Shown here: one piece after another, positions 1-58,173 of the stretch
How positions within the stretch are numbered: the stretch's first letter is position 1
How the letters are laid out: every line of letters begins with the position of its first letter
From: a virus
Taxonomy: Duplodnaviria > Caudoviricetes
Strand: one strand, 5' to 3'
IMG/VR virus record: IMGVR_UViG_3300027741_000073
Location: 1-58,173 of that record
Length of the DNA stretch: 58,173 nt
The notes under the pieces: generated by a model
The model's database searches: none
The model's input: the letters and a program-made list of their open reading frames with translations, nothing else
Told to the model about the DNA's origin: nothing
Position numbers and translations under genes: made by a program

Positions 1-16
1 TGTGTATTATGAAAAT

Positions 17-142
17 CTCCGTGAATCCATGCTCGATAAACTCTATCTTGCTGGTGATGCACAAGATGCCCTTGACTTAATCGAAAGCCTCTAATATGAA
101 ACAGTATACATTTGAACTAATTGAAAACTTCCCAGAACCCAC
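17..142. repeat. Exact 126-bp end overlap with 58048-58173 (circular assembly)
   Basis: 17-142 is identical to 58048-58173; positions 1-16 match 58032-58047 with 4 mismatches. Confidence 0.95.
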
Positions 143-365
143 TGAGGATAAATACAATCATAAAGCCTACCCTGTCTCAGGTGTATACAAGTTTCCTGAT
201 TCAGGAACTCTATACTTCATAGACAAAGAGTATGGCACTGTAAACACAGTGTATGGTAACTATAACAGTTTCCTAACTGTCTCTGATAAATCAGCAGAAG
301 AACCTTCCGTTGCCTTATCTCTCTTCCTCTCAACTGTAGCAGCCTCACACGGACATAAACTATGA
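96..365 (+). CDS. hypothetical early protein
   Basis: ORF directly after the stop of the 57748-58125 gene; overlaps the next start (ATGA). Confidence 0.7.
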   Translation: MKQYTFELIENFPEPTEDKYNHKAYPVSGVYKFPDSGTLYFIDKEYGTVNTVYGNYNSFLTVSDKSAEEPSVALSLFLSTVAASHGHKL

Positions 366-550
366 AGAAAAAATACCTCTGCATCTATGATCATGACCAT
401 TACACTCAAGGTGATTCTGTAGAAGATGCCTTTGATGAAATGCAAAGTCAATACAGTCAAGTCGAAATTGATGACTGTGAATTCTTCGAACTCTTCCCTC
501 TCCACGTTGAACGTGAAGTTGTTTGGAATATCCAAGGAGTACAACAATAA
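362..550 (+). CDS. hypothetical acidic protein
   Basis: Coupled start/stop overlaps at both ends. Confidence 0.7.
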   Translation: MKKKYLCIYDHDHYTQGDSVEDAFDEMQSQYSQVEIDDCEFFELFPLHVEREVVWNIQGVQQ

Positions 551-837
551 TGGGTGCAACAACATTCGTAGTGCATAGCTCGGGGGCAACCCCTGCTAAA
601 GCATTCTCTACTGCTATCCAAGATGCCTTCTGGACTTATGGTCATCAAGGTTATACAGGTAGTATCTGTGAGAAAACTGACTTTGTTATGATTGATCCAC
701 CTAAAGAAGTTAAACTCTATGAATGGATTGATGAACAACTCGAGGACAATGATCTAATAGATGATAAATGGGGTCCAGCAGGATGCGTACAAGTCTCTGA
801 GACTAACTATGTATTCTTCGGCTGGGCATCATGTTAG
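550..837 (+). CDS. hypothetical phage protein
   Basis: TAATG coupling at 550; MGATTF...FFGWASC. Confidence 0.75.
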   Translation: MGATTFVVHSSGATPAKAFSTAIQDAFWTYGHQGYTGSICEKTDFVMIDPPKEVKLYEWIDEQLEDNDLIDDKWGPAGCVQVSETNYVFFGWASC

Positions 838-911
838 TATTATCAAAAACAGAAAAGTCAATGTATCAAATACAAAGACTTAATGACGGAATACAACCAA
901 AAGAACCTAAA

Positions 912-1340
912 ATGAAACAACATATCAAAGAAATGTGGCTTAATGCCCTTAGATCAGGTGAGTACCTTCAAGGTAAAGACTCTCTTCAACCTGCACCTAA
1001 CACCTTCTGTTGTTTAGGTGTGTTATGTGACATTGCTATTAAAGAAAATGCTGTAAACAACGGACATTGGATTGAGGCTGATGAAGGTAATGGACTTAAA
1101 TTCGCTAGCGGTATGCTTAGTAATGAACCAGACTTCTATCGCCAGTCCTATGAAGAAGAAGAAGATGGTGAATTACCTAGAACTGTCCGTAGATGGGCTG
1201 AAATTGACTCCTGTAATCCACAAGTCCTCGTAACTATAAACGAAGAAGGTCATCAAAAACAACTCAGCCTAGCTGAACTAAACGATACATGGAACTACGA
1301 CTTTAAAAAGATAGCTGACCTTATCGAACATCAACTATGA
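912..1340 (+). CDS. hypothetical phage protein (W..ALRSGEY.QG / FCCLGVLC type)
   Basis: Motifs of a type common in phage early genes; start placed at MKQHIK, uncertain. Confidence 0.75.
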   Translation: MKQHIKEMWLNALRSGEYLQGKDSLQPAPNTFCCLGVLCDIAIKENAVNNGHWIEADEGNGLKFASGMLSNEPDFYRQSYEEEEDGELPRTVRRWAEIDSCNPQVLVTINEEGHQKQLSLAELNDTWNYDFKKIADLIEHQL

Positions 1341-1507
1341 AATACAAAGACATCAAAGATTTCCTACAAAGATGCGAAGAACATCCAGACCACCAAACAG
1401 GCATGATTAGCGAAGGCATGATTCAAGCCCGTTTGTCTGAGGAAATCGATGAACTTCGTGCATACATTGAAACCAAACTAAAAGAAAAAGCAAATGACAC
1501 GCTCTGA
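1337..1507 (+). CDS. small hypothetical protein (56 aa)
   Basis: Read by hand; ATGA overlap with the previous gene. Confidence 0.6.
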   Translation: MKYKDIKDFLQRCEEHPDHQTGMISEGMIQARLSEEIDELRAYIETKLKEKANDTL

Positions 1508-1661
1508 AGTAATAGCTGACCTTTGTAATGAAGGTCCCTACTGCTGCTACTGTTGTGACCCTCAAGGTAGTAAAATATCTTGTTGCCAAGAAAACCATTT
1601 TGTACCATTCGAAGATCTCTACTACGATGATCAAGAACATTTAATAGAAAGCTATCAATGA
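1494..1661 (+). CDS. small Cys-rich protein (55 aa)
   Basis: Read by hand: MTRSEVIADLCNEGPYCCYCCDPQGSKISCCQENHF...; its stop overlaps the next ATG. Confidence 0.6.
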   Translation: MTRSEVIADLCNEGPYCCYCCDPQGSKISCCQENHFVPFEDLYYDDQEHLIESYQ

Positions 1662-1963
1662 GACATCCACACTATGACCTTATCCTCCAATGGGCTGAAG
1701 GTGAAGCTATCGAATACTTTAACAAAGATGAAGATTGCTGGGAAGAAATAACTATCGGTGCGCCAGGATGGATTGAAGATATAAAGTACCGTGTTAAACC
1801 TAAACAAACAGAACAGTTCTTCAACAAAGCCTTTGTTATCGACCATATCAAGTCCCATGGTTCCTACAAACGCAGAAGCGGTGACTCCCTAAAGCTAGTA
1901 TGGGAAGGTCAAGAGCTTATCGCTGCAATAGCAATTAACCCAAATGCAATTATCGGAGTTTAA
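1658..1963 (+). CDS. hypothetical protein
   Basis: ORF in a tightly packed early operon. Confidence 0.7.
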   Translation: MRHPHYDLILQWAEGEAIEYFNKDEDCWEEITIGAPGWIEDIKYRVKPKQTEQFFNKAFVIDHIKSHGSYKRRSGDSLKLVWEGQELIAAIAINPNAIIGV

Positions 1964-1964
1964 A

Positions 1965-2144
1965 ATGAAATTTACATTTAAATGTTATAATGAATACGAT
2001 AACTCAAGCGTAACTATCGAGTTTGATGCAATAGCCCTACATGAAGTGCTTGAACAATTCAAAAACTTCCTGTCAGGCGCATCATTTGTCATTGATCCTT
2101 TCTCTCACTTGGAGCTTGTAAACGATGAAACCAATAACAACTAA
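1965..2144 (+). CDS. hypothetical protein
   Basis: GGAG upstream of the ATG at 1965. Confidence 0.65.
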   Translation: MKFTFKCYNEYDNSSVTIEFDAIALHEVLEQFKNFLSGASFVIDPFSHLELVNDETNNN

Positions 2145-2337
2145 AAACTACGAAATATTCTTTAACAAAGCTTACTTCGAACATAACGCTTATGGTGAAG
2201 ATGAAGCTGGTAGTATGTGGTTTAACAGTAATGGTGTACTAACAGACTATGATGGTGTATTTGAACTACCCAAAGAAATCATTGCAGCCTTTGAACAACT
2301 AGGCTACAATATGGATTGGGCTAAAGACGATGTATAA
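2125..2337 (+). CDS. hypothetical protein
   Basis: GGAG RBS; overlaps neighbouring genes. Confidence 0.7.
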   Translation: MKPITTKNYEIFFNKAYFEHNAYGEDEAGSMWFNSNGVLTDYDGVFELPKEIIAAFEQLGYNMDWAKDDV

Positions 2338-2656
2338 ACCAGACCTGTGGATGATAGTAAAGTTCAATGAAGGAACTGACAATAAAGTATACTACAGAGT
2401 CCTAGCATCATGGCAAGGAGGATACCTTGATGGTGACTCATGGCGTATGAACTCAGGTATCACTAAAGCTGAACAAGAAGGTGACTATACCCTCTTCCAC
2501 GGTAGTAGTGGTTCTATATACCGCTGTCATAAAAAGAGCTATGGTGGTTCAGCTTATGCCTGTAGTATACTGCAACTAATGAGAGACAAACAACCCTCTC
2601 TTAACATGACAGTAATGTCCTCTGAAACAAACTTCTTGGAGCTAGAGTATGAGTGA
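2330..2656 (+). CDS. conserved phage hypothetical protein
   Basis: PD.W...YRVLASW.GGYLDGDSWRMNSGI motif of a type common in phages. Confidence 0.75.
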   Translation: MYKPDLWMIVKFNEGTDNKVYYRVLASWQGGYLDGDSWRMNSGITKAEQEGDYTLFHGSSGSIYRCHKKSYGGSAYACSILQLMRDKQPSLNMTVMSSETNFLELEYE

Positions 2657-2786
2657 TGTAGAAAAGTACTATGCAAAAATGCAAGAGTACTTCCCTCAAA
2701 GCCGTCCTTGGACAGCATTAAATCCTATGGAACAAATGCAGATTGTCCAAGCTATCAACATGACTATACAGGTACTATCACAATGA
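2649..2786 (+). CDS. small hypothetical protein (45 aa)
   Basis: Read by hand; fills the gap with overlaps on both sides. Confidence 0.55.
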   Translation: MSDVEKYYAKMQEYFPQSRPWTALNPMEQMQIVQAINMTIQVLSQ

Positions 2787-3025
2787 GTACATTTACATTT
2801 GAATACGAAGCAAGCAGCACTATCTTTAATGTTGAAGTTGAATATGAGCCTGCTGAAATAGGTTCTACTGACTCTTACGGTTTAAAGAATGAGCCTGACT
2901 ATCCTGAACTCTATATCGTAACAAAAGTTACTTTACCAAACTCTGACGTAGACCTCTCACCCTACCTTGCTGAAGACATTCTCTTCGACATGGAAGACCA
3001 AGCTAAGCTAGGTGAATGCGTATGA
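2783..3025 (+). CDS. hypothetical acidic protein
   Basis: ATGA coupling with the previous ORF. Confidence 0.65.
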   Translation: MSTFTFEYEASSTIFNVEVEYEPAEIGSTDSYGLKNEPDYPELYIVTKVTLPNSDVDLSPYLAEDILFDMEDQAKLGECV

Positions 3026-3324
3026 CTATAATAAAGAAACGAATGGGCGCTCCAGCTGAAGTCCTTCAAATAGGACAAGATGCTTTAGCCCTGTGGCGTA
3101 AAAAACGTGACCATGCTAAACGTAAAGGAGGTAAAGTACTTGAAGCATGGAATAAAGCACAAGAAGAAAAGAAACGAATCGTCAACTCACCTACACGAGC
3201 AATCCGTGACTTCTGTACACAGTGTGTTGGTTCAAGATATGCTGTAAATGACTGTAAAGGCTATACATGTCCTCTATACAAGTACAGACCTTATCAAAAA
3301 GGAACTGAAAATGAAACTGTATGA
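3022..3324 (+). CDS. putative Zn-binding basic protein
   Basis: AIRDFCTQC...C....CPLYKYRP, four Cys. Confidence 0.7.
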   Translation: MTIIKKRMGAPAEVLQIGQDALALWRKKRDHAKRKGGKVLEAWNKAQEEKKRIVNSPTRAIRDFCTQCVGSRYAVNDCKGYTCPLYKYRPYQKGTENETV

Positions 3325-3505
3325 TCTTAAAAGACGTAGTTATTTTAAACTAAACAACCATGATGGAGGTGAAACATTCTTCTTTGACCATATTGACGGA
3401 ATGTACTCATTCTGTACTGACAAAGATAATAATGTTGTACACTTTTGTGCATGGGAAGAAGTAACTGAAGTACCCGCACCATATGATAGCGTACAAACTG
3501 TTTAA
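3311..3505 (+). CDS. hypothetical protein
   Basis: AAGGA RBS before MKLYDL. Confidence 0.65.
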   Translation: MKLYDLKRRSYFKLNNHDGGETFFFDHIDGMYSFCTDKDNNVVHFCAWEEVTEVPAPYDSVQTV

Positions 3506-3782
3506 TAAACGAAAAGATGGTACATATGGACCACTCTTTATTAATCGTAAACAAAGACTCATAACTGATGAATGGTATGCTGCTGAAGAACATCCAACCA
3601 AAGGTTATGCTTATAGACCAGGATGGCATTGCTGTCATTCTAAGTCTGCTCCACATCTATCTGAAAAGAATAGAGTATGGTGTGAAGTTGATATCAACGA
3701 CTTCACTGAACATGTAAGACCTGCTAGCCAAGGCGGTGTATGGTATACCGCTAACTGGCTACGTATCGTAAAGGAAATGTAA
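3483..3782 (+). CDS. conserved phage hypothetical protein
   Basis: AYKLF...GPLFIN...RPGWHC...QGGVWY motif. Confidence 0.7.
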   Translation: MIAYKLFNKRKDGTYGPLFINRKQRLITDEWYAAEEHPTKGYAYRPGWHCCHSKSAPHLSEKNRVWCEVDINDFTEHVRPASQGGVWYTANWLRIVKEM

Positions 3783-4225
3783 TGAAACACTTCCCTCACT
3801 CACAGCATGTATACTTAGCTGGAGGTATCGAAGGACTCACTTATGAAGAAGCTACAACATGGCGTAACTACGTAAAGTCTTCTCTTATCCCATGTAACAT
3901 AGACTGTCTAGACCCTACACGTAGAACCTCTTTCATAGAAAATAAATCTACGTTTACCCTGACAAACAACTCAGGTAGAATCTTCAAGAGTGATCTACAA
4001 GACATCCACTACTCCTCCGTTATCCTTGCCGACCTACGTGATAGTATGGCAGGTAAAAAATGGGGTACAGTATGCGAAATCGCTCATGCTCATACAAAAA
4101 ACAAGATCATCATCTGTATTATGGATGCTGATCAGTTTGAGCATCCCTTCATTGTTCAGTATGCTACTGAAATCCACCACAACATTAACTCTGCTATTGA
4201 AGCAGTTAAAGAGTACTATATATGA
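3782..4225 (+). CDS. nucleoside 2-deoxyribosyltransferase-like protein
   Basis: VYLAGGI...W...LDP...DL.DI..S.VILA...GT..EIA.A pattern. Confidence 0.75.
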   Translation: MKHFPHSQHVYLAGGIEGLTYEEATTWRNYVKSSLIPCNIDCLDPTRRTSFIENKSTFTLTNNSGRIFKSDLQDIHYSSVILADLRDSMAGKKWGTVCEIAHAHTKNKIIICIMDADQFEHPFIVQYATEIHHNINSAIEAVKEYYI

Positions 4226-4313
4226 TTCTAAACATATTCACTTGCATTATACTCTTGGCAACAGTTGCTGTACTCGCAGTAATACTATTCACACAAACTA
4301 AAGTAAATATCTA

Positions 4314-4556
4314 ATGCCATATATTAAAGAAAAAGATCGTGAATCAGCTCACATGCTTCAGTATGAACCTCACACAGCAGGTGAACTAAACTTTCTTATC
4401 ACAACATTCATCCGAGACTACTACCTCAGAAAGCCTTGTTATCAAACAATCAATGACGTAGTCGGTGCCTTAGAGGGAGCTAAACTCGAATTCTATCGTA
4501 GAATAGCTGCCCCTTATGAAGATATCAAAATCAAAGAAAATGGAGATGTATACTAA
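4314..4556 (+). CDS. conserved phage protein
   Basis: MPYIK...GELNFLIT...GALEGAKLEFYRR..APYED.KI.ENGDVY pattern. Confidence 0.75.
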   Translation: MPYIKEKDRESAHMLQYEPHTAGELNFLITTFIRDYYLRKPCYQTINDVVGALEGAKLEFYRRIAAPYEDIKIKENGDVY

Positions 4557-4951
4557 TGAACATAGATAATGACAAAGAGTTATGGCGTCACCAACCACCT
4601 ATCGGTCGTGATGGAAGATACATATCAGACTTCTATGATGAATACGCTCATAAACAACTATGGCCTGACACATTTGCTAAAGCCTATAACCAAGAAATTG
4701 ATGACAACATGACAACTGAAAATGATGCTATCAACCCCAAACACTACAAAGATGTAGCCTACGGTTATCAGTACATGGAACTGATGGTACCTATGCTAGC
4801 ACGCTTTGATGGTGTAGAAGCCCACTTAATGGGTCAAGTATATAAATACTTAATGCGATCTAAACTCAAAGATCCCTTTGTACAAGACTTAACTAAAGCC
4901 AAATGGTACTTAGACAAACTAATTGAGGTCGCTCAATGTCCCAAATCCTAA
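4556..4951 (+). CDS. DUF3310 / T7 gp1.7-like nucleotide kinase domain protein
   Basis: INPKHY...KYL.R..K...QDL.KAKWYL motif. Confidence 0.75.
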   Translation: MNIDNDKELWRHQPPIGRDGRYISDFYDEYAHKQLWPDTFAKAYNQEIDDNMTTENDAINPKHYKDVAYGYQYMELMVPMLARFDGVEAHLMGQVYKYLMRSKLKDPFVQDLTKAKWYLDKLIEVAQCPKS

Positions 4952-5235
4952 TAGCTATCATAGGATTAGTGTACCTAGCTATCTGTATCGAGCAAGTATT
5001 CAAAGGTAACACTGCAATGTCTATAACATACTTCGGATATGCCGTTGGTAACATCGGCTTATACAAACTAGCATCATGAAACTTCAAAAAGTAAACCTAT
5101 TCGCAACAATGGATTCTATACAAGAAGCCCTTGATTATGGAGTACAAGTAGGTATGGGTACAGCAAATCCTGCTGCTGTAACTACTGCTCTCTATGTACT
5201 CTTTAACACAATGGTTGAAGAATTCAATAAGCAAA

Positions 5236-5844
5236 ATGAATCTAATTAAAACCGTTAAACGCTGGGTCGCTGGTAGTGATAAATACTTTGATATCTATGA
5301 ATGCACTGTAGATGAAGTAGAAGCATATACCTCTGACACAGGTAAGTCTATGACTAAGGTTAAAGTTAATGACGTAGAGTATACAGGACTTCATAACAAA
5401 TGGGTCTATGATTATCTCTGCGCTAACGAAGGTACTCCCTCATTCGTAGTAATGTGGCGAGCACCTAAAGGTAAACCTATGGTTGCATACGTTAAAGAAA
5501 TATGGCAAGATCATATCAATGGCGTATATAATACAGAAGTTCCTCAAGAAACAGAAGCATATCCTTCTATAGGAGGAGAATCTTTTGTATATATGTGGAT
5601 AAATAAAGATACTGATAAAAAGTATATTGGTAAACATAAAGGTTTACCTGATGACGGCTACATCTGTTCTTCAGAAACTATGCTTGCTGAATATGAAGAA
5701 GCCCCATCAAGGTTTATACGTACTATCTTAGCATATGGTGCTGATCAAGAGATGCATGAGCTAGAAACTATACTACTGCTTCAACTTAAATCTACTCGTT
5801 CACATATGTTCTATAACATGAGTAACAACTTAAGGAAAGACTAA
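5236..5844 (+). CDS. two-domain protein with a C-terminal GIY-YIG-like domain
   Basis: SFVYMWINKDTDKKYIGKH...DDGYICSS...E...YN. Confidence 0.65.
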   Translation: MNLIKTVKRWVAGSDKYFDIYECTVDEVEAYTSDTGKSMTKVKVNDVEYTGLHNKWVYDYLCANEGTPSFVVMWRAPKGKPMVAYVKEIWQDHINGVYNTEVPQETEAYPSIGGESFVYMWINKDTDKKYIGKHKGLPDDGYICSSETMLAEYEEAPSRFIRTILAYGADQEMHELETILLLQLKSTRSHMFYNMSNNLRKD

Positions 5845-6080
5845 TGGCTCAAGTATTATTTAATCATAAATACTTTATTGGTGATGATGTATATGTAAAA
5901 AATGCTGATGGCTCAGTAAAGAAAACTAAAATAATCAACATTCAGTACATTATACATGATAAAGAAAATTCTGCTGTAAGATACTATGTAGATACACTGT
6001 ACTCTAGTAACTCTACACTAGTAGAATCCCTTATATACTCAACTGCGGAGGAAGCTTTCAATGGTAACAGTGCAACTTAA
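5844..6080 (+). CDS. hypothetical protein
   Basis: TAATG coupling. Confidence 0.65.
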   Translation: MAQVLFNHKYFIGDDVYVKNADGSVKKTKIINIQYIIHDKENSAVRYYVDTLYSSNSTLVESLIYSTAEEAFNGNSAT

Positions 6081-6270
6081 CAGCGAACAAACTGATGCTA
6101 TAACAGCATCAACTATTCGTAATTTATACTTTGATATCATTAACAATCTAGACTGTGGTATTCTATTGTTTGCTGATAATAGAGAAGAAGATATAATTCT
6201 TACACAAACCTTTATGAAAAACCTATCTGAAGTGCATAATTACTTTGTAACTGAGGAACATTACATATGA
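6061..6270 (+). CDS. hypothetical protein
   Basis: GGAGG RBS. Confidence 0.65.
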   Translation: MVTVQLNSEQTDAITASTIRNLYFDIINNLDCGILLFADNREEDIILTQTFMKNLSEVHNYFVTEEHYI

Positions 6271-6611
6271 CAGTAACTGAGATTGAAGAACACACAGATG
6301 GTAGTGCTACAATAGTGTTCGATATTAATGCAGAAGAACGCTCTACGTTTATAGAAGCAGCTATTGTACGTGCTATTAAGCTGGGTCTTGAACAAGATCA
6401 AGACGAACCTACTATGTATGACTATGTAAGGCGTCTAATCAAACTTCTTGACATGAAAGAAGAAAGTAATGGTGGACACATGTTTCACCCTACATACATT
6501 ACATCATGCAGAGTGATGCATGTCAAAGAACTCGATACTATCCTTGACGGGATGAAAGAGTTACTAAGCAAACCAACCGTTCCCGAGACGGTACCTTATG
6601 AGAACACATAA
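6267..6611 (+). CDS. hypothetical protein
   Basis: ATGA overlap; GAGGA RBS. Confidence 0.65.
   Translation: MTVTEIEEHTDGSATIVFDINAEERSTFIEAAIVRAIKLGLEQDQDEPTMYDYVRRLIKLLDMKEESNGGHMFHPTYITSCRVMHVKELDTILDGMKELLSKPTVPETVPYENT
6586..6602 (+). promoter_or_regulatory. degenerate copy of the putative phage RNAP promoter (AGACGGTACCTTATGAG)
   Basis: Resembles AGTCGGTACCTAATAG; lies upstream of the nucleotide-metabolism and replication genes. Confidence 0.4.
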
Positions 6612-6753
6612 TGAAAACAGCTGTAACTGTAGTAGTATACATGAACGACTCATTCAGGAAAGATGACATAGAAACTATTCTATGGCACTCATTCGATAAA
6701 GTTCTACACGAAGATGAATCATACCAGATAGTCTCAGTAGAGGAGCTTGAAGA

Positions 6754-7023
6754 GTGCAGTTAATTCCCGTAGCAACTCAAGAAGAATGTGCTGAAGTAAT
6801 TCAGGCTATCAGTAAAGTGTTTAGGTTCTCACTAACAACACCTCACCCTGAGACTGGTGTTACTAACAAGGAACATTTAGAGACAGAGATAGGGCAACTT
6901 AAGTGTATGCTCGATCTGTTGTCTCATAAATGGGACTTAAGCAATGCTGCTATTAACCGTTCATATGACTTAAAGTTAATAAACTATAATCGTTGGGATA
7001 AAGAACATGGAGTATTATCATGA
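6754..7023 (+). CDS. MazG-like NTP pyrophosphohydrolase
   Basis: EECAEVIQAISK..R...LETEIGQL pattern; the usual second-motif Asp appears as Gln. Confidence 0.6.
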   Translation: MQLIPVATQEECAEVIQAISKVFRFSLTTPHPETGVTNKEHLETEIGQLKCMLDLLSHKWDLSNAAINRSYDLKLINYNRWDKEHGVLS

Positions 7024-7164
7024 TAGTGGATACAACTATTGAAGACGAAGTACTTATAACAATGGTGCTTAAGAAACCATTTACTATGGAACAGCGAGCT
7101 GAGTTTGATCAAATCTTAGATCACTGTTTTGGTTTTGAAGAAGACTATAATAGAAAGGTAACTA

Positions 7165-7623
7165 ATGAAATCTCAACGTGACTGGGATGAATTCTATTTA
7201 AGCATATGCGACTTGATCTCCAATCAAAGCTATGCTGAAGACCGTAAAGTAGGTGCTATCATTGTTAAAGATGATAACATTATTTCATTTTCTTATAATG
7301 GAACACCAAGGAAAACTGACAATGATACCCAAAGTAATATTGTATTACATGCAGAAGCTCAAGCAATTGCTAAGGTGGCACGAACAAACAGCAGTACTAT
7401 TGATGCTACTCTTTACTGTACCCTTAGTCCTTGCATTGACTGTTCTAAACTTATATATTCAGTAGGTATTAAACGAATAGTCTATAAGTGGCTCTACAAA
7501 GATACTACTGGTTTAGACTTTCTACGTAAGAATAACGTAGCAATAAACCAGAATGATGGTCATAATAATCTTGCTGATTCAGCTTGGCTAGCCAATACAG
7601 GGTTACTCAAAGATGACTTCTGA
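7165..7623 (+). CDS. dCMP deaminase
   Basis: KVGAIIV...YNG...HAEAQAI...SPCIDC zinc deaminase motifs. Confidence 0.9.
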   Translation: MKSQRDWDEFYLSICDLISNQSYAEDRKVGAIIVKDDNIISFSYNGTPRKTDNDTQSNIVLHAEAQAIAKVARTNSSTIDATLYCTLSPCIDCSKLIYSVGIKRIVYKWLYKDTTGLDFLRKNNVAINQNDGHNNLADSAWLANTGLLKDDF

Positions 7624-7795
7624 GTGGTCTTATATTTTATTACTTGTATTTTTATTTTACAACTTATACTTACAACATAAGCTCAATGAGTTTAAAGAAA
7701 CTATAGAAGACCAAGCTGAAACAATGACAATGATGGCTAAAGAACTTAATGCTCTTGGCTCTCCTAACGTATCGTTTCAATATGTCTCTGAGTAG
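7613..7795 (+). CDS. small membrane-anchored coiled-coil protein
   Basis: N-terminal hydrophobic helix followed by a polar helix. Confidence 0.6.
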   Translation: MTSEWSYILLLVFLFYNLYLQHKLNEFKETIEDQAETMTMMAKELNALGSPNVSFQYVSE

Positions 7796-8270
7796 TAAGT
7801 ACAATATTATAAAGGTACAAGTATCCTGCGTACCTAACTATGAAAAAGAAATTAAATTATTATTCTTTAGAATACTAGATGACTACATAAATAGATTTAA
7901 TGTAGAAATAGTAGTTGATAAAGCAAATATACAAATATGTTTTATTGAGTATGATGACCCTAAAGGTGAGACTTGTGGGCTACATATATTCAGTGAAGAT
8001 AATAAAAAGATCTTAATACAAATAAGAGATCCTCTTTTACATGGTTGGGAAGGTAACCCTTACACAATGGATAAAATGGCTAACATAGTATGCCATGAAT
8101 TCGTTCATGCTTGCCAAGCTCTAACTGGCAGAAATGGTTTTAGTATTCCTAAATTAAACTACAATAAAAATGATGAACAAGAACAATACTTCTTTGACCC
8201 CTGTGAAGTGGAAGCAAGAGCACTTGAAGCTCCCTACACAACGATGTATGCTCAGGCACTACTGCTATGA
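7782..8270 (+). CDS. putative zincin-type metallopeptidase
   Basis: HEFVH motif plus downstream PCEVEA. Confidence 0.6.
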   Translation: MSLSSKYNIIKVQVSCVPNYEKEIKLLFFRILDDYINRFNVEIVVDKANIQICFIEYDDPKGETCGLHIFSEDNKKILIQIRDPLLHGWEGNPYTMDKMANIVCHEFVHACQALTGRNGFSIPKLNYNKNDEQEQYFFDPCEVEARALEAPYTTMYAQALLL

Positions 8271-10114
8271 GTAAATTACGCTTATGTGTAGACATTGAAA
8301 CAAACGGGTTTATGCCTACTGTAGACACCATCTGGTGCATGGTAGCTGTAGATGCTGACAACGGAAATGTCTACTCATTCTCTGACTATAATACTGAGTT
8401 ACCTTCTCTAAAGGAAGGCTTAGAGTTCATTAGTAAGGCAGACATTATCTTCGGTCATAACATTATTGGCTATGACTTGGTAGTGCTGGATCACCTTACT
8501 GGATGGTACCCGCCTGACAGTGTAAGGGTAATAGACACTTGGGTTATGTCTCAAACAAACCAATACAAACGAGATCACAAACATGGTCTCGAAGGTTGGG
8601 GTTCTAAATTAGGCTTTCCTAAGATAGAGTTTGAAGACTTCTCTAAGTACTCTAATGAGATGCTTACATACTGTATACGAGACGTTGAACTTAACGTTAA
8701 AGTATACAAGATACTTACAGCAGAGGCAACAAAGATCATTGGTAAGTTTCCAATGTATGCTAAGGGTTTAGAGGTAGAGAATCGCTTTGCAGCTATCGAA
8801 GCAGCCATACGTAATAAAGGCTGGAAGTTTGATATGGCAGGCGCACAAACACTTCTAATGAAAATTAACAATAAGATGGATCATATCGAGGCGATTCTCG
8901 AACCACGTATCGGTATGAGATGTATTAAGGTAGATAAGCCAGATGAGTTTAAAGAACCAGCATGGCGTAAAGATGGATGCTATACAGTAGCAACTGTTAA
9001 ACACTTTAGTATTGAACAAGAACGTGGTCGTACAGATCGCCCTATTGAGGGACCATATTGCCGTATCGCTTTTGAACAAGGCAAAGTAGGCAGCACAGAG
9101 GTCGTCAAAGACTATCTTTATTCTATAGGATGGGTTCCAGATGAATGGAACGTAGAAAAAATAAACGGAAAGTTTGTTAACAAGAGTCCTAAGATTACTG
9201 AATCTTCTCTGGAACTCTTAGGTACAGAGGCTATGCTCATCAGTGAGTACTATACTCTGCGAGCAAGAAAAGGTATATTAGAAGGATGGATAGATGCTGT
9301 TAAACAATCAAAAGATAACCGTCTTCATGGCAGGATGTGGACTATTGGCACTCCTACCTTTCGCTGTCGTCACGAGCTTGTTGCTAATTTGCCTAGTGTT
9401 GATTCAGCATACGGCAGAGAGATGCGTGCGCTTCTTATCTGCGAAGATGGAACAAGTATTGTGGGGGCAGACTCATCTGGCAACCAAATGCGTGGTCTAT
9501 GTCATTACATTAATAACGATGATTTTACTAATGAGGTAATCAATGGAGACGTGCATCAACGAAACGCTAACGCACTCGGTACTAGTAGGAAACTTGCTAA
9601 GCCTTTTCTTTATGCTTTCTTGTTTGGTGGTGGGGCGGGTAAACTTGGTCTCATACTATCGGGAAAAAGAGATGCTAAACTGGGACAAGAAGCTATCGGA
9701 AAGTTTGAGAACTCAATTCCAGGACTCAAGGAACTTAAAGACAGACTCATAGGACAGTATGAAAGAACATCTGCTGCCTTTGGATCTGACAATGCTTGGG
9801 TTAGAGGTCTTGATGGTCGTATAGTGTTTGTGAGTTCATCACATCAAGTGCTTAACTACATACTACAGACTACTGAGGGTATCACCTGTAAAGCAGCTGC
9901 TGTATACCTACAAGATAAGCTATGGGAAAGAAAGATACCACACTACTTTGCTCTACATTATCATGATGAAGTAGCTGTTGTAGTGCCTGAGAGCTATGAC
10001 CAAGAAGTAAAAGAACTAGCTATTGAAGCCTTTACAGAGGCTCCTAAATGGTTTGGTATTACATGCATGAGTGGTGGTGCTCATGTAGGAATTAATTATG
10101 CTGAGGTGCATTAA
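8267..10114 (+). CDS. family A DNA polymerase, T7 gp5-like, with 3'-5' exonuclease
   Basis: DIET, GHNIIGYD, YCIRDV exonuclease motifs; GADSSGNQMR, DVH, AKPFLYAFLFG, YHDE polymerase motifs. Confidence 0.95.
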   Translation: MSKLRLCVDIETNGFMPTVDTIWCMVAVDADNGNVYSFSDYNTELPSLKEGLEFISKADIIFGHNIIGYDLVVLDHLTGWYPPDSVRVIDTWVMSQTNQYKRDHKHGLEGWGSKLGFPKIEFEDFSKYSNEMLTYCIRDVELNVKVYKILTAEATKIIGKFPMYAKGLEVENRFAAIEAAIRNKGWKFDMAGAQTLLMKINNKMDHIEAILEPRIGMRCIKVDKPDEFKEPAWRKDGCYTVATVKHFSIEQERGRTDRPIEGPYCRIAFEQGKVGSTEVVKDYLYSIGWVPDEWNVEKINGKFVNKSPKITESSLELLGTEAMLISEYYTLRARKGILEGWIDAVKQSKDNRLHGRMWTIGTPTFRCRHELVANLPSVDSAYGREMRALLICEDGTSIVGADSSGNQMRGLCHYINNDDFTNEVINGDVHQRNANALGTSRKLAKPFLYAFLFGGGAGKLGLILSGKRDAKLGQEAIGKFENSIPGLKELKDRLIGQYERTSAAFGSDNAWVRGLDGRIVFVSSSHQVLNYILQTTEGITCKAAAVYLQDKLWERKIPHYFALHYHDEVAVVVPESYDQEVKELAIEAFTEAPKWFGITCMSGGAHVGINYAEVH

Positions 10115-10968
10115 TGATTGAACAAGAAGATTGCTTTGACTTAGCGATCATTGATGTAGACAGTATTCTATATCAAATCGCTTATACTACCCCTTCACCA
10201 GCTCTCTGTAAAAAACATCTAGACGAAGCTCTAGATAATATTATGGAGAAGACTGGTGCAGCGGATGGACTAGTGTTTATGAAGGGTAAAAATAACTTTA
10301 GATATCAGGTAGACCCTGAATATAAAGGTACTCGTAAAGACACTATTGAACCTGAAGTTAAAGAACGTATTGAGATGCTCTATGAGTATGCCAAAGACTT
10401 TTGTATAGCGTCACATGGTGCTGAAGCAGATGATCTATGTGGTGTATATGCTCGTACTGCTCTTGACAATGGAGAGACATACATCATATGTCATATCGAT
10501 AAAGACTTAAATGGTCTTACTGGTTGGCACTATAACTTTAGAAATCACAAGCTATATTATGTTAGTGACTCCGAAGCATATAGGTTCTTGATGATGCAAG
10601 TTCTTACTGGAGACTCAACAGATAACATTCAAGGTCTACGTGGTATAGGTGAAAAGACAGCCATTAAGCTGACTAAAGATACACCTAATACCCGACTGTG
10701 GGATAGGGTTATTGAGATCTGGAAAGACAAACAACCAGAAACATGGTACAATAACTTCGTTAAATGCGCTAACTGTATTTACATTCGAGAGTTCAATGAT
10801 GATCTCCGACCCTTAAGCTTTGAAGAACTAAAAGAAAGACTTACATGGACAGAGACTACGGACACTGGTACCCTCTCTCAGACAGACCAGCTGACGCCTT
10901 CGGATTCATCTACGCCATTATCAACCTCCAAACAGGAAGAAGATACATCGGCAGAAAGCAGCTCATAA
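10114..10968 (+). CDS. 5'-3' exonuclease (T7 gp6 / RNase H-like)
   Basis: IIDVD, NFR...YKGTR, EADD, DKDL, GDSTDNIQGL.GIG motifs. Confidence 0.9.
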   Translation: MIEQEDCFDLAIIDVDSILYQIAYTTPSPALCKKHLDEALDNIMEKTGAADGLVFMKGKNNFRYQVDPEYKGTRKDTIEPEVKERIEMLYEYAKDFCIASHGAEADDLCGVYARTALDNGETYIICHIDKDLNGLTGWHYNFRNHKLYYVSDSEAYRFLMMQVLTGDSTDNIQGLRGIGEKTAIKLTKDTPNTRLWDRVIEIWKDKQPETWYNNFVKCANCIYIREFNDDLRPLSFEELKERLTWTETTDTGTLSQTDQLTPSDSSTPLSTSKQEEDTSAESSS

Positions 10969-11273
10969 GTGTATCAAGAAAACTATTATCTGGAAACAAA
11001 AGAAGAACTGTTATCCGCAAGGAATCTGATTGGAAACATTACAAGTCCTCCTGCCGAGAGTTGCTTGATGATATTGAAGTCTACGGACTTGAAAGCTTTA
11101 CATTCGTTATCTACCGCTGGTGCATTGGTCCAGGAGATCTTACATACAGCGAAGTTAATGAGCAGTGGCAATGTGAGGTTCTGTCAAGAGATGAAACACC
11201 TGATGGAGAGCGTCTCTGGTACAACGGTAACATCGGAGCTGTCAAGTTTTTAAAACCTAAGTCTTATGATTAA
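10845..11273 (+). CDS. GIY-YIG endonuclease (T4 DenA / Seg-like)
   Basis: GFIY.I.N..TGRRYIGRK...SDW..Y.SS...E...WYN.NI. Confidence 0.85.
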   Translation: MDRDYGHWYPLSDRPADAFGFIYAIINLQTGRRYIGRKQLISVSRKLLSGNKRRTVIRKESDWKHYKSSCRELLDDIEVYGLESFTFVIYRWCIGPGDLTYSEVNEQWQCEVLSRDETPDGERLWYNGNIGAVKFLKPKSYD

Positions 11274-11418
11274 GAAACCAAAACCATTAACCAATGATGA
11301 ACCATCTTTAAAGGATGAGTTTAAAGATCAATTCAAAAAGAAAAAGGAAACACAGAAGCAAGCAAAAGAACGTAGAAAATTCATTCGTGAGCTAAGAGAA
11401 GATAGAGACTGGAGCTAA
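11266..11418 (+). CDS. small basic hypothetical protein (50 aa)
   Basis: Read by hand; fills the gap before the primase gene. Confidence 0.55.
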   Translation: MIKKPKPLTNDEPSLKDEFKDQFKKKKETQKQAKERRKFIRELREDRDWS

Positions 11419-11419
11419 C

Positions 11420-13024
11420 ATGTCTAGATGGATACATGCACCATGCCCTAAATGTTCGTCATCAGACGCATTTAGCTATAAAGAAGATGATGAATTTGGT
11501 TTCTGTTTTAGTTGCCAAAAATCCTCACCTATTAACCCTAACCACAAACCAACTGAATATCACAAAGAGAACTACTCAATGCACACACTAGAGGAAATTA
11601 AAGAATATGACACTCGTGGATTTAAAGAACGTGGTATTACAAAAGCTACAGCAGCTCACTATGGAGTTAAAGTATCGTACGCAGAGGACGGTACTATTGC
11701 TAGCCATTTTTATCCTTACACTAAGGATGGAGTGGTCGTGGCATACAAAGAGAGAAAGTTACCTAAAACATTTGTCATCCATGGCAACTTTAAAGACATC
11801 CAGTTCTTTGGTCAAGCAACGGTTACTGGAGGAAAGAGGATTATTATCTGTGAAGGCGAACTCGATGCCCTCGCTGTGGCGCAAGCGCAGTATGACAAGT
11901 ATCAACGATACTACCCCTCCGTGGCCATTCCCTCGGCATCAGCAACCGCGTTAATCCTTGAACAACGTGAGTGGTTAAGAAACTTTGATGAAGTAGTTCT
12001 TATGTTTGACTCCGATGAAGCAGGACAAAAGGCTACTCAACAAGCGGCTAAGATAATTGGCTACGATAAAGTAAAGGTAGCTAGTCTACCCGAAAAAGAT
12101 CCTTGTGATGTACTAATCAAACAAGGTAGTGCTACACTAATGAGCTGTATCTTTGATGCAAGATCATATAGCCCTTCTGACGTTGTTAAAGGTGAAGCTG
12201 TATGGGAACAATTCAAACTTAAACAGAACACTGTATCATTAGCTTATCCTGAATGTCTCAAGACACTCAATGAGAAGCTCTATGGTATGCGTCTGGGTGA
12301 GATTGTTTTGTTCACATCAGGTACTGGCTCAGGTAAGTCAACTGTTATTAAAGAAATCGTAATGGAAATTCTTGACAAGACTACTGACATGGTTGGTATG
12401 GTCTCTCTTGAAGAGTCTGTTGGTGATACAGCAGAAAAGTTTATTGGTATGCAACTTAAGAAAAATCTTAAGACAGATAATGTTACCGAAGAAGAACAGT
12501 ATACAGCCTTTAAAACTATCTTTGGTGATGAACGCTTAGTGCTGTTAGATCACCAAGGTTCTGTTAGTGATGAATCACTCATAGATAAGTTAGAACACTT
12601 AGCCTTGATGGGCTGTAAGTATATCATCTTAGATCACATTACTATCGCTGTATCCGAAGGTGCTAAAGGTAAAACAGGTAATGAAGCAGTTGACTCCTTC
12701 ATGTCTGACTTACTTAAGATCACTAAGAAACACAACATCTGGCTTGGTGTTGTGTCTCACTTGCGTAAAGGTGAGAAGCCCTTTGAAGAAGGTCATATGC
12801 CTTCTATAGATGACATCAAAGGCTCAGGCTCTATTAAGCAGATTAGCTTTGACATCATTGCTTTTTGTCGCAACATGGTAGCTGACTCGGAAACTCTCCG
12901 TAACACTATCAGACTTCGAGTTTTAAAGTCTCGATTTACTGGTCGCACTGGTGACTGCGGTAATACATCGTATGACACAAACACTGGACGTCTTAAACAA
13001 ACTTCATTTGTAGACTTCGAATAA
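11420..13024 (+). CDS. primase-helicase (T7 gp4-like)
   Basis: Zn finger CPKC...CFSC, TOPRIM EGELD / FDSDEAG, Walker A GTGSGKS, IILDHI, GSGSIKQ, KSRFTG. Confidence 0.95.
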   Translation: MSRWIHAPCPKCSSSDAFSYKEDDEFGFCFSCQKSSPINPNHKPTEYHKENYSMHTLEEIKEYDTRGFKERGITKATAAHYGVKVSYAEDGTIASHFYPYTKDGVVVAYKERKLPKTFVIHGNFKDIQFFGQATVTGGKRIIICEGELDALAVAQAQYDKYQRYYPSVAIPSASATALILEQREWLRNFDEVVLMFDSDEAGQKATQQAAKIIGYDKVKVASLPEKDPCDVLIKQGSATLMSCIFDARSYSPSDVVKGEAVWEQFKLKQNTVSLAYPECLKTLNEKLYGMRLGEIVLFTSGTGSGKSTVIKEIVMEILDKTTDMVGMVSLEESVGDTAEKFIGMQLKKNLKTDNVTEEEQYTAFKTIFGDERLVLLDHQGSVSDESLIDKLEHLALMGCKYIILDHITIAVSEGAKGKTGNEAVDSFMSDLLKITKKHNIWLGVVSHLRKGEKPFEEGHMPSIDDIKGSGSIKQISFDIIAFCRNMVADSETLRNTIRLRVLKSRFTGRTGDCGNTSYDTNTGRLKQTSFVDFE

Positions 13025-15225
13025 TGAATCCACTCCAATATCTTTCTGAACGTGTATCCAAGGTAGTAATTAATTCAGACAAGATCTTTAATGAGGGTGC
13101 GCGTCTCCTTGCACATCACCCTACATGGGAATATGATCTTGAAAGATTTATTAATGAATCATGGGACACACTACTGCGATACTGCATACGTAACAAGAAT
13201 GCTACGCACAGTGCTTCAGTTAAACTCACCTTCGCATCTGATCTTATTGGGAAAAGAATTGCAAGGGCTATTGGCATTGATGAACACAACATCAAATCCA
13301 CCCTCTCTCTGGGAGATATTTTCCTTGAAACGTTCTTACAAGACGGTCTAATAGATATCTTTAGAGAGTATGAAGGTCGTAAAGCCCCTTACATGGTGCG
13401 TATTGTTAATCAAACAGATGACGTTAAGCCTACGCTTATCGGTACTTCATTTGAACCTCTGCTGCCTATTGCTGGGCTATACAGCAACCTTACTAAAGAA
13501 CCATTCATTAAAGGATGGACTAACAGCAAACTATTTCATGAGTATTTAAGTAAACCTTTTATTAAAAGTATGGAAACATTACGCCAACAACCTTGGTCGT
13601 TAAACCTACCTCTGTTAAAGGCTATGGAAGAGAATCATCCTACCGAAATACTTGAACTAGTAGATGCTGATGGTGAGATATACAAATATAATATCCACCA
13701 TGAAAACCTACACTTACCTAAGAAACTTAATCATATAGATGGTACAAAGTTCTTTGGTAAGAAAGACCCTAAGCTACAAAGACTTATAAGTAAATACTTT
13801 GAGTACAGTCAAGTAATAAAGAAAGCACAGCTAGTTGGTAATAGAACTTTCTATCAAGAAGTATCTTGCGACTATCGTGGACGAGTCTACTATGCAGAAT
13901 CATTCCTTGAGTTTCAAGGTAGTGACTTAGCACGTAGTCTCTTTTTATTCGCTAACAAAAAAGAAATGACTGATAAAGGTTTCTTTTGGCTTAAGGTTCA
14001 TACAGCAGCTTGCTATAATAAGTCATTCAACATTAATGATATGCCATCCTATTTCAGTACAGACTACAAGACGTACTTACAAGAAGAAGGTCTTGATACC
14101 ATATCATTAGACAAAATGACTCTTGAAGATAGAGCTGCATGGGTAGATAATAATATGGATAAGATTAGTAACATAGCTAGTCATGATGCTATAGATATGT
14201 CTGCTGAAAAGCCTTTTAGTTTGTTAGCATGTTGCTATGAAATCAAGAACTATATTAGAGCTAAGTCTGAAGGTAACTCCTACATGTCTGGCTTTCCTAT
14301 ACCTATTGATGGTAGTAATAATGGTTGGCAACATCTGGCTGCTATGTCTAAAGATAAACAAGCAGGTACCTTAGTGTCCTTGGTACCTACTCTTATTCAG
14401 AAAGACTTTTACGTAGCTGTTGCTAAAGAACTTATCAAGACTATGCCTGAGTGGTTTGAAGAAAAACAAATGCCTATGAAGCATATCCGTAAGGGTATTG
14501 CTAAACGAGGTTCAATGACTCGAGCATATAGTGCTGGTAAGAAGCGTATAGCTAAAAACATGTACGATGACTGTCATGTAGAAGGTTATACTGTTAAGTA
14601 CAACATAGACCAGGATCAATGTGACGTTCTAGCTGGTAACCTTATTAAGGCTATCAATGAAGTATGTGCTGGTCCACTTAAGACAACTAAATATCTTCAA
14701 AAGATTGCAGAACATGAACTCAACTCAAATAGAAATCACCTTGCTTGGCATACTCCTTCTGGTTTCCCTGTTATTTATAAAGCTTACCTTCAGCACGAAC
14801 GTAAACAAAGAGGTACAATACGGGGTATTCAAGGAAATAAAGATGGTCGTGTCATGCACGTTATTAAAGTGGATGTCCTCAATAAAGAGACTGGCGAACG
14901 AGTACCATGCCGTAGGAGTTATGCTTCGGGTATCAGTCCTAATGTTGTACATTCCTATGATGCTGCTCACATGGCTAATACTGTTGTTGGCTTCAACGGT
15001 AGCTTTGGTGCTGTCCATGATTCGTTTAGTACCCATGCTGATGAGGTGGATTTTCTACAAGAAATAACTAAGATAACCTTTGTTGCTCAATATGATATTG
15101 AAAACTTCTTTAACCTACTACAAGACACTCTTATGGAGAATAAAGAATTATTCACTTTCCCTCAGCCAGTAACAGGAAGCTTAAACCTACAAGAGGTTTA
15201 TAATTCAAAGTATTTCTTTTGCTAA
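13024..15225 (+). CDS. single-subunit T7-type DNA-directed RNA polymerase (733 aa)
   Basis: DYRGRVY, PIDGSNNGWQH, RKGIAKRGSMTRAYS, PNVVHSYDA, AVHDSF. Confidence 0.95.
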   Translation: MNPLQYLSERVSKVVINSDKIFNEGARLLAHHPTWEYDLERFINESWDTLLRYCIRNKNATHSASVKLTFASDLIGKRIARAIGIDEHNIKSTLSLGDIFLETFLQDGLIDIFREYEGRKAPYMVRIVNQTDDVKPTLIGTSFEPLLPIAGLYSNLTKEPFIKGWTNSKLFHEYLSKPFIKSMETLRQQPWSLNLPLLKAMEENHPTEILELVDADGEIYKYNIHHENLHLPKKLNHIDGTKFFGKKDPKLQRLISKYFEYSQVIKKAQLVGNRTFYQEVSCDYRGRVYYAESFLEFQGSDLARSLFLFANKKEMTDKGFFWLKVHTAACYNKSFNINDMPSYFSTDYKTYLQEEGLDTISLDKMTLEDRAAWVDNNMDKISNIASHDAIDMSAEKPFSLLACCYEIKNYIRAKSEGNSYMSGFPIPIDGSNNGWQHLAAMSKDKQAGTLVSLVPTLIQKDFYVAVAKELIKTMPEWFEEKQMPMKHIRKGIAKRGSMTRAYSAGKKRIAKNMYDDCHVEGYTVKYNIDQDQCDVLAGNLIKAINEVCAGPLKTTKYLQKIAEHELNSNRNHLAWHTPSGFPVIYKAYLQHERKQRGTIRGIQGNKDGRVMHVIKVDVLNKETGERVPCRRSYASGISPNVVHSYDAAHMANTVVGFNGSFGAVHDSFSTHADEVDFLQEITKITFVAQYDIENFFNLLQDTLMENKELFTFPQPVTGSLNLQEVYNSKYFFC

Positions 15226-15227
15226 AG

Positions 15228-15246
15228 AGTCGGTACCTAATACCGA
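15228..15246 (+). promoter_or_regulatory. putative phage RNAP promoter (AGTCGGTACCTAATAC) upstream of the RNR gene
   Basis: Intergenic copy of the recurrent motif. Confidence 0.7.
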
Positions 15247-15271
15247 ACAACAATAATTAACAAGGACATTA

Positions 15272-17146
15272 ATGAACTCATATCAAGAACTAATCGCTAA
15301 ATCCCGCTATGCTCGATACCTACCTGAAAAGAATCGTAGAGAGAACTGGGGTGAAACAGCTGATCGATGGATCTCTTTCTTTAAAGAACAACTTAAAGAC
15401 ACAATACCTGTACATGACTCTGTATGGCCTTGCTTAGAGAATGAGATAAAAAGTTTAAACTCTCTTCCTTCTATGCGTTCTATTATGACTGCTGGGGAAG
15501 CCCTTACCCGAACTAACGTTGCAGCATACAATTGTAGCTATCTTCCTATAGATCATCCGCGTTGTTTTGATGAGGCCATGTACATCCTATTATGTGGTAC
15601 TGGCGTGGGCTTCTCGTGTGAAAACCAATATACTTCTTTATTACCTGATGTTCCTATTTTAATTAACAGTGATAAAATTATTACTGTAGAAGATAGTAAA
15701 GAAGGCTGGTGTGAAGCGTATAAATTATTAATAGCTCGTCTATATGCTGGTCAGATCTCTCAGTGGGATGTATCCTTAGTACGTCCAGCAGGAGCGCCAC
15801 TAAAGACTTTTGGTGGTAGAGCTTCTGGTCCAGGACCTTTGATTGATTTGTTTAACTACACTGTAAACAAGTTTAAACAAGCTTCTGGTCGTAAACTATC
15901 TGCTATTGAATGTCACGATATCATGTGTAAGATTGGTGAAGTAGTTGTTGTAGGTGGTGTACGTAGGTCAGCAATGATTTCATTAGGTGACTTAGGTAAC
16001 TATGACCATGCTACTGCTAAGACAGGTACTTGGTGGGAAAAATATGGTGAACGTGCATTAGCTAATAACTCAGCCGTATACCAAACAAAACCTTCTATTG
16101 GTGAGTTTATGAAGGAATGGTTAGATATATACAACAGTCACTCAGGTGAACGTGGTATCTTTAACCGTGAAGCCTCTCAAAAGCAAGCAGCTAAGTGGGG
16201 TCGTAGAGAGTTCAATGTACAGTATGGTACTAACCCTTGTTCAGAGATTATTCTTAAGCCATATCAGTTCTGTAACCTTTCAACTGTAGTTGTTACTGCT
16301 GATGATACTTTAGATACTCTCCGAACTAAGGTACGCTATGCTACTATTATGGGTACTATGCAGTCTACCCTTACTCACTTCCCTTATCTCCGTGATGTAT
16401 GGAAACAGAACACTGAACAAGAACGCTTGTTAGGTGTATCTATGACTGGTATCCTAGACAATCCTATCTTACGTGGTGAGGGTAAGCTTACCTTACAAAC
16501 AGTGCTTGAAATACTTCAAAAAGAAGCTCGTGATACTAATGAGCAATGGGCTGCAATGCTAGGTATCTCTGCTTCAGCAGCTATTACATGCGTTAAGCCT
16601 GAAGGTACTGTATCTCAATTAACCCTTACCTCAAGTGGTATCCATGCTGGACATGCACCACACTATATCCGTCGTATCCGTCAAGATAAGAAAGATCCAT
16701 TAACACAGTTCTTAATTGAACAAGGTGTTAACCATGAAGACTGTGTAATGAAGCCTGACCAAACAACTGTGTTCAGCTTCCCTATGAAGTCTACTGGATA
16801 TACTCGTAATGATTTAACTGCTCTTCAGCATTTAAAGATTTGGTTAGCTTACCAACGCCACTGGTGTGAACACAAACCTTCTGTTACTATCTCTGTTAAA
16901 GAACATGAATGGATGGAGGTAGGTGCATGGGTATACGAACACTTTGATGAGTGTACTGGTATTTCTTTCTTACCTGATGATGGTGGAACTTATCGTCAAG
17001 CTCCATATGAAACAATTGATTCATCTGTTTACAAACGTCTTTTAGATACACAACCAGAAGTTAACTGGGAACTGTTTACTGAAGACCGTGATAACGTAGA
17101 GGGTGCTCAAACATTAGCATGTACTGCTGGAGGATGTGAAATATGA
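15272..17146 (+). CDS. nrdJ: class II (adenosylcobalamin-dependent) ribonucleotide reductase
   Basis: YNCSY, GTGVGFS, GGVRRSA, TNPCSEI, VKPEGTVS, C-terminal CTAGGC; no beta-subunit gene in the genome. Confidence 0.9.
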   Translation: MNSYQELIAKSRYARYLPEKNRRENWGETADRWISFFKEQLKDTIPVHDSVWPCLENEIKSLNSLPSMRSIMTAGEALTRTNVAAYNCSYLPIDHPRCFDEAMYILLCGTGVGFSCENQYTSLLPDVPILINSDKIITVEDSKEGWCEAYKLLIARLYAGQISQWDVSLVRPAGAPLKTFGGRASGPGPLIDLFNYTVNKFKQASGRKLSAIECHDIMCKIGEVVVVGGVRRSAMISLGDLGNYDHATAKTGTWWEKYGERALANNSAVYQTKPSIGEFMKEWLDIYNSHSGERGIFNREASQKQAAKWGRREFNVQYGTNPCSEIILKPYQFCNLSTVVVTADDTLDTLRTKVRYATIMGTMQSTLTHFPYLRDVWKQNTEQERLLGVSMTGILDNPILRGEGKLTLQTVLEILQKEARDTNEQWAAMLGISASAAITCVKPEGTVSQLTLTSSGIHAGHAPHYIRRIRQDKKDPLTQFLIEQGVNHEDCVMKPDQTTVFSFPMKSTGYTRNDLTALQHLKIWLAYQRHWCEHKPSVTISVKEHEWMEVGAWVYEHFDECTGISFLPDDGGTYRQAPYETIDSSVYKRLLDTQPEVNWELFTEDRDNVEGAQTLACTAGGCEI

Positions 17147-17403
17147 ATAAACTAATTAAGATATATGCTGACTGGTGTGGTCCATGTAAGATTATGGATA
17201 GTATTCTTAAAGACATTAATCTTAAAGAGTTTAACACAACACTTGAGCCAGTTAATATAGACAATAGTAAAGAAATAGCTGTTAAATACAACGTAAAAAG
17301 TATACCCTTCTTTGCTCTTGAAGACTCTGAGGGTAACCTTTTACGCACCGCTATAGGTGCTATGACTCTTAAAGAAACAAGAGACTTTCTAGTAGGTACC
17401 TAA
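17143..17403 (+). CDS. trxA: thioredoxin
   Basis: YADWCGPCK active site; V.SIP cis-Pro loop. Confidence 0.9.
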   Translation: MNKLIKIYADWCGPCKIMDSILKDINLKEFNTTLEPVNIDNSKEIAVKYNVKSIPFFALEDSEGNLLRTAIGAMTLKETRDFLVGT

Positions 17404-17406
17404 TAG
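17391..17406 (+). promoter_or_regulatory. putative phage RNAP promoter (AGTAGGTACCTAATAG)
   Basis: 15/16 match to the consensus; overlaps the thioredoxin stop, upstream of the Dps operon. Confidence 0.65.
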
Positions 17407-17423
17407 TAAACAACCAAGGATGA

Positions 17424-17567
17424 ATGATGAGATACGAGATACGATGGGCTAACGGATACTGGAGGGTGTTTGATACATTTACTTACTCTACAGTACGTCT
17501 AGTAGGAACATACAACGAGTGTAATGAACATGTTAAGTTCTCTAACTCTAACAGGATTAAGGGATGA
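17424..17567 (+). CDS. small hypothetical protein
   Basis: Read by hand; AAGGA immediately upstream. Confidence 0.5.
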   Translation: MMRYEIRWANGYWRVFDTFTYSTVRLVGTYNECNEHVKFSNSNRIKG

Positions 17568-17568
17568 T

Positions 17569-17916
17569 ATGGAAGCAAAGATTAAAAAGCCTAGAGATTA
17601 CTACTCTAGAACATTCCTCAACAGAGACAAAGGAAGTGCTCACACTATTGCTCAAGGATCTTTTGATAGCTGGTCTTTTGATGGGTCATTTCTTGTTGCT
17701 GACTGTAACCGCCACGCTACTATTGAGTTCTTTTCTTTCAACTTAAAAGAGTATAAAACTAATTACATTAAAGTACTTAAAATGCTTAACGAGTTAGAAG
17801 CTCTTCGTGACTACATGGAGAAGAACGAAGCATATGCTGCACAAGTATTTACAGCAAAGAAAAAGAAAATTGATAGTAAAACATTTAACTTAGCCGAGGT
17901 ACTAGATGATAAGTGA
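17569..17916 (+). CDS. hypothetical protein
   Basis: Start placed at MEAKIKK after AAGGGA. Confidence 0.7.
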   Translation: MEAKIKKPRDYYSRTFLNRDKGSAHTIAQGSFDSWSFDGSFLVADCNRHATIEFFSFNLKEYKTNYIKVLKMLNELEALRDYMEKNEAYAAQVFTAKKKKIDSKTFNLAEVLDDK

Positions 17917-18052
17917 AATTGATATTGAACATCTCTGGGAAGAACCTATAACAGATGAAGTTGAAGAGTATGAAACTAATAAACCTATTGACATTAGATT
18001 CCCTTTAGGCTTATACGATTTAGCATTAACTATGAGATGGAATTATGAATAA
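17906..18052 (+). CDS. small acidic hypothetical protein
   Basis: Read by hand; GAGGT RBS; overlaps both neighbours. Confidence 0.5.
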   Translation: MISEIDIEHLWEEPITDEVEEYETNKPIDIRFPLGLYDLALTMRWNYE

Positions 18053-18518
18053 TAAAAAAGAGTATAACAACGATGTTATTGTATCAGCACTAAGGTGTTT
18101 GTTTGCGGATAATTTTGTAGTGTATTACAAGTCACATGGCTTTCACTTTAATGTGCAAGGACCAACATTTCCTCAAGATCATAAATTGTTAAATAAAATA
18201 TATGATTTTTTATGGGACAACCATGATAGTTTAGGTGAACAATTACGACAGTTAGATAAGCCAGCATTAACTTCTCTTAAAGCTATTCTTAGTGTAACAG
18301 AAATCAAAGAAGAGTCTGCTGTGCTAGATGATAGCCGCAAACAATTTGAGATTCTTCAAGAAGATTTTGAAATGTTACTTCGTAATGCTCAATGGATTTA
18401 TGAAGAAGCAGGTAAGCAATGTATTGGTGGTTTAGAAACTTTTATTGGTGACTATCTTAAAGACTTATCTAAGTTTAACTGGGAGTTAAAAGCTATATTA
18501 AAACGGAGTCTTAAATGA
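18045..18518 (+). CDS. dps: Dps-family ferritin-like protein
   Basis: YYKSHGFHFNVQGPTF..DH.L...Y......D..GE.LR, 157 aa. Confidence 0.85.
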   Translation: MNNKKEYNNDVIVSALRCLFADNFVVYYKSHGFHFNVQGPTFPQDHKLLNKIYDFLWDNHDSLGEQLRQLDKPALTSLKAILSVTEIKEESAVLDDSRKQFEILQEDFEMLLRNAQWIYEEAGKQCIGGLETFIGDYLKDLSKFNWELKAILKRSLK

Positions 18519-18769
18519 ATAAATACCGTAACTACAATCTCTTTGCCTTAAGAGGTGATGAAAATACATCTGATATGGATGTATGCGAAACACTTGGTCT
18601 TGACTATAGTTTAGCTGGGACACCTGCTATTAACGATGCAGCTATTAAAGCAATGCACAAAAAAAATGTAGATGGATACCTTAAAAAAGGCTATCCAGAA
18701 GAAGCAGCCTTTGCAATGGCAAATGAAAAAGCTGATACAATCAGAAATGAAATTAAAGATTTAATTTAA
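18515..18769 (+). CDS. hypothetical protein
   Basis: GGAG RBS; last + strand gene before the terminator. Confidence 0.7.
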   Translation: MNKYRNYNLFALRGDENTSDMDVCETLGLDYSLAGTPAINDAAIKAMHKKNVDGYLKKGYPEEAAFAMANEKADTIRNEIKDLI

Positions 18770-18818
18770 AAAAAAAATAACCCCTATTAGGAATAATCCT
18801 AGTAGGGGTTTTTTATTT
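18768..18818. terminator. bidirectional intrinsic terminator between the convergent genome arms
   Basis: A-run, stem AACCCCTATTAGGA / TCCTAGTAGGGGTT (18779-18810), T-run. Confidence 0.9.
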
Positions 18819-21800
18819 ATTTAGCTTTAAGTAATACTTCGGCTAATACTTTAGCCTTCTCAGAGAACTTTCTTTCAAATCCATCATTAATAATTTTAGA
18901 AAGAACATCAGGACTATTTTCAAATCCAAGAACATAGTTACGTTCCCAATTCCAACCTTTATTACCAGAGTCTTCAGAAGATTTATTCTCTTCAATAGCT
19001 CTATCTAACATATTCTTTTCTTTAGTACTCTCAGATTCAACTTTAGGTTCAGGTTTAACCCATTCAACAAAGTTTCTAATAGCAGAACCACCAGCGCCTG
19101 TTGTAGTCATTTGAGCTATACCATGCTTCTTAATAAACTTATTATCAATCATAGCCTTGTATGCTCTATCTACTCCAGCACTGAATCCACTAACAAAAGT
19201 CTTACGGATATTTTCAGCTCCACCCATCTTTTCGTTGTTTTCAGCTAACGTAAACAAAGCTTTAAAAGCATTACGATTAACTGCTAGGTATTTGCTGTTA
19301 GGTTCCCATCCAAGAAGTTTAGCTTCTTTAAGCACTTGCTTAGTGTTAGCTACATACTTCTCCCAACCCTGATTAGCTTTACTTTTGCTGGTACGTTTAT
19401 CAAAGATCTTCTTATAAGAATCACTATTAAGTTTATCTTGTAAGTCATTAAAGTAACCACCAAGAACTTTATATCTACCTGTACTACCTATGTCAATGAA
19501 TTGACGTCCAGCTAAGATGTTATTAAATACATTGTTTTTAGCATTTTCATATGCTTCGTCTATGCGTTTACCAAACTGTTTTATCTCAGGTATAGCTTGT
19601 GGTATAGCAATATTATTATAAGCATTACGATATATATGCAATGATTCAGGACTAGTAATTAACGCATCATGAACTGTCATAATAGGCATTGGTATCTTTA
19701 AGTCTTTGTTAACATAGTTAAGCATTAATTTAAGTAAGTCAGCATCAGTAGATTGAACAGATAATACACCAATTTGTCGAGCTAAACGAGAACCATAAGG
19801 GTTGTTATAAGACTCATGTTTATTCTCTACAGCATTATAATATGATTGAACACCAGCAGTTGCTGAAGGAGTTAACCCACGTCTGCCTTCTCTGACAGCT
19901 AGGTTATTACCACCAACACTATAAATAGTTTCTTTATATCCTGGCATCATCTCTTGCGACTGACCTGAAGAAGAAGGTTGAATCCTATCTTTAGCTTCAT
20001 CTCTAGTAAATCCCATTTCAACAGTGCTGTATTGCATATCGTCTCCACCAACACCCTTATGGGTAGGTACTGTATCTAACATAGCAAACATACGACCATA
20101 TCGAGCAAGGTTCTTTGTGTATGTTGAATCAACTACTTTGCGTAAAGCACCTTCAAGACCTAAGTTTAAATCACGAGCAGCTTGAATAAGTACTGTTCCA
20201 TTCTTAACATCATTCTTATATACACCAGTCTTTTCTAAATGTTTCATAGCAAGTCTATTGTACTTACCATTGTTTAAAAACTCATACATATTTTCAAAGA
20301 ACATACCAGCATCTTTTGAATAAGAGTTTTCCATTAAAGGTTTTTTAATCAAGTCAGATACTACTGAATTACTTTCTTTTCTGACAGCTTCAAAAAAGTT
20401 CTTCCATGCAGTCATTACTTCAGGACGATCTGACAAAATATCATCCATCTGATCTAGCATAGTTGCATAAGTGTAATCACGCATATTACCTAAACTAGGG
20501 TCATATGTACTTAAGCGAAGAGCTGTGTTAGGATTACCAGCAAACAATGATTGAATGAAAATACCATTTTGGTTTCCATCATCAAAGTTCATTGCTGTAA
20601 CTTGTATTGGCATACGTTTCTTTGCTGGATCAATAAATGATTTTTGCGCTTGGAACATATCATCCCACAAGTTTTGGTTAGCAGAAGCTTCACCTCGCTC
20701 CATACCTGCTAATAGATTAACAATCTCAGGACTAGCCTTAGTTGGATCTTCTAACCATTCATTATACATCTTACCTATATTAGCTAAGTAAGCACCAATC
20801 TCAGGTGTGTATGCCATGATATTATCTGCTGGAGCTTTACCAGCAACCTTAGTTTTAATACCTTCAGGTGCAGTATAGTTATAGTAGTTATTAACCGCCA
20901 TTTCCATTAAGCCTAATGCTGATCTTTGATATGGTGTTAGCGCCATTAATGCTTGGTGTTGTTCAACTCCTGGCTTAGTCTTATTAAAAACTCTATTAGC
21001 TAATGCTTTTAGGTTATCAATTTCTTTTGTGTCAAACAAGTCAGACACTTGTATAATAGATTTAACACCAAAGTTAAGCATCTCTCTTATAGCGCTCTTA
21101 GAACTAATAATATCGGTATCAGGATTACGTCTATCAAAACGGTGATTAGCAGTTGCATGAGCATAAGATGTATACAACAAATGACCTAGATCTTTTTGTG
21201 CTAAACCTAAATCATACTTCAACCTAGCTAATCTGTTCTGCATCTCTTCACGAGCATGTTCATCTTGTTTAGCTTCATATTGAAGTTGTTTGTTGCTATC
21301 ATTAGCATTATAATCTTCGTCTTTACCTACAGCGTTCTTTAATGAATTAAAAGCAGTCTCACCCATCTTATGACGATCAGCAAAGATACTTTTGCTAAAG
21401 CCTGACTCATCATCAAACTTAGCAGTTACATCTTCAAGCTGTTTCATAAGTGAGTTAACCGACTTAGGATTAAACATCTCAGCTATACGACCTAAAATAT
21501 TCTTAGCGTAAAATGCACCGTTATGTTTAGTTCCTGGAGCCATCTTAGAGTTCTTAGTAATCTGGTTACCCTGATTAATGAACTCACCTAATGGAACACG
21601 AGAAGCCATATGCCTACGTTCAGAGCCAGTAACAGCTGCAGCTAAATCTTCAAGAGCTTTACTTTGATCCTTTAGAGCTTTTGAAGGGGCAAACATAGGC
21701 ATACCATCTTTATTCTGATACTCTAATAGATGCCCATTACCATACTTACCAGCAAAAGCTGCTTGAGCTAATTTGTATGATGTTCCATCTGGAAGATTCA

Positions 21801-22725
21801 AACCACGATTAGCTAAGGCAGTATCAAATGCAGCAGCAGTTGCGTTAATAATATTTATCTCATTAGCTTCATCATTGTTCTCTACATTAGACCCGTCAGG
21901 ATTAATGCCAGTACTAGGCGAAGACATTTGAGTTACAGCACGAGCAAAACTAAGAGCTATATACGAAGGAACAATCTTAAGGGCGTTAGATAAACTTTCA
22001 CCCTCAAGACCAGCATCTTGTAGTATCTCTGTACCAGCCGCAATACCTGTATTGTATAATTCACCTGTATCAGGATTTATTTTAGGTACTTTAACTGACT
22101 CAGAGTTGTTAGAGAATAGTTCATTCCTAATACTTTGAGTGGCATACTCAAGAGGAGTAGCCGCTGTTATAGACTTTTGTTCTATCTTCTCAGGAGACAG
22201 GTTAGTAAACCCAGCTTCATTAGATTTTTCAAACAAAGACCTAGCAGTATCAGCAGCACTATCTCCAAACTCATCTAAGTTTGCATTAGAAAAATCCCTT
22301 AGACCACTCAATTGACGTTGTTGTTCTTTTTGATAATCATCTAAAGGAACTTCTCTAGATAATGGATTGCCACTTTCATCTCTAGCTACATTACCTTGTT
22401 CATCTAATACAGGCTCATAAGGTCTGTTAAGAAGGTATGGATTACCTGTAGCGCCTACTAATGAACTGTTGTCAGTTACATCAGGTTGCACGTGTACCCC
22501 TGCCATACCAGCAAATTTAGGCTTAGGGATTTCCATTGTAGCTGCAACAATAGGAGGGACATTAGCAATGTTTTGTAAAGGATTAGCTCCTGACTCAGGA
22601 GAGACAGGCAAAGTTGGTTCTGGATTTATTTGCCGTTGAATTTCTTCAGCTGAATTTACACCATTAGGTGCTAATGTTCTAAGTCCAGATCCAGGACCTT
22701 GGGGGTTTTGTATAAAACGTGCCAT
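18817..22725 (-). CDS. putative virion-encapsidated single-subunit RNA polymerase (1302 aa)
   Basis: FDDGNQNG (motif A), KKPLMENSYS (motif B), SVQSTDA, TVHDAL (motif C) in T7 order; no Cys; located among ejection protein genes. Confidence 0.75.
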   Translation of the reverse strand: MARFIQNPQGPGSGLRTLAPNGVNSAEEIQRQINPEPTLPVSPESGANPLQNIANVPPIVAATMEIPKPKFAGMAGVHVQPDVTDNSSLVGATGNPYLLNRPYEPVLDEQGNVARDESGNPLSREVPLDDYQKEQQRQLSGLRDFSNANLDEFGDSAADTARSLFEKSNEAGFTNLSPEKIEQKSITAATPLEYATQSIRNELFSNNSESVKVPKINPDTGELYNTGIAAGTEILQDAGLEGESLSNALKIVPSYIALSFARAVTQMSSPSTGINPDGSNVENNDEANEINIINATAAAFDTALANRGLNLPDGTSYKLAQAAFAGKYGNGHLLEYQNKDGMPMFAPSKALKDQSKALEDLAAAVTGSERRHMASRVPLGEFINQGNQITKNSKMAPGTKHNGAFYAKNILGRIAEMFNPKSVNSLMKQLEDVTAKFDDESGFSKSIFADRHKMGETAFNSLKNAVGKDEDYNANDSNKQLQYEAKQDEHAREEMQNRLARLKYDLGLAQKDLGHLLYTSYAHATANHRFDRRNPDTDIISSKSAIREMLNFGVKSIIQVSDLFDTKEIDNLKALANRVFNKTKPGVEQHQALMALTPYQRSALGLMEMAVNNYYNYTAPEGIKTKVAGKAPADNIMAYTPEIGAYLANIGKMYNEWLEDPTKASPEIVNLLAGMERGEASANQNLWDDMFQAQKSFIDPAKKRMPIQVTAMNFDDGNQNGIFIQSLFAGNPNTALRLSTYDPSLGNMRDYTYATMLDQMDDILSDRPEVMTAWKNFFEAVRKESNSVVSDLIKKPLMENSYSKDAGMFFENMYEFLNNGKYNRLAMKHLEKTGVYKNDVKNGTVLIQAARDLNLGLEGALRKVVDSTYTKNLARYGRMFAMLDTVPTHKGVGGDDMQYSTVEMGFTRDEAKDRIQPSSSGQSQEMMPGYKETIYSVGGNNLAVREGRRGLTPSATAGVQSYYNAVENKHESYNNPYGSRLARQIGVLSVQSTDADLLKLMLNYVNKDLKIPMPIMTVHDALITSPESLHIYRNAYNNIAIPQAIPEIKQFGKRIDEAYENAKNNVFNNILAGRQFIDIGSTGRYKVLGGYFNDLQDKLNSDSYKKIFDKRTSKSKANQGWEKYVANTKQVLKEAKLLGWEPNSKYLAVNRNAFKALFTLAENNEKMGGAENIRKTFVSGFSAGVDRAYKAMIDNKFIKKHGIAQMTTTGAGGSAIRNFVEWVKPEPKVESESTKEKNMLDRAIEENKSSEDSGNKGWNWERNYVLGFENSPDVLSKIINDGFERKFSEKAKVLAEVLLKAK

Positions 22726-22727
22726 GC

Positions 22728-25700
22728 TTAATTACCTTTCATATCATTTAAAATGTCTACTGTTTTTCTAGATACAATAGGAAATGAACCTACTACTGGA
22801 AGACTACGCATAAGTTTTTGCGCACCCTTCTCAGGTCTACCTTCTAGAACATCAGCAACACCTTCACCAGTACGAGCTACATAGTTAAAGGTTGGGGACT
22901 TATCCTTAGCTTGTTCATAAGCCCATTTTCCAGGTTGTTCAGTAATTTTTGTTTTAGACTGTGGATATACTGGAGATACAAAGTCAGATAGTCTTTCAAA
23001 CTGACCTAACAAACCTGAAGAATGTATATTACGTTGTGCTCTCTTAGCTTTACCTTTTACATAAGGACTTTCTTCCCCATAAGATAATTGATCTTTAAGA
23101 GCATTACCTACGCTAGCCATTAACAATGCACTAGCCATAGTAACAAACGCGGAGTAACCCATACCTGCATTATTGCTTAACAAATATTGCTTGTACAGTC
23201 TTGGAAGGATAACAGCGTGAGCTGCGGCCATAAAACGAGTCATAACAGTAAACACCCTTAAATAAGGATTGTAATAATACTTAGGAATATTATATGGTTG
23301 AGGATTAACAACACGAGAATCAACAAAGTTACCTAATGCTGTTTGTATATTGTCATATACAGCTTTAGTGCTGTCATTCATTTCATCACGATTTCTTTCA
23401 GAAAAAGCATTATTAAAAAAATGAATATTATTTTGATCAGACTCTGCATCTACAGCATTCATTAATGCTTGTACATTAAGACCATACTGTTGTAGCTCCG
23501 CTAACGCAGCTGCTTGTGCTTTATTAAGACCTTGACCTGTAGCTAAGGCTACTTCTCTAATATTAGGGTCTACTTGAGCAAGAGTCATTACTTGGTTCAT
23601 CATAATATCGCCAGCAACAGTTAACACGGCTATACGCATAGCATCTGTTTGTGCTCTTAAACCAATCATAGATGCAAAGAAAGCCATAGCATTTTGTTGT
23701 CGTGAATCATTAAATTCAAACTTAGATTGTACGTTAGATATCTCATGTCTAAAGCCAAGGTTTTGCATCATCTCTCTAACAAAGAACCTATCTTTAAGAG
23801 CTAATAACTCTACATCTTTATCTATAGCGTCTAATTGTTCTTTTAATTCAATCTTACGATCTAAATCTTTAAGACTATTAGAACTTGATTGCTCTAGCTT
23901 TTTGTATTCATTATCTAACAATGTTCTTTGATCTTCATATTTTTGTATCTTAGCACTAAGAGTGCTATCAGTACTAGAGAATGCCCAGCTTGAGTACAAT
24001 CTACCTATTCCAAAGTTAGCTGCTTTCTTTATATCATCGCCTAGCTCTGATTTAAATTCTTTTGCAAATGTTTCTAATTGCTTTAAGAACAATTCATGAG
24101 GAGTACCTAACATAGTATATGGTACTTCAGCCATAGAAGATATAGTAGCTTTACCTAAAGCTGCAGTCATAGCAGCAGTATTAAGCCAACCAACAACTTT
24201 AGATAAATAAGGATGATCATCCATTGAATGGTAATTACCCTTTACAATTTCAAAGAAAGCTTGTGACTCACCAACAGCTGATTTAAAAGCTAATAATGCT
24301 TTATCACCTGTTCCAAACTCACCATTGTTCCATGCTTTAGATAAACCTTTGGCAAGTACTTCTCCATTTTTACCAAAATATTTTGCAACACCAATATCTC
24401 GAGCCAAACGACTTTTAACTGATTGAACATTATCTAATATATTTGATTCAAAGAATTGACTTAAGCTAGGGTTATTAAACATACCTAGTCCAGCTAAATA
24501 GTCTTTAGCTAACTCTGCCTTCTCTCTGTTACCAGAAACAAGGTTGTTAACTGCTTTACTTATTTCATGAAGATGTTCAGATGGATTTGCTTTAGATAAC
24601 TCATCTAATATAAAAGCTTTATTTTTATTCCATTGTTTAAGATCAACTAAATTAGAATCTAACAAGCTAGTTGGATCAAGAAGAACCCTAGATGCTACCC
24701 CACCAACACTATCAGCTTGACTTCTTAAGGTATTAACAGCTTCTTGTTGTTCTACCCACCATTTGTTTAACTCTTTGTTAATTAAATTTTGTTTATCATC
24801 ACCAGTATTTTGATTAAGATATGCACCTTGCTTCCAAGTTGTTACTGCATCTTTAATATAGGTATCTAACAAATTTTTATTAATATTTAATTTACCAGCC
24901 AATGTAGTACCATCAGTTTTTACTGTATCACCTATTAAGTTTTGAACAAATCTATGGAATGATGCTCCAGGAAGTATACCGTCTCCAGCATACATAGCTT
25001 TTAAAGCACCTAAGTAATATTTAGAATTTCCATTTTCATCTGTTATAGATGGAAACATTTTATCAATTTGTCTACCCATAAATGTAGTAAATGGGGACAA
25101 CAAAGATCTACCTACACTTGCAAGACCTCTTGATGCAGGTAACTTGTACAAATCATCAGTAGCATGTTCATCATTTAAATTAAAGTTACTATTTCTTATT
25201 TGTGATGCAGCCTGTTCAGCACTTACAAAACCACCATTATTTGTTTTAAGACGTTGATTGTTATCTGATTGATATTGTTGAGCATCAGAGATATTACCTT
25301 CATAATTCTTAAGACCACTATCAATGGCATGCCACTGAGCTGTATTGGTTATCATACGTGGAGCCATGAATGAAGCAGAAAAACCTAATCCACCTAATCC
25401 TGCATTAAGCATTGTACGAGAAAAGCCTGCTTCATTTTCTGGAGTAAAATTTCTTTTACCAGCTGAACCAAGTAATTCCATATACTCTTGAGTCATCTCT
25501 TGACTAGATTGTATAGCAGAATTTTCTACTGCATACAGTGAGCCACGTAATAAAGCTTCTTTAGATAGATATTGTTTTTTAGCAAAGTCATGAGAGTAGT
25601 CAGCAAGAGCTAACAATTCTTTTTTAGTTCTTTGTTCTATATCTATTAACGCTGCCTCTTTAGTTGCAGCTCTGCCTGTTTGAACCATAGCTTCCGCTAA

Positions 25701-27152
25701 TTTAGCTCTAGAACCTGAAGCAAAGATATTATTAAGCGCAGAAGTACCTCCGAACATACCTTTTAATTCTAGTTGTTCAGCTAACTGTTCGAAAGTACCT
25801 GTGCCAATAGCTAATGCCATATCTTTTTTACCTTCTGGTTGAGCACCATAATTCTTACCAGCAAATAAAAGTGTTCCAGGAATTATAGTAGATGCCCCAG
25901 CAAATGGCCCACCCATACCTGCTACTGCAACCATTGTTGGTAAAGAACCTACAATAGAGCTTGCTACAGTGTTTGTAACAGCAGATAATTTACCCCATGT
26001 GCTTTTACCACTGTTAAATGTTTCCATAATAGTGTCATTACCACCAACACTACCTTCTGCATCTAACATTATTTGGGCATTGCTCCATGCTCTACGACCA
26101 GCTTTACTTAAATAATTTAATTTAGCTTCAGGGTCAGCTTTAGTAAAGGCATCTTGATTTGGCTTACTACCAAAATATTTTTCATAAGCATCACCAGTCA
26201 TAGCTGCTACACCAGCACCCCATTGAGCTGTCTTTAAACCACCTTGGTATAAAGAATCCAAATAATAATTGTCATGCATTTGATTATCAATATTACGATC
26301 ATTTTTATTAAATTTAATAAAACTAGTATTATAAAAGTTTTGCATGTTAGTTACTTGTTGTAATCTAATTTGAGCTTCAAGAAGTTCTTTACGTTTTTCA
26401 GCAATAGCATTATCAGTTAAAGCGTAATCAGTAAATCCTTTTTGTGTAGGGTCTTTAGCCCTCTCATGCATGGCAATTGTATCTTGAAGATCTTTAATGT
26501 TATCAGTAAGGTTAGCAATACCTTTATTAGAATACATTGCTTTAAAGCCAGCTAATTCTTCTGGATTAGCCGCAGTAACTTTAGGTAATACTGGAGGATA
26601 GTTACCCGCTTTAGCAGCAGCTAATTCTTCTTCTTTTACTTTTAAACCAGCTCTTAAATAAGGATTACGTTCAAGAACAGAAGGAAATACTTCGGCATTA
26701 GCTGCATTAGAAAGACGTTGATTACTAGCTTCTGGGGTAGTTTCTTTGCTGACAGGAGCTAAGAAATTACGTACTAAAAAGTCTTGTGCTTTATCGCCTA
26801 CTTGATTTTGACGTTCTAAAAGAACGCGACGGCTAGGAGTCGAATCACGACCTTTAGTTATACCCGTATTGTATCCCATCTCGGATAACGCTTGTGGGGC
26901 TAAAACAGAAGCACCTTGATTTTCACCAAATTTAATAGTACCAGTAACTGGATCAAATCGAGTTACCTCGGGTTGGTTAATTCCATAGTCACGATATTTT
27001 ACGTTATCCTTAATAAAGGTGTCTGCATCTATAAACCTATCTTGGCTAAACACAACAGATTTAAGGCTTGATTTTTTACCATCAATAGAGACATCTTTTA
27101 ATGTGGATGCATCTTTGTCCATTGCTGCAAGGGTGTCTTCTATTGTAATCAT
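22728..27152 (-). CDS. large internal virion / DNA ejection protein (1474 aa)
   Basis: Size and position; helical Ala/Gly-rich with hydrophobic patches; no Cys seen; N-terminal SNase-like motif. Confidence 0.7.
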   Translation of the reverse strand: MITIEDTLAAMDKDASTLKDVSIDGKKSSLKSVVFSQDRFIDADTFIKDNVKYRDYGINQPEVTRFDPVTGTIKFGENQGASVLAPQALSEMGYNTGITKGRDSTPSRRVLLERQNQVGDKAQDFLVRNFLAPVSKETTPEASNQRLSNAANAEVFPSVLERNPYLRAGLKVKEEELAAAKAGNYPPVLPKVTAANPEELAGFKAMYSNKGIANLTDNIKDLQDTIAMHERAKDPTQKGFTDYALTDNAIAEKRKELLEAQIRLQQVTNMQNFYNTSFIKFNKNDRNIDNQMHDNYYLDSLYQGGLKTAQWGAGVAAMTGDAYEKYFGSKPNQDAFTKADPEAKLNYLSKAGRRAWSNAQIMLDAEGSVGGNDTIMETFNSGKSTWGKLSAVTNTVASSIVGSLPTMVAVAGMGGPFAGASTIIPGTLLFAGKNYGAQPEGKKDMALAIGTGTFEQLAEQLELKGMFGGTSALNNIFASGSRAKLAEAMVQTGRAATKEAALIDIEQRTKKELLALADYSHDFAKKQYLSKEALLRGSLYAVENSAIQSSQEMTQEYMELLGSAGKRNFTPENEAGFSRTMLNAGLGGLGFSASFMAPRMITNTAQWHAIDSGLKNYEGNISDAQQYQSDNNQRLKTNNGGFVSAEQAASQIRNSNFNLNDEHATDDLYKLPASRGLASVGRSLLSPFTTFMGRQIDKMFPSITDENGNSKYYLGALKAMYAGDGILPGASFHRFVQNLIGDTVKTDGTTLAGKLNINKNLLDTYIKDAVTTWKQGAYLNQNTGDDKQNLINKELNKWWVEQQEAVNTLRSQADSVGGVASRVLLDPTSLLDSNLVDLKQWNKNKAFILDELSKANPSEHLHEISKAVNNLVSGNREKAELAKDYLAGLGMFNNPSLSQFFESNILDNVQSVKSRLARDIGVAKYFGKNGEVLAKGLSKAWNNGEFGTGDKALLAFKSAVGESQAFFEIVKGNYHSMDDHPYLSKVVGWLNTAAMTAALGKATISSMAEVPYTMLGTPHELFLKQLETFAKEFKSELGDDIKKAANFGIGRLYSSWAFSSTDSTLSAKIQKYEDQRTLLDNEYKKLEQSSSNSLKDLDRKIELKEQLDAIDKDVELLALKDRFFVREMMQNLGFRHEISNVQSKFEFNDSRQQNAMAFFASMIGLRAQTDAMRIAVLTVAGDIMMNQVMTLAQVDPNIREVALATGQGLNKAQAAALAELQQYGLNVQALMNAVDAESDQNNIHFFNNAFSERNRDEMNDSTKAVYDNIQTALGNFVDSRVVNPQPYNIPKYYYNPYLRVFTVMTRFMAAAHAVILPRLYKQYLLSNNAGMGYSAFVTMASALLMASVGNALKDQLSYGEESPYVKGKAKRAQRNIHSSGLLGQFERLSDFVSPVYPQSKTKITEQPGKWAYEQAKDKSPTFNYVARTGEGVADVLEGRPEKGAQKLMRSLPVVGSFPIVSRKTVDILNDMKGN

Positions 27153-27155
27153 GTA

Positions 27156-29945
27156 TTAGTCTTTCTTATTTTGTTTTGCTATTAAAGATTTATAATACTC
27201 TAACGCAGGTGACTTACCAAGAGGAGCGTCATCTAAGAATTTATTATAAGCTTTTGGATTGTTCTTTTTAAGATCAGCCCAATTGTCTTCAATATTTTTA
27301 GCCATAACAGCGGGAGTTATATCTAAAGTTTTATTAGCAGCCTGAGCCTGTTTAGCTAACCTACCTACTTCATGACCAGCTTCTAATTGTTGTTGAGTAT
27401 TTCCTTTTGAAAGGAAATTCTTATTATTAGTAGTATCTGATTTAACTTCCATTAAAGGACTATTAGCACCTGTTTTAATAACATTAGTTTGAATAGCTAG
27501 TTCTAAATTCTCTTGGTTAATAGGCATTTTAGAATTAACTAAATGTTGATAAGCATCGTTAACAATACGAGCAACCTGAGTATCATTAGCTTTAGTCATT
27601 CCCATATTGTAAAGTACGTTATGAGTTGCTTCAACTAATTGAGGTTTATTATAATTCTTAACGTCTTCACCTTTTTCATTCTTAATTGTTTCAGGTATGC
27701 TACTTGATATTGCACTTTTTAACTTACTAGTATTAAGCTCTTCAGTACCCTTAAATGAGTATTTACTCATATCAAGAGGAGAACCGTCTAATGTAGTATA
27801 TCTTTGATTAACTGGTGCTCTAGGGTCAAATATAGCATTAACAGCTACACCATTAGAATCAGTAACTAAAGTAACTTGTTGAACAGGAGAAGGCATGTTA
27901 ACAGTATTGCCTTTGTCTTTGTGTTGAACATTCATAGACATCAACACAGTAGCTTTACGTAGATTATTACGTTGTTCTTCAATACGGTCTTCAGGTTCTT
28001 TGCTTTTAAGCGGTGCATAAGCAAGGCTAAAAGCTTGATTGCGCACATTCATTGGAACATCTTTGCTGGCAAAGTCTTCAAAACGATCTCTATCCTTTTC
28101 ATATTCTTTACGCAATTCTTTTCTATCAGCAGTTAGCTTAGTCATTTCATCTTTACGTTCTTTAGCTATTACACGTTGATCTTCAATTTGATAGCGTTTT
28201 TCTTGACCAGCCATTTGAACAGCGGCAGTACGAACAGCACGATCATCTGACTTTTCTGCACGACGATCTGCTGCTATCTCAGCGGATTCTCTTCCTTGAC
28301 GTTGTAATGAAGTCTCAAAAGCATTTTTACCAGCAAATGAGAATGACCTAGCACTATTATATCCACGAGCACGACTACCTAAATACATTACAGCCATACG
28401 AGCTACTTCTTGATTGTTTAAACCAAGAGTGTCTTTAAGACCTTTGTATGAAAAGATATTTTTAAACGATTCAATGAATCCTTTGTCATCATTCTTGTAC
28501 CTATCAGCTGCTTTTTCTACATCACTATTAGCACCTTTAAATTGTTTAATCCAATAGTCAGGATTAGTACGGTCTTCTTCAGAGCCTTTAGGTGGGAACT
28601 TAGGTGGAGGAGTTAGACTTCTGCTTGCACTTGCAGCAGGTGCAGCTTCAGGGTTCTTATTCCTATCCATGTTGTTTACTTCAGAAACTGTATCAATAGA
28701 TAAATCTGGTGGTACAGCTGTAGGAGTTGGTACAACAGCAACAGTAGCTTTAGGTACAGGAGATACTTCAGCAATATTTACTGGCTTAGGTTGACCTTCT
28801 TGTCCTGCTTTATATTTATCAGCAACATTACGCATAGTGGTTTCATCTAAACCATCTTCTGTGTCAGGGTTACGACCAGTAGCCCTCATATAATATTCTT
28901 TCCATGCTGTAGGGTGGTTTTCTGATTTAAGCATTGAACCGTTTGGTGTAGAAGAAGGCCAATGGTATTTATTATTATCTTCAGGTGAGCGTTCAGGCAT
29001 TATACCTGCATCCCATGCTTTACGATAATCGTAGTTAGCATTTTTACTTAAATCAGGTGGCTCACCATATTCTTTATTAAATTCGCTATACCATTCAGTA
29101 CCTTTCATAGCACGTTGAAATCGATCTTCAGGATTATCTTGAATACCAGCTGGGTTAAACCCACCACCAACATCATATCCAGAAACGTTTTCTACACCAT
29201 TTTCATAATGAGGTACATAACCACCATGCATCATTGGTATACCATTATATATAGAACCATCTGCATTAACATTAGGAGCCATTTCTAATTCATGCGCACT
29301 AGTAGTGCCATCCGCATAACAGGCTTTACCATCCTTATAAACCACATTCATTGAGCCTTCAGCATATTTATCTGGGTTGTACATTTGCTCATATTGAGCA
29401 TTTAATGTACCATCTTCATAACCCATACGTTTCTTTACGGGTTTAACAGTAGGTAACATAGCTAATTGATGAGGAATGTCAACAACACCAGTTGTACCGC
29501 GAGCATGATGTTGTGCCTGACGACCTTGTTGAACCATCTTAGCTATCATAGGTTTATTACGTGGGTCTTGAGCAGCAGCTCTTGGTATGACTGCCTCTCC
29601 AGGAGTTAACATAGCAGGAACTGTATCAGTACCTTGAGCCAACATGTGTTGACCTTGTTTAAACATACCTGTACCAGACATAGGGTTAGAAGAAGGTAAG
29701 CCTAATTTTTCACGATTCATACGTGGTTTATTACCTAATGGTCCACCTAATTCATTTACTTTTAAGCCATGAAGTTCTTCTTTATGACCAATACCTTGGT
29801 GTGCTTTTGCAGCAGCTTCCATAAGTTTAACTTCATGTAATTGATCTTTACGACTCTCTTCTTTTTCCATCTTAGCGGATTCACGAGACTCTTTTGCAGA
29901 GAACTTTAACCATTCTCTATGTTGTTTACCTGATAGTGGCCCCAT
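27156..29945 (-). CDS. internal virion / ejection protein (929 aa)
   Basis: GTDTVPAMLTPGEAVIP motif, Y-x-x-G repeats, coiled-coil segments, position. Confidence 0.65.
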   Translation of the reverse strand: MGPLSGKQHREWLKFSAKESRESAKMEKEESRKDQLHEVKLMEAAAKAHQGIGHKEELHGLKVNELGGPLGNKPRMNREKLGLPSSNPMSGTGMFKQGQHMLAQGTDTVPAMLTPGEAVIPRAAAQDPRNKPMIAKMVQQGRQAQHHARGTTGVVDIPHQLAMLPTVKPVKKRMGYEDGTLNAQYEQMYNPDKYAEGSMNVVYKDGKACYADGTTSAHELEMAPNVNADGSIYNGIPMMHGGYVPHYENGVENVSGYDVGGGFNPAGIQDNPEDRFQRAMKGTEWYSEFNKEYGEPPDLSKNANYDYRKAWDAGIMPERSPEDNNKYHWPSSTPNGSMLKSENHPTAWKEYYMRATGRNPDTEDGLDETTMRNVADKYKAGQEGQPKPVNIAEVSPVPKATVAVVPTPTAVPPDLSIDTVSEVNNMDRNKNPEAAPAASASRSLTPPPKFPPKGSEEDRTNPDYWIKQFKGANSDVEKAADRYKNDDKGFIESFKNIFSYKGLKDTLGLNNQEVARMAVMYLGSRARGYNSARSFSFAGKNAFETSLQRQGRESAEIAADRRAEKSDDRAVRTAAVQMAGQEKRYQIEDQRVIAKERKDEMTKLTADRKELRKEYEKDRDRFEDFASKDVPMNVRNQAFSLAYAPLKSKEPEDRIEEQRNNLRKATVLMSMNVQHKDKGNTVNMPSPVQQVTLVTDSNGVAVNAIFDPRAPVNQRYTTLDGSPLDMSKYSFKGTEELNTSKLKSAISSSIPETIKNEKGEDVKNYNKPQLVEATHNVLYNMGMTKANDTQVARIVNDAYQHLVNSKMPINQENLELAIQTNVIKTGANSPLMEVKSDTTNNKNFLSKGNTQQQLEAGHEVGRLAKQAQAANKTLDITPAVMAKNIEDNWADLKKNNPKAYNKFLDDAPLGKSPALEYYKSLIAKQNKKD

Positions 29946-29946
29946 A

Positions 29947-30453
29947 TTAAATCCATTTCATTTGTTTAGCAAGTAATAAACCACCTATTAGCCCTAATGG
30001 ACCACCCACAGCAGCTAGCATACCAGTACTTGCTAAGCCAGCACCCATAGTTGCTAACGAAGTACCTTCAGCTGCAGCCGCCGCTGGGCCAATAAGAGCA
30101 GCACCTTCACCTAAAGTAGCAGCAGTAGCAGCACCTTCACCTAGAGTAGCAGCAGTAGAAGCATTTCCTACAATACTTGGAAGAGGTTCCACAACATTAG
30201 AAGTTTCTACAACAGGAGCTAAAGGAGCAGCAACTTTTGCAGGTGTCATTGTTTTAAAACCAGCATCAATACCCGCATTAATACCTCTGTTAACAATTAT
30301 TTGTTGAGCCATTTGGCCTAATCCAGGTGGTCCCTGCGTAATTTGTGGTTGTTGAGGGTTATTTTGAGGTACTTGTAAAGTATTGTTTGTTTGAGGTACA
30401 TTAGGATAACGCATTGGTTCATTAGCCCAATCCCAAGGATCTTGATAACTCAT
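29947..30453 (-). CDS. small ejection/pilot-type virion protein
   Basis: Gly/Ala-rich hydrophobic C-terminus; ATAATLGEGA tandem duplication. Confidence 0.55.
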   Translation of the reverse strand: MSYQDPWDWANEPMRYPNVPQTNNTLQVPQNNPQQPQITQGPPGLGQMAQQIIVNRGINAGIDAGFKTMTPAKVAAPLAPVVETSNVVEPLPSIVGNASTAATLGEGAATAATLGEGAALIGPAAAAAEGTSLATMGAGLASTGMLAAVGGPLGLIGGLLLAKQMKWI

Positions 30454-30611
30454 TATTTTCCTCCAAAACTATTTGTTTGAACTAAAGGTTGTGGTGTTGG
30501 GTCTGGTTTAGTTACTGTACTTTGATCTTGAAAAGGTGGAATATTTAAGTTATTCTTTACAATATTACTTGTAGGTTGGTTAACAATATTATCTGCATTA
30601 ATTCCAGCCAT
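30453..30611 (-). CDS. small hypothetical protein (52 aa)
   Basis: Read by hand (MAGINAD...FGGK); TAATG coupling. Confidence 0.5.
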   Translation of the reverse strand: MAGINADNIVNQPTSNIVKNNLNIPPFQDQSTVTKPDPTPQPLVQTNSFGGK

Positions 30612-30613
30612 AA

Positions 30614-31300
30614 TTATTTACCTGTACTTATTGCTGATTGTCTTGCTGGATTACCAAACACAGTAGAAGCATAACGTTGTAAACCTTGCCAAGGAGCATC
30701 CACTTGAGCTTGATTAATACTTCGTTCTTGATTACCTAAATCAGCTAATGTTTTAGCTGTTCCAGAAGCAGCTGCACCGGAAGCACCTACAGAATTACCT
30801 AAAATCTTTTCAGCTTCTAATCTGTTTTGAAACATTTTATTTTCATAGTCAGCATCTATCTTAGCTAACTCGCCTGTAGTAGCTGCATTTTGAGCACCTT
30901 GCATAACAGCTTGTCGAGCAGAACCTAATGTTCCTGCTTGACCAAACTGTGTATCCATGCCAGCTACTCTCTTTTGAGCATCAAGAATAATACCTTGTTT
31001 TTGAGCCGCTAAAATATCTGCACTAGGAGCAGTAGCCATTGTGTTTAAACGATTTTGTTGATCTTTTAAAGTATCTAAACTACTTGCACCAGTATTAGCT
31101 ACTGCATCAGCAGCATTACCAAAAGCTTTTTGTTGTAAATTAGATTTACCAACTACATTATCTAAAGCACCCTTATTATATAATCTACCTGCCTCATTAG
31201 TAACGCTTTCAATAGAAGGCCTCATCCATTCAGGAATAGAGTCTACTTTTGTAACGTTGGTATCACCGCCTTTATAGCGTTTAATTAACTTTAATTTCAT
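30614..31300 (-). CDS. internal virion / ejection protein
   Basis: N-terminal YKGG...PEW; Gln/Ala-rich; FGQAGTLGSARQ. Confidence 0.6.
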   Translation of the reverse strand: MKLKLIKRYKGGDTNVTKVDSIPEWMRPSIESVTNEAGRLYNKGALDNVVGKSNLQQKAFGNAADAVANTGASSLDTLKDQQNRLNTMATAPSADILAAQKQGIILDAQKRVAGMDTQFGQAGTLGSARQAVMQGAQNAATTGELAKIDADYENKMFQNRLEAEKILGNSVGASGAAASGTAKTLADLGNQERSINQAQVDAPWQGLQRYASTVFGNPARQSAISTGK

Positions 31301-31710
31301 AATTTCTTTCTCATAACAACATATGCCTGTTCAAATCCAGGTACATACTTAGGTAATACTTTAGCCCATCCGGGACGGCCCCATTGCTCAATAGCAATAC
31401 AACCACATTCTTTTGCAAATACTTCTACAGTAGGAAATACTTTAGATTGTTCTTCAAAATTATTACCTGAAAAAAGAATAATATGAAGTGTTTTATGTTG
31501 TGCATAAGATAAAACTTGAGTTAAACCTACACCAACAATTTCAGAACCATCTATAACAGCCCAACATTGAGCATCATTGTTAAGGATTTTCCTTAAATAA
31601 TCTGTAATAGATGATTCACCTTGACCATGCTGTTTAGCTTTTTCTAAATGCTTAGAAACAATATCCCAATATTTTAAAACATCTTCATGGGACATAATAA
31701 TTATTTTCAT
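31297..31710 (-). CDS. GNAT-like virion assembly protein (T7 gp13-like position)
   Basis: LHII...G...AKE.GC..IE.WGRPGW.KVL pattern. Confidence 0.55.
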   Translation of the reverse strand: MKIIIMSHEDVLKYWDIVSKHLEKAKQHGQGESSITDYLRKILNNDAQCWAVIDGSEIVGVGLTQVLSYAQHKTLHIILFSGNNFEEQSKVFPTVEVFAKECGCIAIEQWGRPGWAKVLPKYVPGFEQAYVVMRKKL

Positions 31711-33753
31711 TTAATCTCCTAAAGCAATCCAGTTAAGTGTACCAGTAGCTAATACTTGTGATGATGTTAAACTATAATTATAATAGTTTAATTGAAAATT
31801 ATTTACCGCTGTTGTTGATGTTGGAACAGGTCGCCTACGAGTGACAGTTCCTGACATACTATAAACTTGCAATTCAGCATAAGCTTGCCCATTTGAAATA
31901 CCCCCAACAACTGTTGCATACAAAGAAAATGTAAGAGCAGAAGTTGTACCTACGTAAGTTTTAGAAGCAGTAGTTGTATAACCACCTGTGTTTGCTGATA
32001 AGTCTAATCCACTACCAGTAATAGTTGTAATTCCGCTACCTGTTTTAAACAAATTATAAGCGTAATTGTAAGTATAATTTGAACTAGTAACTTCCCAACC
32101 AGTTGGAACTGTATATGTAGGTGAATAATTTAAAGTTGCAGTACTAGGATTAGGAGAACCAGTATAAATTTGAGCAATAGCACTAACAGTACCTGTACGA
32201 GACACGTTATCATCAAGATATTCATAAACAGTACCTGCACTGAATGTACCGCCAGTGTCAACAGCTTCAGCAAACATCCTAAATGTCCAAGTACCTGCTG
32301 AAGGAAAAGTAATAGTAATACTTGTTGTTGAAGACCCTGAAGCATTAGCCCCTAAATTAGTAGCTGTTGTTGCTGTATCAACCCACACACCACCACTAAA
32401 ATATTGGCCTTTCCATCGAACAGTTCTATAGTAAAAATTACCTCCAGCACCAGTACTTCTGTAAGATTGCAAGGTAGCATTAAGAGTTACAGAGGTAGCG
32501 TTAGCAGGAGTTGTCCTACTAATACTTGTAAATGATCCTGAAATACTACCAGAAGATTCGTTAGTTACCACTTGACCTGTATTAGCAGCTAAGCTTAAAG
32601 TAGCTACTGGTGTAAATCTCCATACCATAGACCCCGAAGAAGTTTCAGTAATGCTATTAGCTGAACATTGAATAGACTGACTTTGACTAGAATAAGTATT
32701 GTCATACAATTTTAAATCAGCGGGTGATACAAGTACTTTAGGTTGAGTTTTAAAGTAACCCGGAATAGTTACTATAGTGTTATTTGTTGCAGAACCAAAT
32801 TCAGCACGAGAAAGAGCTTTATAAAGAACAGAACCTACAGAAGGTACATTTTTATAAATCTCTACGTTACCATAAAACAATCTAGCTTTATCACCAGTAG
32901 AACTATTATTAGAAATAATTTCACCATTGCTGTTAATAACTACAGGAGCTAAAGTGCCTGTTCCACCAACAGTAATAGTAGTTCCTGCTTGAATTTCTCC
33001 ACTACTAATTAAGTTAGCAGTAACAGCACCAGCAGCAAGTTTAACAGTTGTAATAGCGCTAGCAGCAATCTGCCCTGCACCAATAGTTAATGCTGCAATG
33101 TTGTTACCAGTAATAGTTTCTGCTGCAATTTTAGTTCCTGTAACAGCACCAGTAGCAAGCTTTAATTCAGTAACTGCATTGGCTGCAATTGTTTCAGCTG
33201 ATACCGCATTAGTTACAAGCGCACCTGTAGATTGATCTAATGCTGCAACATTTAATTTGTTTGCACTTAGTGTAGCATTTAAAATTTCTGAACCAGTAAT
33301 ACTCTGAGGGGGTACTATAATATCTAAATCAATAGCTGTAGTAGGGGCAGGTAACCAATGATAATCAATAGGATTATTGTTTACATCAAATTTAATTTGT
33401 CTACCGCCTAATATTCGATAATACAAAGTTTTAAGAGTACCAAAACCAGAAGTTACAAAGTACCAAGTGTAGTCTGCTGGATTAGTTGATTCCGTAGAGG
33501 ATGTACTGTTATTAATACCGTAATAATACTTTCCAGTTTGAGTATCAGATAACCCAGTACCTATATTATCATCAGCATATTTAACATGAATAAACTCATA
33601 GAGGTATCCTACTACATTACCTTTTGAATCTTTGATTTGACCAGTAGCAATATCAGAAGAATAACCTGAATTTGTATTATCATAACCATTAACATGAAGA
33701 TTATATAAGTACGCATCTAATTCAGAAATACCTGTAATAGGTGGGTTCATCAT
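31711..33753 (-). CDS. tail fibre / tail tip protein
   Basis: HVKYADD..G...YGI......ES.NPADY.W module; 10-aa (I/V)T..K(I/L)A repeats; beta-rich C-terminus. Confidence 0.65.
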   Translation of the reverse strand: MMNPPITGISELDAYLYNLHVNGYDNTNSGYSSDIATGQIKDSKGNVVGYLYEFIHVKYADDNIGTGLSDTQTGKYYYGINNSTSSTESTNPADYTWYFVTSGFGTLKTLYYRILGGRQIKFDVNNNPIDYHWLPAPTTAIDLDIIVPPQSITGSEILNATLSANKLNVAALDQSTGALVTNAVSAETIAANAVTELKLATGAVTGTKIAAETITGNNIAALTIGAGQIAASAITTVKLAAGAVTANLISSGEIQAGTTITVGGTGTLAPVVINSNGEIISNNSSTGDKARLFYGNVEIYKNVPSVGSVLYKALSRAEFGSATNNTIVTIPGYFKTQPKVLVSPADLKLYDNTYSSQSQSIQCSANSITETSSGSMVWRFTPVATLSLAANTGQVVTNESSGSISGSFTSISRTTPANATSVTLNATLQSYRSTGAGGNFYYRTVRWKGQYFSGGVWVDTATTATNLGANASGSSTTSITITFPSAGTWTFRMFAEAVDTGGTFSAGTVYEYLDDNVSRTGTVSAIAQIYTGSPNPSTATLNYSPTYTVPTGWEVTSSNYTYNYAYNLFKTGSGITTITGSGLDLSANTGGYTTTASKTYVGTTSALTFSLYATVVGGISNGQAYAELQVYSMSGTVTRRRPVPTSTTAVNNFQLNYYNYSLTSSQVLATGTLNWIALGD

Positions 33754-33756
33754 AAT

Positions 33757-35298
33757 TTATCTCCTGTCTGCAGCTTTAGCATCAAGTGACATCATACCCA
33801 TACGCCAAGGGCCTGTTGAAGAAATTCTATAATTAATAATACGACCATTAACTCGTGGGTCTACTTTGTAGCCTTGTGATTTTTGGTTGTTAGGTAAAAA
33901 AGTAAATGTATCTTTTAAATCAGGATCATCTGTTGACAAATCAACATCATCGATATAATTGTTCTGGCCTACTACACGAATAGTAATAGATGCATCATTA
34001 GGCACTTTATCAAAAATAGGATATATAGAATTAATAAAAGAACTACCAGTAACATCACCAGTATTAAGTTTCTTTTTCTCAATATAAGAAGTATATGAGG
34101 CTAATGCAGAACCATCCCACATTAGATAATTACTATCAGTAACTAGTGTTTGTGTAGAATTAGTTGTCATATAAACCACTTCATTAGCATACTGAAAAGC
34201 ATTAGATATATTTGAAGGGCCAGTAAATGTGTAAGTTATTGAGGGTAATACTCTTTTAGACCATGTATTATTTTTATAATTATATACTAAAGCTTCATTA
34301 CAAACAGTAGAAGAACCTTTAGGATAATTAATCCAAATTTCTTTATAAAAAGAATTTTTAACTAAATGTACTTTATTAACAACATTTTTATTAAGATTAT
34401 TAAAGAAATATTTTTTAACCCTAAAGTCAGCTAATGATTCAATAGCACCAGAACCGTTGTGAACATAAATATCATTACGATCAACTACAAAATGTTTACC
34501 ATCAAATTCGATAACACAATCTGTACTTAAAATACCATATGATTTGCTATAAGGAGATACACGAGTTACAGTACCAATAGTTAAAATACTAATTGAATCA
34601 GAAGAATATACAAACATATTACCTCTTAACTCAGCCATATCCAAGATAGGAGAAGTAGAATTTAATTCAAATTCATCAGCAGTATCTGTTGTTACTCCGG
34701 GTTGCCATATAGTTGGGATACTACCTGTGTTTGCTTGCACTGACACTCTAATAGTAGAAGGTGCATAAGTAGTTGTACCACTTTGAGTTAATGTTAAGTT
34801 AGCTGCTACTAAAGAATAGTTAAGTGATCTAACTACTTTGGCTGTGACCGTAAGCCCTGAAACATAATTCCATCCGGGTAAAGGTTGAAAAGAAGAACCA
34901 GCGGTAGTGCTTCCATATAAACAATATAAAGGGGTAGAAGTACCGTTATTAAGAACAATTGCATAACCTCCGTTAAATAAAGTACCTTGCCAATCACTGT
35001 TTGTGTATACTGAATCAGCACTAGAAAACATTGATGAGCTACTACCTGCCGCATCTACACGAACAATATTGCCATTCTTAGCAAAAATATTGTATCCTTG
35101 ATCTGGCCTTCTCCAATGAATGCCATAATCAGGAGTAATACTTACTACCCTATGAGTGGTTTCACCAGTAGTAGTTTGTACGCTATCATCATCAAATCGC
35201 ACGTTTAATAAATCCGTAAACGTATTCGGAGGTACAATCATAGGTGGAAGATCAGCGTTTAAACCGCCTTTACCTAATTGTTCTACTGGTATTGCCAT
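33757..35298 (-). CDS. tail tubular / DNA stabilisation (nozzle) protein
   Basis: GGLN.D.PP N-terminus, EIWINYP...ALVYNY..NTWS; beta-propeller-like composition. Confidence 0.7.
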   Translation of the reverse strand: MAIPVEQLGKGGLNADLPPMIVPPNTFTDLLNVRFDDDSVQTTTGETTHRVVSITPDYGIHWRRPDQGYNIFAKNGNIVRVDAAGSSSSMFSSADSVYTNSDWQGTLFNGGYAIVLNNGTSTPLYCLYGSTTAGSSFQPLPGWNYVSGLTVTAKVVRSLNYSLVAANLTLTQSGTTTYAPSTIRVSVQANTGSIPTIWQPGVTTDTADEFELNSTSPILDMAELRGNMFVYSSDSISILTIGTVTRVSPYSKSYGILSTDCVIEFDGKHFVVDRNDIYVHNGSGAIESLADFRVKKYFFNNLNKNVVNKVHLVKNSFYKEIWINYPKGSSTVCNEALVYNYKNNTWSKRVLPSITYTFTGPSNISNAFQYANEVVYMTTNSTQTLVTDSNYLMWDGSALASYTSYIEKKKLNTGDVTGSSFINSIYPIFDKVPNDASITIRVVGQNNYIDDVDLSTDDPDLKDTFTFLPNNQKSQGYKVDPRVNGRIINYRISSTGPWRMGMMSLDAKAADRR

Positions 35299-35307
35299 AA
35301 TATTCCT

Positions 35308-35991
35308 TTAGATCTTTTCTTTAATAAACATTCTAACTAAGTCACCTACAATATCTGACCTTACGATATCATCTACTGTAAACCTTACAATAGGTATCTC
35401 GATACCTGCGTTCTCACACATCTTGCAAAACTTAAGAATATCTTTACCGTTATTAATGTCTGACTGAGATGCATCACCCATAAGAACCATCTTACTGTTC
35501 TCACCTAGGCGAGTAGTAATAGCTTTAAGTTCTTCAATAGTAATGTTTTGTACCTCATCAACTAAGATAAGGGAATTCTCAAATGATCGTCCTCTGATAG
35601 TTTCAATAGGTTGATACTGGATAGCATCTTTATTAAGTAAGTATTCGTACTTAGTCTGGGTTAATTGTTTTTGTAACACTGTAATCATCGGTAATAACCA
35701 CGGTGATAATTTATCTTTAATATCACCAGGAAAAAATCCTAGTGATCGTCCTGTAGGGACATTACTTCTTGTAAGAATAATATAATCATAGTTACCTGAT
35801 TGGAATAACTGTGCAATCTTTGAGGCTGCACAGTATGTCTTGCCTACTCCAGCAGCGCCTAGCGTAACTGTTATAGGAAAGAATTCAATAGCATCTAACA
35901 AAAGTCCTTGATTCTTTGTTTTAGGTTGGATATGGCAAACACGAGGAGATTTTGTCAACTCGTTTGTTTTCTTACGTTGGTTTCTTTTCAA
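35308..35991 (-). CDS. phoH: PhoH-family ATPase
   Basis: GAAGVGKT, LGFFPG, RGRSF, DEVQN, TRLGENSK, GD..QSD; TTG start. Confidence 0.92.
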   Translation of the reverse strand: MKRNQRKKTNELTKSPRVCHIQPKTKNQGLLLDAIEFFPITVTLGAAGVGKTYCAASKIAQLFQSGNYDYIILTRSNVPTGRSLGFFPGDIKDKLSPWLLPMITVLQKQLTQTKYEYLLNKDAIQYQPIETIRGRSFENSLILVDEVQNITIEELKAITTRLGENSKMVLMGDASQSDINNGKDILKFCKMCENAGIEIPIVRFTVDDIVRSDIVGDLVRMFIKEKI

Positions 35992-35998
35992 AGTGTTT

Positions 35999-36015
35999 CC
36001 TATTAGGTACCGATT
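35999..36015 (-). promoter_or_regulatory. putative phage RNAP promoter (AATCGGTACCTAATAGG)
   Basis: Intergenic copy directly upstream of phoH. Confidence 0.7.
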
Positions 36016-36018
36016 AAG

Positions 36019-36387
36019 TTATATTAACTCAAAGTGAGGACCATCAAAGAACGATTTAAAGTCCCCACCCCATCTGATGTTAACATTGAGTTCATTGGCG
36101 GCTTGTTTAACAACTACTGCCAGTTTAATATAGTCTTCTTTATCCCAAGATATCTTACCATCTTTCAAAACACCTAAGTCTACAGCACAACCAACTAAGT
36201 GCTTAGAGTTTAGTGTTTGACTTTTACCAGCATCATACAATTCTTGTTGACGTTCCTTTGAACGGAGTCCTTCAAGAACTGTAAAGTCTGCTGTAGTAAG
36301 TTTAATAGCTCGTTTAACGACTCTAATTAGTTTGTCATCAACACCTTTAAGCTTATCTAAAGATTTTTGTGACAGAGTATAGGTCAT
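36019..36387 (-). CDS. endolysin, M15-family peptidase
   Basis: EGLRS.ERQ, SKHLVGCAVD, WGGDF, DGPHFEL. Confidence 0.9.
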   Translation of the reverse strand: MTYTLSQKSLDKLKGVDDKLIRVVKRAIKLTTADFTVLEGLRSKERQQELYDAGKSQTLNSKHLVGCAVDLGVLKDGKISWDKEDYIKLAVVVKQAANELNVNIRWGGDFKSFFDGPHFELI

Positions 36388-36776
36388 TTAGTTACGCCTT
36401 TAAACTTTTCAAAGCTACGTAAACCACCTAAGCCTAACATACCCATCATAAGTTCCCAAAGGTTATTGTCTAATCCGGGGAATGTATACTCAGGTAAAAA
36501 AGCAGTTACAAAGGGGCGTACAAGGTACTGATATGCTAGTGCCAAGCCACATACCCATCCAATAAAGGGTCGCCAACCAGAAACAAAGATTGAAGCGTTT
36601 GCAGCCTCAACTTTATTAATATCTGTCTGAGCAGTCATGTTAGCTAATTCACCAGACTGTTGTAGCTTAATTAATTCAAGCTGTGCCTGAGCCTTTTGAA
36701 CAGGATCAGGTATAATGCGGTCAAGGAGCTTTGTTCCAAGCTCTACCACGCTACCAATTAAAACACTACTTACCAT
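36384..36776 (-). CDS. holin (3TM, GTA-like family)
   Basis: FVSGWRPFIGWVCG...MLGLGGLRSFEK; adjacent to the endolysin. Confidence 0.8.
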   Translation of the reverse strand: MVSSVLIGSVVELGTKLLDRIIPDPVQKAQAQLELIKLQQSGELANMTAQTDINKVEAANASIFVSGWRPFIGWVCGLALAYQYLVRPFVTAFLPEYTFPGLDNNLWELMMGMLGLGGLRSFEKFKGVTK

Positions 36777-36948
36777 GGCTTAAAAAAGTAAAGATAATTC
36801 CACCCATGCTAGTTAATAGTACGCCACATACCGTAACTAGAATACTCTCTAAGCGTTTAAGCCGAGCATTAATCATCTCATAGCGTAAAGCACAAACTTC
36901 TTCGTGAGAAGAAATACGTGCTTCCGTTGCATCAATTATTGTTGTCAT
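36766..36948 (-). CDS. small membrane protein of the lysis cassette
   Basis: HEEVCALRY..I..RL.RLE followed by a C-terminal TM helix. Confidence 0.65.
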   Translation of the reverse strand: MTTIIDATEARISSHEEVCALRYEMINARLKRLESILVTVCGVLLTSMGGIIFTFLSHGK

Positions 36949-37059
36949 TTAATATATCCTGTTTAATAAGCCTCAACCGTGAAGCTCATGTTCAAAAATG
37001 GTGTGCGTAGTGGTGTATAGCTCATGGTGTGTTCTTTCTATAGTCATGTGTAATCAATG

Positions 37060-39411
37060 TTAGAAAAACACCAAGAAGTTGCCTGTTGCCGTTGCGCTAG
37101 ACGGCGCAGTAAGTATCCATCCTGAGGTAGCGCTATCTTTTATTGAGTGAGTTCCTGCGTACCATGTAGCACCTCCAATAGCATCTGAACGATAAATATT
37201 TAAGTAATCTGAACTTACAATTCCGCTTGCTTTTGAAAGAGAAAAACTAGCGGATCCGTCGGATGAGTCCAGAGTTACTGAGTTTCCAGCAGTTCCGTTT
37301 ACGTTCCAGTTTAGAAATGTATTGGTTGTATTGTACTCAAAATAAAGACTACAAGGAGTTACACTATTGGTAATATTTGTAAACGTGTTTGAGCCATTTA
37401 TCGACGTGGGACCTGTATAAGCAATTTCCAATGTGCAGTTATATGTAGCTCCTCCACCAGTAAAAGTTGGATAACCAAGAAGATTGCCTATTACAATTTT
37501 TCCTGCGGCAGATCCTTGAGTTGTAGTAAAACTAGTACCAGAACCATTTTCAAAAATTGAATTAAACAGTAATGTGCCTCCATTGAAAGTTAAATTTGGT
37601 GTCGTTCCGTTGGCATAAAATTCATTAGATTCCCAAATATAACCATTTAAATCTAACGTGCCTTGATATAAATACGTCTTACTTGTCGACCCCGTCGCCC
37701 CCGTGTTACCAACAATACGCAAAATATTGTTTGGTTTGTTTACCTCAACACTGCCGCGAAAACGTATTCCAAGGGTTGTCAAAGTTTGGGTTTTTCGACC
37801 GGCAAAAATTATTCCGTTTGAAAAACCACTAAAGGTTGTGCCAGTACCGTTAGTCCAATCACCATAAACTGTCGGCGTAGTATTTTCAGTGTTTAAAACA
37901 ATAGTGTCTGTTGTTCTGGCAGACATATCTACTGTACCAATGTTGTAGTTGTAATTCATGGCTATTGCTGTACCAGATGCGGGGTATGTTGCGGGGAATA
38001 CAGCGGTATCTTGCGCAAGAGGAAAATAAATGTAACTTGGTGTACCACCAATTGAACTAGCCCATGCATCAAAGCCACCCCAACCTTGTGAGTAATCAGT
38101 GCCAGCATAATAAACAGTTTTTGGACTATCAAAAGTAATGCCGCTATTTCCCCCACAGTCTCCTAATCTTAGTCCAGATGCTGTAATTCCCGTTATGGCA
38201 ATATCCCTAAAATCAACACTGCTTAAAGTTGAAATGCTTGTTACTGCTATTGACCGCTGAGTTCCAATGGAATTAGAAGCAAACATTATGCGAGCGCCAC
38301 CATTATTATTAAAATCGCCGTTAACATTTAATGTATTGATGGTTGCGTTTCCATAAAAAGTAAATATTTCAACACCATTATAAAACTTATTTGCTGTTAA
38401 AGTATTTATTACTGTATTTGCGCCAAAATATATATTGTTTAAATAATAGGCATTATTAAGATATAATGTGTTAAATGTATTATTTGACGCACCAAAATTT
38501 ATAGAAGTTATACCTGTGCCATTTAAAGTTAAATTGTAATACGTATAAGCATATGCCGGGTTAAAACTACCAATAATGTTTTGCAAATTTATTGTGGAAG
38601 TTCCCGCATTTAATGTGGGTTTAGGGCCGTTACGTAAATCAAGTGGGGAACTAGAATTGGTTAATGTAACAGTTGAACTATTTAAATTTAGTGTTCGTCC
38701 ACTAGCATTATTATCAGAAACCAAAGCGCCAGCGGTTACAGCATAACCTCCAGTGTCAAATGTTCCGTTATTCAATGTAATTGTGCTTGTTGTGCAATCT
38801 AAAGCACTGCCTAATGTCCAAGCACCACCAACGCCATCAAATGTAACGCCGTTAGCAAATGTTTTTCCGTTAGGAGTTATGGTTTTTCCAGTTGATGTGG
38901 CGTTAAATGTGGTTAAACCTGTGTAAGTTTTAGTAAAGCTCGTAGCTGGAAATGAAAGACTACCTGATACTGTTAAGCCAATGCTTGTGCCAGCAAGCGT
39001 CATAGTTCCGTCAAGGCCACTAATTGTTAAATTATTGCAGACCCTTGGCGTGTTTGCCATAGTAATGGTAAACGATGTTGTTCCCAAGTTTGAATTGGCA
39101 TCAAAAAATACGTTATCTGAAGCGGTTGGTACAGATGCGCCAATGGTGGCGGCGCTCATGTTTTGAGATGAAAGTGTAGTGTTTGTGCTTGTGGTAAACA
39201 AATTAGCACCATTGACGGCAGTAATTGTTCCACTAGCAGTGCCTCCGCTGTTAAATAAAGTCATGCCCACAGCAAGTGCAGGACTACCAGTGGTAGTTAA
39301 ACTAAAACCAGTGCGGCTACCAGTAAAAGATACGCCAGAAGCAGCAGACCATTTGGTTGTTTGTGTTGAACCCCAAGTACCTGATCCACCAACCCAATAT
39401 CTATCAGCCAT
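37060..39411 (-). CDS. tail fibre / receptor-binding beta-helical protein
   Basis: RYWVGGSGTW; Thr/Gly/Asn-rich with internal repeats. Confidence 0.7.
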   Translation of the reverse strand: MADRYWVGGSGTWGSTQTTKWSAASGVSFTGSRTGFSLTTTGSPALAVGMTLFNSGGTASGTITAVNGANLFTTSTNTTLSSQNMSAATIGASVPTASDNVFFDANSNLGTTSFTITMANTPRVCNNLTISGLDGTMTLAGTSIGLTVSGSLSFPATSFTKTYTGLTTFNATSTGKTITPNGKTFANGVTFDGVGGAWTLGSALDCTTSTITLNNGTFDTGGYAVTAGALVSDNNASGRTLNLNSSTVTLTNSSSPLDLRNGPKPTLNAGTSTINLQNIIGSFNPAYAYTYYNLTLNGTGITSINFGASNNTFNTLYLNNAYYLNNIYFGANTVINTLTANKFYNGVEIFTFYGNATINTLNVNGDFNNNGGARIMFASNSIGTQRSIAVTSISTLSSVDFRDIAITGITASGLRLGDCGGNSGITFDSPKTVYYAGTDYSQGWGGFDAWASSIGGTPSYIYFPLAQDTAVFPATYPASGTAIAMNYNYNIGTVDMSARTTDTIVLNTENTTPTVYGDWTNGTGTTFSGFSNGIIFAGRKTQTLTTLGIRFRGSVEVNKPNNILRIVGNTGATGSTSKTYLYQGTLDLNGYIWESNEFYANGTTPNLTFNGGTLLFNSIFENGSGTSFTTTQGSAAGKIVIGNLLGYPTFTGGGATYNCTLEIAYTGPTSINGSNTFTNITNSVTPCSLYFEYNTTNTFLNWNVNGTAGNSVTLDSSDGSASFSLSKASGIVSSDYLNIYRSDAIGGATWYAGTHSIKDSATSGWILTAPSSATATGNFLVFF

Positions 39412-39413
39412 AT

Positions 39414-39617
39414 TTATTCCTTAATTGGAGTAACGTCAGTTACTTCAACATCAATGATATCAGACGGAAGCGCAGTTACTGCGACAATCCAATTATTTAA
39501 ACGCTCTTGTTTTATTGTTTCAATTTCAGTATCCGTGAATGTGTGGTCATTTGGCAAAACAATAGCGTCTGCAAAAGTGCCGTGTTCAGATTCAAAAGAA
39601 AAATCAATTTTTACCAT
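39414..39617 (-). CDS. small tail fibre-associated protein
   Basis: Lies between fibre genes; FADAI.LP...R..NW. Confidence 0.6.
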   Translation of the reverse strand: MVKIDFSFESEHGTFADAIVLPNDHTFTDTEIETIKQERLNNWIVAVTALPSDIIDVEVTDVTPIKE

Positions 39618-39618
39618 A

Positions 39619-40953
39619 TTAAGCCTGTGTAGTTACAGCAATTGCATCCCAACGACCAGTGCCACTAGCGCCATAAGCGTTATAAACGACACCAACATAA
39701 GTTGTTTTGTTTGCTGTAGTTGTTGTGGGAAGTGTTACGCCAACAGCCGTGTAAGCAGTTAAATCTAAAGCTCTCGCTGTTCCGTTATCAAGAATTCTAA
39801 AAATTAGTTTATTACCGTCTACAGGAGTTCCTGTTGGCGCACTAATGGTCAAAGCCGCCGCTTGTGCAGTCCAGTTGTATTGGTCGTACGCACTAATGTC
39901 TGGCGTTACTGCTGTTGCAGAAGATGTAGTTGTACTGACTCTTGGGTTGACACGTTTGTTTGTTAAGGTTTGTGTGCCTGATAACGTAGCAATTGTGCTA
40001 TCTATTGCAATAGTTACTGCGGAAGAACCGTTAAAACTTGTTCCAGATAAACCAGTGCCAATGGTCAAAGCGTTTGTAGTTGTACCACTACCACCACCGC
40101 TACCACCAGCCGCCCAAGTAGCAGTAGTTCCATTAGAGGTTAGCACATAGCCGTTTGTGCCAATTCCTAATCTTGTTGCGGTATTAGTTCCATTACCAAT
40201 TATCAAATCACCAGTTGATGTAATTGGAGATATGGCATTAAATGCTGCTGACGCTGTTGTTTGTCCCGTACCGCCGTTAGCAACAGGAAGAGCTGTACCA
40301 GAATAACTTAGGGCAAGTGTCCCAGATGTAGTGACAGGACTTCCGCTAACGGATAAAAAACTAGGAGCTGATAACGCAACAGAAGTAACAGTACCGCTAC
40401 CTCCAGTACCATTTGATGCTAATGTAATGCGGCCTTGCTGGTCAACAGTTACGTTTGCGTTTGTGTACGAACCTGGGGTAACAGCAGTATTTGCTAATGC
40501 AAGTGTTGTTGCTGTAGAGCCGTTAAAAGGACCGCCAGATAAGCCAGTACCAGCAGACAATGCCGCAGTAGTTATCCCAGATGTCCCAACAACATATTTA
40601 ACTTGTCCTGTTGAATCAAATGTTCCTTCAGTTGTCCATGTGTCATTGGGACTTAAAGTAACTTTTGCAATAGTTCTTGTAGAGGTTCCGTTAAAAAATC
40701 CAATAGTTATTGTTACAGTTGCTGTATCTGTGTTTTGAATGTAAATAGATTTAATTGTTCTACGAGTAGAAGCTGCTGGCGAAGACACTATTGTTGCAGC
40801 CGTTATTCCGTTTAATAGACCATCAGATGAGCCTTCGGTAAAAGTTGTACCGTTGTTATCAGCCCAAGCTACTACATAGTTTGGTTGAGTAGTTGCTGGC
40901 GCAGCAGACATTACTGCTGTAATTGTTTTGTTTGTTGTATCAAGAATTAACAT
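39619..40953 (-). CDS. tail fibre protein
   Basis: VDQQGRIT, LPVANGGTG, TQTLTNK fibre repeats. Confidence 0.75.
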   Translation of the reverse strand: MLILDTTNKTITAVMSAAPATTQPNYVVAWADNNGTTFTEGSSDGLLNGITAATIVSSPAASTRRTIKSIYIQNTDTATVTITIGFFNGTSTRTIAKVTLSPNDTWTTEGTFDSTGQVKYVVGTSGITTAALSAGTGLSGGPFNGSTATTLALANTAVTPGSYTNANVTVDQQGRITLASNGTGGSGTVTSVALSAPSFLSVSGSPVTTSGTLALSYSGTALPVANGGTGQTTASAAFNAISPITSTGDLIIGNGTNTATRLGIGTNGYVLTSNGTTATWAAGGSGGGSGTTTNALTIGTGLSGTSFNGSSAVTIAIDSTIATLSGTQTLTNKRVNPRVSTTTSSATAVTPDISAYDQYNWTAQAAALTISAPTGTPVDGNKLIFRILDNGTARALDLTAYTAVGVTLPTTTTANKTTYVGVVYNAYGASGTGRWDAIAVTTQA

Positions 40954-40965
40954 GTATTTTCCTTA

Positions 40966-43104
40966 TTAACTGATAAACCAGCCGTAAGCATTTCCTGCGC
41001 CGCTAGAACCACCTCCACCAGAACCATTTGACGCCGCAGTAATTCTTCCCTGTTGGTCAACAATAATGTTTGCGCTAGTATAAGAACCTGCGGTTACTGC
41101 CGTGTTATTTAGTGCAATTGTAACTGCCGAAGAGCCATTAAAACTGCTTCCAGATAAGCCAGTTCCTATGGTTAGTGAGTTTGTGGTTGTGCCACCACCA
41201 CCTGAACTAGCGGCCCAAGTTGGAACACCAGATGCAAGCGTTAAAACATATCCGTTTGTACCAGCATTTAACTTAGATAATGTGTTAGCAGCAGAAGCGT
41301 AAAGAATATCTCCTGTTGCGTAAGTTGTTAAATTTGTGCCGCCATTGGCAATCGCAACAGTTCCTGTTACGTTAGCTGCTGTACCTGTTGTGTTTTGATT
41401 AAACGTAGGGAAACTTGTAAGGGATGCTGCGCTGCCATTAGGAGCAAGTACATCAGTGCCAATTACCAAGCCAAGGTTTGTTCTAGCACCTGACGCAGTA
41501 GATGCTCCTGTACCGCCTCGACTAAGCGCAACAGCTACACCATTCCATGTGGCATTTGTAATAGAACCAGAATAATCAAACGTGTTGGTTGACCAAGATA
41601 CGTTTGCAGGGGTTTGGTCGTGTCTATCCCATGAGCCAGCGGCAGTTGAGTTTAACAACAAAACAACCGTTACATAAGCGCCTGATGGCACAGAAACAAT
41701 CAAAGTTCCTGAGTTGTTGTTAACCGTGATTGCGCCACTAGACTGATTGTTGTTAAACGAAAAAATGGTTCCGTTTGACAAAGTGGTAGCGTTAGGCAAT
41801 TGAATGACCTGACCGCCTGACCCTGTAACGTAATAAACAGGGGTTGACGCAACAGTTAGCGTGATTGTGGACCCTGATGCCGCAACATTTGTAAATCCAT
41901 TGAGGTAAGCGTTTGCGGTAATGTTGTTGTTGGCATCACGCAAAACAACCGAATTAGCACCGTTTGATGCAGTTACGCCTGTGCCTCCGTTTGCTACCGC
42001 TACTGTGCCTGTCACGTTAGCAGCAGTACCCGTAGTATTTTGATTGAACGTAGGAAAGCTTGTAAGACTAGCGGCACTACCGTTAGGGGCTAGCACATCA
42101 GTACCAATTACTAGACCTAAGTTACTACGAGCACCTGAAGCAGTAGTAGCTCCTGTCCCCCCGTTAGCTACAGGAAGCGGAGTACCAGAATAACTTAAAG
42201 CAAGTGTTCCAGAATAATTAACAGGACTACCGCTGACCGTCAAAAAACTAGGTGCTGACAAGCCAACAGAAGTAACTGTGCCACCACCGCCGCTGGTAAT
42301 ATCCATCCAAGTAGTACCTGTGTAAACTCGCATTAAATTAAAAATACTGTTAAAATAAAGAGCACCTGTAATTATAGGATCACCATCATTGTTTACTGTA
42401 GGATTAGATGTCTTTTCACCTAAATAACGATCATCAAAATTATCGTAAGTTGCATATGTAGCGTCACGAGCAGCTTCAGCACCTGCTCTAGCTATACCAG
42501 CAGCTGTATTAGCAGTTTGTGCAGCAGTAGCTGAAGTAGCAGCGTTAGATGCTTGAGTAGTTGCTGTTGAGGCAGATGTACCCGCAGATGTTGCGCTATT
42601 AGTTGCACTAGTTGCTTGTGTAGTTGCAATTGAAGCAGAGTTACTTGCAGACGTTGCTGAAGTAGAAGCTGAAGAAGAACTATTAGAAGCGTTAGTTGCA
42701 GATGTTGATGCCGATGATGCGCTTGATGCTGCATTAGTTGCAGAAGTTGAGGCACTTGAAGCATTAGTGGTTGCATTAGACGCTTGTGTAGTGGCTATAC
42801 CAGCTTGAGTAGTTGCTGTTGAAGCAGATGCTGTAGCTGATGTTGCACTATTTGAAGCAGATGTTGCTGATGCAGAAGCACTAGTAGCTCTAGTTGAAGC
42901 ATTTGAAGCACTAGTAGAAGCATTTGTAGCACTTGTAGCAGCAGCGGTTTGAGATGTTAAAGCAGCCGCAGCACTAACAGCAGCAGCCGCAGCAGATTCA
43001 GCAGAAAGATTAGAGTAACTTATCGAATCAACAGTATCTAAGTTATCGTATTCACCCCCAGCCGCAAGACTCCCAGTCATTCCTGGGGTTTGTGTATATG
43101 CCAT
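40966..43104 (-). CDS. tail fibre protein with a Ser/Ala/Thr heptad stalk
   Basis: SATNA-type heptads, FDDRYLG.K...GALYFN module, ANGGTG repeats. Confidence 0.8.
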   Translation of the reverse strand: MAYTQTPGMTGSLAAGGEYDNLDTVDSISYSNLSAESAAAAAVSAAAALTSQTAAATSATNASTSASNASTRATSASASATSASNSATSATASASTATTQAGIATTQASNATTNASSASTSATNAASSASSASTSATNASNSSSSASTSATSASNSASIATTQATSATNSATSAGTSASTATTQASNAATSATAAQTANTAAGIARAGAEAARDATYATYDNFDDRYLGEKTSNPTVNNDGDPIITGALYFNSIFNLMRVYTGTTWMDITSGGGGTVTSVGLSAPSFLTVSGSPVNYSGTLALSYSGTPLPVANGGTGATTASGARSNLGLVIGTDVLAPNGSAASLTSFPTFNQNTTGTAANVTGTVAVANGGTGVTASNGANSVVLRDANNNITANAYLNGFTNVAASGSTITLTVASTPVYYVTGSGGQVIQLPNATTLSNGTIFSFNNNQSSGAITVNNNSGTLIVSVPSGAYVTVVLLLNSTAAGSWDRHDQTPANVSWSTNTFDYSGSITNATWNGVAVALSRGGTGASTASGARTNLGLVIGTDVLAPNGSAASLTSFPTFNQNTTGTAANVTGTVAIANGGTNLTTYATGDILYASAANTLSKLNAGTNGYVLTLASGVPTWAASSGGGGTTTNSLTIGTGLSGSSFNGSSAVTIALNNTAVTAGSYTSANIIVDQQGRITAASNGSGGGGSSGAGNAYGWFIS
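41337..42160 (-). repeat. internal ~60-codon direct repeat in the 712-aa fibre (approx. 41983-42160 and 41337-41520)
   Basis: ASGAR(S/T)NLGLVIGTDVLAPNGSAASLTSFPTFNQNTTGTAANVTGTVA(V/I)ANGGT occurs twice. Confidence 0.9.
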
Positions 43105-43113
43105 TATATCCCC

Positions 43114-44025
43114 TTAAATAGTACCAGCAGTATTAAAATTAATTTGTGTATTACCACCAAGTGCGCGACGCATTTTCTCTTCTTTATTTAAAGAGAATAT
43201 TGTTTCAGCAAAACGTTTTTCGTAGCGTTGTTCCATTGATTGATCAAAGAGGTATGCACCTAATTCTTTAAGCGCACCCCATAGTACTAAACGTTCATTG
43301 TTGTCTCTTAACCAGTTAGATACTTCATTACCAGTGTACATTTTAGTTGTTACTGTTGCGTTATATGCTGCTGCCTCTGTAGACGTAGCAAAACATTTTG
43401 TTACACCTGCTGAAGTAGAAAAGTACAAATTAGTTCCAGCAGACGTTACTAATGTAAGGTAAGGCTGGTTAGCATCAGAAAGACCAATAACATAGTTAAC
43501 AGGTATTACGCTATAAAGAGCGTTTAATGCTGGTAACCTACGATAGTAATGAATCTGCAGTTGAGCACCTACAGCTAATTGAGGATGAACATATATTTTA
43601 TTGTCCATCCACATCCAGTTATATACTGAGTACTTCTCACCATAAAGGTCAAAGAAGGTACGCTTGTCAGTGATTTCATTAAACACTTTACTTACGTTAG
43701 ACGGGTATGTTGAGTATGATGTGCCTGTATTTGCTTGAGCAATAGTTCTTAAAAAAATAAATTGAGTTAAGTCTTCAGGCATATCAAAAGAAGTATAAGC
43801 ATTACCATAAGGCAAACCTAAACTATTTTCTCCTATATTATCAGCTGAAGTAACTGTATACTCTATTACTGATTCTAGCGGAGGTATTCTTAATTGACGA
43901 TAACATTCATCAGCAGAGTAAGATAGGCAATCTTGAATAACGCTGTCGGGAATAGTTTGTACTTCTGGTTTATTAGACCAGTCTCTTACTTTAGCGACGA
44001 TAGCGTCGAATCGAGGTGTTGCCAT
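43114..44025 (-). CDS. head-tail adaptor protein
   Basis: Position after the capsid; VRDW.N..., R.LRIP.LE, YYRRLPAL, NWL...L.WGAL pattern. Confidence 0.7.
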   Translation of the reverse strand: MATPRFDAIVAKVRDWSNKPEVQTIPDSVIQDCLSYSADECYRQLRIPPLESVIEYTVTSADNIGENSLGLPYGNAYTSFDMPEDLTQFIFLRTIAQANTGTSYSTYPSNVSKVFNEITDKRTFFDLYGEKYSVYNWMWMDNKIYVHPQLAVGAQLQIHYYRRLPALNALYSVIPVNYVIGLSDANQPYLTLVTSAGTNLYFSTSAGVTKCFATSTEAAAYNATVTTKMYTGNEVSNWLRDNNERLVLWGALKELGAYLFDQSMEQRYEKRFAETIFSLNKEEKMRRALGGNTQINFNTAGTI

Positions 44026-44037
44026 ATGTAGTTCTCC

Positions 44038-44361
44038 TTATAAGGCTCGAATATTACTTGTCTTTAGCAATGGGTAATCCAAATCAATAACTTGTTTTAA
44101 TTTTCTTAGATTGAGTGGATCGCCCATAAAGTCGGGTGAATGTACATCTAACCCGTGTTTTGTCAAGATATCGATAGCAACGATATCAGGTATAATAGCG
44201 AATGAGCGATATGTTCTGCCATTAGCAGAAATTGAATCAAGCTCTCGTTGTTGTGCTGCATAATCTTTGTATGCCGCTACGTTTTGTTCTAGTTGGAAAT
44301 CTTTGTCGTCAGTCTTAACTACAAAACTATTTTTATTTCCATCTTGTGATAAAAACCCCAT
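44038..44361 (-). CDS. conserved virion morphogenesis protein
   Basis: QNV...R.FA.IPDIVA pattern, downstream of the capsid. Confidence 0.6.
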   Translation of the reverse strand: MGFLSQDGNKNSFVVKTDDKDFQLEQNVAAYKDYAAQQRELDSISANGRTYRSFAIIPDIVAIDILTKHGLDVHSPDFMGDPLNLRKLKQVIDLDYPLLKTSNIRAL

Positions 44362-44376
44362 TGTGTCCCTTTAAAT

Positions 44377-44664
44377 TTAGTTCTTTAGAGCTACGAGGAA
44401 AGCCCCGTCAACTGTAAAACAACCATATTCATATAATATACCACCAGCCGCATATGCGCTGACGGATGTTACTACTAACGCACCAGCAGTAGTGTTTGCA
44501 CCATCATAATATTTAACCTGACTAATACGACCACGAGTTACGTTTGGCGCACGATAGTCTGAACCAGCGTCCGCACTATCTGCTGTGGTAGCAATGTTAA
44601 CAACATAATTGTCAGGGATATATTGGCGAGTACCGTCTGTTGCAGTAATTCTTAAAAATTCCAT
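44377..44664 (-). CDS. hypothetical virion protein
   Basis: AAGGA RBS; follows the capsid terminator. Confidence 0.6.
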   Translation of the reverse strand: MEFLRITATDGTRQYIPDNYVVNIATTADSADAGSDYRAPNVTRGRISQVKYYDGANTTAGALVVTSVSAYAAGGILYEYGCFTVDGAFLVALKN

Positions 44665-44678
44665 GTATATTCCTTGTG

Positions 44679-44713
44679 AAATAAAAAGGGAAAGGATTTC
44701 TCCTCTCCCTTTT
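44679..44713 (-). terminator. intrinsic terminator after the major capsid gene
   Basis: Minus strand AAAAGGGAGAGGA-GAAA-TCCTTTCCCTTTTTATTT. Confidence 0.85.
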
Positions 44714-44721
44714 ACTGGTTA

Positions 44722-45837
44722 TTAAGCGCCAGACAAACCGAAAATTAAGCCAGCACCTTTGGGGTTGCGACACTCCAAAGTACCTTCTTCAACGATTTGA
44801 CCGATGATTGAGTCACCTAATTGACCAAGGTCAACTTCTTGCAAGGGACGCAAAGAAGCGTAACTAAACCACATTGGGTCATACAAGAAAGCAGAGAAGT
44901 TAGCTGTCTCATTCAAGCCAGAAACTGCTGTATTAGAAATGCCCATAACATAGTTAGGAACAACCATGATGTCACCGAAGTCACTCATGTAGATCTCAAC
45001 TGACTGACGGAGTTTTCCATCAGCATCAATGTTACGACGGACGTTACCATCACCAGCATTGCTTGAGCTAGAGCCAGCAGACTGAGCCTTAGCAGAGAAC
45101 ACACGACGGTTAGCAGGAGACAACATGAGTTTAGTGGCTTTACCACCGTTCTCATAAATAGCTTGCATAACAGTGTCAACGTGTGACAACTGCAAACTGT
45201 TTTTGTCAGAAGCTGTAACAGTAGTAAATGTACCAGCAACACCACCACCTGGATTAGTAGGTGCAGTGTACTCAGCAGCAGTAGTCAGTACGTTCAGTGC
45301 AGTAGCTGGAGTAGTTGTAGCAGCAGTGTAGTTTACCCATGCTTGATAACCACCAAAGGTACGTGTACCAGAACCGTTAGAGCTGTTCCAACTGTTAACC
45401 AAGTCAAACTCAACGTCACGACGTAGTTCAGTACCACGCTTCTTAAGTTGATAAGCGTATTCGTCAGCGACGCCAGCTTGATCAACAGCACGTTTAGTAC
45501 CAGTCACAGTAACAGACTTGCTGTTAATCTGTGTGTAGTTACCCAAACGAGTACGGAAAGGTTCTGTAGCCTGAGCTGCAGCTTGAGTAGCGTAAGAGAT
45601 GCCTTCAGCTACTGGTGTAGATGCTGGAGGAGCCAACTCGTCAGTTTGCCACTCATGGAAAACTGCTGTTGCTTTTGTTTTGCCGATAGACGACATAAAA
45701 GGTGTTTCATCACGAGAGATCATCGAGATGAAGTTTGCTAAGTCTTCGCGTTCACCCGCGTTAGTAGCATTACCAGTAGCAGATGAGCTACGGGCTGCGG
45801 CTTTAGGACCGCCTGTTGCAAATGTTTGAATTGCCAT
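44722..45837 (-). CDS. major capsid protein (DUF5309 / SU10-like)
   Basis: EDL...I.MIS..ETPF.S.IGK.KAT...HEWQTDEL, NYTQI..K, E.TLE..NPK; strongly biased codons. Confidence 0.9.
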   Translation of the reverse strand: MAIQTFATGGPKAAARSSSATGNATNAGEREDLANFISMISRDETPFMSSIGKTKATAVFHEWQTDELAPPASTPVAEGISYATQAAAQATEPFRTRLGNYTQINSKSVTVTGTKRAVDQAGVADEYAYQLKKRGTELRRDVEFDLVNSWNSSNGSGTRTFGGYQAWVNYTAATTTPATALNVLTTAAEYTAPTNPGGGVAGTFTTVTASDKNSLQLSHVDTVMQAIYENGGKATKLMLSPANRRVFSAKAQSAGSSSSNAGDGNVRRNIDADGKLRQSVEIYMSDFGDIMVVPNYVMGISNTAVSGLNETANFSAFLYDPMWFSYASLRPLQEVDLGQLGDSIIGQIVEEGTLECRNPKGAGLIFGLSGA

Positions 45838-45867
45838 TTTAAAAATCCTTAATAGTGAGATTTGAAA

Positions 45868-47010
45868 TTATAGTTTCTTGCTCACTGAGGAAATTCGTTT
45901 TAGGAAATCTAGTTGATCCTGTGTGGATCCTTGACCAGATAATACTTTAGTACGGTTGTTATTTACGTCTTGACGTTCCTTCTGTGATTGAGGTACACCC
46001 TTCTTAGAGGGGACTGACTTCACTTTGGGAGCTGCCTTACGTTTTACTTCACCAGTATCTTTAGCATTCTTGAGTCTACGATAGTCATCGATAAACTTAA
46101 CAATATTAGTGTCATAAATAACGTCTAATATGTCTTCAGGTAAACCTTCTTTAATAGCAAAATCACGGATTGATTTAGCAACTTTCTCTGAATAGTCAGG
46201 AATAACATTTGTGATGTTATCCTCATATGCTTTCAGTAACGCTTGTTGCTGTTCCACTTGTTGTGCTTTTAATTGTTCATAAACTTTAGATACATTAGCT
46301 TCACGTTTATTACGTGCTGCCCAGTATTTCTCTTGAGTCTCTTCCAGTTTTTCTTTTAGTTCTCGAGCTGTATAAGTATCACCTTCTTCTCGGGCGGTAT
46401 CAATATCGCCTTTAATTTTATGATACTCAGCAGATAGTCTAGATTCAGCGTCAGTTAACTCTTGGTTAATGACTGTACCTAATGTGACTATCTCTTGTAG
46501 TTTCTCAGTGCGTTCCTGTTCGATTTGTTTCTTCAGTTCGCCTAATTCACGCCCTTTTTGAGATAGATGTTTATCAGTAGAATAACCCTTACGGATTTCT
46601 TCTAGGGACACGTACTCTGTTTTACCGTCAACGGTTACAGGTATTTGATATTCCCAATCAATATCTTCTTCAGTTGGTAGCTCTGAATTTTGGGTAGACG
46701 TATCATCCTCATCAGCATTTCCTTCTTCAGATTCATTTGAATCTTTTTCTTCATCTAGGTCAGTTTCAGACTCATCATCGTTCTCTGGGGCTTGTTCTTC
46801 TTCTGCCGACGATTCATCTGGATTTGGGACGCTGTTGTCTTCTGTTGGTAGAGATTCTTCTTTTAATCCAAGCAGTTTAGCTGCTGGACTATTTTTTAGA
46901 ATGTCATCAAGACTCTTAACTTCCAAATCTGCACTTACACTTCCGTCATCAAAACCCTGACTGCTCACTTGTGAGGCAGGGGTGTTGGTAGAGAGATGTG
47001 GTAAATCCAT
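45868..47010 (-). CDS. capsid scaffolding protein
   Basis: Acidic N-terminus, VTVDG....VSLEE..KGY, coiled coil; directly upstream of the capsid gene. Confidence 0.85.
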   Translation of the reverse strand: MDLPHLSTNTPASQVSSQGFDDGSVSADLEVKSLDDILKNSPAAKLLGLKEESLPTEDNSVPNPDESSAEEEQAPENDDESETDLDEEKDSNESEEGNADEDDTSTQNSELPTEEDIDWEYQIPVTVDGKTEYVSLEEIRKGYSTDKHLSQKGRELGELKKQIEQERTEKLQEIVTLGTVINQELTDAESRLSAEYHKIKGDIDTAREEGDTYTARELKEKLEETQEKYWAARNKREANVSKVYEQLKAQQVEQQQALLKAYEDNITNVIPDYSEKVAKSIRDFAIKEGLPEDILDVIYDTNIVKFIDDYRRLKNAKDTGEVKRKAAPKVKSVPSKKGVPQSQKERQDVNNNRTKVLSGQGSTQDQLDFLKRISSVSKKL

Positions 47011-47032
47011 ATATTATTTCCTTTGTGTCCGT

Positions 47033-47299
47033 TTAAGCTGCTACTAGAGCGGCTTTCTTTGCTGCTTTAGCAGCTTTCATCTTTTCAGCAAAAGGTATTT
47101 CATTAGTTGTTTTCCCTTTACTGGTCTTTATACGATCAATTGCTTCAATAGCATTTTGTAGATTAGCAAAGATAGGTGCATAGCGTTGTGCCAGACCTGT
47201 TCCTCCACTCTCTCCTGCTCGTACAAGTTCTCTTAATACTTCTTCTCGTGATCGAATTAGTACTTCCTGTGCTTTATCGTAATTACTCATTTGTTTCAT
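47033..47299 (-). CDS. hypothetical protein
   Basis: GAGGG RBS before MKQMSN. Confidence 0.65.
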   Translation of the reverse strand: MKQMSNYDKAQEVLIRSREEVLRELVRAGESGGTGLAQRYAPIFANLQNAIEAIDRIKTSKGKTTNEIPFAEKMKAAKAAKKAALVAA

Positions 47300-47645
47300 T
47301 GCCCTCTTCTTGGGACTGCTTTTGTTGATTGATAAATTGCATGTTAGCACCGTATTGCTCGATACCTACTAGCTTCTCTTTTACGCTTCCTAATGCCATA
47401 GCTGTATGATATAGGAACTCACGTTCTTTAGAACAGTGAGGTTCTGTCTTTAACCAAGCTGTAAAGAGATCAGCAAGGATCTCGGCATACGCTTCGTTAA
47501 AGAATTGTTCGCGTTCACGTACTGTGAATTGGCTTTTCACTAGGGCTACCTGAGCATCCCTAAATGGTTCTACCTTATATTCTCCAGTATCATGGTTCAT
47601 TGTTGGCTTTACTCTCTTCTGAAAGCCTTCTTTGTATTTTTCCAT
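47283..47645 (-). CDS. conserved portal-adjacent protein
   Basis: W..T......REFLY pattern typical of small genes after podoviral portals. Confidence 0.65.
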   Translation of the reverse strand: MEKYKEGFQKRVKPTMNHDTGEYKVEPFRDAQVALVKSQFTVREREQFFNEAYAEILADLFTAWLKTEPHCSKEREFLYHTAMALGSVKEKLVGIEQYGANMQFINQQKQSQEEGNETNE

Positions 47646-47660
47646 ATTCTTTGTGTATTA

Positions 47661-47689
47661 AGAGAACTTACTCCTAAGAGTAAGACTCT
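47661..47689. other. intergenic hairpin after the portal gene
   Basis: AGAG-AA-CTTACTC-CTAA-GAGTAAG-A-CTCT. Confidence 0.55.
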
Positions 47690-47694
47690 GTTTG

Positions 47695-49959
47695 TTAAGC
47701 TAATTGTTTAGCTGTTTCACTCATTTCAGCAGCTGGGCCGTTTACTTGCGGCATTAGCGCTCCACCTTGTGGGCGAGAAGCGTCTGCATGAATGTCACCA
47801 TCGATAAATCCTTTAGCGAGTGACAAGAGTTGTTTAATGTCTGGTTGTGGAGGAGGTTGTACACCTTCTTTAGCGGCTTGAATATAAATCTTGCCCCACT
47901 CTTGATATGATTTATCAAGAGCAACCATAAGTTGTTTTGTGTTGTCTTGCATTGCATTCTTAGTCTGTACGTTAGTAAGATCTAAGGTTGCTTGGCGCTG
48001 GCCTAGATCAAGCATTTTAGCTTGTTCTTCCATTTGTTTCTGTTTCTCTTGAGCTTGAATTTGTGCATTGCGATCAGCCAATGCCTTCTCTTTAAACTTA
48101 GGATCAGTGTAATCAACAAGGAAGTCTAATGGGTCTAAGTCTAGAGCCTCAAGAGTCTTACATGCGATATGTACTGCGGCTTCAGGATTAACTGCGCCAC
48201 CCGCTCCAGCAGACTGTAGAGCAGGGATTAACTGTTGACCAACCAGAGCCATCTTCTTAACAATGTTCTGATTTGAGTTCTCACCCACATCAACATCAAT
48301 GTATAACAAAAGGTTTGAAGGTAAAGTTCCTGGGTCAATAGACTTAAAGATATCGTTCTGATCGTAGTAGTGCATGGTTTTACCACGCATTTTGTCACGA
48401 AGAGTTTTATAGATACCCTCAATTAAACGTTTAAAGCCTGTTTCAGCAAACCTACGTGCCATGTATTGAATACGCACTTGAGCTGCAGACATAGCTCTGC
48501 TCATCTTCTCTTCACTGTTACCTGATACATAAAGAGTATCGTTAAGACCTTGAGCCGCTTTAGACATACCTGTTGCTTGCTCTTTATGAGTCTGCAATAT
48601 CTCAAGTAAAGGCACTGTACCTGTACTGATAGTGTCAGGAGCTAAAGGAGACACCGCATTCATTGGTGAACCGTTAGTAGCAATAATCTGTTTAGGCTTC
48701 ATGTTTTGAAGCGCACTAAAGTCTACTACATTAGGGTCAGCTAGTTTAGGAGAATAGTTCGTGAGATATACGTTCTCAACAAAGCCACGTAGAATAGCTG
48801 TAGTAGCTAATGTAGATGGACGAATCATGTCAGCAACTGATAAACCAAAGAATTCGTGAGGTACTTCAAAAGGACAAAGAGTCGCTAAGGGTACACAGTC
48901 ACAGTCTTCTTCTAAGAGAATAGTTGAGCCAGCAATAATGAAGTGTTTCATTTCAGCCAAACCATCTCCGTCTCTATCTACACGTAACCAACACTCGATA
49001 ACTGTTATCTGTCTGTTAGCTTCTGACGGGAATAACTCTCGTGAATTCCCCCCTAGCCAGTACTCTTCACCGACAAGACGCTTACGAGCAGCTTGTTCTT
49101 CTGTATACTTGGTTGCCCAATCATACGAACCATCGCCAATCGTATCCCAGTCAATGTTCTCTGCTATATCAGGGAAAAACTTTCTGATTTCAGATCGAGT
49201 CATATCAATCTGGATACCCACAAATGAAGCGTCATCTAGAGTATGTGCATCTCTAGTTATACGAAAACATTCTGGGTGTACATTCTTAATGTTAATACGG
49301 GTCTTATTATGCTTTCTACGTAGACGTACATTCTCATAGATTGTCTTGTAAAAGGAGTTACCCTGTTCATCTGTGTCTAACTCTTGTTTATATTTGAGTT
49401 CACCTAACACTTCAATGTCTTCTTCAGACAAAAGAATATCTAAGTTAGCTTGTTCAATCTCATCATACTCTTCAAAAGTATAGTCAAAGTCTTCAATAAA
49501 CTCCCACCGAATAATACTATTCTTCCATAGGAGAGCTGACTTAACCCAAGTATTTAAGATTTCCCACCCGTTATTCTGTTTAAATATAGAGTAGTTAACT
49601 AGGTCTGAGGCTACTTTTGCCTCATGAAAATTTTTAGGGGAGGATCCAGCGGGGATAAATCGGGCTAGCCTGTTGTTGTTAAACATCAATTCAGCTAAGA
49701 TAGCTGTGTAACCCTCAATAGCTTCTACAGTGTCTGAGGAAACAATCTGAGAAACACCCTGTGGAACTAAGTGGAACATAGGCATCATACCATACTCATA
49801 AGTAGCCTTCTGACGTTCACGAGCTAAGTCGCTACTATTCAAAAAGTCACCTACAGAGTTAGTAATACCTTGTTCAATCATTGCCAGTAGTTCATTATCG
49901 CCTACTGGCTCTTTATATCTATCAGGCTGGAAGTGCGGGATAGGTTGTTTATCGCTCAT
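47695..49959 (-). CDS. portal protein (P22-like)
   Basis: S.IVS.D..E.IE, ECW.R.D.DGDG.AE, P...PHEFFG.S.AD, E..TG.S...QG; start placed at MSDKQ. Confidence 0.88.
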   Translation of the reverse strand: MSDKQPIPHFQPDRYKEPVGDNELLAMIEQGITNSVGDFLNSSDLARERQKATYEYGMMPMFHLVPQGVSQIVSSDTVEAIEGYTAILAELMFNNNRLARFIPAGSSPKNFHEAKVASDLVNYSIFKQNNGWEILNTWVKSALLWKNSIIRWEFIEDFDYTFEEYDEIEQANLDILLSEEDIEVLGELKYKQELDTDEQGNSFYKTIYENVRLRRKHNKTRINIKNVHPECFRITRDAHTLDDASFVGIQIDMTRSEIRKFFPDIAENIDWDTIGDGSYDWATKYTEEQAARKRLVGEEYWLGGNSRELFPSEANRQITVIECWLRVDRDGDGLAEMKHFIIAGSTILLEEDCDCVPLATLCPFEVPHEFFGLSVADMIRPSTLATTAILRGFVENVYLTNYSPKLADPNVVDFSALQNMKPKQIIATNGSPMNAVSPLAPDTISTGTVPLLEILQTHKEQATGMSKAAQGLNDTLYVSGNSEEKMSRAMSAAQVRIQYMARRFAETGFKRLIEGIYKTLRDKMRGKTMHYYDQNDIFKSIDPGTLPSNLLLYIDVDVGENSNQNIVKKMALVGQQLIPALQSAGAGGAVNPEAAVHIACKTLEALDLDPLDFLVDYTDPKFKEKALADRNAQIQAQEKQKQMEEQAKMLDLGQRQATLDLTNVQTKNAMQDNTKQLMVALDKSYQEWGKIYIQAAKEGVQPPPQPDIKQLLSLAKGFIDGDIHADASRPQGGALMPQVNGPAAEMSETAKQLA

Positions 49960-50078
49960 TGTAAACCTTTCTTGGGTTGTACATTCAATCAATCAAAGGT
50001 CTACAATGACCTGTTATTAGTGCTACTACTATCATCCCTGCCATGAGTAGCCAACGGATAGGACACAAGGGATATTCT

Positions 50079-50234
50079 TTACTTTTGTGGTTGACTACGA
50101 ATAGCCAAGTTCACGTTATCCTGAAACTCTTTAACCTTTTCTTTTTGGTTAATGAGTTTACCTTGTGGTGTTGGTTTAACAAAAGAACCCATTTGTTTCT
50201 TTTCTTTTTCCGTTAATCTTAAATCTATTGCCAT
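50079..50234 (-). CDS. small basic protein (51 aa)
   Basis: Read by hand: MAIDLRLTEKEKK... Confidence 0.5.
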   Translation of the reverse strand: MAIDLRLTEKEKKQMGSFVKPTPQGKLINQKEKVKEFQDNVNLAIRSQPQK

Positions 50235-50240
50235 ATATGT

Positions 50241-50501
50241 TTACCATTTAACCTTATTAGCCCAGTATGCCGCAGACAAAGGTCCCTTAGCTATATTGGC
50301 TGCATGTCTTGCTTTAAAGGCTTCATTCCGCTTTGACCCATCAGGGCTACCTACAACACCTTGAGCACCAAAGCGAATAGTCTTAATGGTGTCTCCACTC
50401 TTAGCCACAACAATGTGACTCTTAGTAGGATGGTTGGGAGTTCTTTTTGGCTTATTAAAACCAGACACCCCAGCTCTTTTTAGTCTAGGATCTTTTTCCA
50501 T
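50241..50501 (-). CDS. conserved small basic phage protein
   Basis: RAGVSGFNKPKRTPNHPTKSH...IRFG.QG...FKARH...SAAYWANKVKW. Confidence 0.8.
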   Translation of the reverse strand: MEKDPRLKRAGVSGFNKPKRTPNHPTKSHIVVAKSGDTIKTIRFGAQGVVGSPDGSKRNEAFKARHAANIAKGPLSAAYWANKVKW

Positions 50502-50653
50502 TACTTACCCTTCTTAACTGTCTTAGCAGAGTCTTTAAATGCTTTGCTGGAGGGCGCACCCTTGGTTCCTGGCTTTCTCATTTTCTCACCAGAACCTTTC
50601 TTGATGCGCTCTTTCTTAGCATGGATGTTATCGTACAATCCTTGCTTAGCCAT
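50501..50653 (-). CDS. small basic phage protein (50 aa)
   Basis: Read by hand: MAKQGLYDNIHAKKERIKKGSGEKMRKPG.KGAP...; TAATG coupling. Confidence 0.7.
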   Translation of the reverse strand: MAKQGLYDNIHAKKERIKKGSGEKMRKPGTKGAPSSKAFKDSAKTVKKGK

Positions 50654-50655
50654 GT

Positions 50656-51402
50656 TTATCCTTCAATAGCAATAATGTTTGCAGACTCTAAGACAACAAA
50701 GTCAGTAGCAGTACCTAAATTGTTAGTAACAACAATATCAAAGTCACTGTTAGTATCAACAGTTGGATACAAAGATGCAGTAGCAGATGAACCATGACCT
50801 AAAGCAGCTAAAGGATTAGCTACTTGGCGTGCAGTTGAACCACGGTTAACAATTTGTTTATCAATAACAGTTGAAGTGTTACTAGACAAACTAGCAGAGT
50901 GAATATCTGTTCCACCAAAAGTAACTTTAACTGTTTTAGTATTAGCAGTAGCATTAGTAGTAAAGAGCAAATGATAATTTACTTCACCTGATGGACCCAT
51001 TAGTCCACCTGGAACTGTAGTACGTAACATAACTAAGTCAGAAGAAGTAGTTTGAGTATAACCTGAATTGCTACCTACTACTGCAACTAATGTCTCAGTA
51101 GGAACAAAGGCTTCAAAGGGTGAAGCAGGAACAACACTAGTCTGATACACAGTACCAGCTGTAGTTGAACTCATTACTACCCAAAATAAACCAGCAGCAA
51201 CAGTTCCAGCAAAAGCAGTAGCAGGGAAGTACATCCAAGCACCGCCAGAATAAGTTGTAGGAAGAGCTGTAGTTAAAGTAACAGTACCTGCTGTGGCAAT
51301 AGTACCGCTTGAAGGGATAACAACAGGAACGCCTGTTGAAGCTAATGCTGATAGTGTGTAAGGGTCACTCTTATAAGTTGAACCGAGTCTAATTTGTGCC
51401 AT
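50656..51402 (-). CDS. putative virion structural protein
   Basis: Thr/Ser/Ala/Val-rich beta-type sequence; strong AAGGA RBS. Confidence 0.6.
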   Translation of the reverse strand: MAQIRLGSTYKSDPYTLSALASTGVPVVIPSSGTIATAGTVTLTTALPTTYSGGAWMYFPATAFAGTVAAGLFWVVMSSTTAGTVYQTSVVPASPFEAFVPTETLVAVVGSNSGYTQTTSSDLVMLRTTVPGGLMGPSGEVNYHLLFTTNATANTKTVKVTFGGTDIHSASLSSNTSTVIDKQIVNRGSTARQVANPLAALGHGSSATASLYPTVDTNSDFDIVVTNNLGTATDFVVLESANIIAIEG

Positions 51403-51417
51403 GTTAATTCCTTTTAT

Positions 51418-53061
51418 TTAAATCCATGTGGTTTCTGATTGTTGAAAGTTCCCTATCTTTTGTGTAAAAGGAACATTATTTGTTGTTAGCCTATCTCCGT
51501 GTGTCCTTATTACTTCTAGGGCTATAGCTAAAGCAATAACTGTATCATCATTATGACCTACAATAGCATTAGTACGACCTGAGTCATCCGCTATATAATT
51601 CATTAATTCCCCTATGACTATCCTTGAGGGGATCCATATTTCTTCTTGTTCAATGGCATTCTTTAAAAATCCAATAATGGCTGGCTTAGAGGACGTTGTT
51701 GTTCTCCAACCTATACGGCTACCTTCTTCTTTAGAGACGTTAGCCATCTTAGTCTGATAGTACATATTAACATAACCCATTTGGATTAGTCTATTTAATG
51801 TAGCTATACCCATCGAGTTTGACTCTACAGCTAGGAGAGCATTGTTGTAATAGCGACCGAGATAAAACAAAAGATCACCAAACTTAGAGGGATCAATATG
51901 ATTGTTTCTGTATACTGCACAAATTTCTCTATTTTTATTTATAACAATAGCTGCAGAGTGGTCTTTACCTACACCCAGACTTACGTCAGCACCTATCGCA
52001 AAGGCATCCTCAAAGGTAGGATACTTAAAGATCTCTATAGAACCATTCCTCACATCCTCCATCATTTGACTCTCAAAGTTAAATTCTCTTTGAGCTAGGA
52101 TGGGTTGAGGAATTAAAGCTGAGAGCTTCTCTATGTTAAATACATTAGACCCTGAAACAATAAATGCTTCTTCAGGAGTCGCGGGGTACTCTTGTTTAAA
52201 CTTATCTAGACCACCCTCGGCAATCTTAAGCCTTCTCCAATACAGTTGATCATCATCCAACTTAAATCGGGTAACAAGAACTTCTTCTTCATCCGTTCTT
52301 TCAAAACTAGGAGGAGCCTTACGCCTATACTCAGACATAAGAAACCAAGGAACAAAGATAGGGATATATTCATTAGAACCATCTACTGCTCCCTTCCAAA
52401 GTCTGTGAAAACTATTTCCTACACCGTTAGCTGTACTCTCGAGAATAACCTCGGTGCCATCTGCCTGAGAGATTCCTTGAAAGAGTCCAGCAAGAATCTT
52501 TTCATCATGTAACCAAAAAGCTACTTCTGACAAATGAGCTATTGTTGGAGTAATACCCCTACCCGCTTCTGGAGAACCAGCCGTATACAGCCTGTATCCT
52601 GAGTCGTTATGCTCAAACATAATCTCTTTTGCGTTAGACTTCTTAAGTTCAGGTCTGAACTGCTCAGGCATATTCGCAATAATATTTCTTGACATTGTGA
52701 AGAGAGCGTCTGAGGTAGCACTATCATGCGCCATAACTACAGACTTATTGTACTTGTTAAAGTAACTCTTCCAGAATACCCTTGAAGCAGAATACGTAGA
52801 TAAACCCATTTGACGGGCTTTAAGAATGATAACCCGGACTTTACCAGTCTCTTTTAACTGAGCCTCAATAGCATCATTCACAATATGTTGGGCTTCATTG
52901 AAAACAAAAGGTTTAAACCCCTCTCGGGAGTCTTTGGGAAGAATTAAGATCTGTTCTCGAGCAAATGTCTCAAAGTCACTTGAGTATTCTTTTTCTTTTT
53001 CTCTACGCTTAAGTTCTCTTAACGCTTCCAGCCTCTGTGCGTTACTAATTTTTGTGTCCAT
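51418..53061 (-). CDS. terL: terminase large subunit
   Basis: ILKARQMGLST, HLSEVAFW, ESTANG, GADVSLG, VESN, HNDDTVIA. Confidence 0.93.
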   Translation of the reverse strand: MDTKISNAQRLEALRELKRREKEKEYSSDFETFAREQILILPKDSREGFKPFVFNEAQHIVNDAIEAQLKETGKVRVIILKARQMGLSTYSASRVFWKSYFNKYNKSVVMAHDSATSDALFTMSRNIIANMPEQFRPELKKSNAKEIMFEHNDSGYRLYTAGSPEAGRGITPTIAHLSEVAFWLHDEKILAGLFQGISQADGTEVILESTANGVGNSFHRLWKGAVDGSNEYIPIFVPWFLMSEYRRKAPPSFERTDEEEVLVTRFKLDDDQLYWRRLKIAEGGLDKFKQEYPATPEEAFIVSGSNVFNIEKLSALIPQPILAQREFNFESQMMEDVRNGSIEIFKYPTFEDAFAIGADVSLGVGKDHSAAIVINKNREICAVYRNNHIDPSKFGDLLFYLGRYYNNALLAVESNSMGIATLNRLIQMGYVNMYYQTKMANVSKEEGSRIGWRTTTSSKPAIIGFLKNAIEQEEIWIPSRIVIGELMNYIADDSGRTNAIVGHNDDTVIALAIALEVIRTHGDRLTTNNVPFTQKIGNFQQSETTWI

Positions 53062-53083
53062 TATTTTCTCTTAAATGTTTTTT

Positions 53084-53100
53084 CCTAATAGGAACCGACT
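53084..53100 (-). promoter_or_regulatory. putative phage RNAP promoter (AGTCGGTTCCTATTAGG) at the head of the late arm
   Basis: 14/16 match to the consensus, about 22 nt upstream of terL. Confidence 0.6.
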
Positions 53101-53347
53101 AGTAATACTATGTTTAATATTTTAAAATGTAATATTTTGGATTATGTCTGGGGGAAAGTCTGGTAGGAAAAGTCTATGGGTAAGGTTTCTTTGTGTGTGA
53201 AAAAGAATCATAGGTTTGCTGATTACCCCCTGTTGTCGTTCGTGACCCCCCTGTGTCGTGTTCGTTGCCTGTGTGGTGTCGCTCCTGTCAGCTGCGCTGT
53301 GGCGCTGGTGCTGCTGGCTTCCTTTGTTTGCGCTTTTGGAGTCTGCT

Positions 53348-53572
53348 ATGTCTGTTCCTTCTTCTCTTGCTAACTCTGTTGGTTACGAGGTCTTTGCTGT
53401 CTCTGCCTCTGGTGCTGAGGTGTTTGTTGCTGCCTTTGTTGATTCGTCTCTTGCTGAGGCGTATGCTGTCTGGCGCAATGCCTCTGATCCTGCTAACGAC
53501 TACCGTGTTTGGGCTGACTATTGCCCTGTGTCTGACCCCTACTCTGAGTATGTTGCACTCATTACTGGTTAA
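53348..53572 (+). CDS. first early protein (74 aa, acidic, A-poor coding sequence)
   Basis: GGAG RBS; ATG at 53348; third codon positions almost never A. Confidence 0.7.
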   Translation: MSVPSSLANSVGYEVFAVSASGAEVFVAAFVDSSLAEAYAVWRNASDPANDYRVWADYCPVSDPYSEYVALITG

Positions 53573-53598
53573 GAACCTTGCCTGAAGGCTTTGGCCTT

Positions 53599-53621
53599 TG
53601 GACAGCGCTCTTGCTGTGTTG
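53599..53621 (+). promoter_or_regulatory. 23-nt early repeat, copy 1 (TGGACAGCGCTCTTGCTGTGTTG)
   Basis: Identical to 53840-53862; lies just before an RBS. Confidence 0.7.
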
Positions 53622-53641
53622 CATGTACTAAGGAGATTATC

Positions 53642-53806
53642 ATGCGTTCTGTTCTCTTGTTTGTTTGTTTACGTCGTGGTTACATGTTGTCTCACTCACC
53701 TGTGTGTGGGTTCTGGATGACTACGTTTCACGGTTGTACTGCTTACGCTAATGACTTGTCATTACGTGACCTGTTCTTAGTAGCTACTCAACCTAAAAAT
53801 TATTAA
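53642..53806 (+). CDS. early hypothetical protein (54 aa)
   Basis: AAGGAG RBS. Confidence 0.6.
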   Translation: MRSVLLFVCLRRGYMLSHSPVCGFWMTTFHGCTAYANDLSLRDLFLVATQPKNY

Positions 53807-53839
53807 GTTTTTTGTCTGTTGGGGTCTATTAGACCTCAA

Positions 53840-53862
53840 TGGACAGCGCTCTTGCTGTGTTG
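53840..53862 (+). promoter_or_regulatory. 23-nt early repeat, copy 2
   Basis: Identical to 53599-53621. Confidence 0.7.
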
Positions 53863-53883
53863 TTCATATCTAAAGGGAATCAA

Positions 53884-54078
53884 ATGAACATAATCAAACA
53901 CTTGATCTTCGGATCAATATGGTCATTCTCACTAGTGTACACACTTGGTGAGATTGAGGGTGGCAACTGTGACTTGATACTAGGAGTAGCAATATTCCTA
54001 TGTGGAGTCATGGCTTGTTCACAGTTAGCAATAGCATTATTTGAAGCAGAGGAAATCATATGCAACAAGTTAGGCTAG
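53884..54078 (+). CDS. early two-TM membrane protein
   Basis: AAGGGA RBS; two hydrophobic helices. Confidence 0.6.
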   Translation: MNIIKHLIFGSIWSFSLVYTLGEIEGGNCDLILGVAIFLCGVMACSQLAIALFEAEEIICNKLG

Positions 54079-54212
54079 AAGACTTCAATGAAGTCCAAAG
54101 AGAGTTTTTCGAGGAACGTGCTGGTATCAAAGAGTACGAAGCTAATATGCCGAGAGTATTAGCCGAAGAACAAGCGTTTGAAGAGACCTTAGCGTTCTTC
54201 AATCTAAAGTAA
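54060..54212 (+). CDS. small early protein (50 aa)
   Basis: Read by hand; FEERAGIKEY...R..AE..A pattern; GAGGA RBS. Confidence 0.6.
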   Translation: MQQVRLEDFNEVQREFFEERAGIKEYEANMPRVLAEEQAFEETLAFFNLK

Positions 54213-54298
54213 TCATTGCTCTTCTCGGGTAGATAACGGAGAGACCACTTGGGGTATGTACCAAGACATTCATCAACGCCATTTCTAAGGAGATACAC

Positions 54299-54625
54299 AT
54301 GGCTAAATTCGTTCCTTCCTTTAAAGTTGAGCCACGTGCTCAAGTCTCATTCTCTACGAACAATCCATTTGGTCGTGATCGTGAGTCTGTTCCTGTTATC
54401 ATTGAGGTGCTTGCATACAATGCTGACATTCGTACTATTGAAGCCACTGGTTCTGATGGTCGTAAGCGTCAATGTCGTATTGATCGTTTCAGTGATGACA
54501 AACTCTTGAAGCAGTTAACATCTGACCTCCAAGCTGCCTATAACACAGGTACTGAGGTAGTCTTTGTTGCTGCTGGTGGTAACGATCCTAACGTATGGTT
54601 CTATAATGTTATCATTGTAGGCTAA
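54299..54625 (+). CDS. early hypothetical protein
   Basis: TAAGGAG RBS; strongly biased codons. Confidence 0.75.
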   Translation: MAKFVPSFKVEPRAQVSFSTNNPFGRDRESVPVIIEVLAYNADIRTIEATGSDGRKRQCRIDRFSDDKLLKQLTSDLQAAYNTGTEVVFVAAGGNDPNVWFYNVIIVG

Positions 54626-54712
54626 GTTAACCTTACCTGTAGACCTTTTTAACGAGAGGTCTATGGGTATGGCAATCCCGCTATACACAACAGTCATATT
54701 CAAGGAGAAACA

Positions 54713-54964
54713 ATGACTAGATACCTGCTATTAAACCCTCTGACACCAGAGTCCTTTAGCTTATCTACCTTTGACGAGATAGAAGAAGCACTAGAGGAAT
54801 TCGGGTGTAAAATGATTCTATCATTAAACACAGAAACACAAGTCATAGGCTTTGCATATGCCACAAGCAAGCAAGCCTTAGAGAACCTCTGCACAACAGT
54901 CTCTCTAGACGGTGTAATGGTAGAATACACAGCCACATACGACCAAGTAGTGAGGCTAGGATGA
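54713..54964 (+). CDS. early hypothetical protein
   Basis: AAGGAG RBS. Confidence 0.7.
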   Translation: MTRYLLLNPLTPESFSLSTFDEIEEALEEFGCKMILSLNTETQVIGFAYATSKQALENLCTTVSLDGVMVEYTATYDQVVRLG

Positions 54965-55209
54965 TACTAAACAAACACAGAACACAGTTTAACTTAGAGA
55001 TGACACAAGATGAGCTTAAAAGACTCATATCTACCATAGAAGGCTATCAAGAGATAGTCCTAAACTCGGATATTGTAGACGAATTAACAGAAACAGTAAC
55101 ATTCTTAAGGAATTCTCTTTATGAACTCACCCGATTTAAACGCTATGCAGAAGCAGAACACAAGTATCTGGCAGAAGAGGAAGCAAAGGCAGATGCAAGG
55201 ATCACTTAA
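54961..55209 (+). CDS. early hypothetical protein
   Basis: ATGA coupling. Confidence 0.7.
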   Translation: MILNKHRTQFNLEMTQDELKRLISTIEGYQEIVLNSDIVDELTETVTFLRNSLYELTRFKRYAEAEHKYLAEEEAKADARIT

Positions 55210-55460
55210 GGTGACAAAAAGGTACCATCACATGGGTACCCCTATCACTACCTACCAACGACGCCTACTAGATGACAAACTAATGGGCTGATATGTTACC
55301 TGAAGACTAATCTTAGGAGAGGTTAGCTCAGGAACAAGCGAGAGATAGGGTCGTAAAGAGTGTTTTGAGGGGGGTCTGTAAGCCAAAGGTTACATTCCCA
55401 CCAGACACTCTCTTACGACACTCTTTCGTGACAAACTCACGACAAACTCATGACACTTTA
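55210..55460 (+). other. structured non-coding region (hairpins plus GACA repeats)
   Basis: No sizeable ORF; three hairpins; GACA-initiated repeats at 11-13 nt spacing. Confidence 0.5.
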
Positions 55461-55474
55461 ACAAAGGAAATCAT

Positions 55475-55657
55475 ATGTCAGAATCAAATAGTCTAATCGC
55501 AGTAAACATGATACTCCAAGCAGTAAGAAAAATCTACGATGAACTCCCAGAAGACAGCCCACTCAAGAATCACATAGCACTGTACCACAACAAAATTGTC
55601 TATGATGATGAACTTGAAGAGCTTATCTTTTTCTTACCACGCAACAAAAACATATAA
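55475..55657 (+). CDS. hypothetical protein
   Basis: AAAGGA RBS. Confidence 0.65.
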   Translation: MSESNSLIAVNMILQAVRKIYDELPEDSPLKNHIALYHNKIVYDDELEELIFFLPRNKNI

Positions 55658-55677
55658 TAATTTAACAAAGGAAATAC

Positions 55678-55998
55678 ATGGCACATCTTAAAGACTTCGG
55701 TACAAGAGGATTTGATATCAACATTGCTAAAGCATATCTCAAAGGAAGAGCTATAGAGTTCTCTAAAGCACCCTTCGTTAGTTGGTCTCCAGTGATACCC
55801 TATAGCGAGCCTGATGATATAATAAGGATCTCTAATGAAGACTACGTATTCAGACTAGGTGAAGCGTCAGTTACGTTATGTGTATCCTACGACCATTCTA
55901 CAGGATTTCCCTATGTAGATGATAGTGACTTTGCTGTACATAACATAAGAATCCTGTTCGATGAACATGGTAATCCTGACTCTATGGAGCGTATCTAA
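55678..55998 (+). CDS. hypothetical protein
   Basis: AAAGGA RBS. Confidence 0.7.
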   Translation: MAHLKDFGTRGFDINIAKAYLKGRAIEFSKAPFVSWSPVIPYSEPDDIIRISNEDYVFRLGEASVTLCVSYDHSTGFPYVDDSDFAVHNIRILFDEHGNPDSMERI

Positions 55999-56183
55999 TG
56001 GAATGGTACTATATGATTCTCATCTTCCTCGCTGTTATGATAGTATTTAAAATCTACTATATAACAGTCCAAGAAAAGCGTAGTCTAGAAATAGAAGACA
56101 GTCGTAACAAAGATAAAGATAAAGAACTAAATGACATTATCACTAAACAAGAAGCCAAACGAACCAGCAAAAGAAATCTATGA
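55998..56183 (+). CDS. small membrane-anchored protein
   Basis: TAATG coupling; N-terminal TM helix. Confidence 0.6.
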   Translation: MEWYYMILIFLAVMIVFKIYYITVQEKRSLEIEDSRNKDKDKELNDIITKQEAKRTSKRNL

Positions 56184-56322
56184 TGCGCTCATAAAGCGTA
56201 TCAAGGTGAAGATAGGATTAGATACAAGAATTGTATTTGATCCTACTACAGGGATCCAGAAGTGTTTTCTTCACGGAAAGCTAATCTGGGTCAAACATGT
56301 AAGAGGTGTAAATAAACCATAA
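56131..56322 (+). CDS. hypothetical protein
   Basis: ORF; start uncertain. Confidence 0.5.
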   Translation: MTLSLNKKPNEPAKEIYDALIKRIKVKIGLDTRIVFDPTTGIQKCFLHGKLIWVKHVRGVNKP

Positions 56323-56335
56323 CTGAAAGGTTAAT

Positions 56336-56500
56336 ATGACGACTTTATACGGATTTAAATCAGACTACATCGACTACGTACAGAAACTACTACCTGACAT
56401 CGACTTTCTATACCATGACTCAGCGACCATCGCTGCATGGTTAAAGCCGTATGAGGTTAGAGACCTGTTCGTTAACGGTGTTAATACTTGGGTTTTATAA
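56336..56500 (+). CDS. small hypothetical protein (54 aa)
   Basis: Read by hand; GAAAGG RBS. Confidence 0.55.
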   Translation: MTTLYGFKSDYIDYVQKLLPDIDFLYHDSATIAAWLKPYEVRDLFVNGVNTWVL

Positions 56501-56510
56501 GAACTCCAGT

Positions 56511-56530
56511 AGTCGGTACCTAATAGGGAG
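56511..56530 (+). promoter_or_regulatory. putative phage RNAP promoter (AGTCGGTACCTAATAGGGAG)
   Basis: Perfect consensus followed by a T7-like GGGAG; intergenic. Confidence 0.7.
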
Positions 56531-56573
56531 TTTCTGAAAAATAATATCTATTAAATATTATTTTTAAAAGAGT

Positions 56574-56612
56574 AATAAAAAAGAGAATAGTCTAACTAAA
56601 GACTATTCTCTT
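56574..56612 (-). terminator. terminator for the 57077-56637 gene
   Basis: Perfect 13-bp stem AAGAGAATAGTCT / AGACTATTCTCTT with a T-run on the minus strand. Confidence 0.7.
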
Positions 56613-56636
56613 AATAAACCTCTCTCAAGACTATCT

Positions 56637-57077
56637 TTAAAGACCTTCTTTCGAGATTATCTCTTGCAGTTCCTCATCTGTTAGGTCTACTGTTCTTGTC
56701 ACATTGTTAGTCTCTACACGAGCTAACTTAGGATTCTCGTACTCTGCTAACTGAGCAGCATATCGAGCAGCATCCTCATAGTTGTTATCAGCTATAGCAG
56801 TATGAATAGCCATCCTTAACACATCCAAAGGAGATAAACGAGGTAACTCATCCATCACTTCAATAAAATTCTTAGCGTTAAGTTTAAATGCTTCTCTGGC
56901 GGCTATATTAGCCTGTCTTGAAGCTACACTCTTTAGCTGAGCTGACCTAGCCGTCTCAGAAGTTATGATTCTGAGATTAGCCAAAGAGTTAGGGTGTACT
57001 GTTTTACCTTTTGAAGGTATTGTACCCCTTCCAGCAGCGAAACCACTCTCTGGTTTAGCTGTATTTTCATTTTCCAT
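56637..57077 (-). CDS. putative terminase small subunit
   Basis: HPNSLANL motif, SPLD.L, A..LA.YE.PKL...E, DLTDEEL tail; has its own late-type promoter. Confidence 0.6.
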   Translation of the reverse strand: MENENTAKPESGFAAGRGTIPSKGKTVHPNSLANLRIITSETARSAQLKSVASRQANIAAREAFKLNAKNFIEVMDELPRLSPLDVLRMAIHTAIADNNYEDAARYAAQLAEYENPKLARVETNNVTRTVDLTDEELQEIISKEGL

Positions 57078-57103
57078 TATGTTCTCCTAAAAGATATTAT
57101 TAT

Positions 57104-57119
57104 CTATTAGGTACCATCT
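57104..57119 (-). promoter_or_regulatory. putative phage RNAP promoter (AGATGGTACCTAATAG)
   Basis: 14/16 match, upstream of the putative terS. Confidence 0.65.
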
Positions 57120-57149
57120 AGCAAACTTCTTCCAAAAGGAAATCATCCC

Positions 57150-57680
57150 ATGGCGACACAAGACAACAATTCGCGTAACGAAATCATCAAAGATGTTGAG
57201 TTACACTGGTGTAAACTAGACAAACCTGTTTCACCCTTCGGTACTGAACAGTACGAGATCAGCATCCAAGTTCCTAAAAAGCGTTCTTCTGAATTAGCTG
57301 TTTATGGTAACCCAAAGCCAGTTAAAGACCGTGATGGTAAAGATACTGGTCGTGTATCTATCAATCTTAAGAAGAAAGCTCTTAAGAAAGATGGTACAGA
57401 TGCCGCTAAAGTACGTGTAGTAAATACCAAGAAAGACTCTATCGATCCAAAGTCTATAGGCAATGGTTCTAAAGGTAACGTTATGGTCTACCTTCAAGAC
57501 TACGCTATCAAAGCTCCTAACGGTAAAGTGACTAAGGAAGGTACTTCAGTAATGTTAGTGGCTGTTCAAGTTACTAACCTTATTAAGTATGAGCCTAAGT
57601 CAGATAACTTCACAGACTTTGACTATGATGGTCAACCAACAACAGCTACCAACGCTGATGATGTTGAAGCCATATTCTAA
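57150..57680 (+). CDS. single-stranded DNA-binding protein (T7 gp2.5-like)
   Basis: W.KL..P, IGNGSKGNV, L.AVQV..L..Y; acidic tail ending in Phe. Confidence 0.8.
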   Translation: MATQDNNSRNEIIKDVELHWCKLDKPVSPFGTEQYEISIQVPKKRSSELAVYGNPKPVKDRDGKDTGRVSINLKKKALKKDGTDAAKVRVVNTKKDSIDPKSIGNGSKGNVMVYLQDYAIKAPNGKVTKEGTSVMLVAVQVTNLIKYEPKSDNFTDFDYDGQPTTATNADDVEAIF

Positions 57681-57697
57681 AACCTAGTTGTAAGTAT

Positions 57698-57722
57698 AAC
57701 CCTCTTAATTGAGGGTTTTTTA
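57698..57722 (+). terminator. intrinsic terminator after the SSB gene
   Basis: AACCCTC-TTAATT-GAGGGTT followed by a T-run. Confidence 0.8.
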
Positions 57723-57747
57723 TTCATTTTCTTTTTTAAGGTATATC

Positions 57748-58125
57748 ATGAAACTCACTAAAACTCAATTAAACTATGCTGAATCTAAACTCAATCGTAA
57801 GATTAATGAGTTACAGAACAAAAACGCTCCAGCCTATGTAGCTGACAGTCTTGAGACTCCTAACGGTATCTATGATGCTCTCGTTGCTATGGGTGTACCA
57901 GTAATGAGTCGTGAAGAGTTCAATAAAGAAACTTGCTGGTACAACTATCGTGATATTACTAAGATCATCAAGTTCCCTGAACAATTTACTAATAAAGCAA
58001 CAGCTTATAACGATGCAGCTACAGCTAATCGTGAGTACTACGAAAAGCTCCGTGAATCCATGCTCGATAAACTCTATCTTGCTGGTGATGCACAAGATGC
58101 CCTTGACTTAATCGAAAGCCTCTAA
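57748..58125 (+). CDS. hypothetical protein
   Basis: TAAGGT RBS before MKLTK; its 3' end is duplicated at 1-94. Confidence 0.7.
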   Translation: MKLTKTQLNYAESKLNRKINELQNKNAPAYVADSLETPNGIYDALVAMGVPVMSREEFNKETCWYNYRDITKIIKFPEQFTNKATAYNDAATANREYYEKLRESMLDKLYLAGDAQDALDLIESL

Positions 58126-58173
58126 TATGAAACAGTATACATTTGAACTAATTGAAAACTTCCCAGAACCCAC

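What the first reader, a model, noticed from the sequence alone, without database searches (positions are those of the whole stretch)
18817..22725. Cryptic second RNA polymerase among the ejection proteins: candidate compact virion RNAP
Seen: the 1302-aa last gene of the structural arm has T7-superfamily motifs in the correct order. These are FDDGNQNG (~20563-20586; T7 FDGSCSG, Asp537), KKPLMENSYS (~20317-20346; T7 KRSVMTLAYG), SVQSTDA (~19741-19761; T7 FVHSQDG) and TVHDAL (~19660-19677; T7 IHDSF, Asp812). It contains no cysteine. Known: N4-like phages inject a Cys-free virion RNAP, but that is a ~3500-aa polyprotein paired with a two-subunit RNAPII. Inference: this phage packages a stand-alone ~1300-aa polymerase, close to the size of the N4 mini-vRNAP domain, and also encodes a single-chain 733-aa RNAP. 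That would give a host-independent two-step transcription programme in a genome that is neither T7-like nor N4-like. I cannot tell from here whether relatives have been described.
Basis: partly seen in the sequence, partly recalled or inferred. Interest (0 to 1): 0.92.

Follow-up and report, generated by a model that had tools for sequence, protein, structure and literature searches.

The report
Hidden compact RNA polymerase beside ejection genes
A 1302-residue unannotated protein at the end of a marine phage's virion gene block is a real but very divergent T7/N4-type RNA polymerase that is probably carried in the virus particle, which would extend injected polymerases beyond the N4 phage family.

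Summary
ORF 18817-22725 (minus) encodes 1302 aa with no cysteine, and the four motifs lie at the stated coordinates.

The polymerase reading is strongly supported:
- An AlphaFold2 model of aa 121-1302 has pLDDT 88.6.
- It matches only single-subunit RNA polymerases: Foldseek 6.6e-14 to yeast mtRNAP; VIA Z 24.9 to T7 RNAP over T7 residues 25-883; Z 17.5 to N4 mini-vRNAP.
- Profile comparisons align D716, K794, Y802 and H1019-D1020 with T7 D537, K631, Y639 and H811-D812. They align R529 with N4 R424.
- Both Asp residues are invariant in 98 of 98 family members, including gp33 of the cultured Roseobacter phage CRP-7.

Virion packaging is inferred, not shown. The supports are:
- tight coupling behind three large Cys-poor genes;
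- synteny in 38 of 38 loci upstream and 30 of 30 downstream;
- the same terminal position as N4 gp50;
- zero Cys against 10 in the phage's own 733-aa RNAP;
- fast divergence, median 31.6% against 77.8% identity.

Sources that name family members call them only hypothetical protein, and six literature searches found no description. Verdict: a new compact variant of a virion-type RNA polymerase. Interest 0.72.

The parts
18817..22725 (-). Gene for the 1302-aa Cys-free single-subunit RNA polymerase (P0001), last gene of the virion arm
   Evidence: ORF list and translation; 0 Cys; AF2 and fold searches
22366..22725 (-). N-terminal about 120 aa: Pro/Gly-rich, poorly conserved, left out of the fold prediction; possible packaging or ejection segment (inferred)
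   Evidence: Alignment A1 shows few conserved columns here; not modelled (the alignment starts at aa 121)
19105..22359 (-). Polymerase body, aa 123-1207: superposes on T7 RNAP residues 25-883 (N-terminal domain plus thumb, palm and fingers)
   Evidence: VIA-align: model 3..1087 against T7 25..883, Z 24.9, rmsd 6.3, 602 aligned; Foldseek more than 1000 alignment columns
21136..21150 (-). T/DxxGR-type motif (aa 526-530, ANHRF); R529 aligns with N4 mini-vRNAP R424
   Evidence: hhalign against the N4-like profile; R529 in 98/98
20563..20586 (-). Motif A (FDDGNQNG); D716 aligns with T7 D537 and N4 D559; lies at the end of a beta strand
   Evidence: D716 in 98/98; strands at model 586-589 and 593-597
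20317..20346 (-). Motif B / O-helix (KKPLMENSYS); K794 aligns with T7 K631 and N4 K670; Y802 aligns with T7 Y639 and N4 Y678; P796 aligns with N4 P672
   Evidence: K794 is 86 K + 12 R and Y802 is 97/98; helix at model 668-681
19741..19761 (-). Pre-motif C (SVQSTDA); Q991 aligns with T7 H784 and D994 with T7 D787
   Evidence: Q991 96/98 and D994 98/98
19660..19677 (-). Motif C (TVHDAL); H1019-D1020 aligns with T7 H811-D812; lies at the turn of a beta hairpin
   Evidence: both 98/98; strands at model 895-898 and 901-904
18820..19104 (-). C-terminal tail, aa 1208-1302, beyond the T7 match: disordered stretch then a terminal helix; variable in relatives; possible encapsidation signal (inferred)
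   Evidence: pLDDT below 50 at model 1099-1166 and helix at 1152-1181; variable alignment
22728..27152 (-). Upstream 1474-aa Cys-free all-alpha protein with hydrophobic segments; 2-nt gap to the polymerase gene; candidate inner-membrane ejection protein (inferred)
   Evidence: always directly upstream in relatives (38/38); homologous to CRP-7 gp34 (E 2.8e-50); fold searches inconclusive
27156..29945 (-). 929-aa protein (1 Cys) with a conserved N-terminal block and a Pro-rich variable middle; 3-nt gap to the 1474-aa gene; candidate ejection protein (inferred)
   Evidence: weak profile link to CRP-7 gp35 (E 3.4e-4)
29947..30453 (-). 168-aa Cys-free protein, 1-nt gap to the 929-aa gene; first gene of the tightly packed four-gene block
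   Evidence: no PHROG hit
13024..15225 (+). 733-aa T7-type RNA polymerase (10 Cys), in the replication arm directly after the primase-helicase
   Evidence: PF00940 E 4.8e-58; phrog_414 E 4.2e-97; Cys count
53599..53621 (+). Copy 1 of an exact 23-nt element about 20 nt before an early gene; candidate promoter for the packaged polymerase (lead only)
   Evidence: 2 exact copies against 0 expected; small 5-6 bp stem; 0 of 5 relatives keep it
53840..53862 (+). Copy 2 of the same 23-nt element
36001..36015 (-). One of the copies of a 15-nt GGTACC-containing motif, in the same orientation as the minus-strand arm that ends with the polymerase gene; candidate promoter of the 733-aa RNAP. Other copies with 2 or fewer mismatches: 15228, 17391, 56511 (+); 53086-53100, 57105-57119 (-)
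   Evidence: 9 hits at up to 3 mismatches against 1.37 expected; 7-9 copies in each of 3 of 5 related genomes

Best explanation
The gene encodes a catalytically competent, highly divergent single-subunit DNA-dependent RNA polymerase of the T7 / mitochondrial / N4-vRNAP superfamily. It defines a family of about 1200-1400-aa proteins in CRP-7-type marine podophages. The proposed mechanism has four steps, and the first is only partly shown. (1) The enzyme is made late, as the last, tightly coupled gene of a four-gene block (168, 929, 1474 and 1302 aa) at the end of the virion arm. That arm is probably transcribed by the phage's own 733-aa T7-type RNAP from 15-nt GGTACC-type promoters. (2) It is packaged in the capsid core with the large Cys-poor proteins encoded upstream. 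(3) At the next infection it is ejected, largely unfolded, through the tail and across the periplasm; the lack of cysteine avoids disulfide trapping there. (4) It refolds in the cytoplasm and transcribes the leading early genes from its own promoters, of which the two 23-nt elements at 53599 and 53840 are candidates. It then hands over to the 733-aa RNAP for middle and late genes. Shown here: the fold, the conserved active site, the family, the synteny, the composition and the rate of divergence. Inferred: packaging, ejection, promoter assignment and timing. My odds are about 0.95 that it is a true single-subunit RNAP, about 0.9 that it is catalytically active, and about 0.6 that it is virion-delivered and acts early.
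For: Fold: the AF2 model of aa 121-1302, built with a 65-sequence alignment, has mean pLDDT 88.6 and pTM 0.86. In Foldseek against the PDB, 73 hits have E <= 1e-3, and every row shown is a single-subunit RNAP. The best are yeast mtRNAP 8c5u_A at 6.6e-14, T7 8dh0_B at 1.2e-10 and N4 mini-vRNAP 2po4 at 7.5e-10. VIA-align gives T7 8dh5_E Z 24.9 (rmsd 6.3, 602 aligned, T7 25-883), yeast mtRNAP 8att_A Z 22.9 (706 aligned) and N4 3c3l_A Z 17.5 (753 aligned). In BFVD, 55 hits have E <= 1e-3. Of the 50 rows shown, most carry RNAP or virion-RNAP names; the rest have no name or an uninformative one.

Active site: hhalign against 10 T7-like RNAPs gives E 1.7e-5. It aligns D716 with D537, K794 with K631, M798 with M635, Y802 with Y639, Q991 with H784, D994 with D787, and H1019-D1020 with H811-D812. 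hhalign against 6 N4-like mini-vRNAPs gives E 9e-5. It aligns R529 with R424, D716 with D559, K794 with K670, P796 with P672, and Y802 with Y678. Among 98 distinct full-length members, D716, D1020, H1019, D994, R529 and R547 are each 98/98, Y802 is 97/98, and K794 is K or R in 98/98. This holds even though identity to the query falls to 14-20%. The secondary structure fits: motif A ends a strand, motif B lies in a helix, and motif C sits at a hairpin turn.

Virion case:
- Gaps of 1, 3 and 2 nt link the 168-, 929-, 1474- and 1302-aa genes.
- The 1474-aa homologue lies directly upstream in 38/38 loci with enough flank. The 733-aa RNAP homologue lies convergently downstream in 30/30.
- N4 gp50 is likewise the last gene of its leftward virion arm, after gp53, gp52 and gp51, and is convergent with the replication genes.
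- Cys counts are 0 in P0001 and the 1474-aa protein and 1 in the 929-aa protein. They are 0 in N4 gp50, gp51 and gp52 and in CRP-7 gp33, gp34 and gp35. By contrast the 733-aa RNAP has 10, the DNA polymerase 11, CRP-7 gp30 14 and T7 RNAP 12.
- From the counts, the 11 plus-arm proteins hold 75 Cys in 3787 aa (1.98%). That rate predicts about 26 Cys in 1302 aa.
- The family as a whole is Cys-poor: most members have 0 and the maximum is 4.
- Median identity to relatives is 31.6% for this protein and 30.4% for the 1474-aa protein, against 77.8% for the 733-aa RNAP.
- A polymerase made last in the late operon has no obvious use in the cycle that makes it.
- Its size (1302 aa) is close to T7 gp16 (1318 aa; hhalign template length), which the N4 paper's Introduction lists among the ejected proteins.
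- Two promoter-like motif classes exist.
Against: - There is no direct evidence of virion location. No proteome, transcript-timing or activity data were available.
- The neighbours gave no significant match to T7 gp13-16 or N4 gp50-52 by profile (best E 0.027).
- The neighbours also gave no significant fold match. The 1474-aa model has pLDDT 60.4, and the best Foldseek E is 0.11, to the PhiM1 ejectosome chain 8vb2_A.
- Low cysteine is a property of most virion-arm proteins of this phage (31 Cys in 9268 aa, 0.33%). It therefore places the protein with virion proteins in general, not specifically with ejected ones. At that rate zero Cys in 1302 aa has a probability of about 0.01.
- The 23-nt candidate promoter has only two copies and a weak hairpin, and it is absent from 0 of 5 related complete genomes at up to 3 mismatches.
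- Pfam, PHROGs and PDB sequence searches do not recognise the protein.
- hhalign probabilities are moderate (78.6 and 59.4).
- No model coordinates were available, so the distance between D716 and D1020 was not measured.
- T7 R627 (N4 R666) aligns with S790 in this protein; the family has K in 54 and S in 23 of 98.
Confidence: 0.6

Rival explanations
1. It is a genuine, active RNA polymerase that stays in the cytoplasm and is not packaged. It could be a late-acting transcriptase for a subset of genes, or an RNA primer synthase for replication or packaging. On this reading it merely happens to be encoded at the end of the virion arm.
For: The fold and active site are as strong for this reading as for the main one. 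No virion data exist. The neighbours are not demonstrably ejection proteins. Non-virion phage single-subunit RNAPs appear among the BFVD matches.
Against: The protein has zero Cys, whereas every cytoplasmic enzyme of the same phage has 1.4-3.5%. That rate predicts about 26 Cys. It diverges like the virion proteins beside it, not like the replication and transcription enzymes (31.6% against 77.8% median identity). It is tightly coupled to the three upstream genes, and synteny was invariant in every locus with enough flank (38/38 upstream, 30/30 downstream). It occupies the same slot as N4 gp50. The phage already has a T7-type RNAP, and a conserved promoter-like motif stands before both middle and late operons.
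Confidence: 0.2
2. It is a packaged ejection protein whose main job is mechanical. It would anchor or pull the leading DNA end into the cell, as transcription does for T7 entry. It would not express a specific early gene set, or the polymerase activity would be vestigial.
For: It sits beside large, all-alpha, hydrophobic-segment proteins. The N4 paper's Introduction describes vRNAP as the third ejection protein of the ejectosome. The candidate early promoter is weak and not conserved.
Against: Residues that align with the T7 and N4 motif A, B and C positions are invariant across 98 members at 14-59% overall identity. From recalled T7 biochemistry these positions bind metal, NTP and primer. This is the signature of selection on chemistry, not only on shape. 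A pulling role would still need real transcription from real promoters, so this rival overlaps with the main reading.
Confidence: 0.12
3. The motif resemblance is coincidental and the protein is an ordinary structural or internal virion protein with no polymerase fold.
For: There is no Pfam, PHROG or PDB sequence hit. hhalign against single T7 or N4 sequences is not significant (E 0.33 and 0.18).
Against: The high-confidence model matches only single-subunit RNAPs over about 1085 residues. Two independent profile-profile hits put all motifs in register. The catalytic residues are invariant.
Confidence: 0.02

Closest known systems
Coliphage N4 virion RNA polymerase gp50 and its 1106-aa mini-vRNAP domain (Schitoviridae)
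   Same: Both have the single-subunit RNAP fold (VIA Z 17.5 with 753 aligned residues to 3c3l_A; Z 14.3 to full-length gp50 9pnt). The profile match covers the T/DxxGR motif, motif A and motif B, including a shared K-x-P-L in motif B. Both have zero cysteine. Both are the last gene of the virion arm and convergent with the replication genes. In both phages the enzyme coexists with a second T7-type RNAP, which the N4 paper's Introduction says is two-subunit in N4.
   Different: This protein is 1302 aa and stands alone, not 3500 aa. It has no counterpart of the about 1000-aa N-terminal and about 1400-aa C-terminal domains within the same chain. No fused form longer than 2280 aa was found (weak evidence). 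There is no detectable sequence similarity by BLAST or HMMER. The head module is not Schitoviridae-like. The partner RNAP is a single 733-aa chain. The genome is 58 kb, whereas the N4 paper's Introduction gives about 75 kb for N4-like phages.
T7 RNA polymerase (gene 1) and Autographiviridae-type RNAPs
   Same: T7 gives the best structural match: Z 24.9 with rmsd 6.3 over T7 residues 25-883, N-terminal domain included. Motifs A, B and C are in register at hhalign E 1.7e-5.
   Different: This protein is about 220 aa longer within the matched body and carries extra N- and C-terminal tails. It has zero Cys against 12 in T7. It is encoded last in the virion arm, not among the early genes. Gln replaces T7 His784, and Ser790 replaces T7 Arg627. 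It is not recognised by PF00940.
Split vRNAP of Alteromonas phages AltAD45-P1 to P4 (PMC3821669, passages read)
   Same: It is a precedent for an N4-type virion polymerase that is not one giant chain (1404 + 2481 aa). That paper also discusses the cysteine-free rule for injected vRNAP.
   Different: The AltAD45 pieces are recognisable by BLASTP as the two parts of N4 gp50, and they add up to its size. According to that paper, the polymerase-bearing piece has two Cys and the phages have no second RNAP. Here the polymerase is a separate deep lineage of about 1300 aa, is Cys-free, and coexists with a T7-type RNAP.
T7 internal core / ejection proteins gp14, gp15 and gp16
   Same: The series of tightly packed genes of rising size in the virion arm (168, 929 and 1474 aa) resembles T7 gp14, gp15 and gp16 at 196, 747 and 1318 aa (hhalign template lengths; gene order). 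The proteins are all-alpha and Cys-poor. The top, non-significant Foldseek rows include the PhiM1 ejectosome and T7 core chains.
   Different: There is no significant sequence or fold match. T7 has no polymerase in this block.

Membership tests
Single-subunit DNA-dependent RNA polymerase superfamily (T7 / mitochondrial / N4 vRNAP; right-hand Pol I-like fold) | Overall fold: N-terminal domain plus thumb, palm and fingers, superposable on solved members | tested here: met
   AF2 pLDDT 88.6. Foldseek E 6.6e-14 to 1e-9 to mtRNAP, T7 and N4 enzymes; all rows shown are RNAPs. VIA Z 24.9, 22.9 and 17.5.
Single-subunit DNA-dependent RNA polymerase superfamily (T7 / mitochondrial / N4 vRNAP; right-hand Pol I-like fold) | Motif A and motif C aspartates (T7 D537 and D812) present and conserved | tested here: met
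   D716 aligns with D537 and D1020 with D812. D716 also aligns with N4 D559. Both are 98/98 in the family.
Single-subunit DNA-dependent RNA polymerase superfamily (T7 / mitochondrial / N4 vRNAP; right-hand Pol I-like fold) | Motif B Lys and Tyr on the O-helix (T7 K631 and Y639), eight residues apart | tested here: met
   K794 and Y802 are in register with T7 and N4. K or R is 98/98 and Y is 97/98. A helix is predicted at this place.
Single-subunit DNA-dependent RNA polymerase superfamily (T7 / mitochondrial / N4 vRNAP; right-hand Pol I-like fold) | T/DxxGR motif arginine (T7 R425, N4 R424) | tested here: met
   R529 aligns with N4 R424 and is 98/98. The rest of the motif differs (ANHRF).
Single-subunit DNA-dependent RNA polymerase superfamily (T7 / mitochondrial / N4 vRNAP; right-hand Pol I-like fold) | The two catalytic Asp residues brought together in the palm in 3-D | not testable with these tools
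The only support is secondary-structure context and the global superposition.
Single-subunit DNA-dependent RNA polymerase superfamily (T7 / mitochondrial / N4 vRNAP; right-hand Pol I-like fold) | Template-dependent RNA synthesis | not testable with these tools
   This needs a biochemical assay.
Pfam PF00940 (RNA_pol, T7-like) as a sequence family | Score above the gathering threshold | tested here: not met
   There is no PF00940 hit even at E <= 1 for P0001, whereas the 733-aa RNAP scores 197.5 bits. The protein belongs to the fold superfamily, not to this sequence family.
N4-type virion RNA polymerase (Schitoviridae gp50) | Giant chain of about 3500 aa with N-terminal, RNAP and C-terminal domains | tested here: not met
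   P0001 is 1302 aa. Family members are about 1090-1460 aa. No longer fused relatives were found (weak evidence).
N4-type virion RNA polymerase (Schitoviridae gp50) | Detectable sequence homology to gp50 | tested here: inconclusive
   BLAST, HMMER and single-sequence hhalign find nothing. A profile of 6 mini-vRNAPs gives E 9e-5 and probability 59, comparable with the T7 profile.
N4-type virion RNA polymerase (Schitoviridae gp50) | No cysteine | tested here: met
   0 Cys in P0001, CRP-7 gp33 and N4 gp50.
N4-type virion RNA polymerase (Schitoviridae gp50) | Encoded with the ejection proteins at the end of the virion arm | tested here: met
   Position is the same as N4 gp50. The identity of the neighbours as ejection proteins is not shown.
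N4-type virion RNA polymerase (Schitoviridae gp50) | Present in virions, ejected, and makes rifampicin-resistant early RNA from hairpin promoters | not testable with these tools
   Only a two-copy 23-nt element with a weak stem was found. It is not conserved in 5 relatives.

The most novel reading that the evidence does not exclude
CRP-7-type marine podophages carry a fourth ejected protein that is a complete, stand-alone single-subunit RNA polymerase. This would be a third deep lineage beside the T7/mitochondrial and N4 enzymes. Together with their 733-aa T7-type RNAP, it would make their whole transcription programme independent of the host polymerase. On this reading the N4 giant vRNAP is the fused form of an arrangement that survives unfused here: a membrane-active ejection protein plus a polymerase. 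Injected polymerases would then be an older and more widespread podophage strategy than the single family Schitoviridae suggests.
Probability: 0.45. Interest if true: 0.85.

Novelty: new variant of a known kind. Interest (0 to 1): 0.72.

Why it matters
As far as I know, injected single-subunit RNA polymerases are known only from N4-like phages (Schitoviridae) and their split AltAD45 relatives. The N4 paper's Introduction calls the giant vRNAP unique to that family.

A compact enzyme of about 1300 aa in an unrelated head lineage would show that the strategy is not tied to the giant three-domain protein. It would also give a much smaller model for asking how a polymerase is packaged, threaded through a tail and refolded. 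That lineage is abundant in coastal viromes according to the CRP-7 paper (passages read).

The finding assigns a function to a family that sources label only as hypothetical: 93 representatives at 50% identity, and 48 IMG/VR loci. It makes a concrete prediction that can be tested in a cultured phage (CRP-7 gp33). It also adds a new, very divergent branch of single-subunit RNAPs, presumably with its own promoter specificity, which may interest synthetic biologists looking for orthogonal transcription tools.

Tried and rejected
Sequence-level recognition failed. Pfam at E <= 1 and PHROGs at E <= 0.01 gave no polymerase family for P0001. phmmer and a 9-sequence profile against PDB sequences gave nothing relevant. 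tblastn of P0001 against 50,697 phage records gave no match at E <= 1e-3. hhalign of the family against single T7 or N4 sequences was not significant (E 0.33 and 0.18). The T7 hit was nonetheless the motif C region.

I tested whether the three large genes are a split N4 gp50, because the sizes are suggestive: 929, 1474 and 1302 aa against about 1000, 1400 and 1100 aa. I found no support. Profiles of the 929- and 1474-aa families gave no significant match to N4 gp50, gp51 or gp52 or to T7 gp13-16 (best E 0.027). The gene order would also be permuted.

The AF2 model of the 1474-aa protein (aa 275-1474) was of low confidence (pLDDT 60.4). Foldseek against the PDB gave no hit at E <= 1e-3; the top row was the PhiM1 ejectosome 8vb2_A at E 0.11, and T7 core 9jyy_I ranked 15. 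VIA gave at most Z 8.4 on a 62-residue helical hairpin, and Z 6.3 over 264 residues for 8vb2_A. I treat this as inconclusive, not as evidence for or against an ejection role.

The ESM Atlas placed the 1474-aa protein near clusters in which a minority of members carry polyvalent-protein LPD domains (score 0.91-0.93). This is a lead only. It gave nothing useful for the 929-aa protein.

A search for fused forms of 2280-5000 aa found none; the tool itself calls this weak evidence.

The 23-nt element was not found in 5 related complete genomes. Its own stem is short, and the fold z-scores are driven by the neighbouring hairpins. I therefore do not claim an N4-type hairpin promoter.

I did not place the family on a tree of single-subunit RNAPs, because the alignable core is too short and divergent. 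I did not use sequencing runs or the complex predictor.

Supplementary files of papers were closed. Any virion proteomics or annotation tables in the supplements of the CRP-7 paper were not seen.

Six literature searches found no description of this polymerase. The library lacks most subscription journals, so a description there cannot be excluded.

Full report
**What is there**

The window is a nearly complete virus record of 58,173 bp, with a CheckV completeness estimate of 94%. One arm runs on the plus strand and holds the DNA polymerase, exonuclease, primase-helicase, a 733-aa T7-type RNA polymerase and a class II ribonucleotide reductase. A convergent minus-strand arm begins with the large terminase at 51418-53061. 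It runs through portal, scaffold, major head protein and tail-like proteins, and ends with four tightly packed genes of 168, 929, 1474 and 1302 aa. The gaps between these genes are 1, 3 and 2 nt.

The last of the four, 18817-22725, is the finding. A script confirmed its length, the exact coordinates of the four motifs, and the absence of cysteine.

**Is it a polymerase?**

Ordinary sequence searches see nothing. Pfam, PHROGs, PDB sequences and tblastn against 50,697 phage records all gave no relevant hit.

The protein nevertheless has a well-defined family:
- 10 close relatives in one database;
- 93 representatives at 50% identity in another, nearly all 1100-1460 aa;
- 48 loci in IMG/VR.

I predicted the structure of aa 121-1302 from a 65-sequence alignment. 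AlphaFold2 gave a confident model with mean pLDDT 88.6 and pTM 0.86.

Fold searches with that model gave these results:
- Foldseek against the PDB returned 73 hits at E <= 1e-3, and every row listed is a single-subunit RNA polymerase. The best are yeast mitochondrial RNAP at 6.6e-14, human POLRMT, T7 RNAP at 1.2e-10 and N4 mini-vRNAP at 7.5e-10. Alignments span more than 1000 columns.
- VIA-align gave Z 24.9 to a T7 elongation complex (rmsd 6.3, 602 residues, model 3-1087 against T7 25-883). It gave Z 22.9 to yeast mtRNAP (706 residues) and Z 17.5 to N4 mini-vRNAP (753 residues).
- The viral structure library returned 55 hits at E <= 1e-3. Most of the 50 rows shown carry RNAP or virion-RNAP names.

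The match therefore covers a whole polymerase, N-terminal domain included, and not only a palm.

**Active site**

A profile of the family against a profile of 10 T7-type RNAPs gives E 1.7e-5 over 256 columns. That set includes T7 itself and this phage's own 733-aa enzyme. A profile of six Schitoviridae mini-vRNAPs gives E 9e-5 over 240 columns.

| This protein | T7 RNAP | N4 mini-vRNAP | Conservation in 98 members |
|---|---|---|---|
| R529 | not covered | R424 (T/DxxGR motif) | 98/98 |
| D716 | D537 | D559 | 98/98 |
| K794 | K631 | K670 | 86 K + 12 R |
| P796 | no Pro (S633) | P672 | 87/98 |
| M798 | M635 | T674 | 88/98 |
| Y802 | Y639 | Y678 | 97/98 |
| Q991 | H784 | not covered | 96/98 |
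| D994 | D787 | not covered | 98/98 |
| H1019-D1020 | H811-D812 | not covered | 98/98 each |

R547 is also 98/98. These residues stay fixed although identity to the query falls below 20% in part of the alignment. The 98 sequences are distinct full-length members aligned to the family HMM.

The predicted secondary structure fits the textbook arrangement. Motif A ends a strand, motif B lies on a helix, and motif C sits at a beta-hairpin turn.

One departure is that T7 Arg627 (N4 Arg666) aligns with Ser790 here; the family has Lys in 54 and Ser in 23 of 98.

I conclude that this is a real and very probably active single-subunit RNA polymerase. It forms a lineage about equally distant from the T7/mitochondrial and N4 groups.

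**Relatives and context**

The family profile matches gp33 of the cultured Roseobacter phage CRP-7 at E 2.4e-46 over 821 columns. The 1474-aa neighbour matches CRP-7 gp34 at E 2.8e-50. CRP-7 (58,106 bp) has the same layout: RNAP gp30, then convergent gp33, gp34 and gp35, all annotated as hypothetical. The passages I read from its paper name only ORF30 as an RNA polymerase (PMC6918029).

Among the 48 IMG/VR loci:
- the 1474-aa homologue lies directly upstream on the same strand in 38 of 38 loci with more than 4.6 kb of upstream flank;
- the 733-aa RNAP homologue lies convergently downstream in 30 of 30 loci with more than 9 kb of downstream flank.

Portal and capsid are nearest to CRP-7 (53.5% and 49.0% identity), then at about 22-32% to LUZ24-, phiEco32- and 7-11-type podophages. 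No Schitoviridae or T7-like phage appears among the rows listed.

**Is it a virion enzyme?**

This was not shown, but four lines of evidence point that way.

1. Position. It is the terminal, tightly coupled gene of a block of large genes at the end of the virion arm. N4 gp50 occupies the same slot: it is the last gene of the leftward arm after gp53, gp52 and gp51, and is convergent with the replication genes. The N4 paper's Introduction describes vRNAP as the third ejection protein of that operon (PMC13434306).

2. Composition.

| Protein | Cys count |
|---|---|
| This protein (1302 aa) | 0 |
| 1474-aa neighbour | 0 |
| 929-aa neighbour | 1 |
| N4 gp50, gp51, gp52 | 0 each |
| CRP-7 gp33, gp34, gp35 | 0 each |
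| 733-aa RNAP of this phage | 10 |
| DNA polymerase of this phage | 11 |
| CRP-7 RNAP gp30 | 14 |
| T7 RNAP | 12 |

From the same counts, the 11 plus-arm proteins hold 1.98% Cys, which predicts about 26 Cys in 1302 aa. The other 20 minus-arm proteins hold 0.33%. The protein therefore groups with virion proteins, not with enzymes. The family as a whole is almost Cys-free. The AltAD45 paper states the rationale that an injected vRNAP must lack Cys (PMC3821669).

3. Rate. Median identity to relatives is 31.6% for this protein and 30.4% for the 1474-aa protein. It is 77.8% for the 733-aa RNAP and 78.0% for the reductase in the same loci.

4. Logic. A polymerase made last in the late operon is of little use to the cycle that makes it.

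Its size is close to that of T7 gp16, which is 1318 aa by the hhalign template length. The N4 paper's Introduction lists gp16 among the proteins T7 releases into the host.

Several points weigh against over-reading this:
- The neighbours could not be identified as ejection proteins by profile or by fold.
- Low Cys is shared by most virion-arm proteins, not only ejected ones.
- No proteome or transcript data were available.

**Promoters**

Earlier notes of this scan pointed to two repeated elements, and I checked both.

- The 23-nt element occurs exactly twice, at 53599 and 53840, each about 20 nt before an early gene, against 0 expected by chance. Its own stem is short, and it is absent from 5 related complete genomes.
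- The 15-nt GGTACC-containing motif has 9 hits at up to 3 mismatches against 1.37 expected. Copies stand before the reductase gene and the large terminase gene, and at 36001-36015 in the same orientation as the minus-strand arm that ends with the polymerase gene.
- The 15-nt motif recurs 7-9 times in each of 3 of 5 related genomes, with 0-1 control hits.

This pattern fits a conserved promoter for the conserved 733-aa RNAP and a separate, fast-changing early signal. The assignment is an inference.

**Novelty**

Sources that give any name to family members call them only 'hypothetical protein'. Six full-text searches found no description of a compact virion-type polymerase in CRP-7-like phages. 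The closest precedent is the split N4-type vRNAP of the AltAD45 alterophages.

I therefore class this as a new variant of a known kind. It would be an injected-type single-subunit RNAP reduced to a stand-alone chain of about 1300 aa. It sits in a different podophage lineage and is paired with a single-chain T7-type RNAP. The polymerase identity is close to certain. The virion role is the best-supported reading, at about 0.6, and is directly testable in the cultured phage CRP-7.

Noticed in passing
window 1-142 and 58032-58173: The two ends of the record repeat each other over 142 nt at 97% identity, not 100%. This could be a direct terminal repeat or an assembly overlap of a circular or permuted genome. 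IMG/VR classes the record as linear.
   Followed up: no
window 22728-27152 (minus), N-terminal about 140 aa of the 1474-aa protein; relatives in L004-L049: The family consensus has a motif that I recall as staphylococcal-nuclease-like (DPDT...YRL.GFNAPE). The window's copy reads DADT...YRDYGINQPE. Pfam did not detect a nuclease domain. The protein also has four hydrophobic segments (about aa 401-440, 585-600, 990-1005 and 1300-1350), read by eye from the printed sequence.
   Followed up: partly
window 27156-29945 (minus), 929-aa protein: The first about 145 aa are strongly conserved and include GTDTVPAMLTPGEAVIP. A long Pro-rich, length-variable middle and a conserved C-terminal part follow. 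From memory, the motif resembles one seen in tape-measure or injection proteins; I did not test this.
   Followed up: no
window 53231-53460 (plus): The stretch just after the divergent terminase promoter region, including the first small gene at 53348-53572, is visibly almost free of A on the plus strand (sequence read).
   Followed up: no
related complete genomes G001 (L010) and G002 (L014): Two of the five relatives have no copy of the 15-nt GGTACC motif at up to 2 mismatches, although their 733-aa RNAP homologues are 80-81% identical to the window's. The other three have 7-9 copies. This may be a promoter-specificity switch within the group.
   Followed up: no
window 35308-35991 (minus): A PhoH-like gene (phrog_170, E 4.3e-70) sits inside the virion arm, directly downstream of a copy of the 15-nt motif at 36001-36015.
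   Followed up: no
L055 (Bacteriophage DSS3_VP1, Naomviridae) 101-2299: The window's 733-aa RNAP aligns end to end with a 732-aa RNAP of a Naomviridae roseophage at 23.5% identity. It matches the CRP-7 RNAP at 31.5%. Short single-chain RNAPs of this size may form their own group.
   Followed up: no
BFVD entries V5UQ52 (Shigella phage pSb-1, 1453 aa) and A0A7S5FRK7 (1463 aa): Two further unnamed or 'uncharacterized' phage proteins of about 1450 aa match the polymerase model at Foldseek E 1e-9 to 4e-11. They may be other unrecognised or split virion polymerases.
   Followed up: no

What the first reader, a model, noticed from the sequence alone, without database searches (positions are those of the whole stretch)
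53231..53800. Almost adenine-free + strand at the probable leading end of the genome
Seen: 53231-53460 has 11 A in 230 nt (hand count), and 53246-53347 has 2 A in 102 nt, one of them in the GGAG RBS. The rest of the early + strand is A-rich, and A content recovers gradually by ~53.8 kb. The first gene (53348-53572) has no Lys, Gln or His, uses only GAG for Glu, and has one A-ending sense codon. The tract starts where the late and early arms diverge. Inference: this is the first-injected, first-transcribed DNA, under selection against A. Possible reasons: (a) an A-free strand cannot contain a strict palindrome with A/T, which removes most Type II restriction sites; (b) vRNAP transcription that needs little ATP; (c) an mRNA resistant to A-targeting toxins such as MazF (ACA), ToxN or CmdT; (d) a template strand without TT photodimer sites.
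Basis: partly seen in the sequence, partly recalled or inferred. Interest (0 to 1): 0.85.

Follow-up and report, generated by a model that had tools for sequence, protein, structure and literature searches.

The report
Adenine-free head of phage early genes
The first few hundred bases of this phage's early gene arm, including real genes, are written almost without the letter A, a rule its whole phage family keeps, most likely so that the first DNA to enter a cell offers host restriction enzymes nothing to cut.

Summary
53231-53460 holds 11 A in 230 nt; the genome mean is 71 (sd 11) and the next lowest window has 34. It is not an artefact. All 68 related viral contigs with enough flank carry an A-poor tract of 89-985 nt at the same place, and so does the cultured roseophage CRP-7.

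The cause is selection on nucleotides. The same protein family occurs with 10 A in 354 nt inside the tract and 99 A in 327 nt outside it (BLASTP E 1e-18). Synonymous A3 falls from about 0.45 to about 0.06. Start codons become GTG/TTG and the ribosome site GGGG.

The tract ends stepwise at a small hairpin element. Palindromes still possible on an A-free strand are 3-10 fold depleted. phiKMV's mapped left end is also A-poor.

Best reading (confidence 0.4): a restriction-proof first-entering cassette. The genome ends are not mapped, so this is unproven. RNA-level and template-strand rivals remain open.

A late-operon 1302-aa protein folds as a T7-like RNA polymerase, a candidate virion enzyme.

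This scan noted the same rule before on other DNA (e1-3420922, e1-3505284). My literature searches found no description of it.

The parts
51418..53061 (-). Large terminase gene, the first gene of the late (- strand) arm, divergent from the tract
   Evidence: ORF. 65.7% nt identity to the CRP-7 terminase large subunit. 278 relatives found.
53084..53100 (.). 17-nt motif present three times in the genome; candidate phage-polymerase promoter pointing to the terminase gene
   Evidence: 3 matches with up to 3 mismatches (also 35999-36015 and 56511-56527) against 0.11 expected. Its function is inferred. Noted earlier as e1-6282885.
53155..53175 (+). Two AAAGTCT direct repeats upstream of the junction element. 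Relatives have 2-3 similar G-rich repeats, or tandem arrays, at this place.
   Evidence: 53155, 53169; for relatives.
53189..53210 (+). Single-copy conserved junction element (TTTGTGTGTG ... AAGAATCA), immediately before the A-free tract. It is either the unique early promoter or a genome-end/packaging element.
   Evidence: Conserved in most relatives. No second copy in the genome with up to 5 substitutions. Coordinates.
53226..53476 (+). Core adenine-poor tract (12 A in 251 nt) by maximal-scoring segment. It opens with two C-run boxes at 53226-53230 and 53246-53251.
   Evidence: The boxes are conserved in relatives.
53226..53347 (+). Untranslated A-free DNA before gene 1. A occurs only at 53245, 53290 and 53340. 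It ends with the ribosome site GGAG at 53338-53341.
   Evidence: The three open frames here arise because an A-free strand cannot hold a stop codon.
53348..53572 (+). Gene 1: 74-aa acidic protein (5 D, 4 E, 2 R, 0 K), 12% A. No Pfam or PHROG family.
   Evidence: Relatives of the protein sit further downstream in other genomes with 18-22% A.
53600..53621 (+). Hairpin element, copy 1: stem 53602-53606 / 53613-53617, loop GCTCTT
   Evidence: two exact copies against 0 expected. Stems covary among relatives.
53642..53806 (+). Gene 2: 54-aa protein, 19% A, with homologues in the tract of relatives
   Evidence: family 17.
53841..53862 (+). Hairpin element, copy 2. It marks the return to normal A content.
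53884..54078 (+). Gene 3: small membrane protein, the first conserved early gene with normal composition (30% A for the ORF as called, 53839-54078)
   Evidence: family 1 (45 loci).
54299..54625 (+). Early gene (108 aa, 24% A). In other genomes a homologue sits inside the tract and is written with about 3% A.
   Evidence: E 6e-10 to L015:2251-2604:-.
18817..22725 (-). 1302-aa late-operon protein. Residues 560-1150 fold as a single-subunit (T7/N4-type) RNA polymerase. Candidate injected virion polymerase for the early genes.
   Evidence: Motifs A, B and C in order and invariant or nearly so in 36 sequences. AlphaFold pLDDT 88.6. Foldseek top hits are all single-subunit RNA polymerases.
13024..15225 (+). 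T7-like RNA polymerase (733 aa) at the end of the replication block
   Evidence: PHROG 414 E 4e-97; Pfam RNA_pol E 5e-58.

Best explanation
The tract is a discrete, family-wide 'pre-early cassette' at the head of the early arm of a CRP-7-type podovirus. In order it holds a single-copy junction element, about 120 nt of untranslated A-free DNA with two C-run boxes, and zero to three small accessory genes re-coded so that the sense strand has almost no A. It ends at a small hairpin element in front of the first conserved early gene.

Shown:
- The composition and its conservation.
- That it is imposed on whatever gene occupies the slot, at silent and replacement sites alike.
- That the few symmetric sites an A-free strand could still hold are also depleted.

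Inferred:
- This is the DNA that enters the cell first and lies exposed before any phage protein exists.
- A strand without A cannot carry any target that needs adenine, or an A:T pair, on both strands. That covers every Type I restriction site and every A/T-containing palindromic Type II site, whatever the host enzyme's specificity.
- The cassette is therefore restriction-proof in any host, and its genes (probably anti-defence) are expressed before the rest of the genome comes in.
For: 1. Conservation. 68 of 68 related loci with at least 600 nt of flank have the tract. 28 of these 68 have at most 1 A in their best 230 nt. CRP-7 has 0-2 A per 200 nt over about 700 nt.
2. Position rules composition. 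Genes before the first conserved gene: n=58, mean A 0.148. Genes after it: n=350, mean A 0.354.
3. Homologues in both states. 10 A in 354 nt against 99 A in 327 nt, BLASTP E 1e-18.
4. Codons. A3 in four-fold families is 0.01-0.16 against 0.15-0.52. AGR share of Arg is 0.09 against 0.50. Lys is 1.8% against 7.5%.
5. Starts. In 51 loci the first start codon is ATG 24, GTG 18, TTG 9, and the ribosome site reads GGGG in 14.
6. Palindromes per kb. In the tract: 16.5 four-mers and 2.6 six-mers. Downstream: 52 and 13. Observed/expected after composition-matched shuffling is 0.49 and 0.43 in the tract against 0.76 and 0.74 downstream.
7. GC-only words. GGCC, CCGG and CGCG are at 0.16-0.18 of the dinucleotide expectation, while the non-palindromic GCCG and CGGC are at 0.76-0.79.
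8. Interrupted palindromes. CCTGG 0.10, CCGGG 0.09, GGGCC 0.04.
9. phiKMV. Its terminal repeat is annotated at 1-414 and its putative host promoters at 897-1272. It has 4-11 A per 100 nt over 1-800 and 20-34 after that. It also has 26 four-mer palindromes against 51.5 (sd 6.8) expected.
10. Literature. PMC12455610 (abstract, sections 18 and 19 read): in marine Autographiviridae only Type I motifs in the first-injected region cause restriction, and its discussion cites the T5 first-step-transfer EcoRI case.
Against: - The physical ends and the order of entry are not known for this family (one search gave contigs only; contig ends do not cluster at the junction).
- GCGC (136 observed, 110.6 expected) and GCTGC (189 observed, 95.5 expected) are not avoided.
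- A/T-containing four-mer palindromes made by the residual A are not depleted overall (264 observed, about 282 expected, summed).
- Palindromes are depleted genome-wide in this family, so the tract is only moderately more extreme.
- Purging nearly every A, including start codons and the ribosome site, is stricter than site avoidance obviously needs.
- Targets that need adenine on one strand only (Type III, BREX) are not excluded.
- No anti-restriction gene was recognised in the slot: 0 families for 10 proteins in PHROGs and none in Pfam for genes 1-3.
- The stepwise end at a hairpin fits a transcription unit at least as well.
- T7 and SP6 show only a mild dip, and SIO1, N4 and DSS3phi2 show none.
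Confidence: 0.4

Rival explanations
1. RNA-level protection. The tract is the first early transcript, and a message without A cannot be cut or modified by host RNases, toxins or RNA-modifying defences whose targets contain A. Recalled examples are MazF-type ACA cutters, ToxN and CmdT at GA. The first anti-host proteins can then still be made.
For: - The depletion is on the sense strand in every relative.
- It starts within about 15 nt of a unique conserved promoter-like element.
- It ends in a step at a hairpin element.
- It extends to start codons and the ribosome site.
- Every single A seems to cost, as expected for a one-base target.
Against: - No transcription start is known. The RNA contigs laid covered only 54125-54977 and part of the terminase gene, not the tract.
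- In phiKMV the A-poor stretch lies upstream of the annotated putative host promoters.
- If the hairpins are the promoters, the first 60-110 nt of the tract are not transcribed at all.
- No A-specific defence is known to act at time zero. The examples named are recalled, not tested.
Confidence: 0.22
2. Template-strand 'boot sector'. The strand read by the polymerase carries no T. This could be because an injected virion polymerase reads it as single-stranded DNA while host SSB, which prefers T-rich DNA (recalled), coats the T-rich partner strand. Or it could be because thymidine in virion DNA is modified or replaced and would block reading of the first genes.
For: - A late-operon protein has a T7/N4-type RNA polymerase fold with invariant motif A, B and C residues. 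Its motif C region is kept in CRP-7 gp33 (E 3e-8).
- Small hairpins with a constant loop and covarying stems lie in the first 1 kb: 46 of 223 loop motifs have at least 4 flanking pairs, against 4 of 223 in the control.
- An earlier scan note (e1-6202940, not checked here) reports the mirror case in 2-aminoadenine phages.
Against: - N4 and the N4-like roseophage DSS3phi2 have normal A at their left ends.
- No thymidine-modification gene was found. The screen gave only a dCMP deaminase, a nucleoside 2-deoxyribosyltransferase-like protein, DUF3310 and ribonucleotide reductase, and only the larger ORFs were screened.
- Virion packaging of the polymerase is not shown.
Confidence: 0.15
3. Terminal repeat tuned for annealing. 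The tract is a direct terminal repeat. Giving each strand a three-letter alphabet limits self-pairing of the single strands that the T7-type exonuclease exposes, and so helps concatemer formation.
For: - phiKMV's annotated 414-bp repeat is A-poor.
- The phage encodes a T7-type exonuclease and a gp2.5-like annealing SSB.
- The tract has abrupt borders.
Against: - The tract holds genes and varies from 89 to 985 nt.
- In phiKMV the A-poor zone runs about 400 nt past the repeat.
- Predicted folding of the tract is no weaker than that of its own shuffles: z from -2.82 to +1.36 in 16 loci (RNA parameters).
- No repeat copy or depth doubling could be seen.
Confidence: 0.08
4. Damage or supply arguments. 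A T-free template has no TT/TC photodimer sites that would stall the first transcription in sunlit water, or the first transcript needs no ATP.
For: The hosts are surface-water bacteria: CRP-7 came from coastal seawater and the best-holding runs are labelled freshwater metagenomes. The depletion is strand-specific.
Against: - Protecting 0.2-1.7% of the genome gives little benefit.
- Other aquatic phages checked (SIO1, DSS3phi2) lack the tract.
- The other three NTPs depend on ATP (general knowledge).
- Nothing here tests either idea.
Confidence: 0.05
5. Local mutation bias rather than selection.
For: None specific. Strand asymmetries can arise from replication or transcription.
Against: - A is replaced by T, G and C alike: the tract is C 0.26, G 0.29, T 0.41, against about 0.20, 0.19 and 0.31 in the genome.
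- The borders are sharp.
- Functional A is retained in stop codons and in some start codons.
- The magnitude (AT skew near -0.8 to -1) is far beyond known mutational skews.
Confidence: 0.03

Closest known systems
Restriction-site avoidance in the first-injected DNA: Murciavirus phages of Marinomonas (PMC12455610) and the T5 first-step-transfer region without EcoRI sites (as cited in that paper's discussion)
   Same: The region sits at the head of the early arm, is variable and full of small accessory genes, and is poorer in symmetric sites than the rest of the genome.
   Different: Those cases concern single motifs. Here a whole base is removed from one strand, proteins are re-coded to allow it, and injection order is not shown.
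Left end of Pseudomonas phage phiKMV (AJ505558): 414-bp terminal repeat plus untranslated DNA up to the early promoters
   Same: The top strand is A-poor (4-11 A per 100 nt over 1-800) and palindrome-poor, at a genome end annotated in the record. The T7-type RNA polymerase gene also lies late in the early/middle arm (for phiKMV this is recalled).
   Different: The phiKMV stretch is non-coding and milder. I found no remark on it in print, but I did not read the phiKMV genome paper.
Phage N4 early system: injected virion RNA polymerase reading small DNA-hairpin promoters (PMC4496689, search listing and abstract start only; details recalled)
   Same: A second, highly divergent T7-type polymerase is encoded among virion genes, and small hairpins with covarying stems lie before the first early genes.
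   Different: N4 has no A depletion. The protein here is 1302 aa, not about 3500 (recalled). Packaging and promoter use are untested.
ACA-less, MazF-resistant messages (recalled, not searched)
   Same: A message is freed of a nuclease's target by synonymous recoding.
   Different: Those lack a trinucleotide. Here every A goes, including in untranslated DNA.
Adenine-less signal-sequence coding regions of vertebrate secretory mRNAs (PMC2100149, PMC3635865; search listing and abstract starts only)
   Same: The 5' coding region is depleted of A beyond what the encoded hydrophobic peptide needs.
   Different: That is a eukaryotic nuclear-export signal, which has no counterpart in a phage.

Membership tests
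Restriction-avoiding first-injected region | Lies in the DNA that enters the cell first | not testable with these tools
   Public runs are held as contigs only. Contig ends do not cluster at the junction.
Restriction-avoiding first-injected region | Fewer restriction-type (symmetric) sites than composition predicts, and fewer than the rest of the genome | tested here: met
   The exceptions are GCGC and GCTGC.
Restriction-avoiding first-injected region | Encodes or precedes an anti-restriction function | tested here: inconclusive
   No Pfam or PHROG family for the slot genes. Gene 1 is small and acidic, which is only suggestive.
Direct terminal repeat of a T7-type phage | The same sequence at both physical ends | not testable with these tools
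   The record is linear without end repeats. No raw reads are available.
Single-subunit (T7/N4-type) RNA polymerase, for the 1302-aa protein | Polymerase fold | tested here: met
   pLDDT 88.6. All listed Foldseek matches are mitochondrial, T7 or N4 RNA polymerases; 17 matches have E <= 1e-3 and the best is 1.2e-6; TM 0.28-0.42.
Single-subunit (T7/N4-type) RNA polymerase, for the 1302-aa protein | Motif A and C aspartates, motif B Lys and Tyr, in order and conserved | tested here: met
   D716 (and G717), H1019 and D1020 are invariant. K794 and Y802 are kept in at least 90% of 36 sequences. Assigning them to motifs rests on recalled T7 motifs.
N4-type virion polymerase system | Polymerase packaged in the virion and injected | not testable with these tools
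   Only its place in the late operon speaks for it.
N4-type virion polymerase system | Hairpin promoters before early genes | tested here: inconclusive
   The hairpins are real and their stems covary, but no start sites are known, and the hairpins occur only in the first 1 kb.
Modified-thymidine phage | Genes for replacing or modifying thymidine | tested here: not met
   None appeared among the ORFs screened. The small ORFs were not all screened.

The most novel reading that the evidence does not exclude
An 'adenine-free boot sector' is a general entry strategy of mobile DNA. The first-entering, first-read segment is written in three letters. No defence that needs adenine on both strands (all Type I systems) or in the message can touch it. 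In this family it is read by an injected polymerase from hairpin promoters on a T-free template. The same rule would then explain the A-free early units that this scan's unchecked notes report in cyanophages, temperate phages, T7-like ends and plasmid genes.
Probability: 0.2. Interest if true: 0.9.

Novelty: new variant of a known kind. Interest (0 to 1): 0.75.

Why it matters
If the leading-end reading holds, this is a universal way for a phage to escape restriction that does not depend on the enzyme's specificity. It works through base composition and is strong enough to rewrite proteins into a roughly ten-letter amino-acid alphabet.

Practical consequences:
- It gives a sequence-only marker for the first-entering end and for the slot where new anti-defence genes are likely to sit.
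- It predicts gene-calling errors. CRP-7 gp72 is annotated on the stop-free opposite strand.
- It offers natural examples of functional proteins encoded without adenine.
- It is directly testable in a cultured system (CRP-7 and its roseobacter host).

Tried and rejected
- Read-level terminus and transcript mapping. All 24 runs found are held as contigs. Laying 4 of them gave no molecule ends. The listed pieces leave 53219-53290 (X1) and 53207-53386 (X2) uncovered, but the tool warns that holes prove nothing, and 15 records were not shown. RNA contigs covered only parts of 52124-52772 and 54125-54977. I draw no conclusion from this.
- Contig ends as a proxy for genome ends. The 12 loci with under 600 nt of flank end at scattered places: inside the terminase gene, in a tandem array, or inside the tract.
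- Selection for unstructured RNA. Tract folding z-scores against dinucleotide shuffles ran from -2.82 to +1.36 in 16 of 62 loci, similar to downstream DNA. The script stopped with a KeyError before the window row and the means.
- Chi-like or other enriched words. The top enriched k-mers are conserved leader positions, each found about once per locus, such as GTGGCGCT in 27 of 62 loci. They do not form an array.
- Sigma-70 promoter scan of 52900-54400. There was 1 weak hit on the wrong strand, against 1.9 expected.
- Sequence searches for the large virion proteins gave nothing: PHROGs and Pfam, PDB phmmer, phmmer against the phage's own polymerase, and tblastn of residues 560-1150 against 50,697 phage records. 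Only the fold search gave the polymerase result.
- Literature. 'adenine-free' did not occur in any of the 15 papers listed out of 734. Of 146 papers holding adenine-poor/-less/-depleted terms, none of the 30 listed concerns phages. The CRP-7 paper has no occurrence of adenine, skew, terminal repeat, termini or circular. PMC12629253 proved unrelated, because CRP-701 and similar names matched the search term. Supplements were not opened.
- Sequence look-up in the scan's own notes found nothing.
Full report
WHAT THE WINDOW IS

The window is a whole viral record of 58,173 bases, classed as linear with an estimated completeness of 94%.

Gene layout:
- Plus-strand genes run from 53348 through the record end to 18518.
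- Minus-strand genes run from 53061 back to 18817, beginning with the large terminase.

The plus arm encodes the following:
- DNA polymerase I
- a T7-type exonuclease
- a primase-helicase
- a 733-aa T7-like RNA polymerase
- ribonucleotide reductase
- a gp2.5-like SSB
- a dCMP deaminase
- a nucleoside 2-deoxyribosyltransferase-like protein

The only cultured relative found by DNA search is roseophage CRP-7, with 65.7% identity over part of the terminase gene.

THE OBSERVATION

53231-53460 has 11 A in 230 nt, and 53246-53347 has 2 A in 102 nt. Over all 230-nt windows the mean is 71.3 A (sd 10.9). The minimum is 10, at 53226, and the next separate minima are 34, 39 and 41. No other base shows anything comparable. 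The binomial probability is 2.7e-23.

Gene 1 (53348-53572) has no Lys, Gln or His. It uses only GAG for Glu and has one A-ending sense codon. It is 12% A, and gene 2 is 19% A. All other plus-strand genes are 24-49% A.

An A-free strand cannot contain a stop codon. This explains the three overlapping open frames over 53176-53585.

CONSERVATION

A terminase-based search found 278 relatives, of which 80 loci were kept.
- 12 loci had under 600 nt of flank beyond the terminase start and were not evaluated.
- All other 68 have an A-poor tract at the same place. In 28 of them the best 230-nt window holds at most 1 A.

Tract length runs from 89 to 985 nt, with a median of 406 over 69 rows including the window. 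Composition is steady at about C 0.26, G 0.29, T 0.41.

In 62 non-identical loci, A falls from 0.26 to 0.02 at the tract start and returns to about 0.30 by 1,100 nt. The sharpness of the onset is partly by construction, because the tract start was used as the anchor.

Locus by locus the end is a step, from 0-4 A per 50 nt to 8-18 within one or two bins. The step is often in a bin that holds a hairpin loop motif.

CRP-7 has 16, 1, 2 and 10 A in its last four 200-nt bins, close to the record end. Neither its genome paper nor my searches mention this.

SELECTION, NOT ARTEFACT OR MUTATION

The early region is a mosaic. Different relatives have different genes first, yet whichever gene sits before the first conserved early gene (a small membrane protein) is A-poor.
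- Genes before it: n=58, mean A 0.148.
- Genes after it: n=350, mean A 0.354.
- The ORF set required an ATG and a ribosome-site-like motif. It includes some spurious stop-free ORFs inside the tract.

One protein family occurs in both states:
- L015:2251-2604:- has 10 A in 354 nt.
- L032:1275-1601:- has 99 A in 327 nt.
- They align at 39% identity, E 1e-18, with compositional adjustment.

The window's own normal-composition gene 54299-54625 also belongs to this family (E 6e-10).

Codon and signal changes inside the tract:
- A at third positions of four-fold families falls to 0.01-0.16, from 0.15-0.52.
- AGR falls from 0.50 to 0.09 of Arg codons.
- Lys falls from 7.5% to 1.8%.
- T takes most third positions.
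- In 51 loci where a ribosome site and start could be placed, the first gene starts with ATG in 24, GTG in 18 and TTG in 9. The ribosome site reads GGGG instead of GGAG in 14.
- A survives mainly in stop codons, some start codons and a few Asp/Tyr codons.

A is replaced by all three other bases and the borders are sharp. Neither fits a local mutation bias.

ANATOMY IN THE WINDOW

The elements in order, after the terminase start at 53061:
- a 17-nt motif that occurs three times in the genome
- two AAAGTCT repeats
- a single-copy conserved junction element at 53189-53210
- from 53226, the A-free DNA, opening with two C-run boxes
- the ribosome site at 53338-53341
- gene 1
- a 22-nt hairpin element at 53600-53621
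- gene 2
- an identical hairpin element at 53841-53862
- the first normal gene

Across relatives, 46 of 223 occurrences of the loop motif have at least four flanking base pairs, against 4 of 223 in a control. The stems differ (AGAGC/GCTCT, ACAGC/GCTGT, GGGC/GCCC, GGAC/GTCC), and all but one of the 46 lie within 1 kb of the tract start.

None of the 10 early and tract-slot proteins screened matches a PHROG family, and genes 1-3 match no Pfam family.

WHY IT EXISTS: DNA-LEVEL EVIDENCE

An A-free strand cannot hold any palindrome with an A:T pair, nor any site that needs adenine on both strands. I asked whether the symmetric sites it can still hold are avoided as well. They are.

| Measure | Tract | Comparison |
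|---|---|---|
| GGCC, CCGG, CGCG (fraction of dinucleotide expectation) | 0.18, 0.16, 0.18 | non-palindromic GCCG 0.76, CGGC 0.79 |
| Interrupted palindromes CCTGG, CCGGG, CGGCG, GGGCC | 0.10, 0.09, 0.09, 0.04 | 12 such words together 0.60; all other A-free 5-mers 1.02 |
| Four-mer palindromes per kb | 16.5 | 52 downstream; 57 between terminase and tract |
| Six-mer palindromes per kb | 2.6 | 13 downstream; 20 between terminase and tract |
| Observed/expected after composition-matched shuffling (4-mers, 6-mers) | 0.49, 0.43 | 0.76, 0.74 downstream; 0.81, 1.10 between terminase and tract |

Caveats:
- GCGC and GCTGC are not avoided.
- Palindromes are depleted genome-wide in this family.
- Palindromes made by the residual A are not depleted overall.

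Two outside facts fit a leading-end reading.
- In phiKMV the first 800 nt hold 4-11 A per 100, against 20-34 afterwards, and are palindrome-poor. The record annotates the terminal repeat at 1-414 and putative host promoters at 897-1272. A T7-type phage therefore keeps the same rule at its annotated left end, in DNA that the annotation places upstream of the promoters.
- PMC12455610 (abstract, sections 18 and 19 read) shows experimentally that only Type I motifs in the first-injected region make marine Autographiviridae sensitive to restriction. It argues that selection is concentrated on that region. [quoted passage not shown]

T7 and SP6 show only mild dips, and SIO1, N4 and DSS3phi2 show none.

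WHO READS THE EARLY GENES

The 1302-aa protein at the end of the late operon carries, in order, motif-A-like FDDGNQNG, motif-B-like K...YS and motif-C-like VHDA. These residues are invariant or nearly so in 36 homologues of 29-67% identity.

Residues 560-1150 fold with pLDDT 88.6. Every top Foldseek match is a single-subunit RNA polymerase: mitochondrial, T7, N4 RNAPII or the N4 virion polymerase. The best E is 1.2e-6 and TM is 0.28-0.42. CRP-7 gp33 shares the motif C region (E 3e-8).

Plain sequence searches had found nothing.

It also makes the hairpins candidate promoters. Packaging and promoter use remain inferred. N4's normal composition shows that such a system does not by itself require an A-free template.

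WEIGHING

For an RNA or template explanation:
- The strand specificity.
- The start next to a unique element.
- The stepwise end at a hairpin.
- The loss even of ATG and GGAG.

For a DNA-level, leading-end, restriction-avoidance explanation:
- The phiKMV parallel.
- The depletion of the remaining symmetric sites.
- The normal palindrome content of the DNA just before the tract.
- The published leading-region effect.

I put the restriction-avoidance reading first at 0.4. The RNA reading is at 0.22, the template/virion-polymerase/modified-T reading at 0.15, the terminal-repeat-annealing reading at 0.08, and the rest lower.

What I could not do:
- Map termini or transcript starts.

RELATION TO EARLIER NOTES

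Unchecked notes of this scan describe the same rule in this family (e1-3420922, e1-3505284). They also describe A-poor ends in T7-like and phiKMV-type phages (e1-154848, e1-119118, e1-185760) and a mirror case in 2-aminoadenine phages (e1-6202940).

I re-derived the family result independently and checked phiKMV myself. The other notes were not tested.

Noticed in passing
L082 8980-9675 (CRP-7 record 57271-57966): CRP-7 gp72 is annotated on the strand opposite to the A-free tract. That strand has no T and so no stop codons, which makes the call look spurious. A sense-strand ORF at L082 9315-9701 has a ribosome site and a C-terminus like the tract genes of relatives.
   Followed up: partly
window 18817-22725 (-): A late-operon 1302-aa protein contains a T7/N4-type RNA polymerase domain that was invisible to Pfam, PHROGs and PDB sequence searches. 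It is a candidate virion polymerase and is conserved in 55 database proteins.
   Followed up: yes
window 53600-53621 and 53841-53862; relatives within 1 kb of the tract start: Small hairpins with a constant loop (GCTCTT or GTCTT) and covarying 4-6 bp stems mark the end of the A-free tract. They could be a promoter, a processing site or an injection stop.
   Followed up: partly
L078 and L077, upstream of the junction element: A tandem array of a roughly 15-nt unit (AGAGAGTGTTTTAAT-like) replaces the two or three G-rich repeats seen in the window. One contig ends inside the array.
   Followed up: no
window 46000-48000: A strong T over A excess on the + strand (AT skew -0.26), meaning very A-rich coding strands of - strand late genes. 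These are the next lowest A windows after the tract.
   Followed up: no
window 3782-4225, 4556-4951, 7165-7623: A nucleoside 2-deoxyribosyltransferase-like protein, DUF3310 and a dCMP deaminase, with no thymidylate synthase found among the ORFs screened. This may bear on nucleotide pools or DNA modification.
   Followed up: no
L084 1-800 (phiKMV AJ505558): The terminal repeat and the following untranslated DNA of phiKMV are A-poor and palindrome-poor on the top strand.
   Followed up: partly
window 56511-56527 and 35999-36015: Two further copies of the 17-nt motif that precedes the terminase gene. These are probably phage-polymerase promoters.
   Followed up: partly
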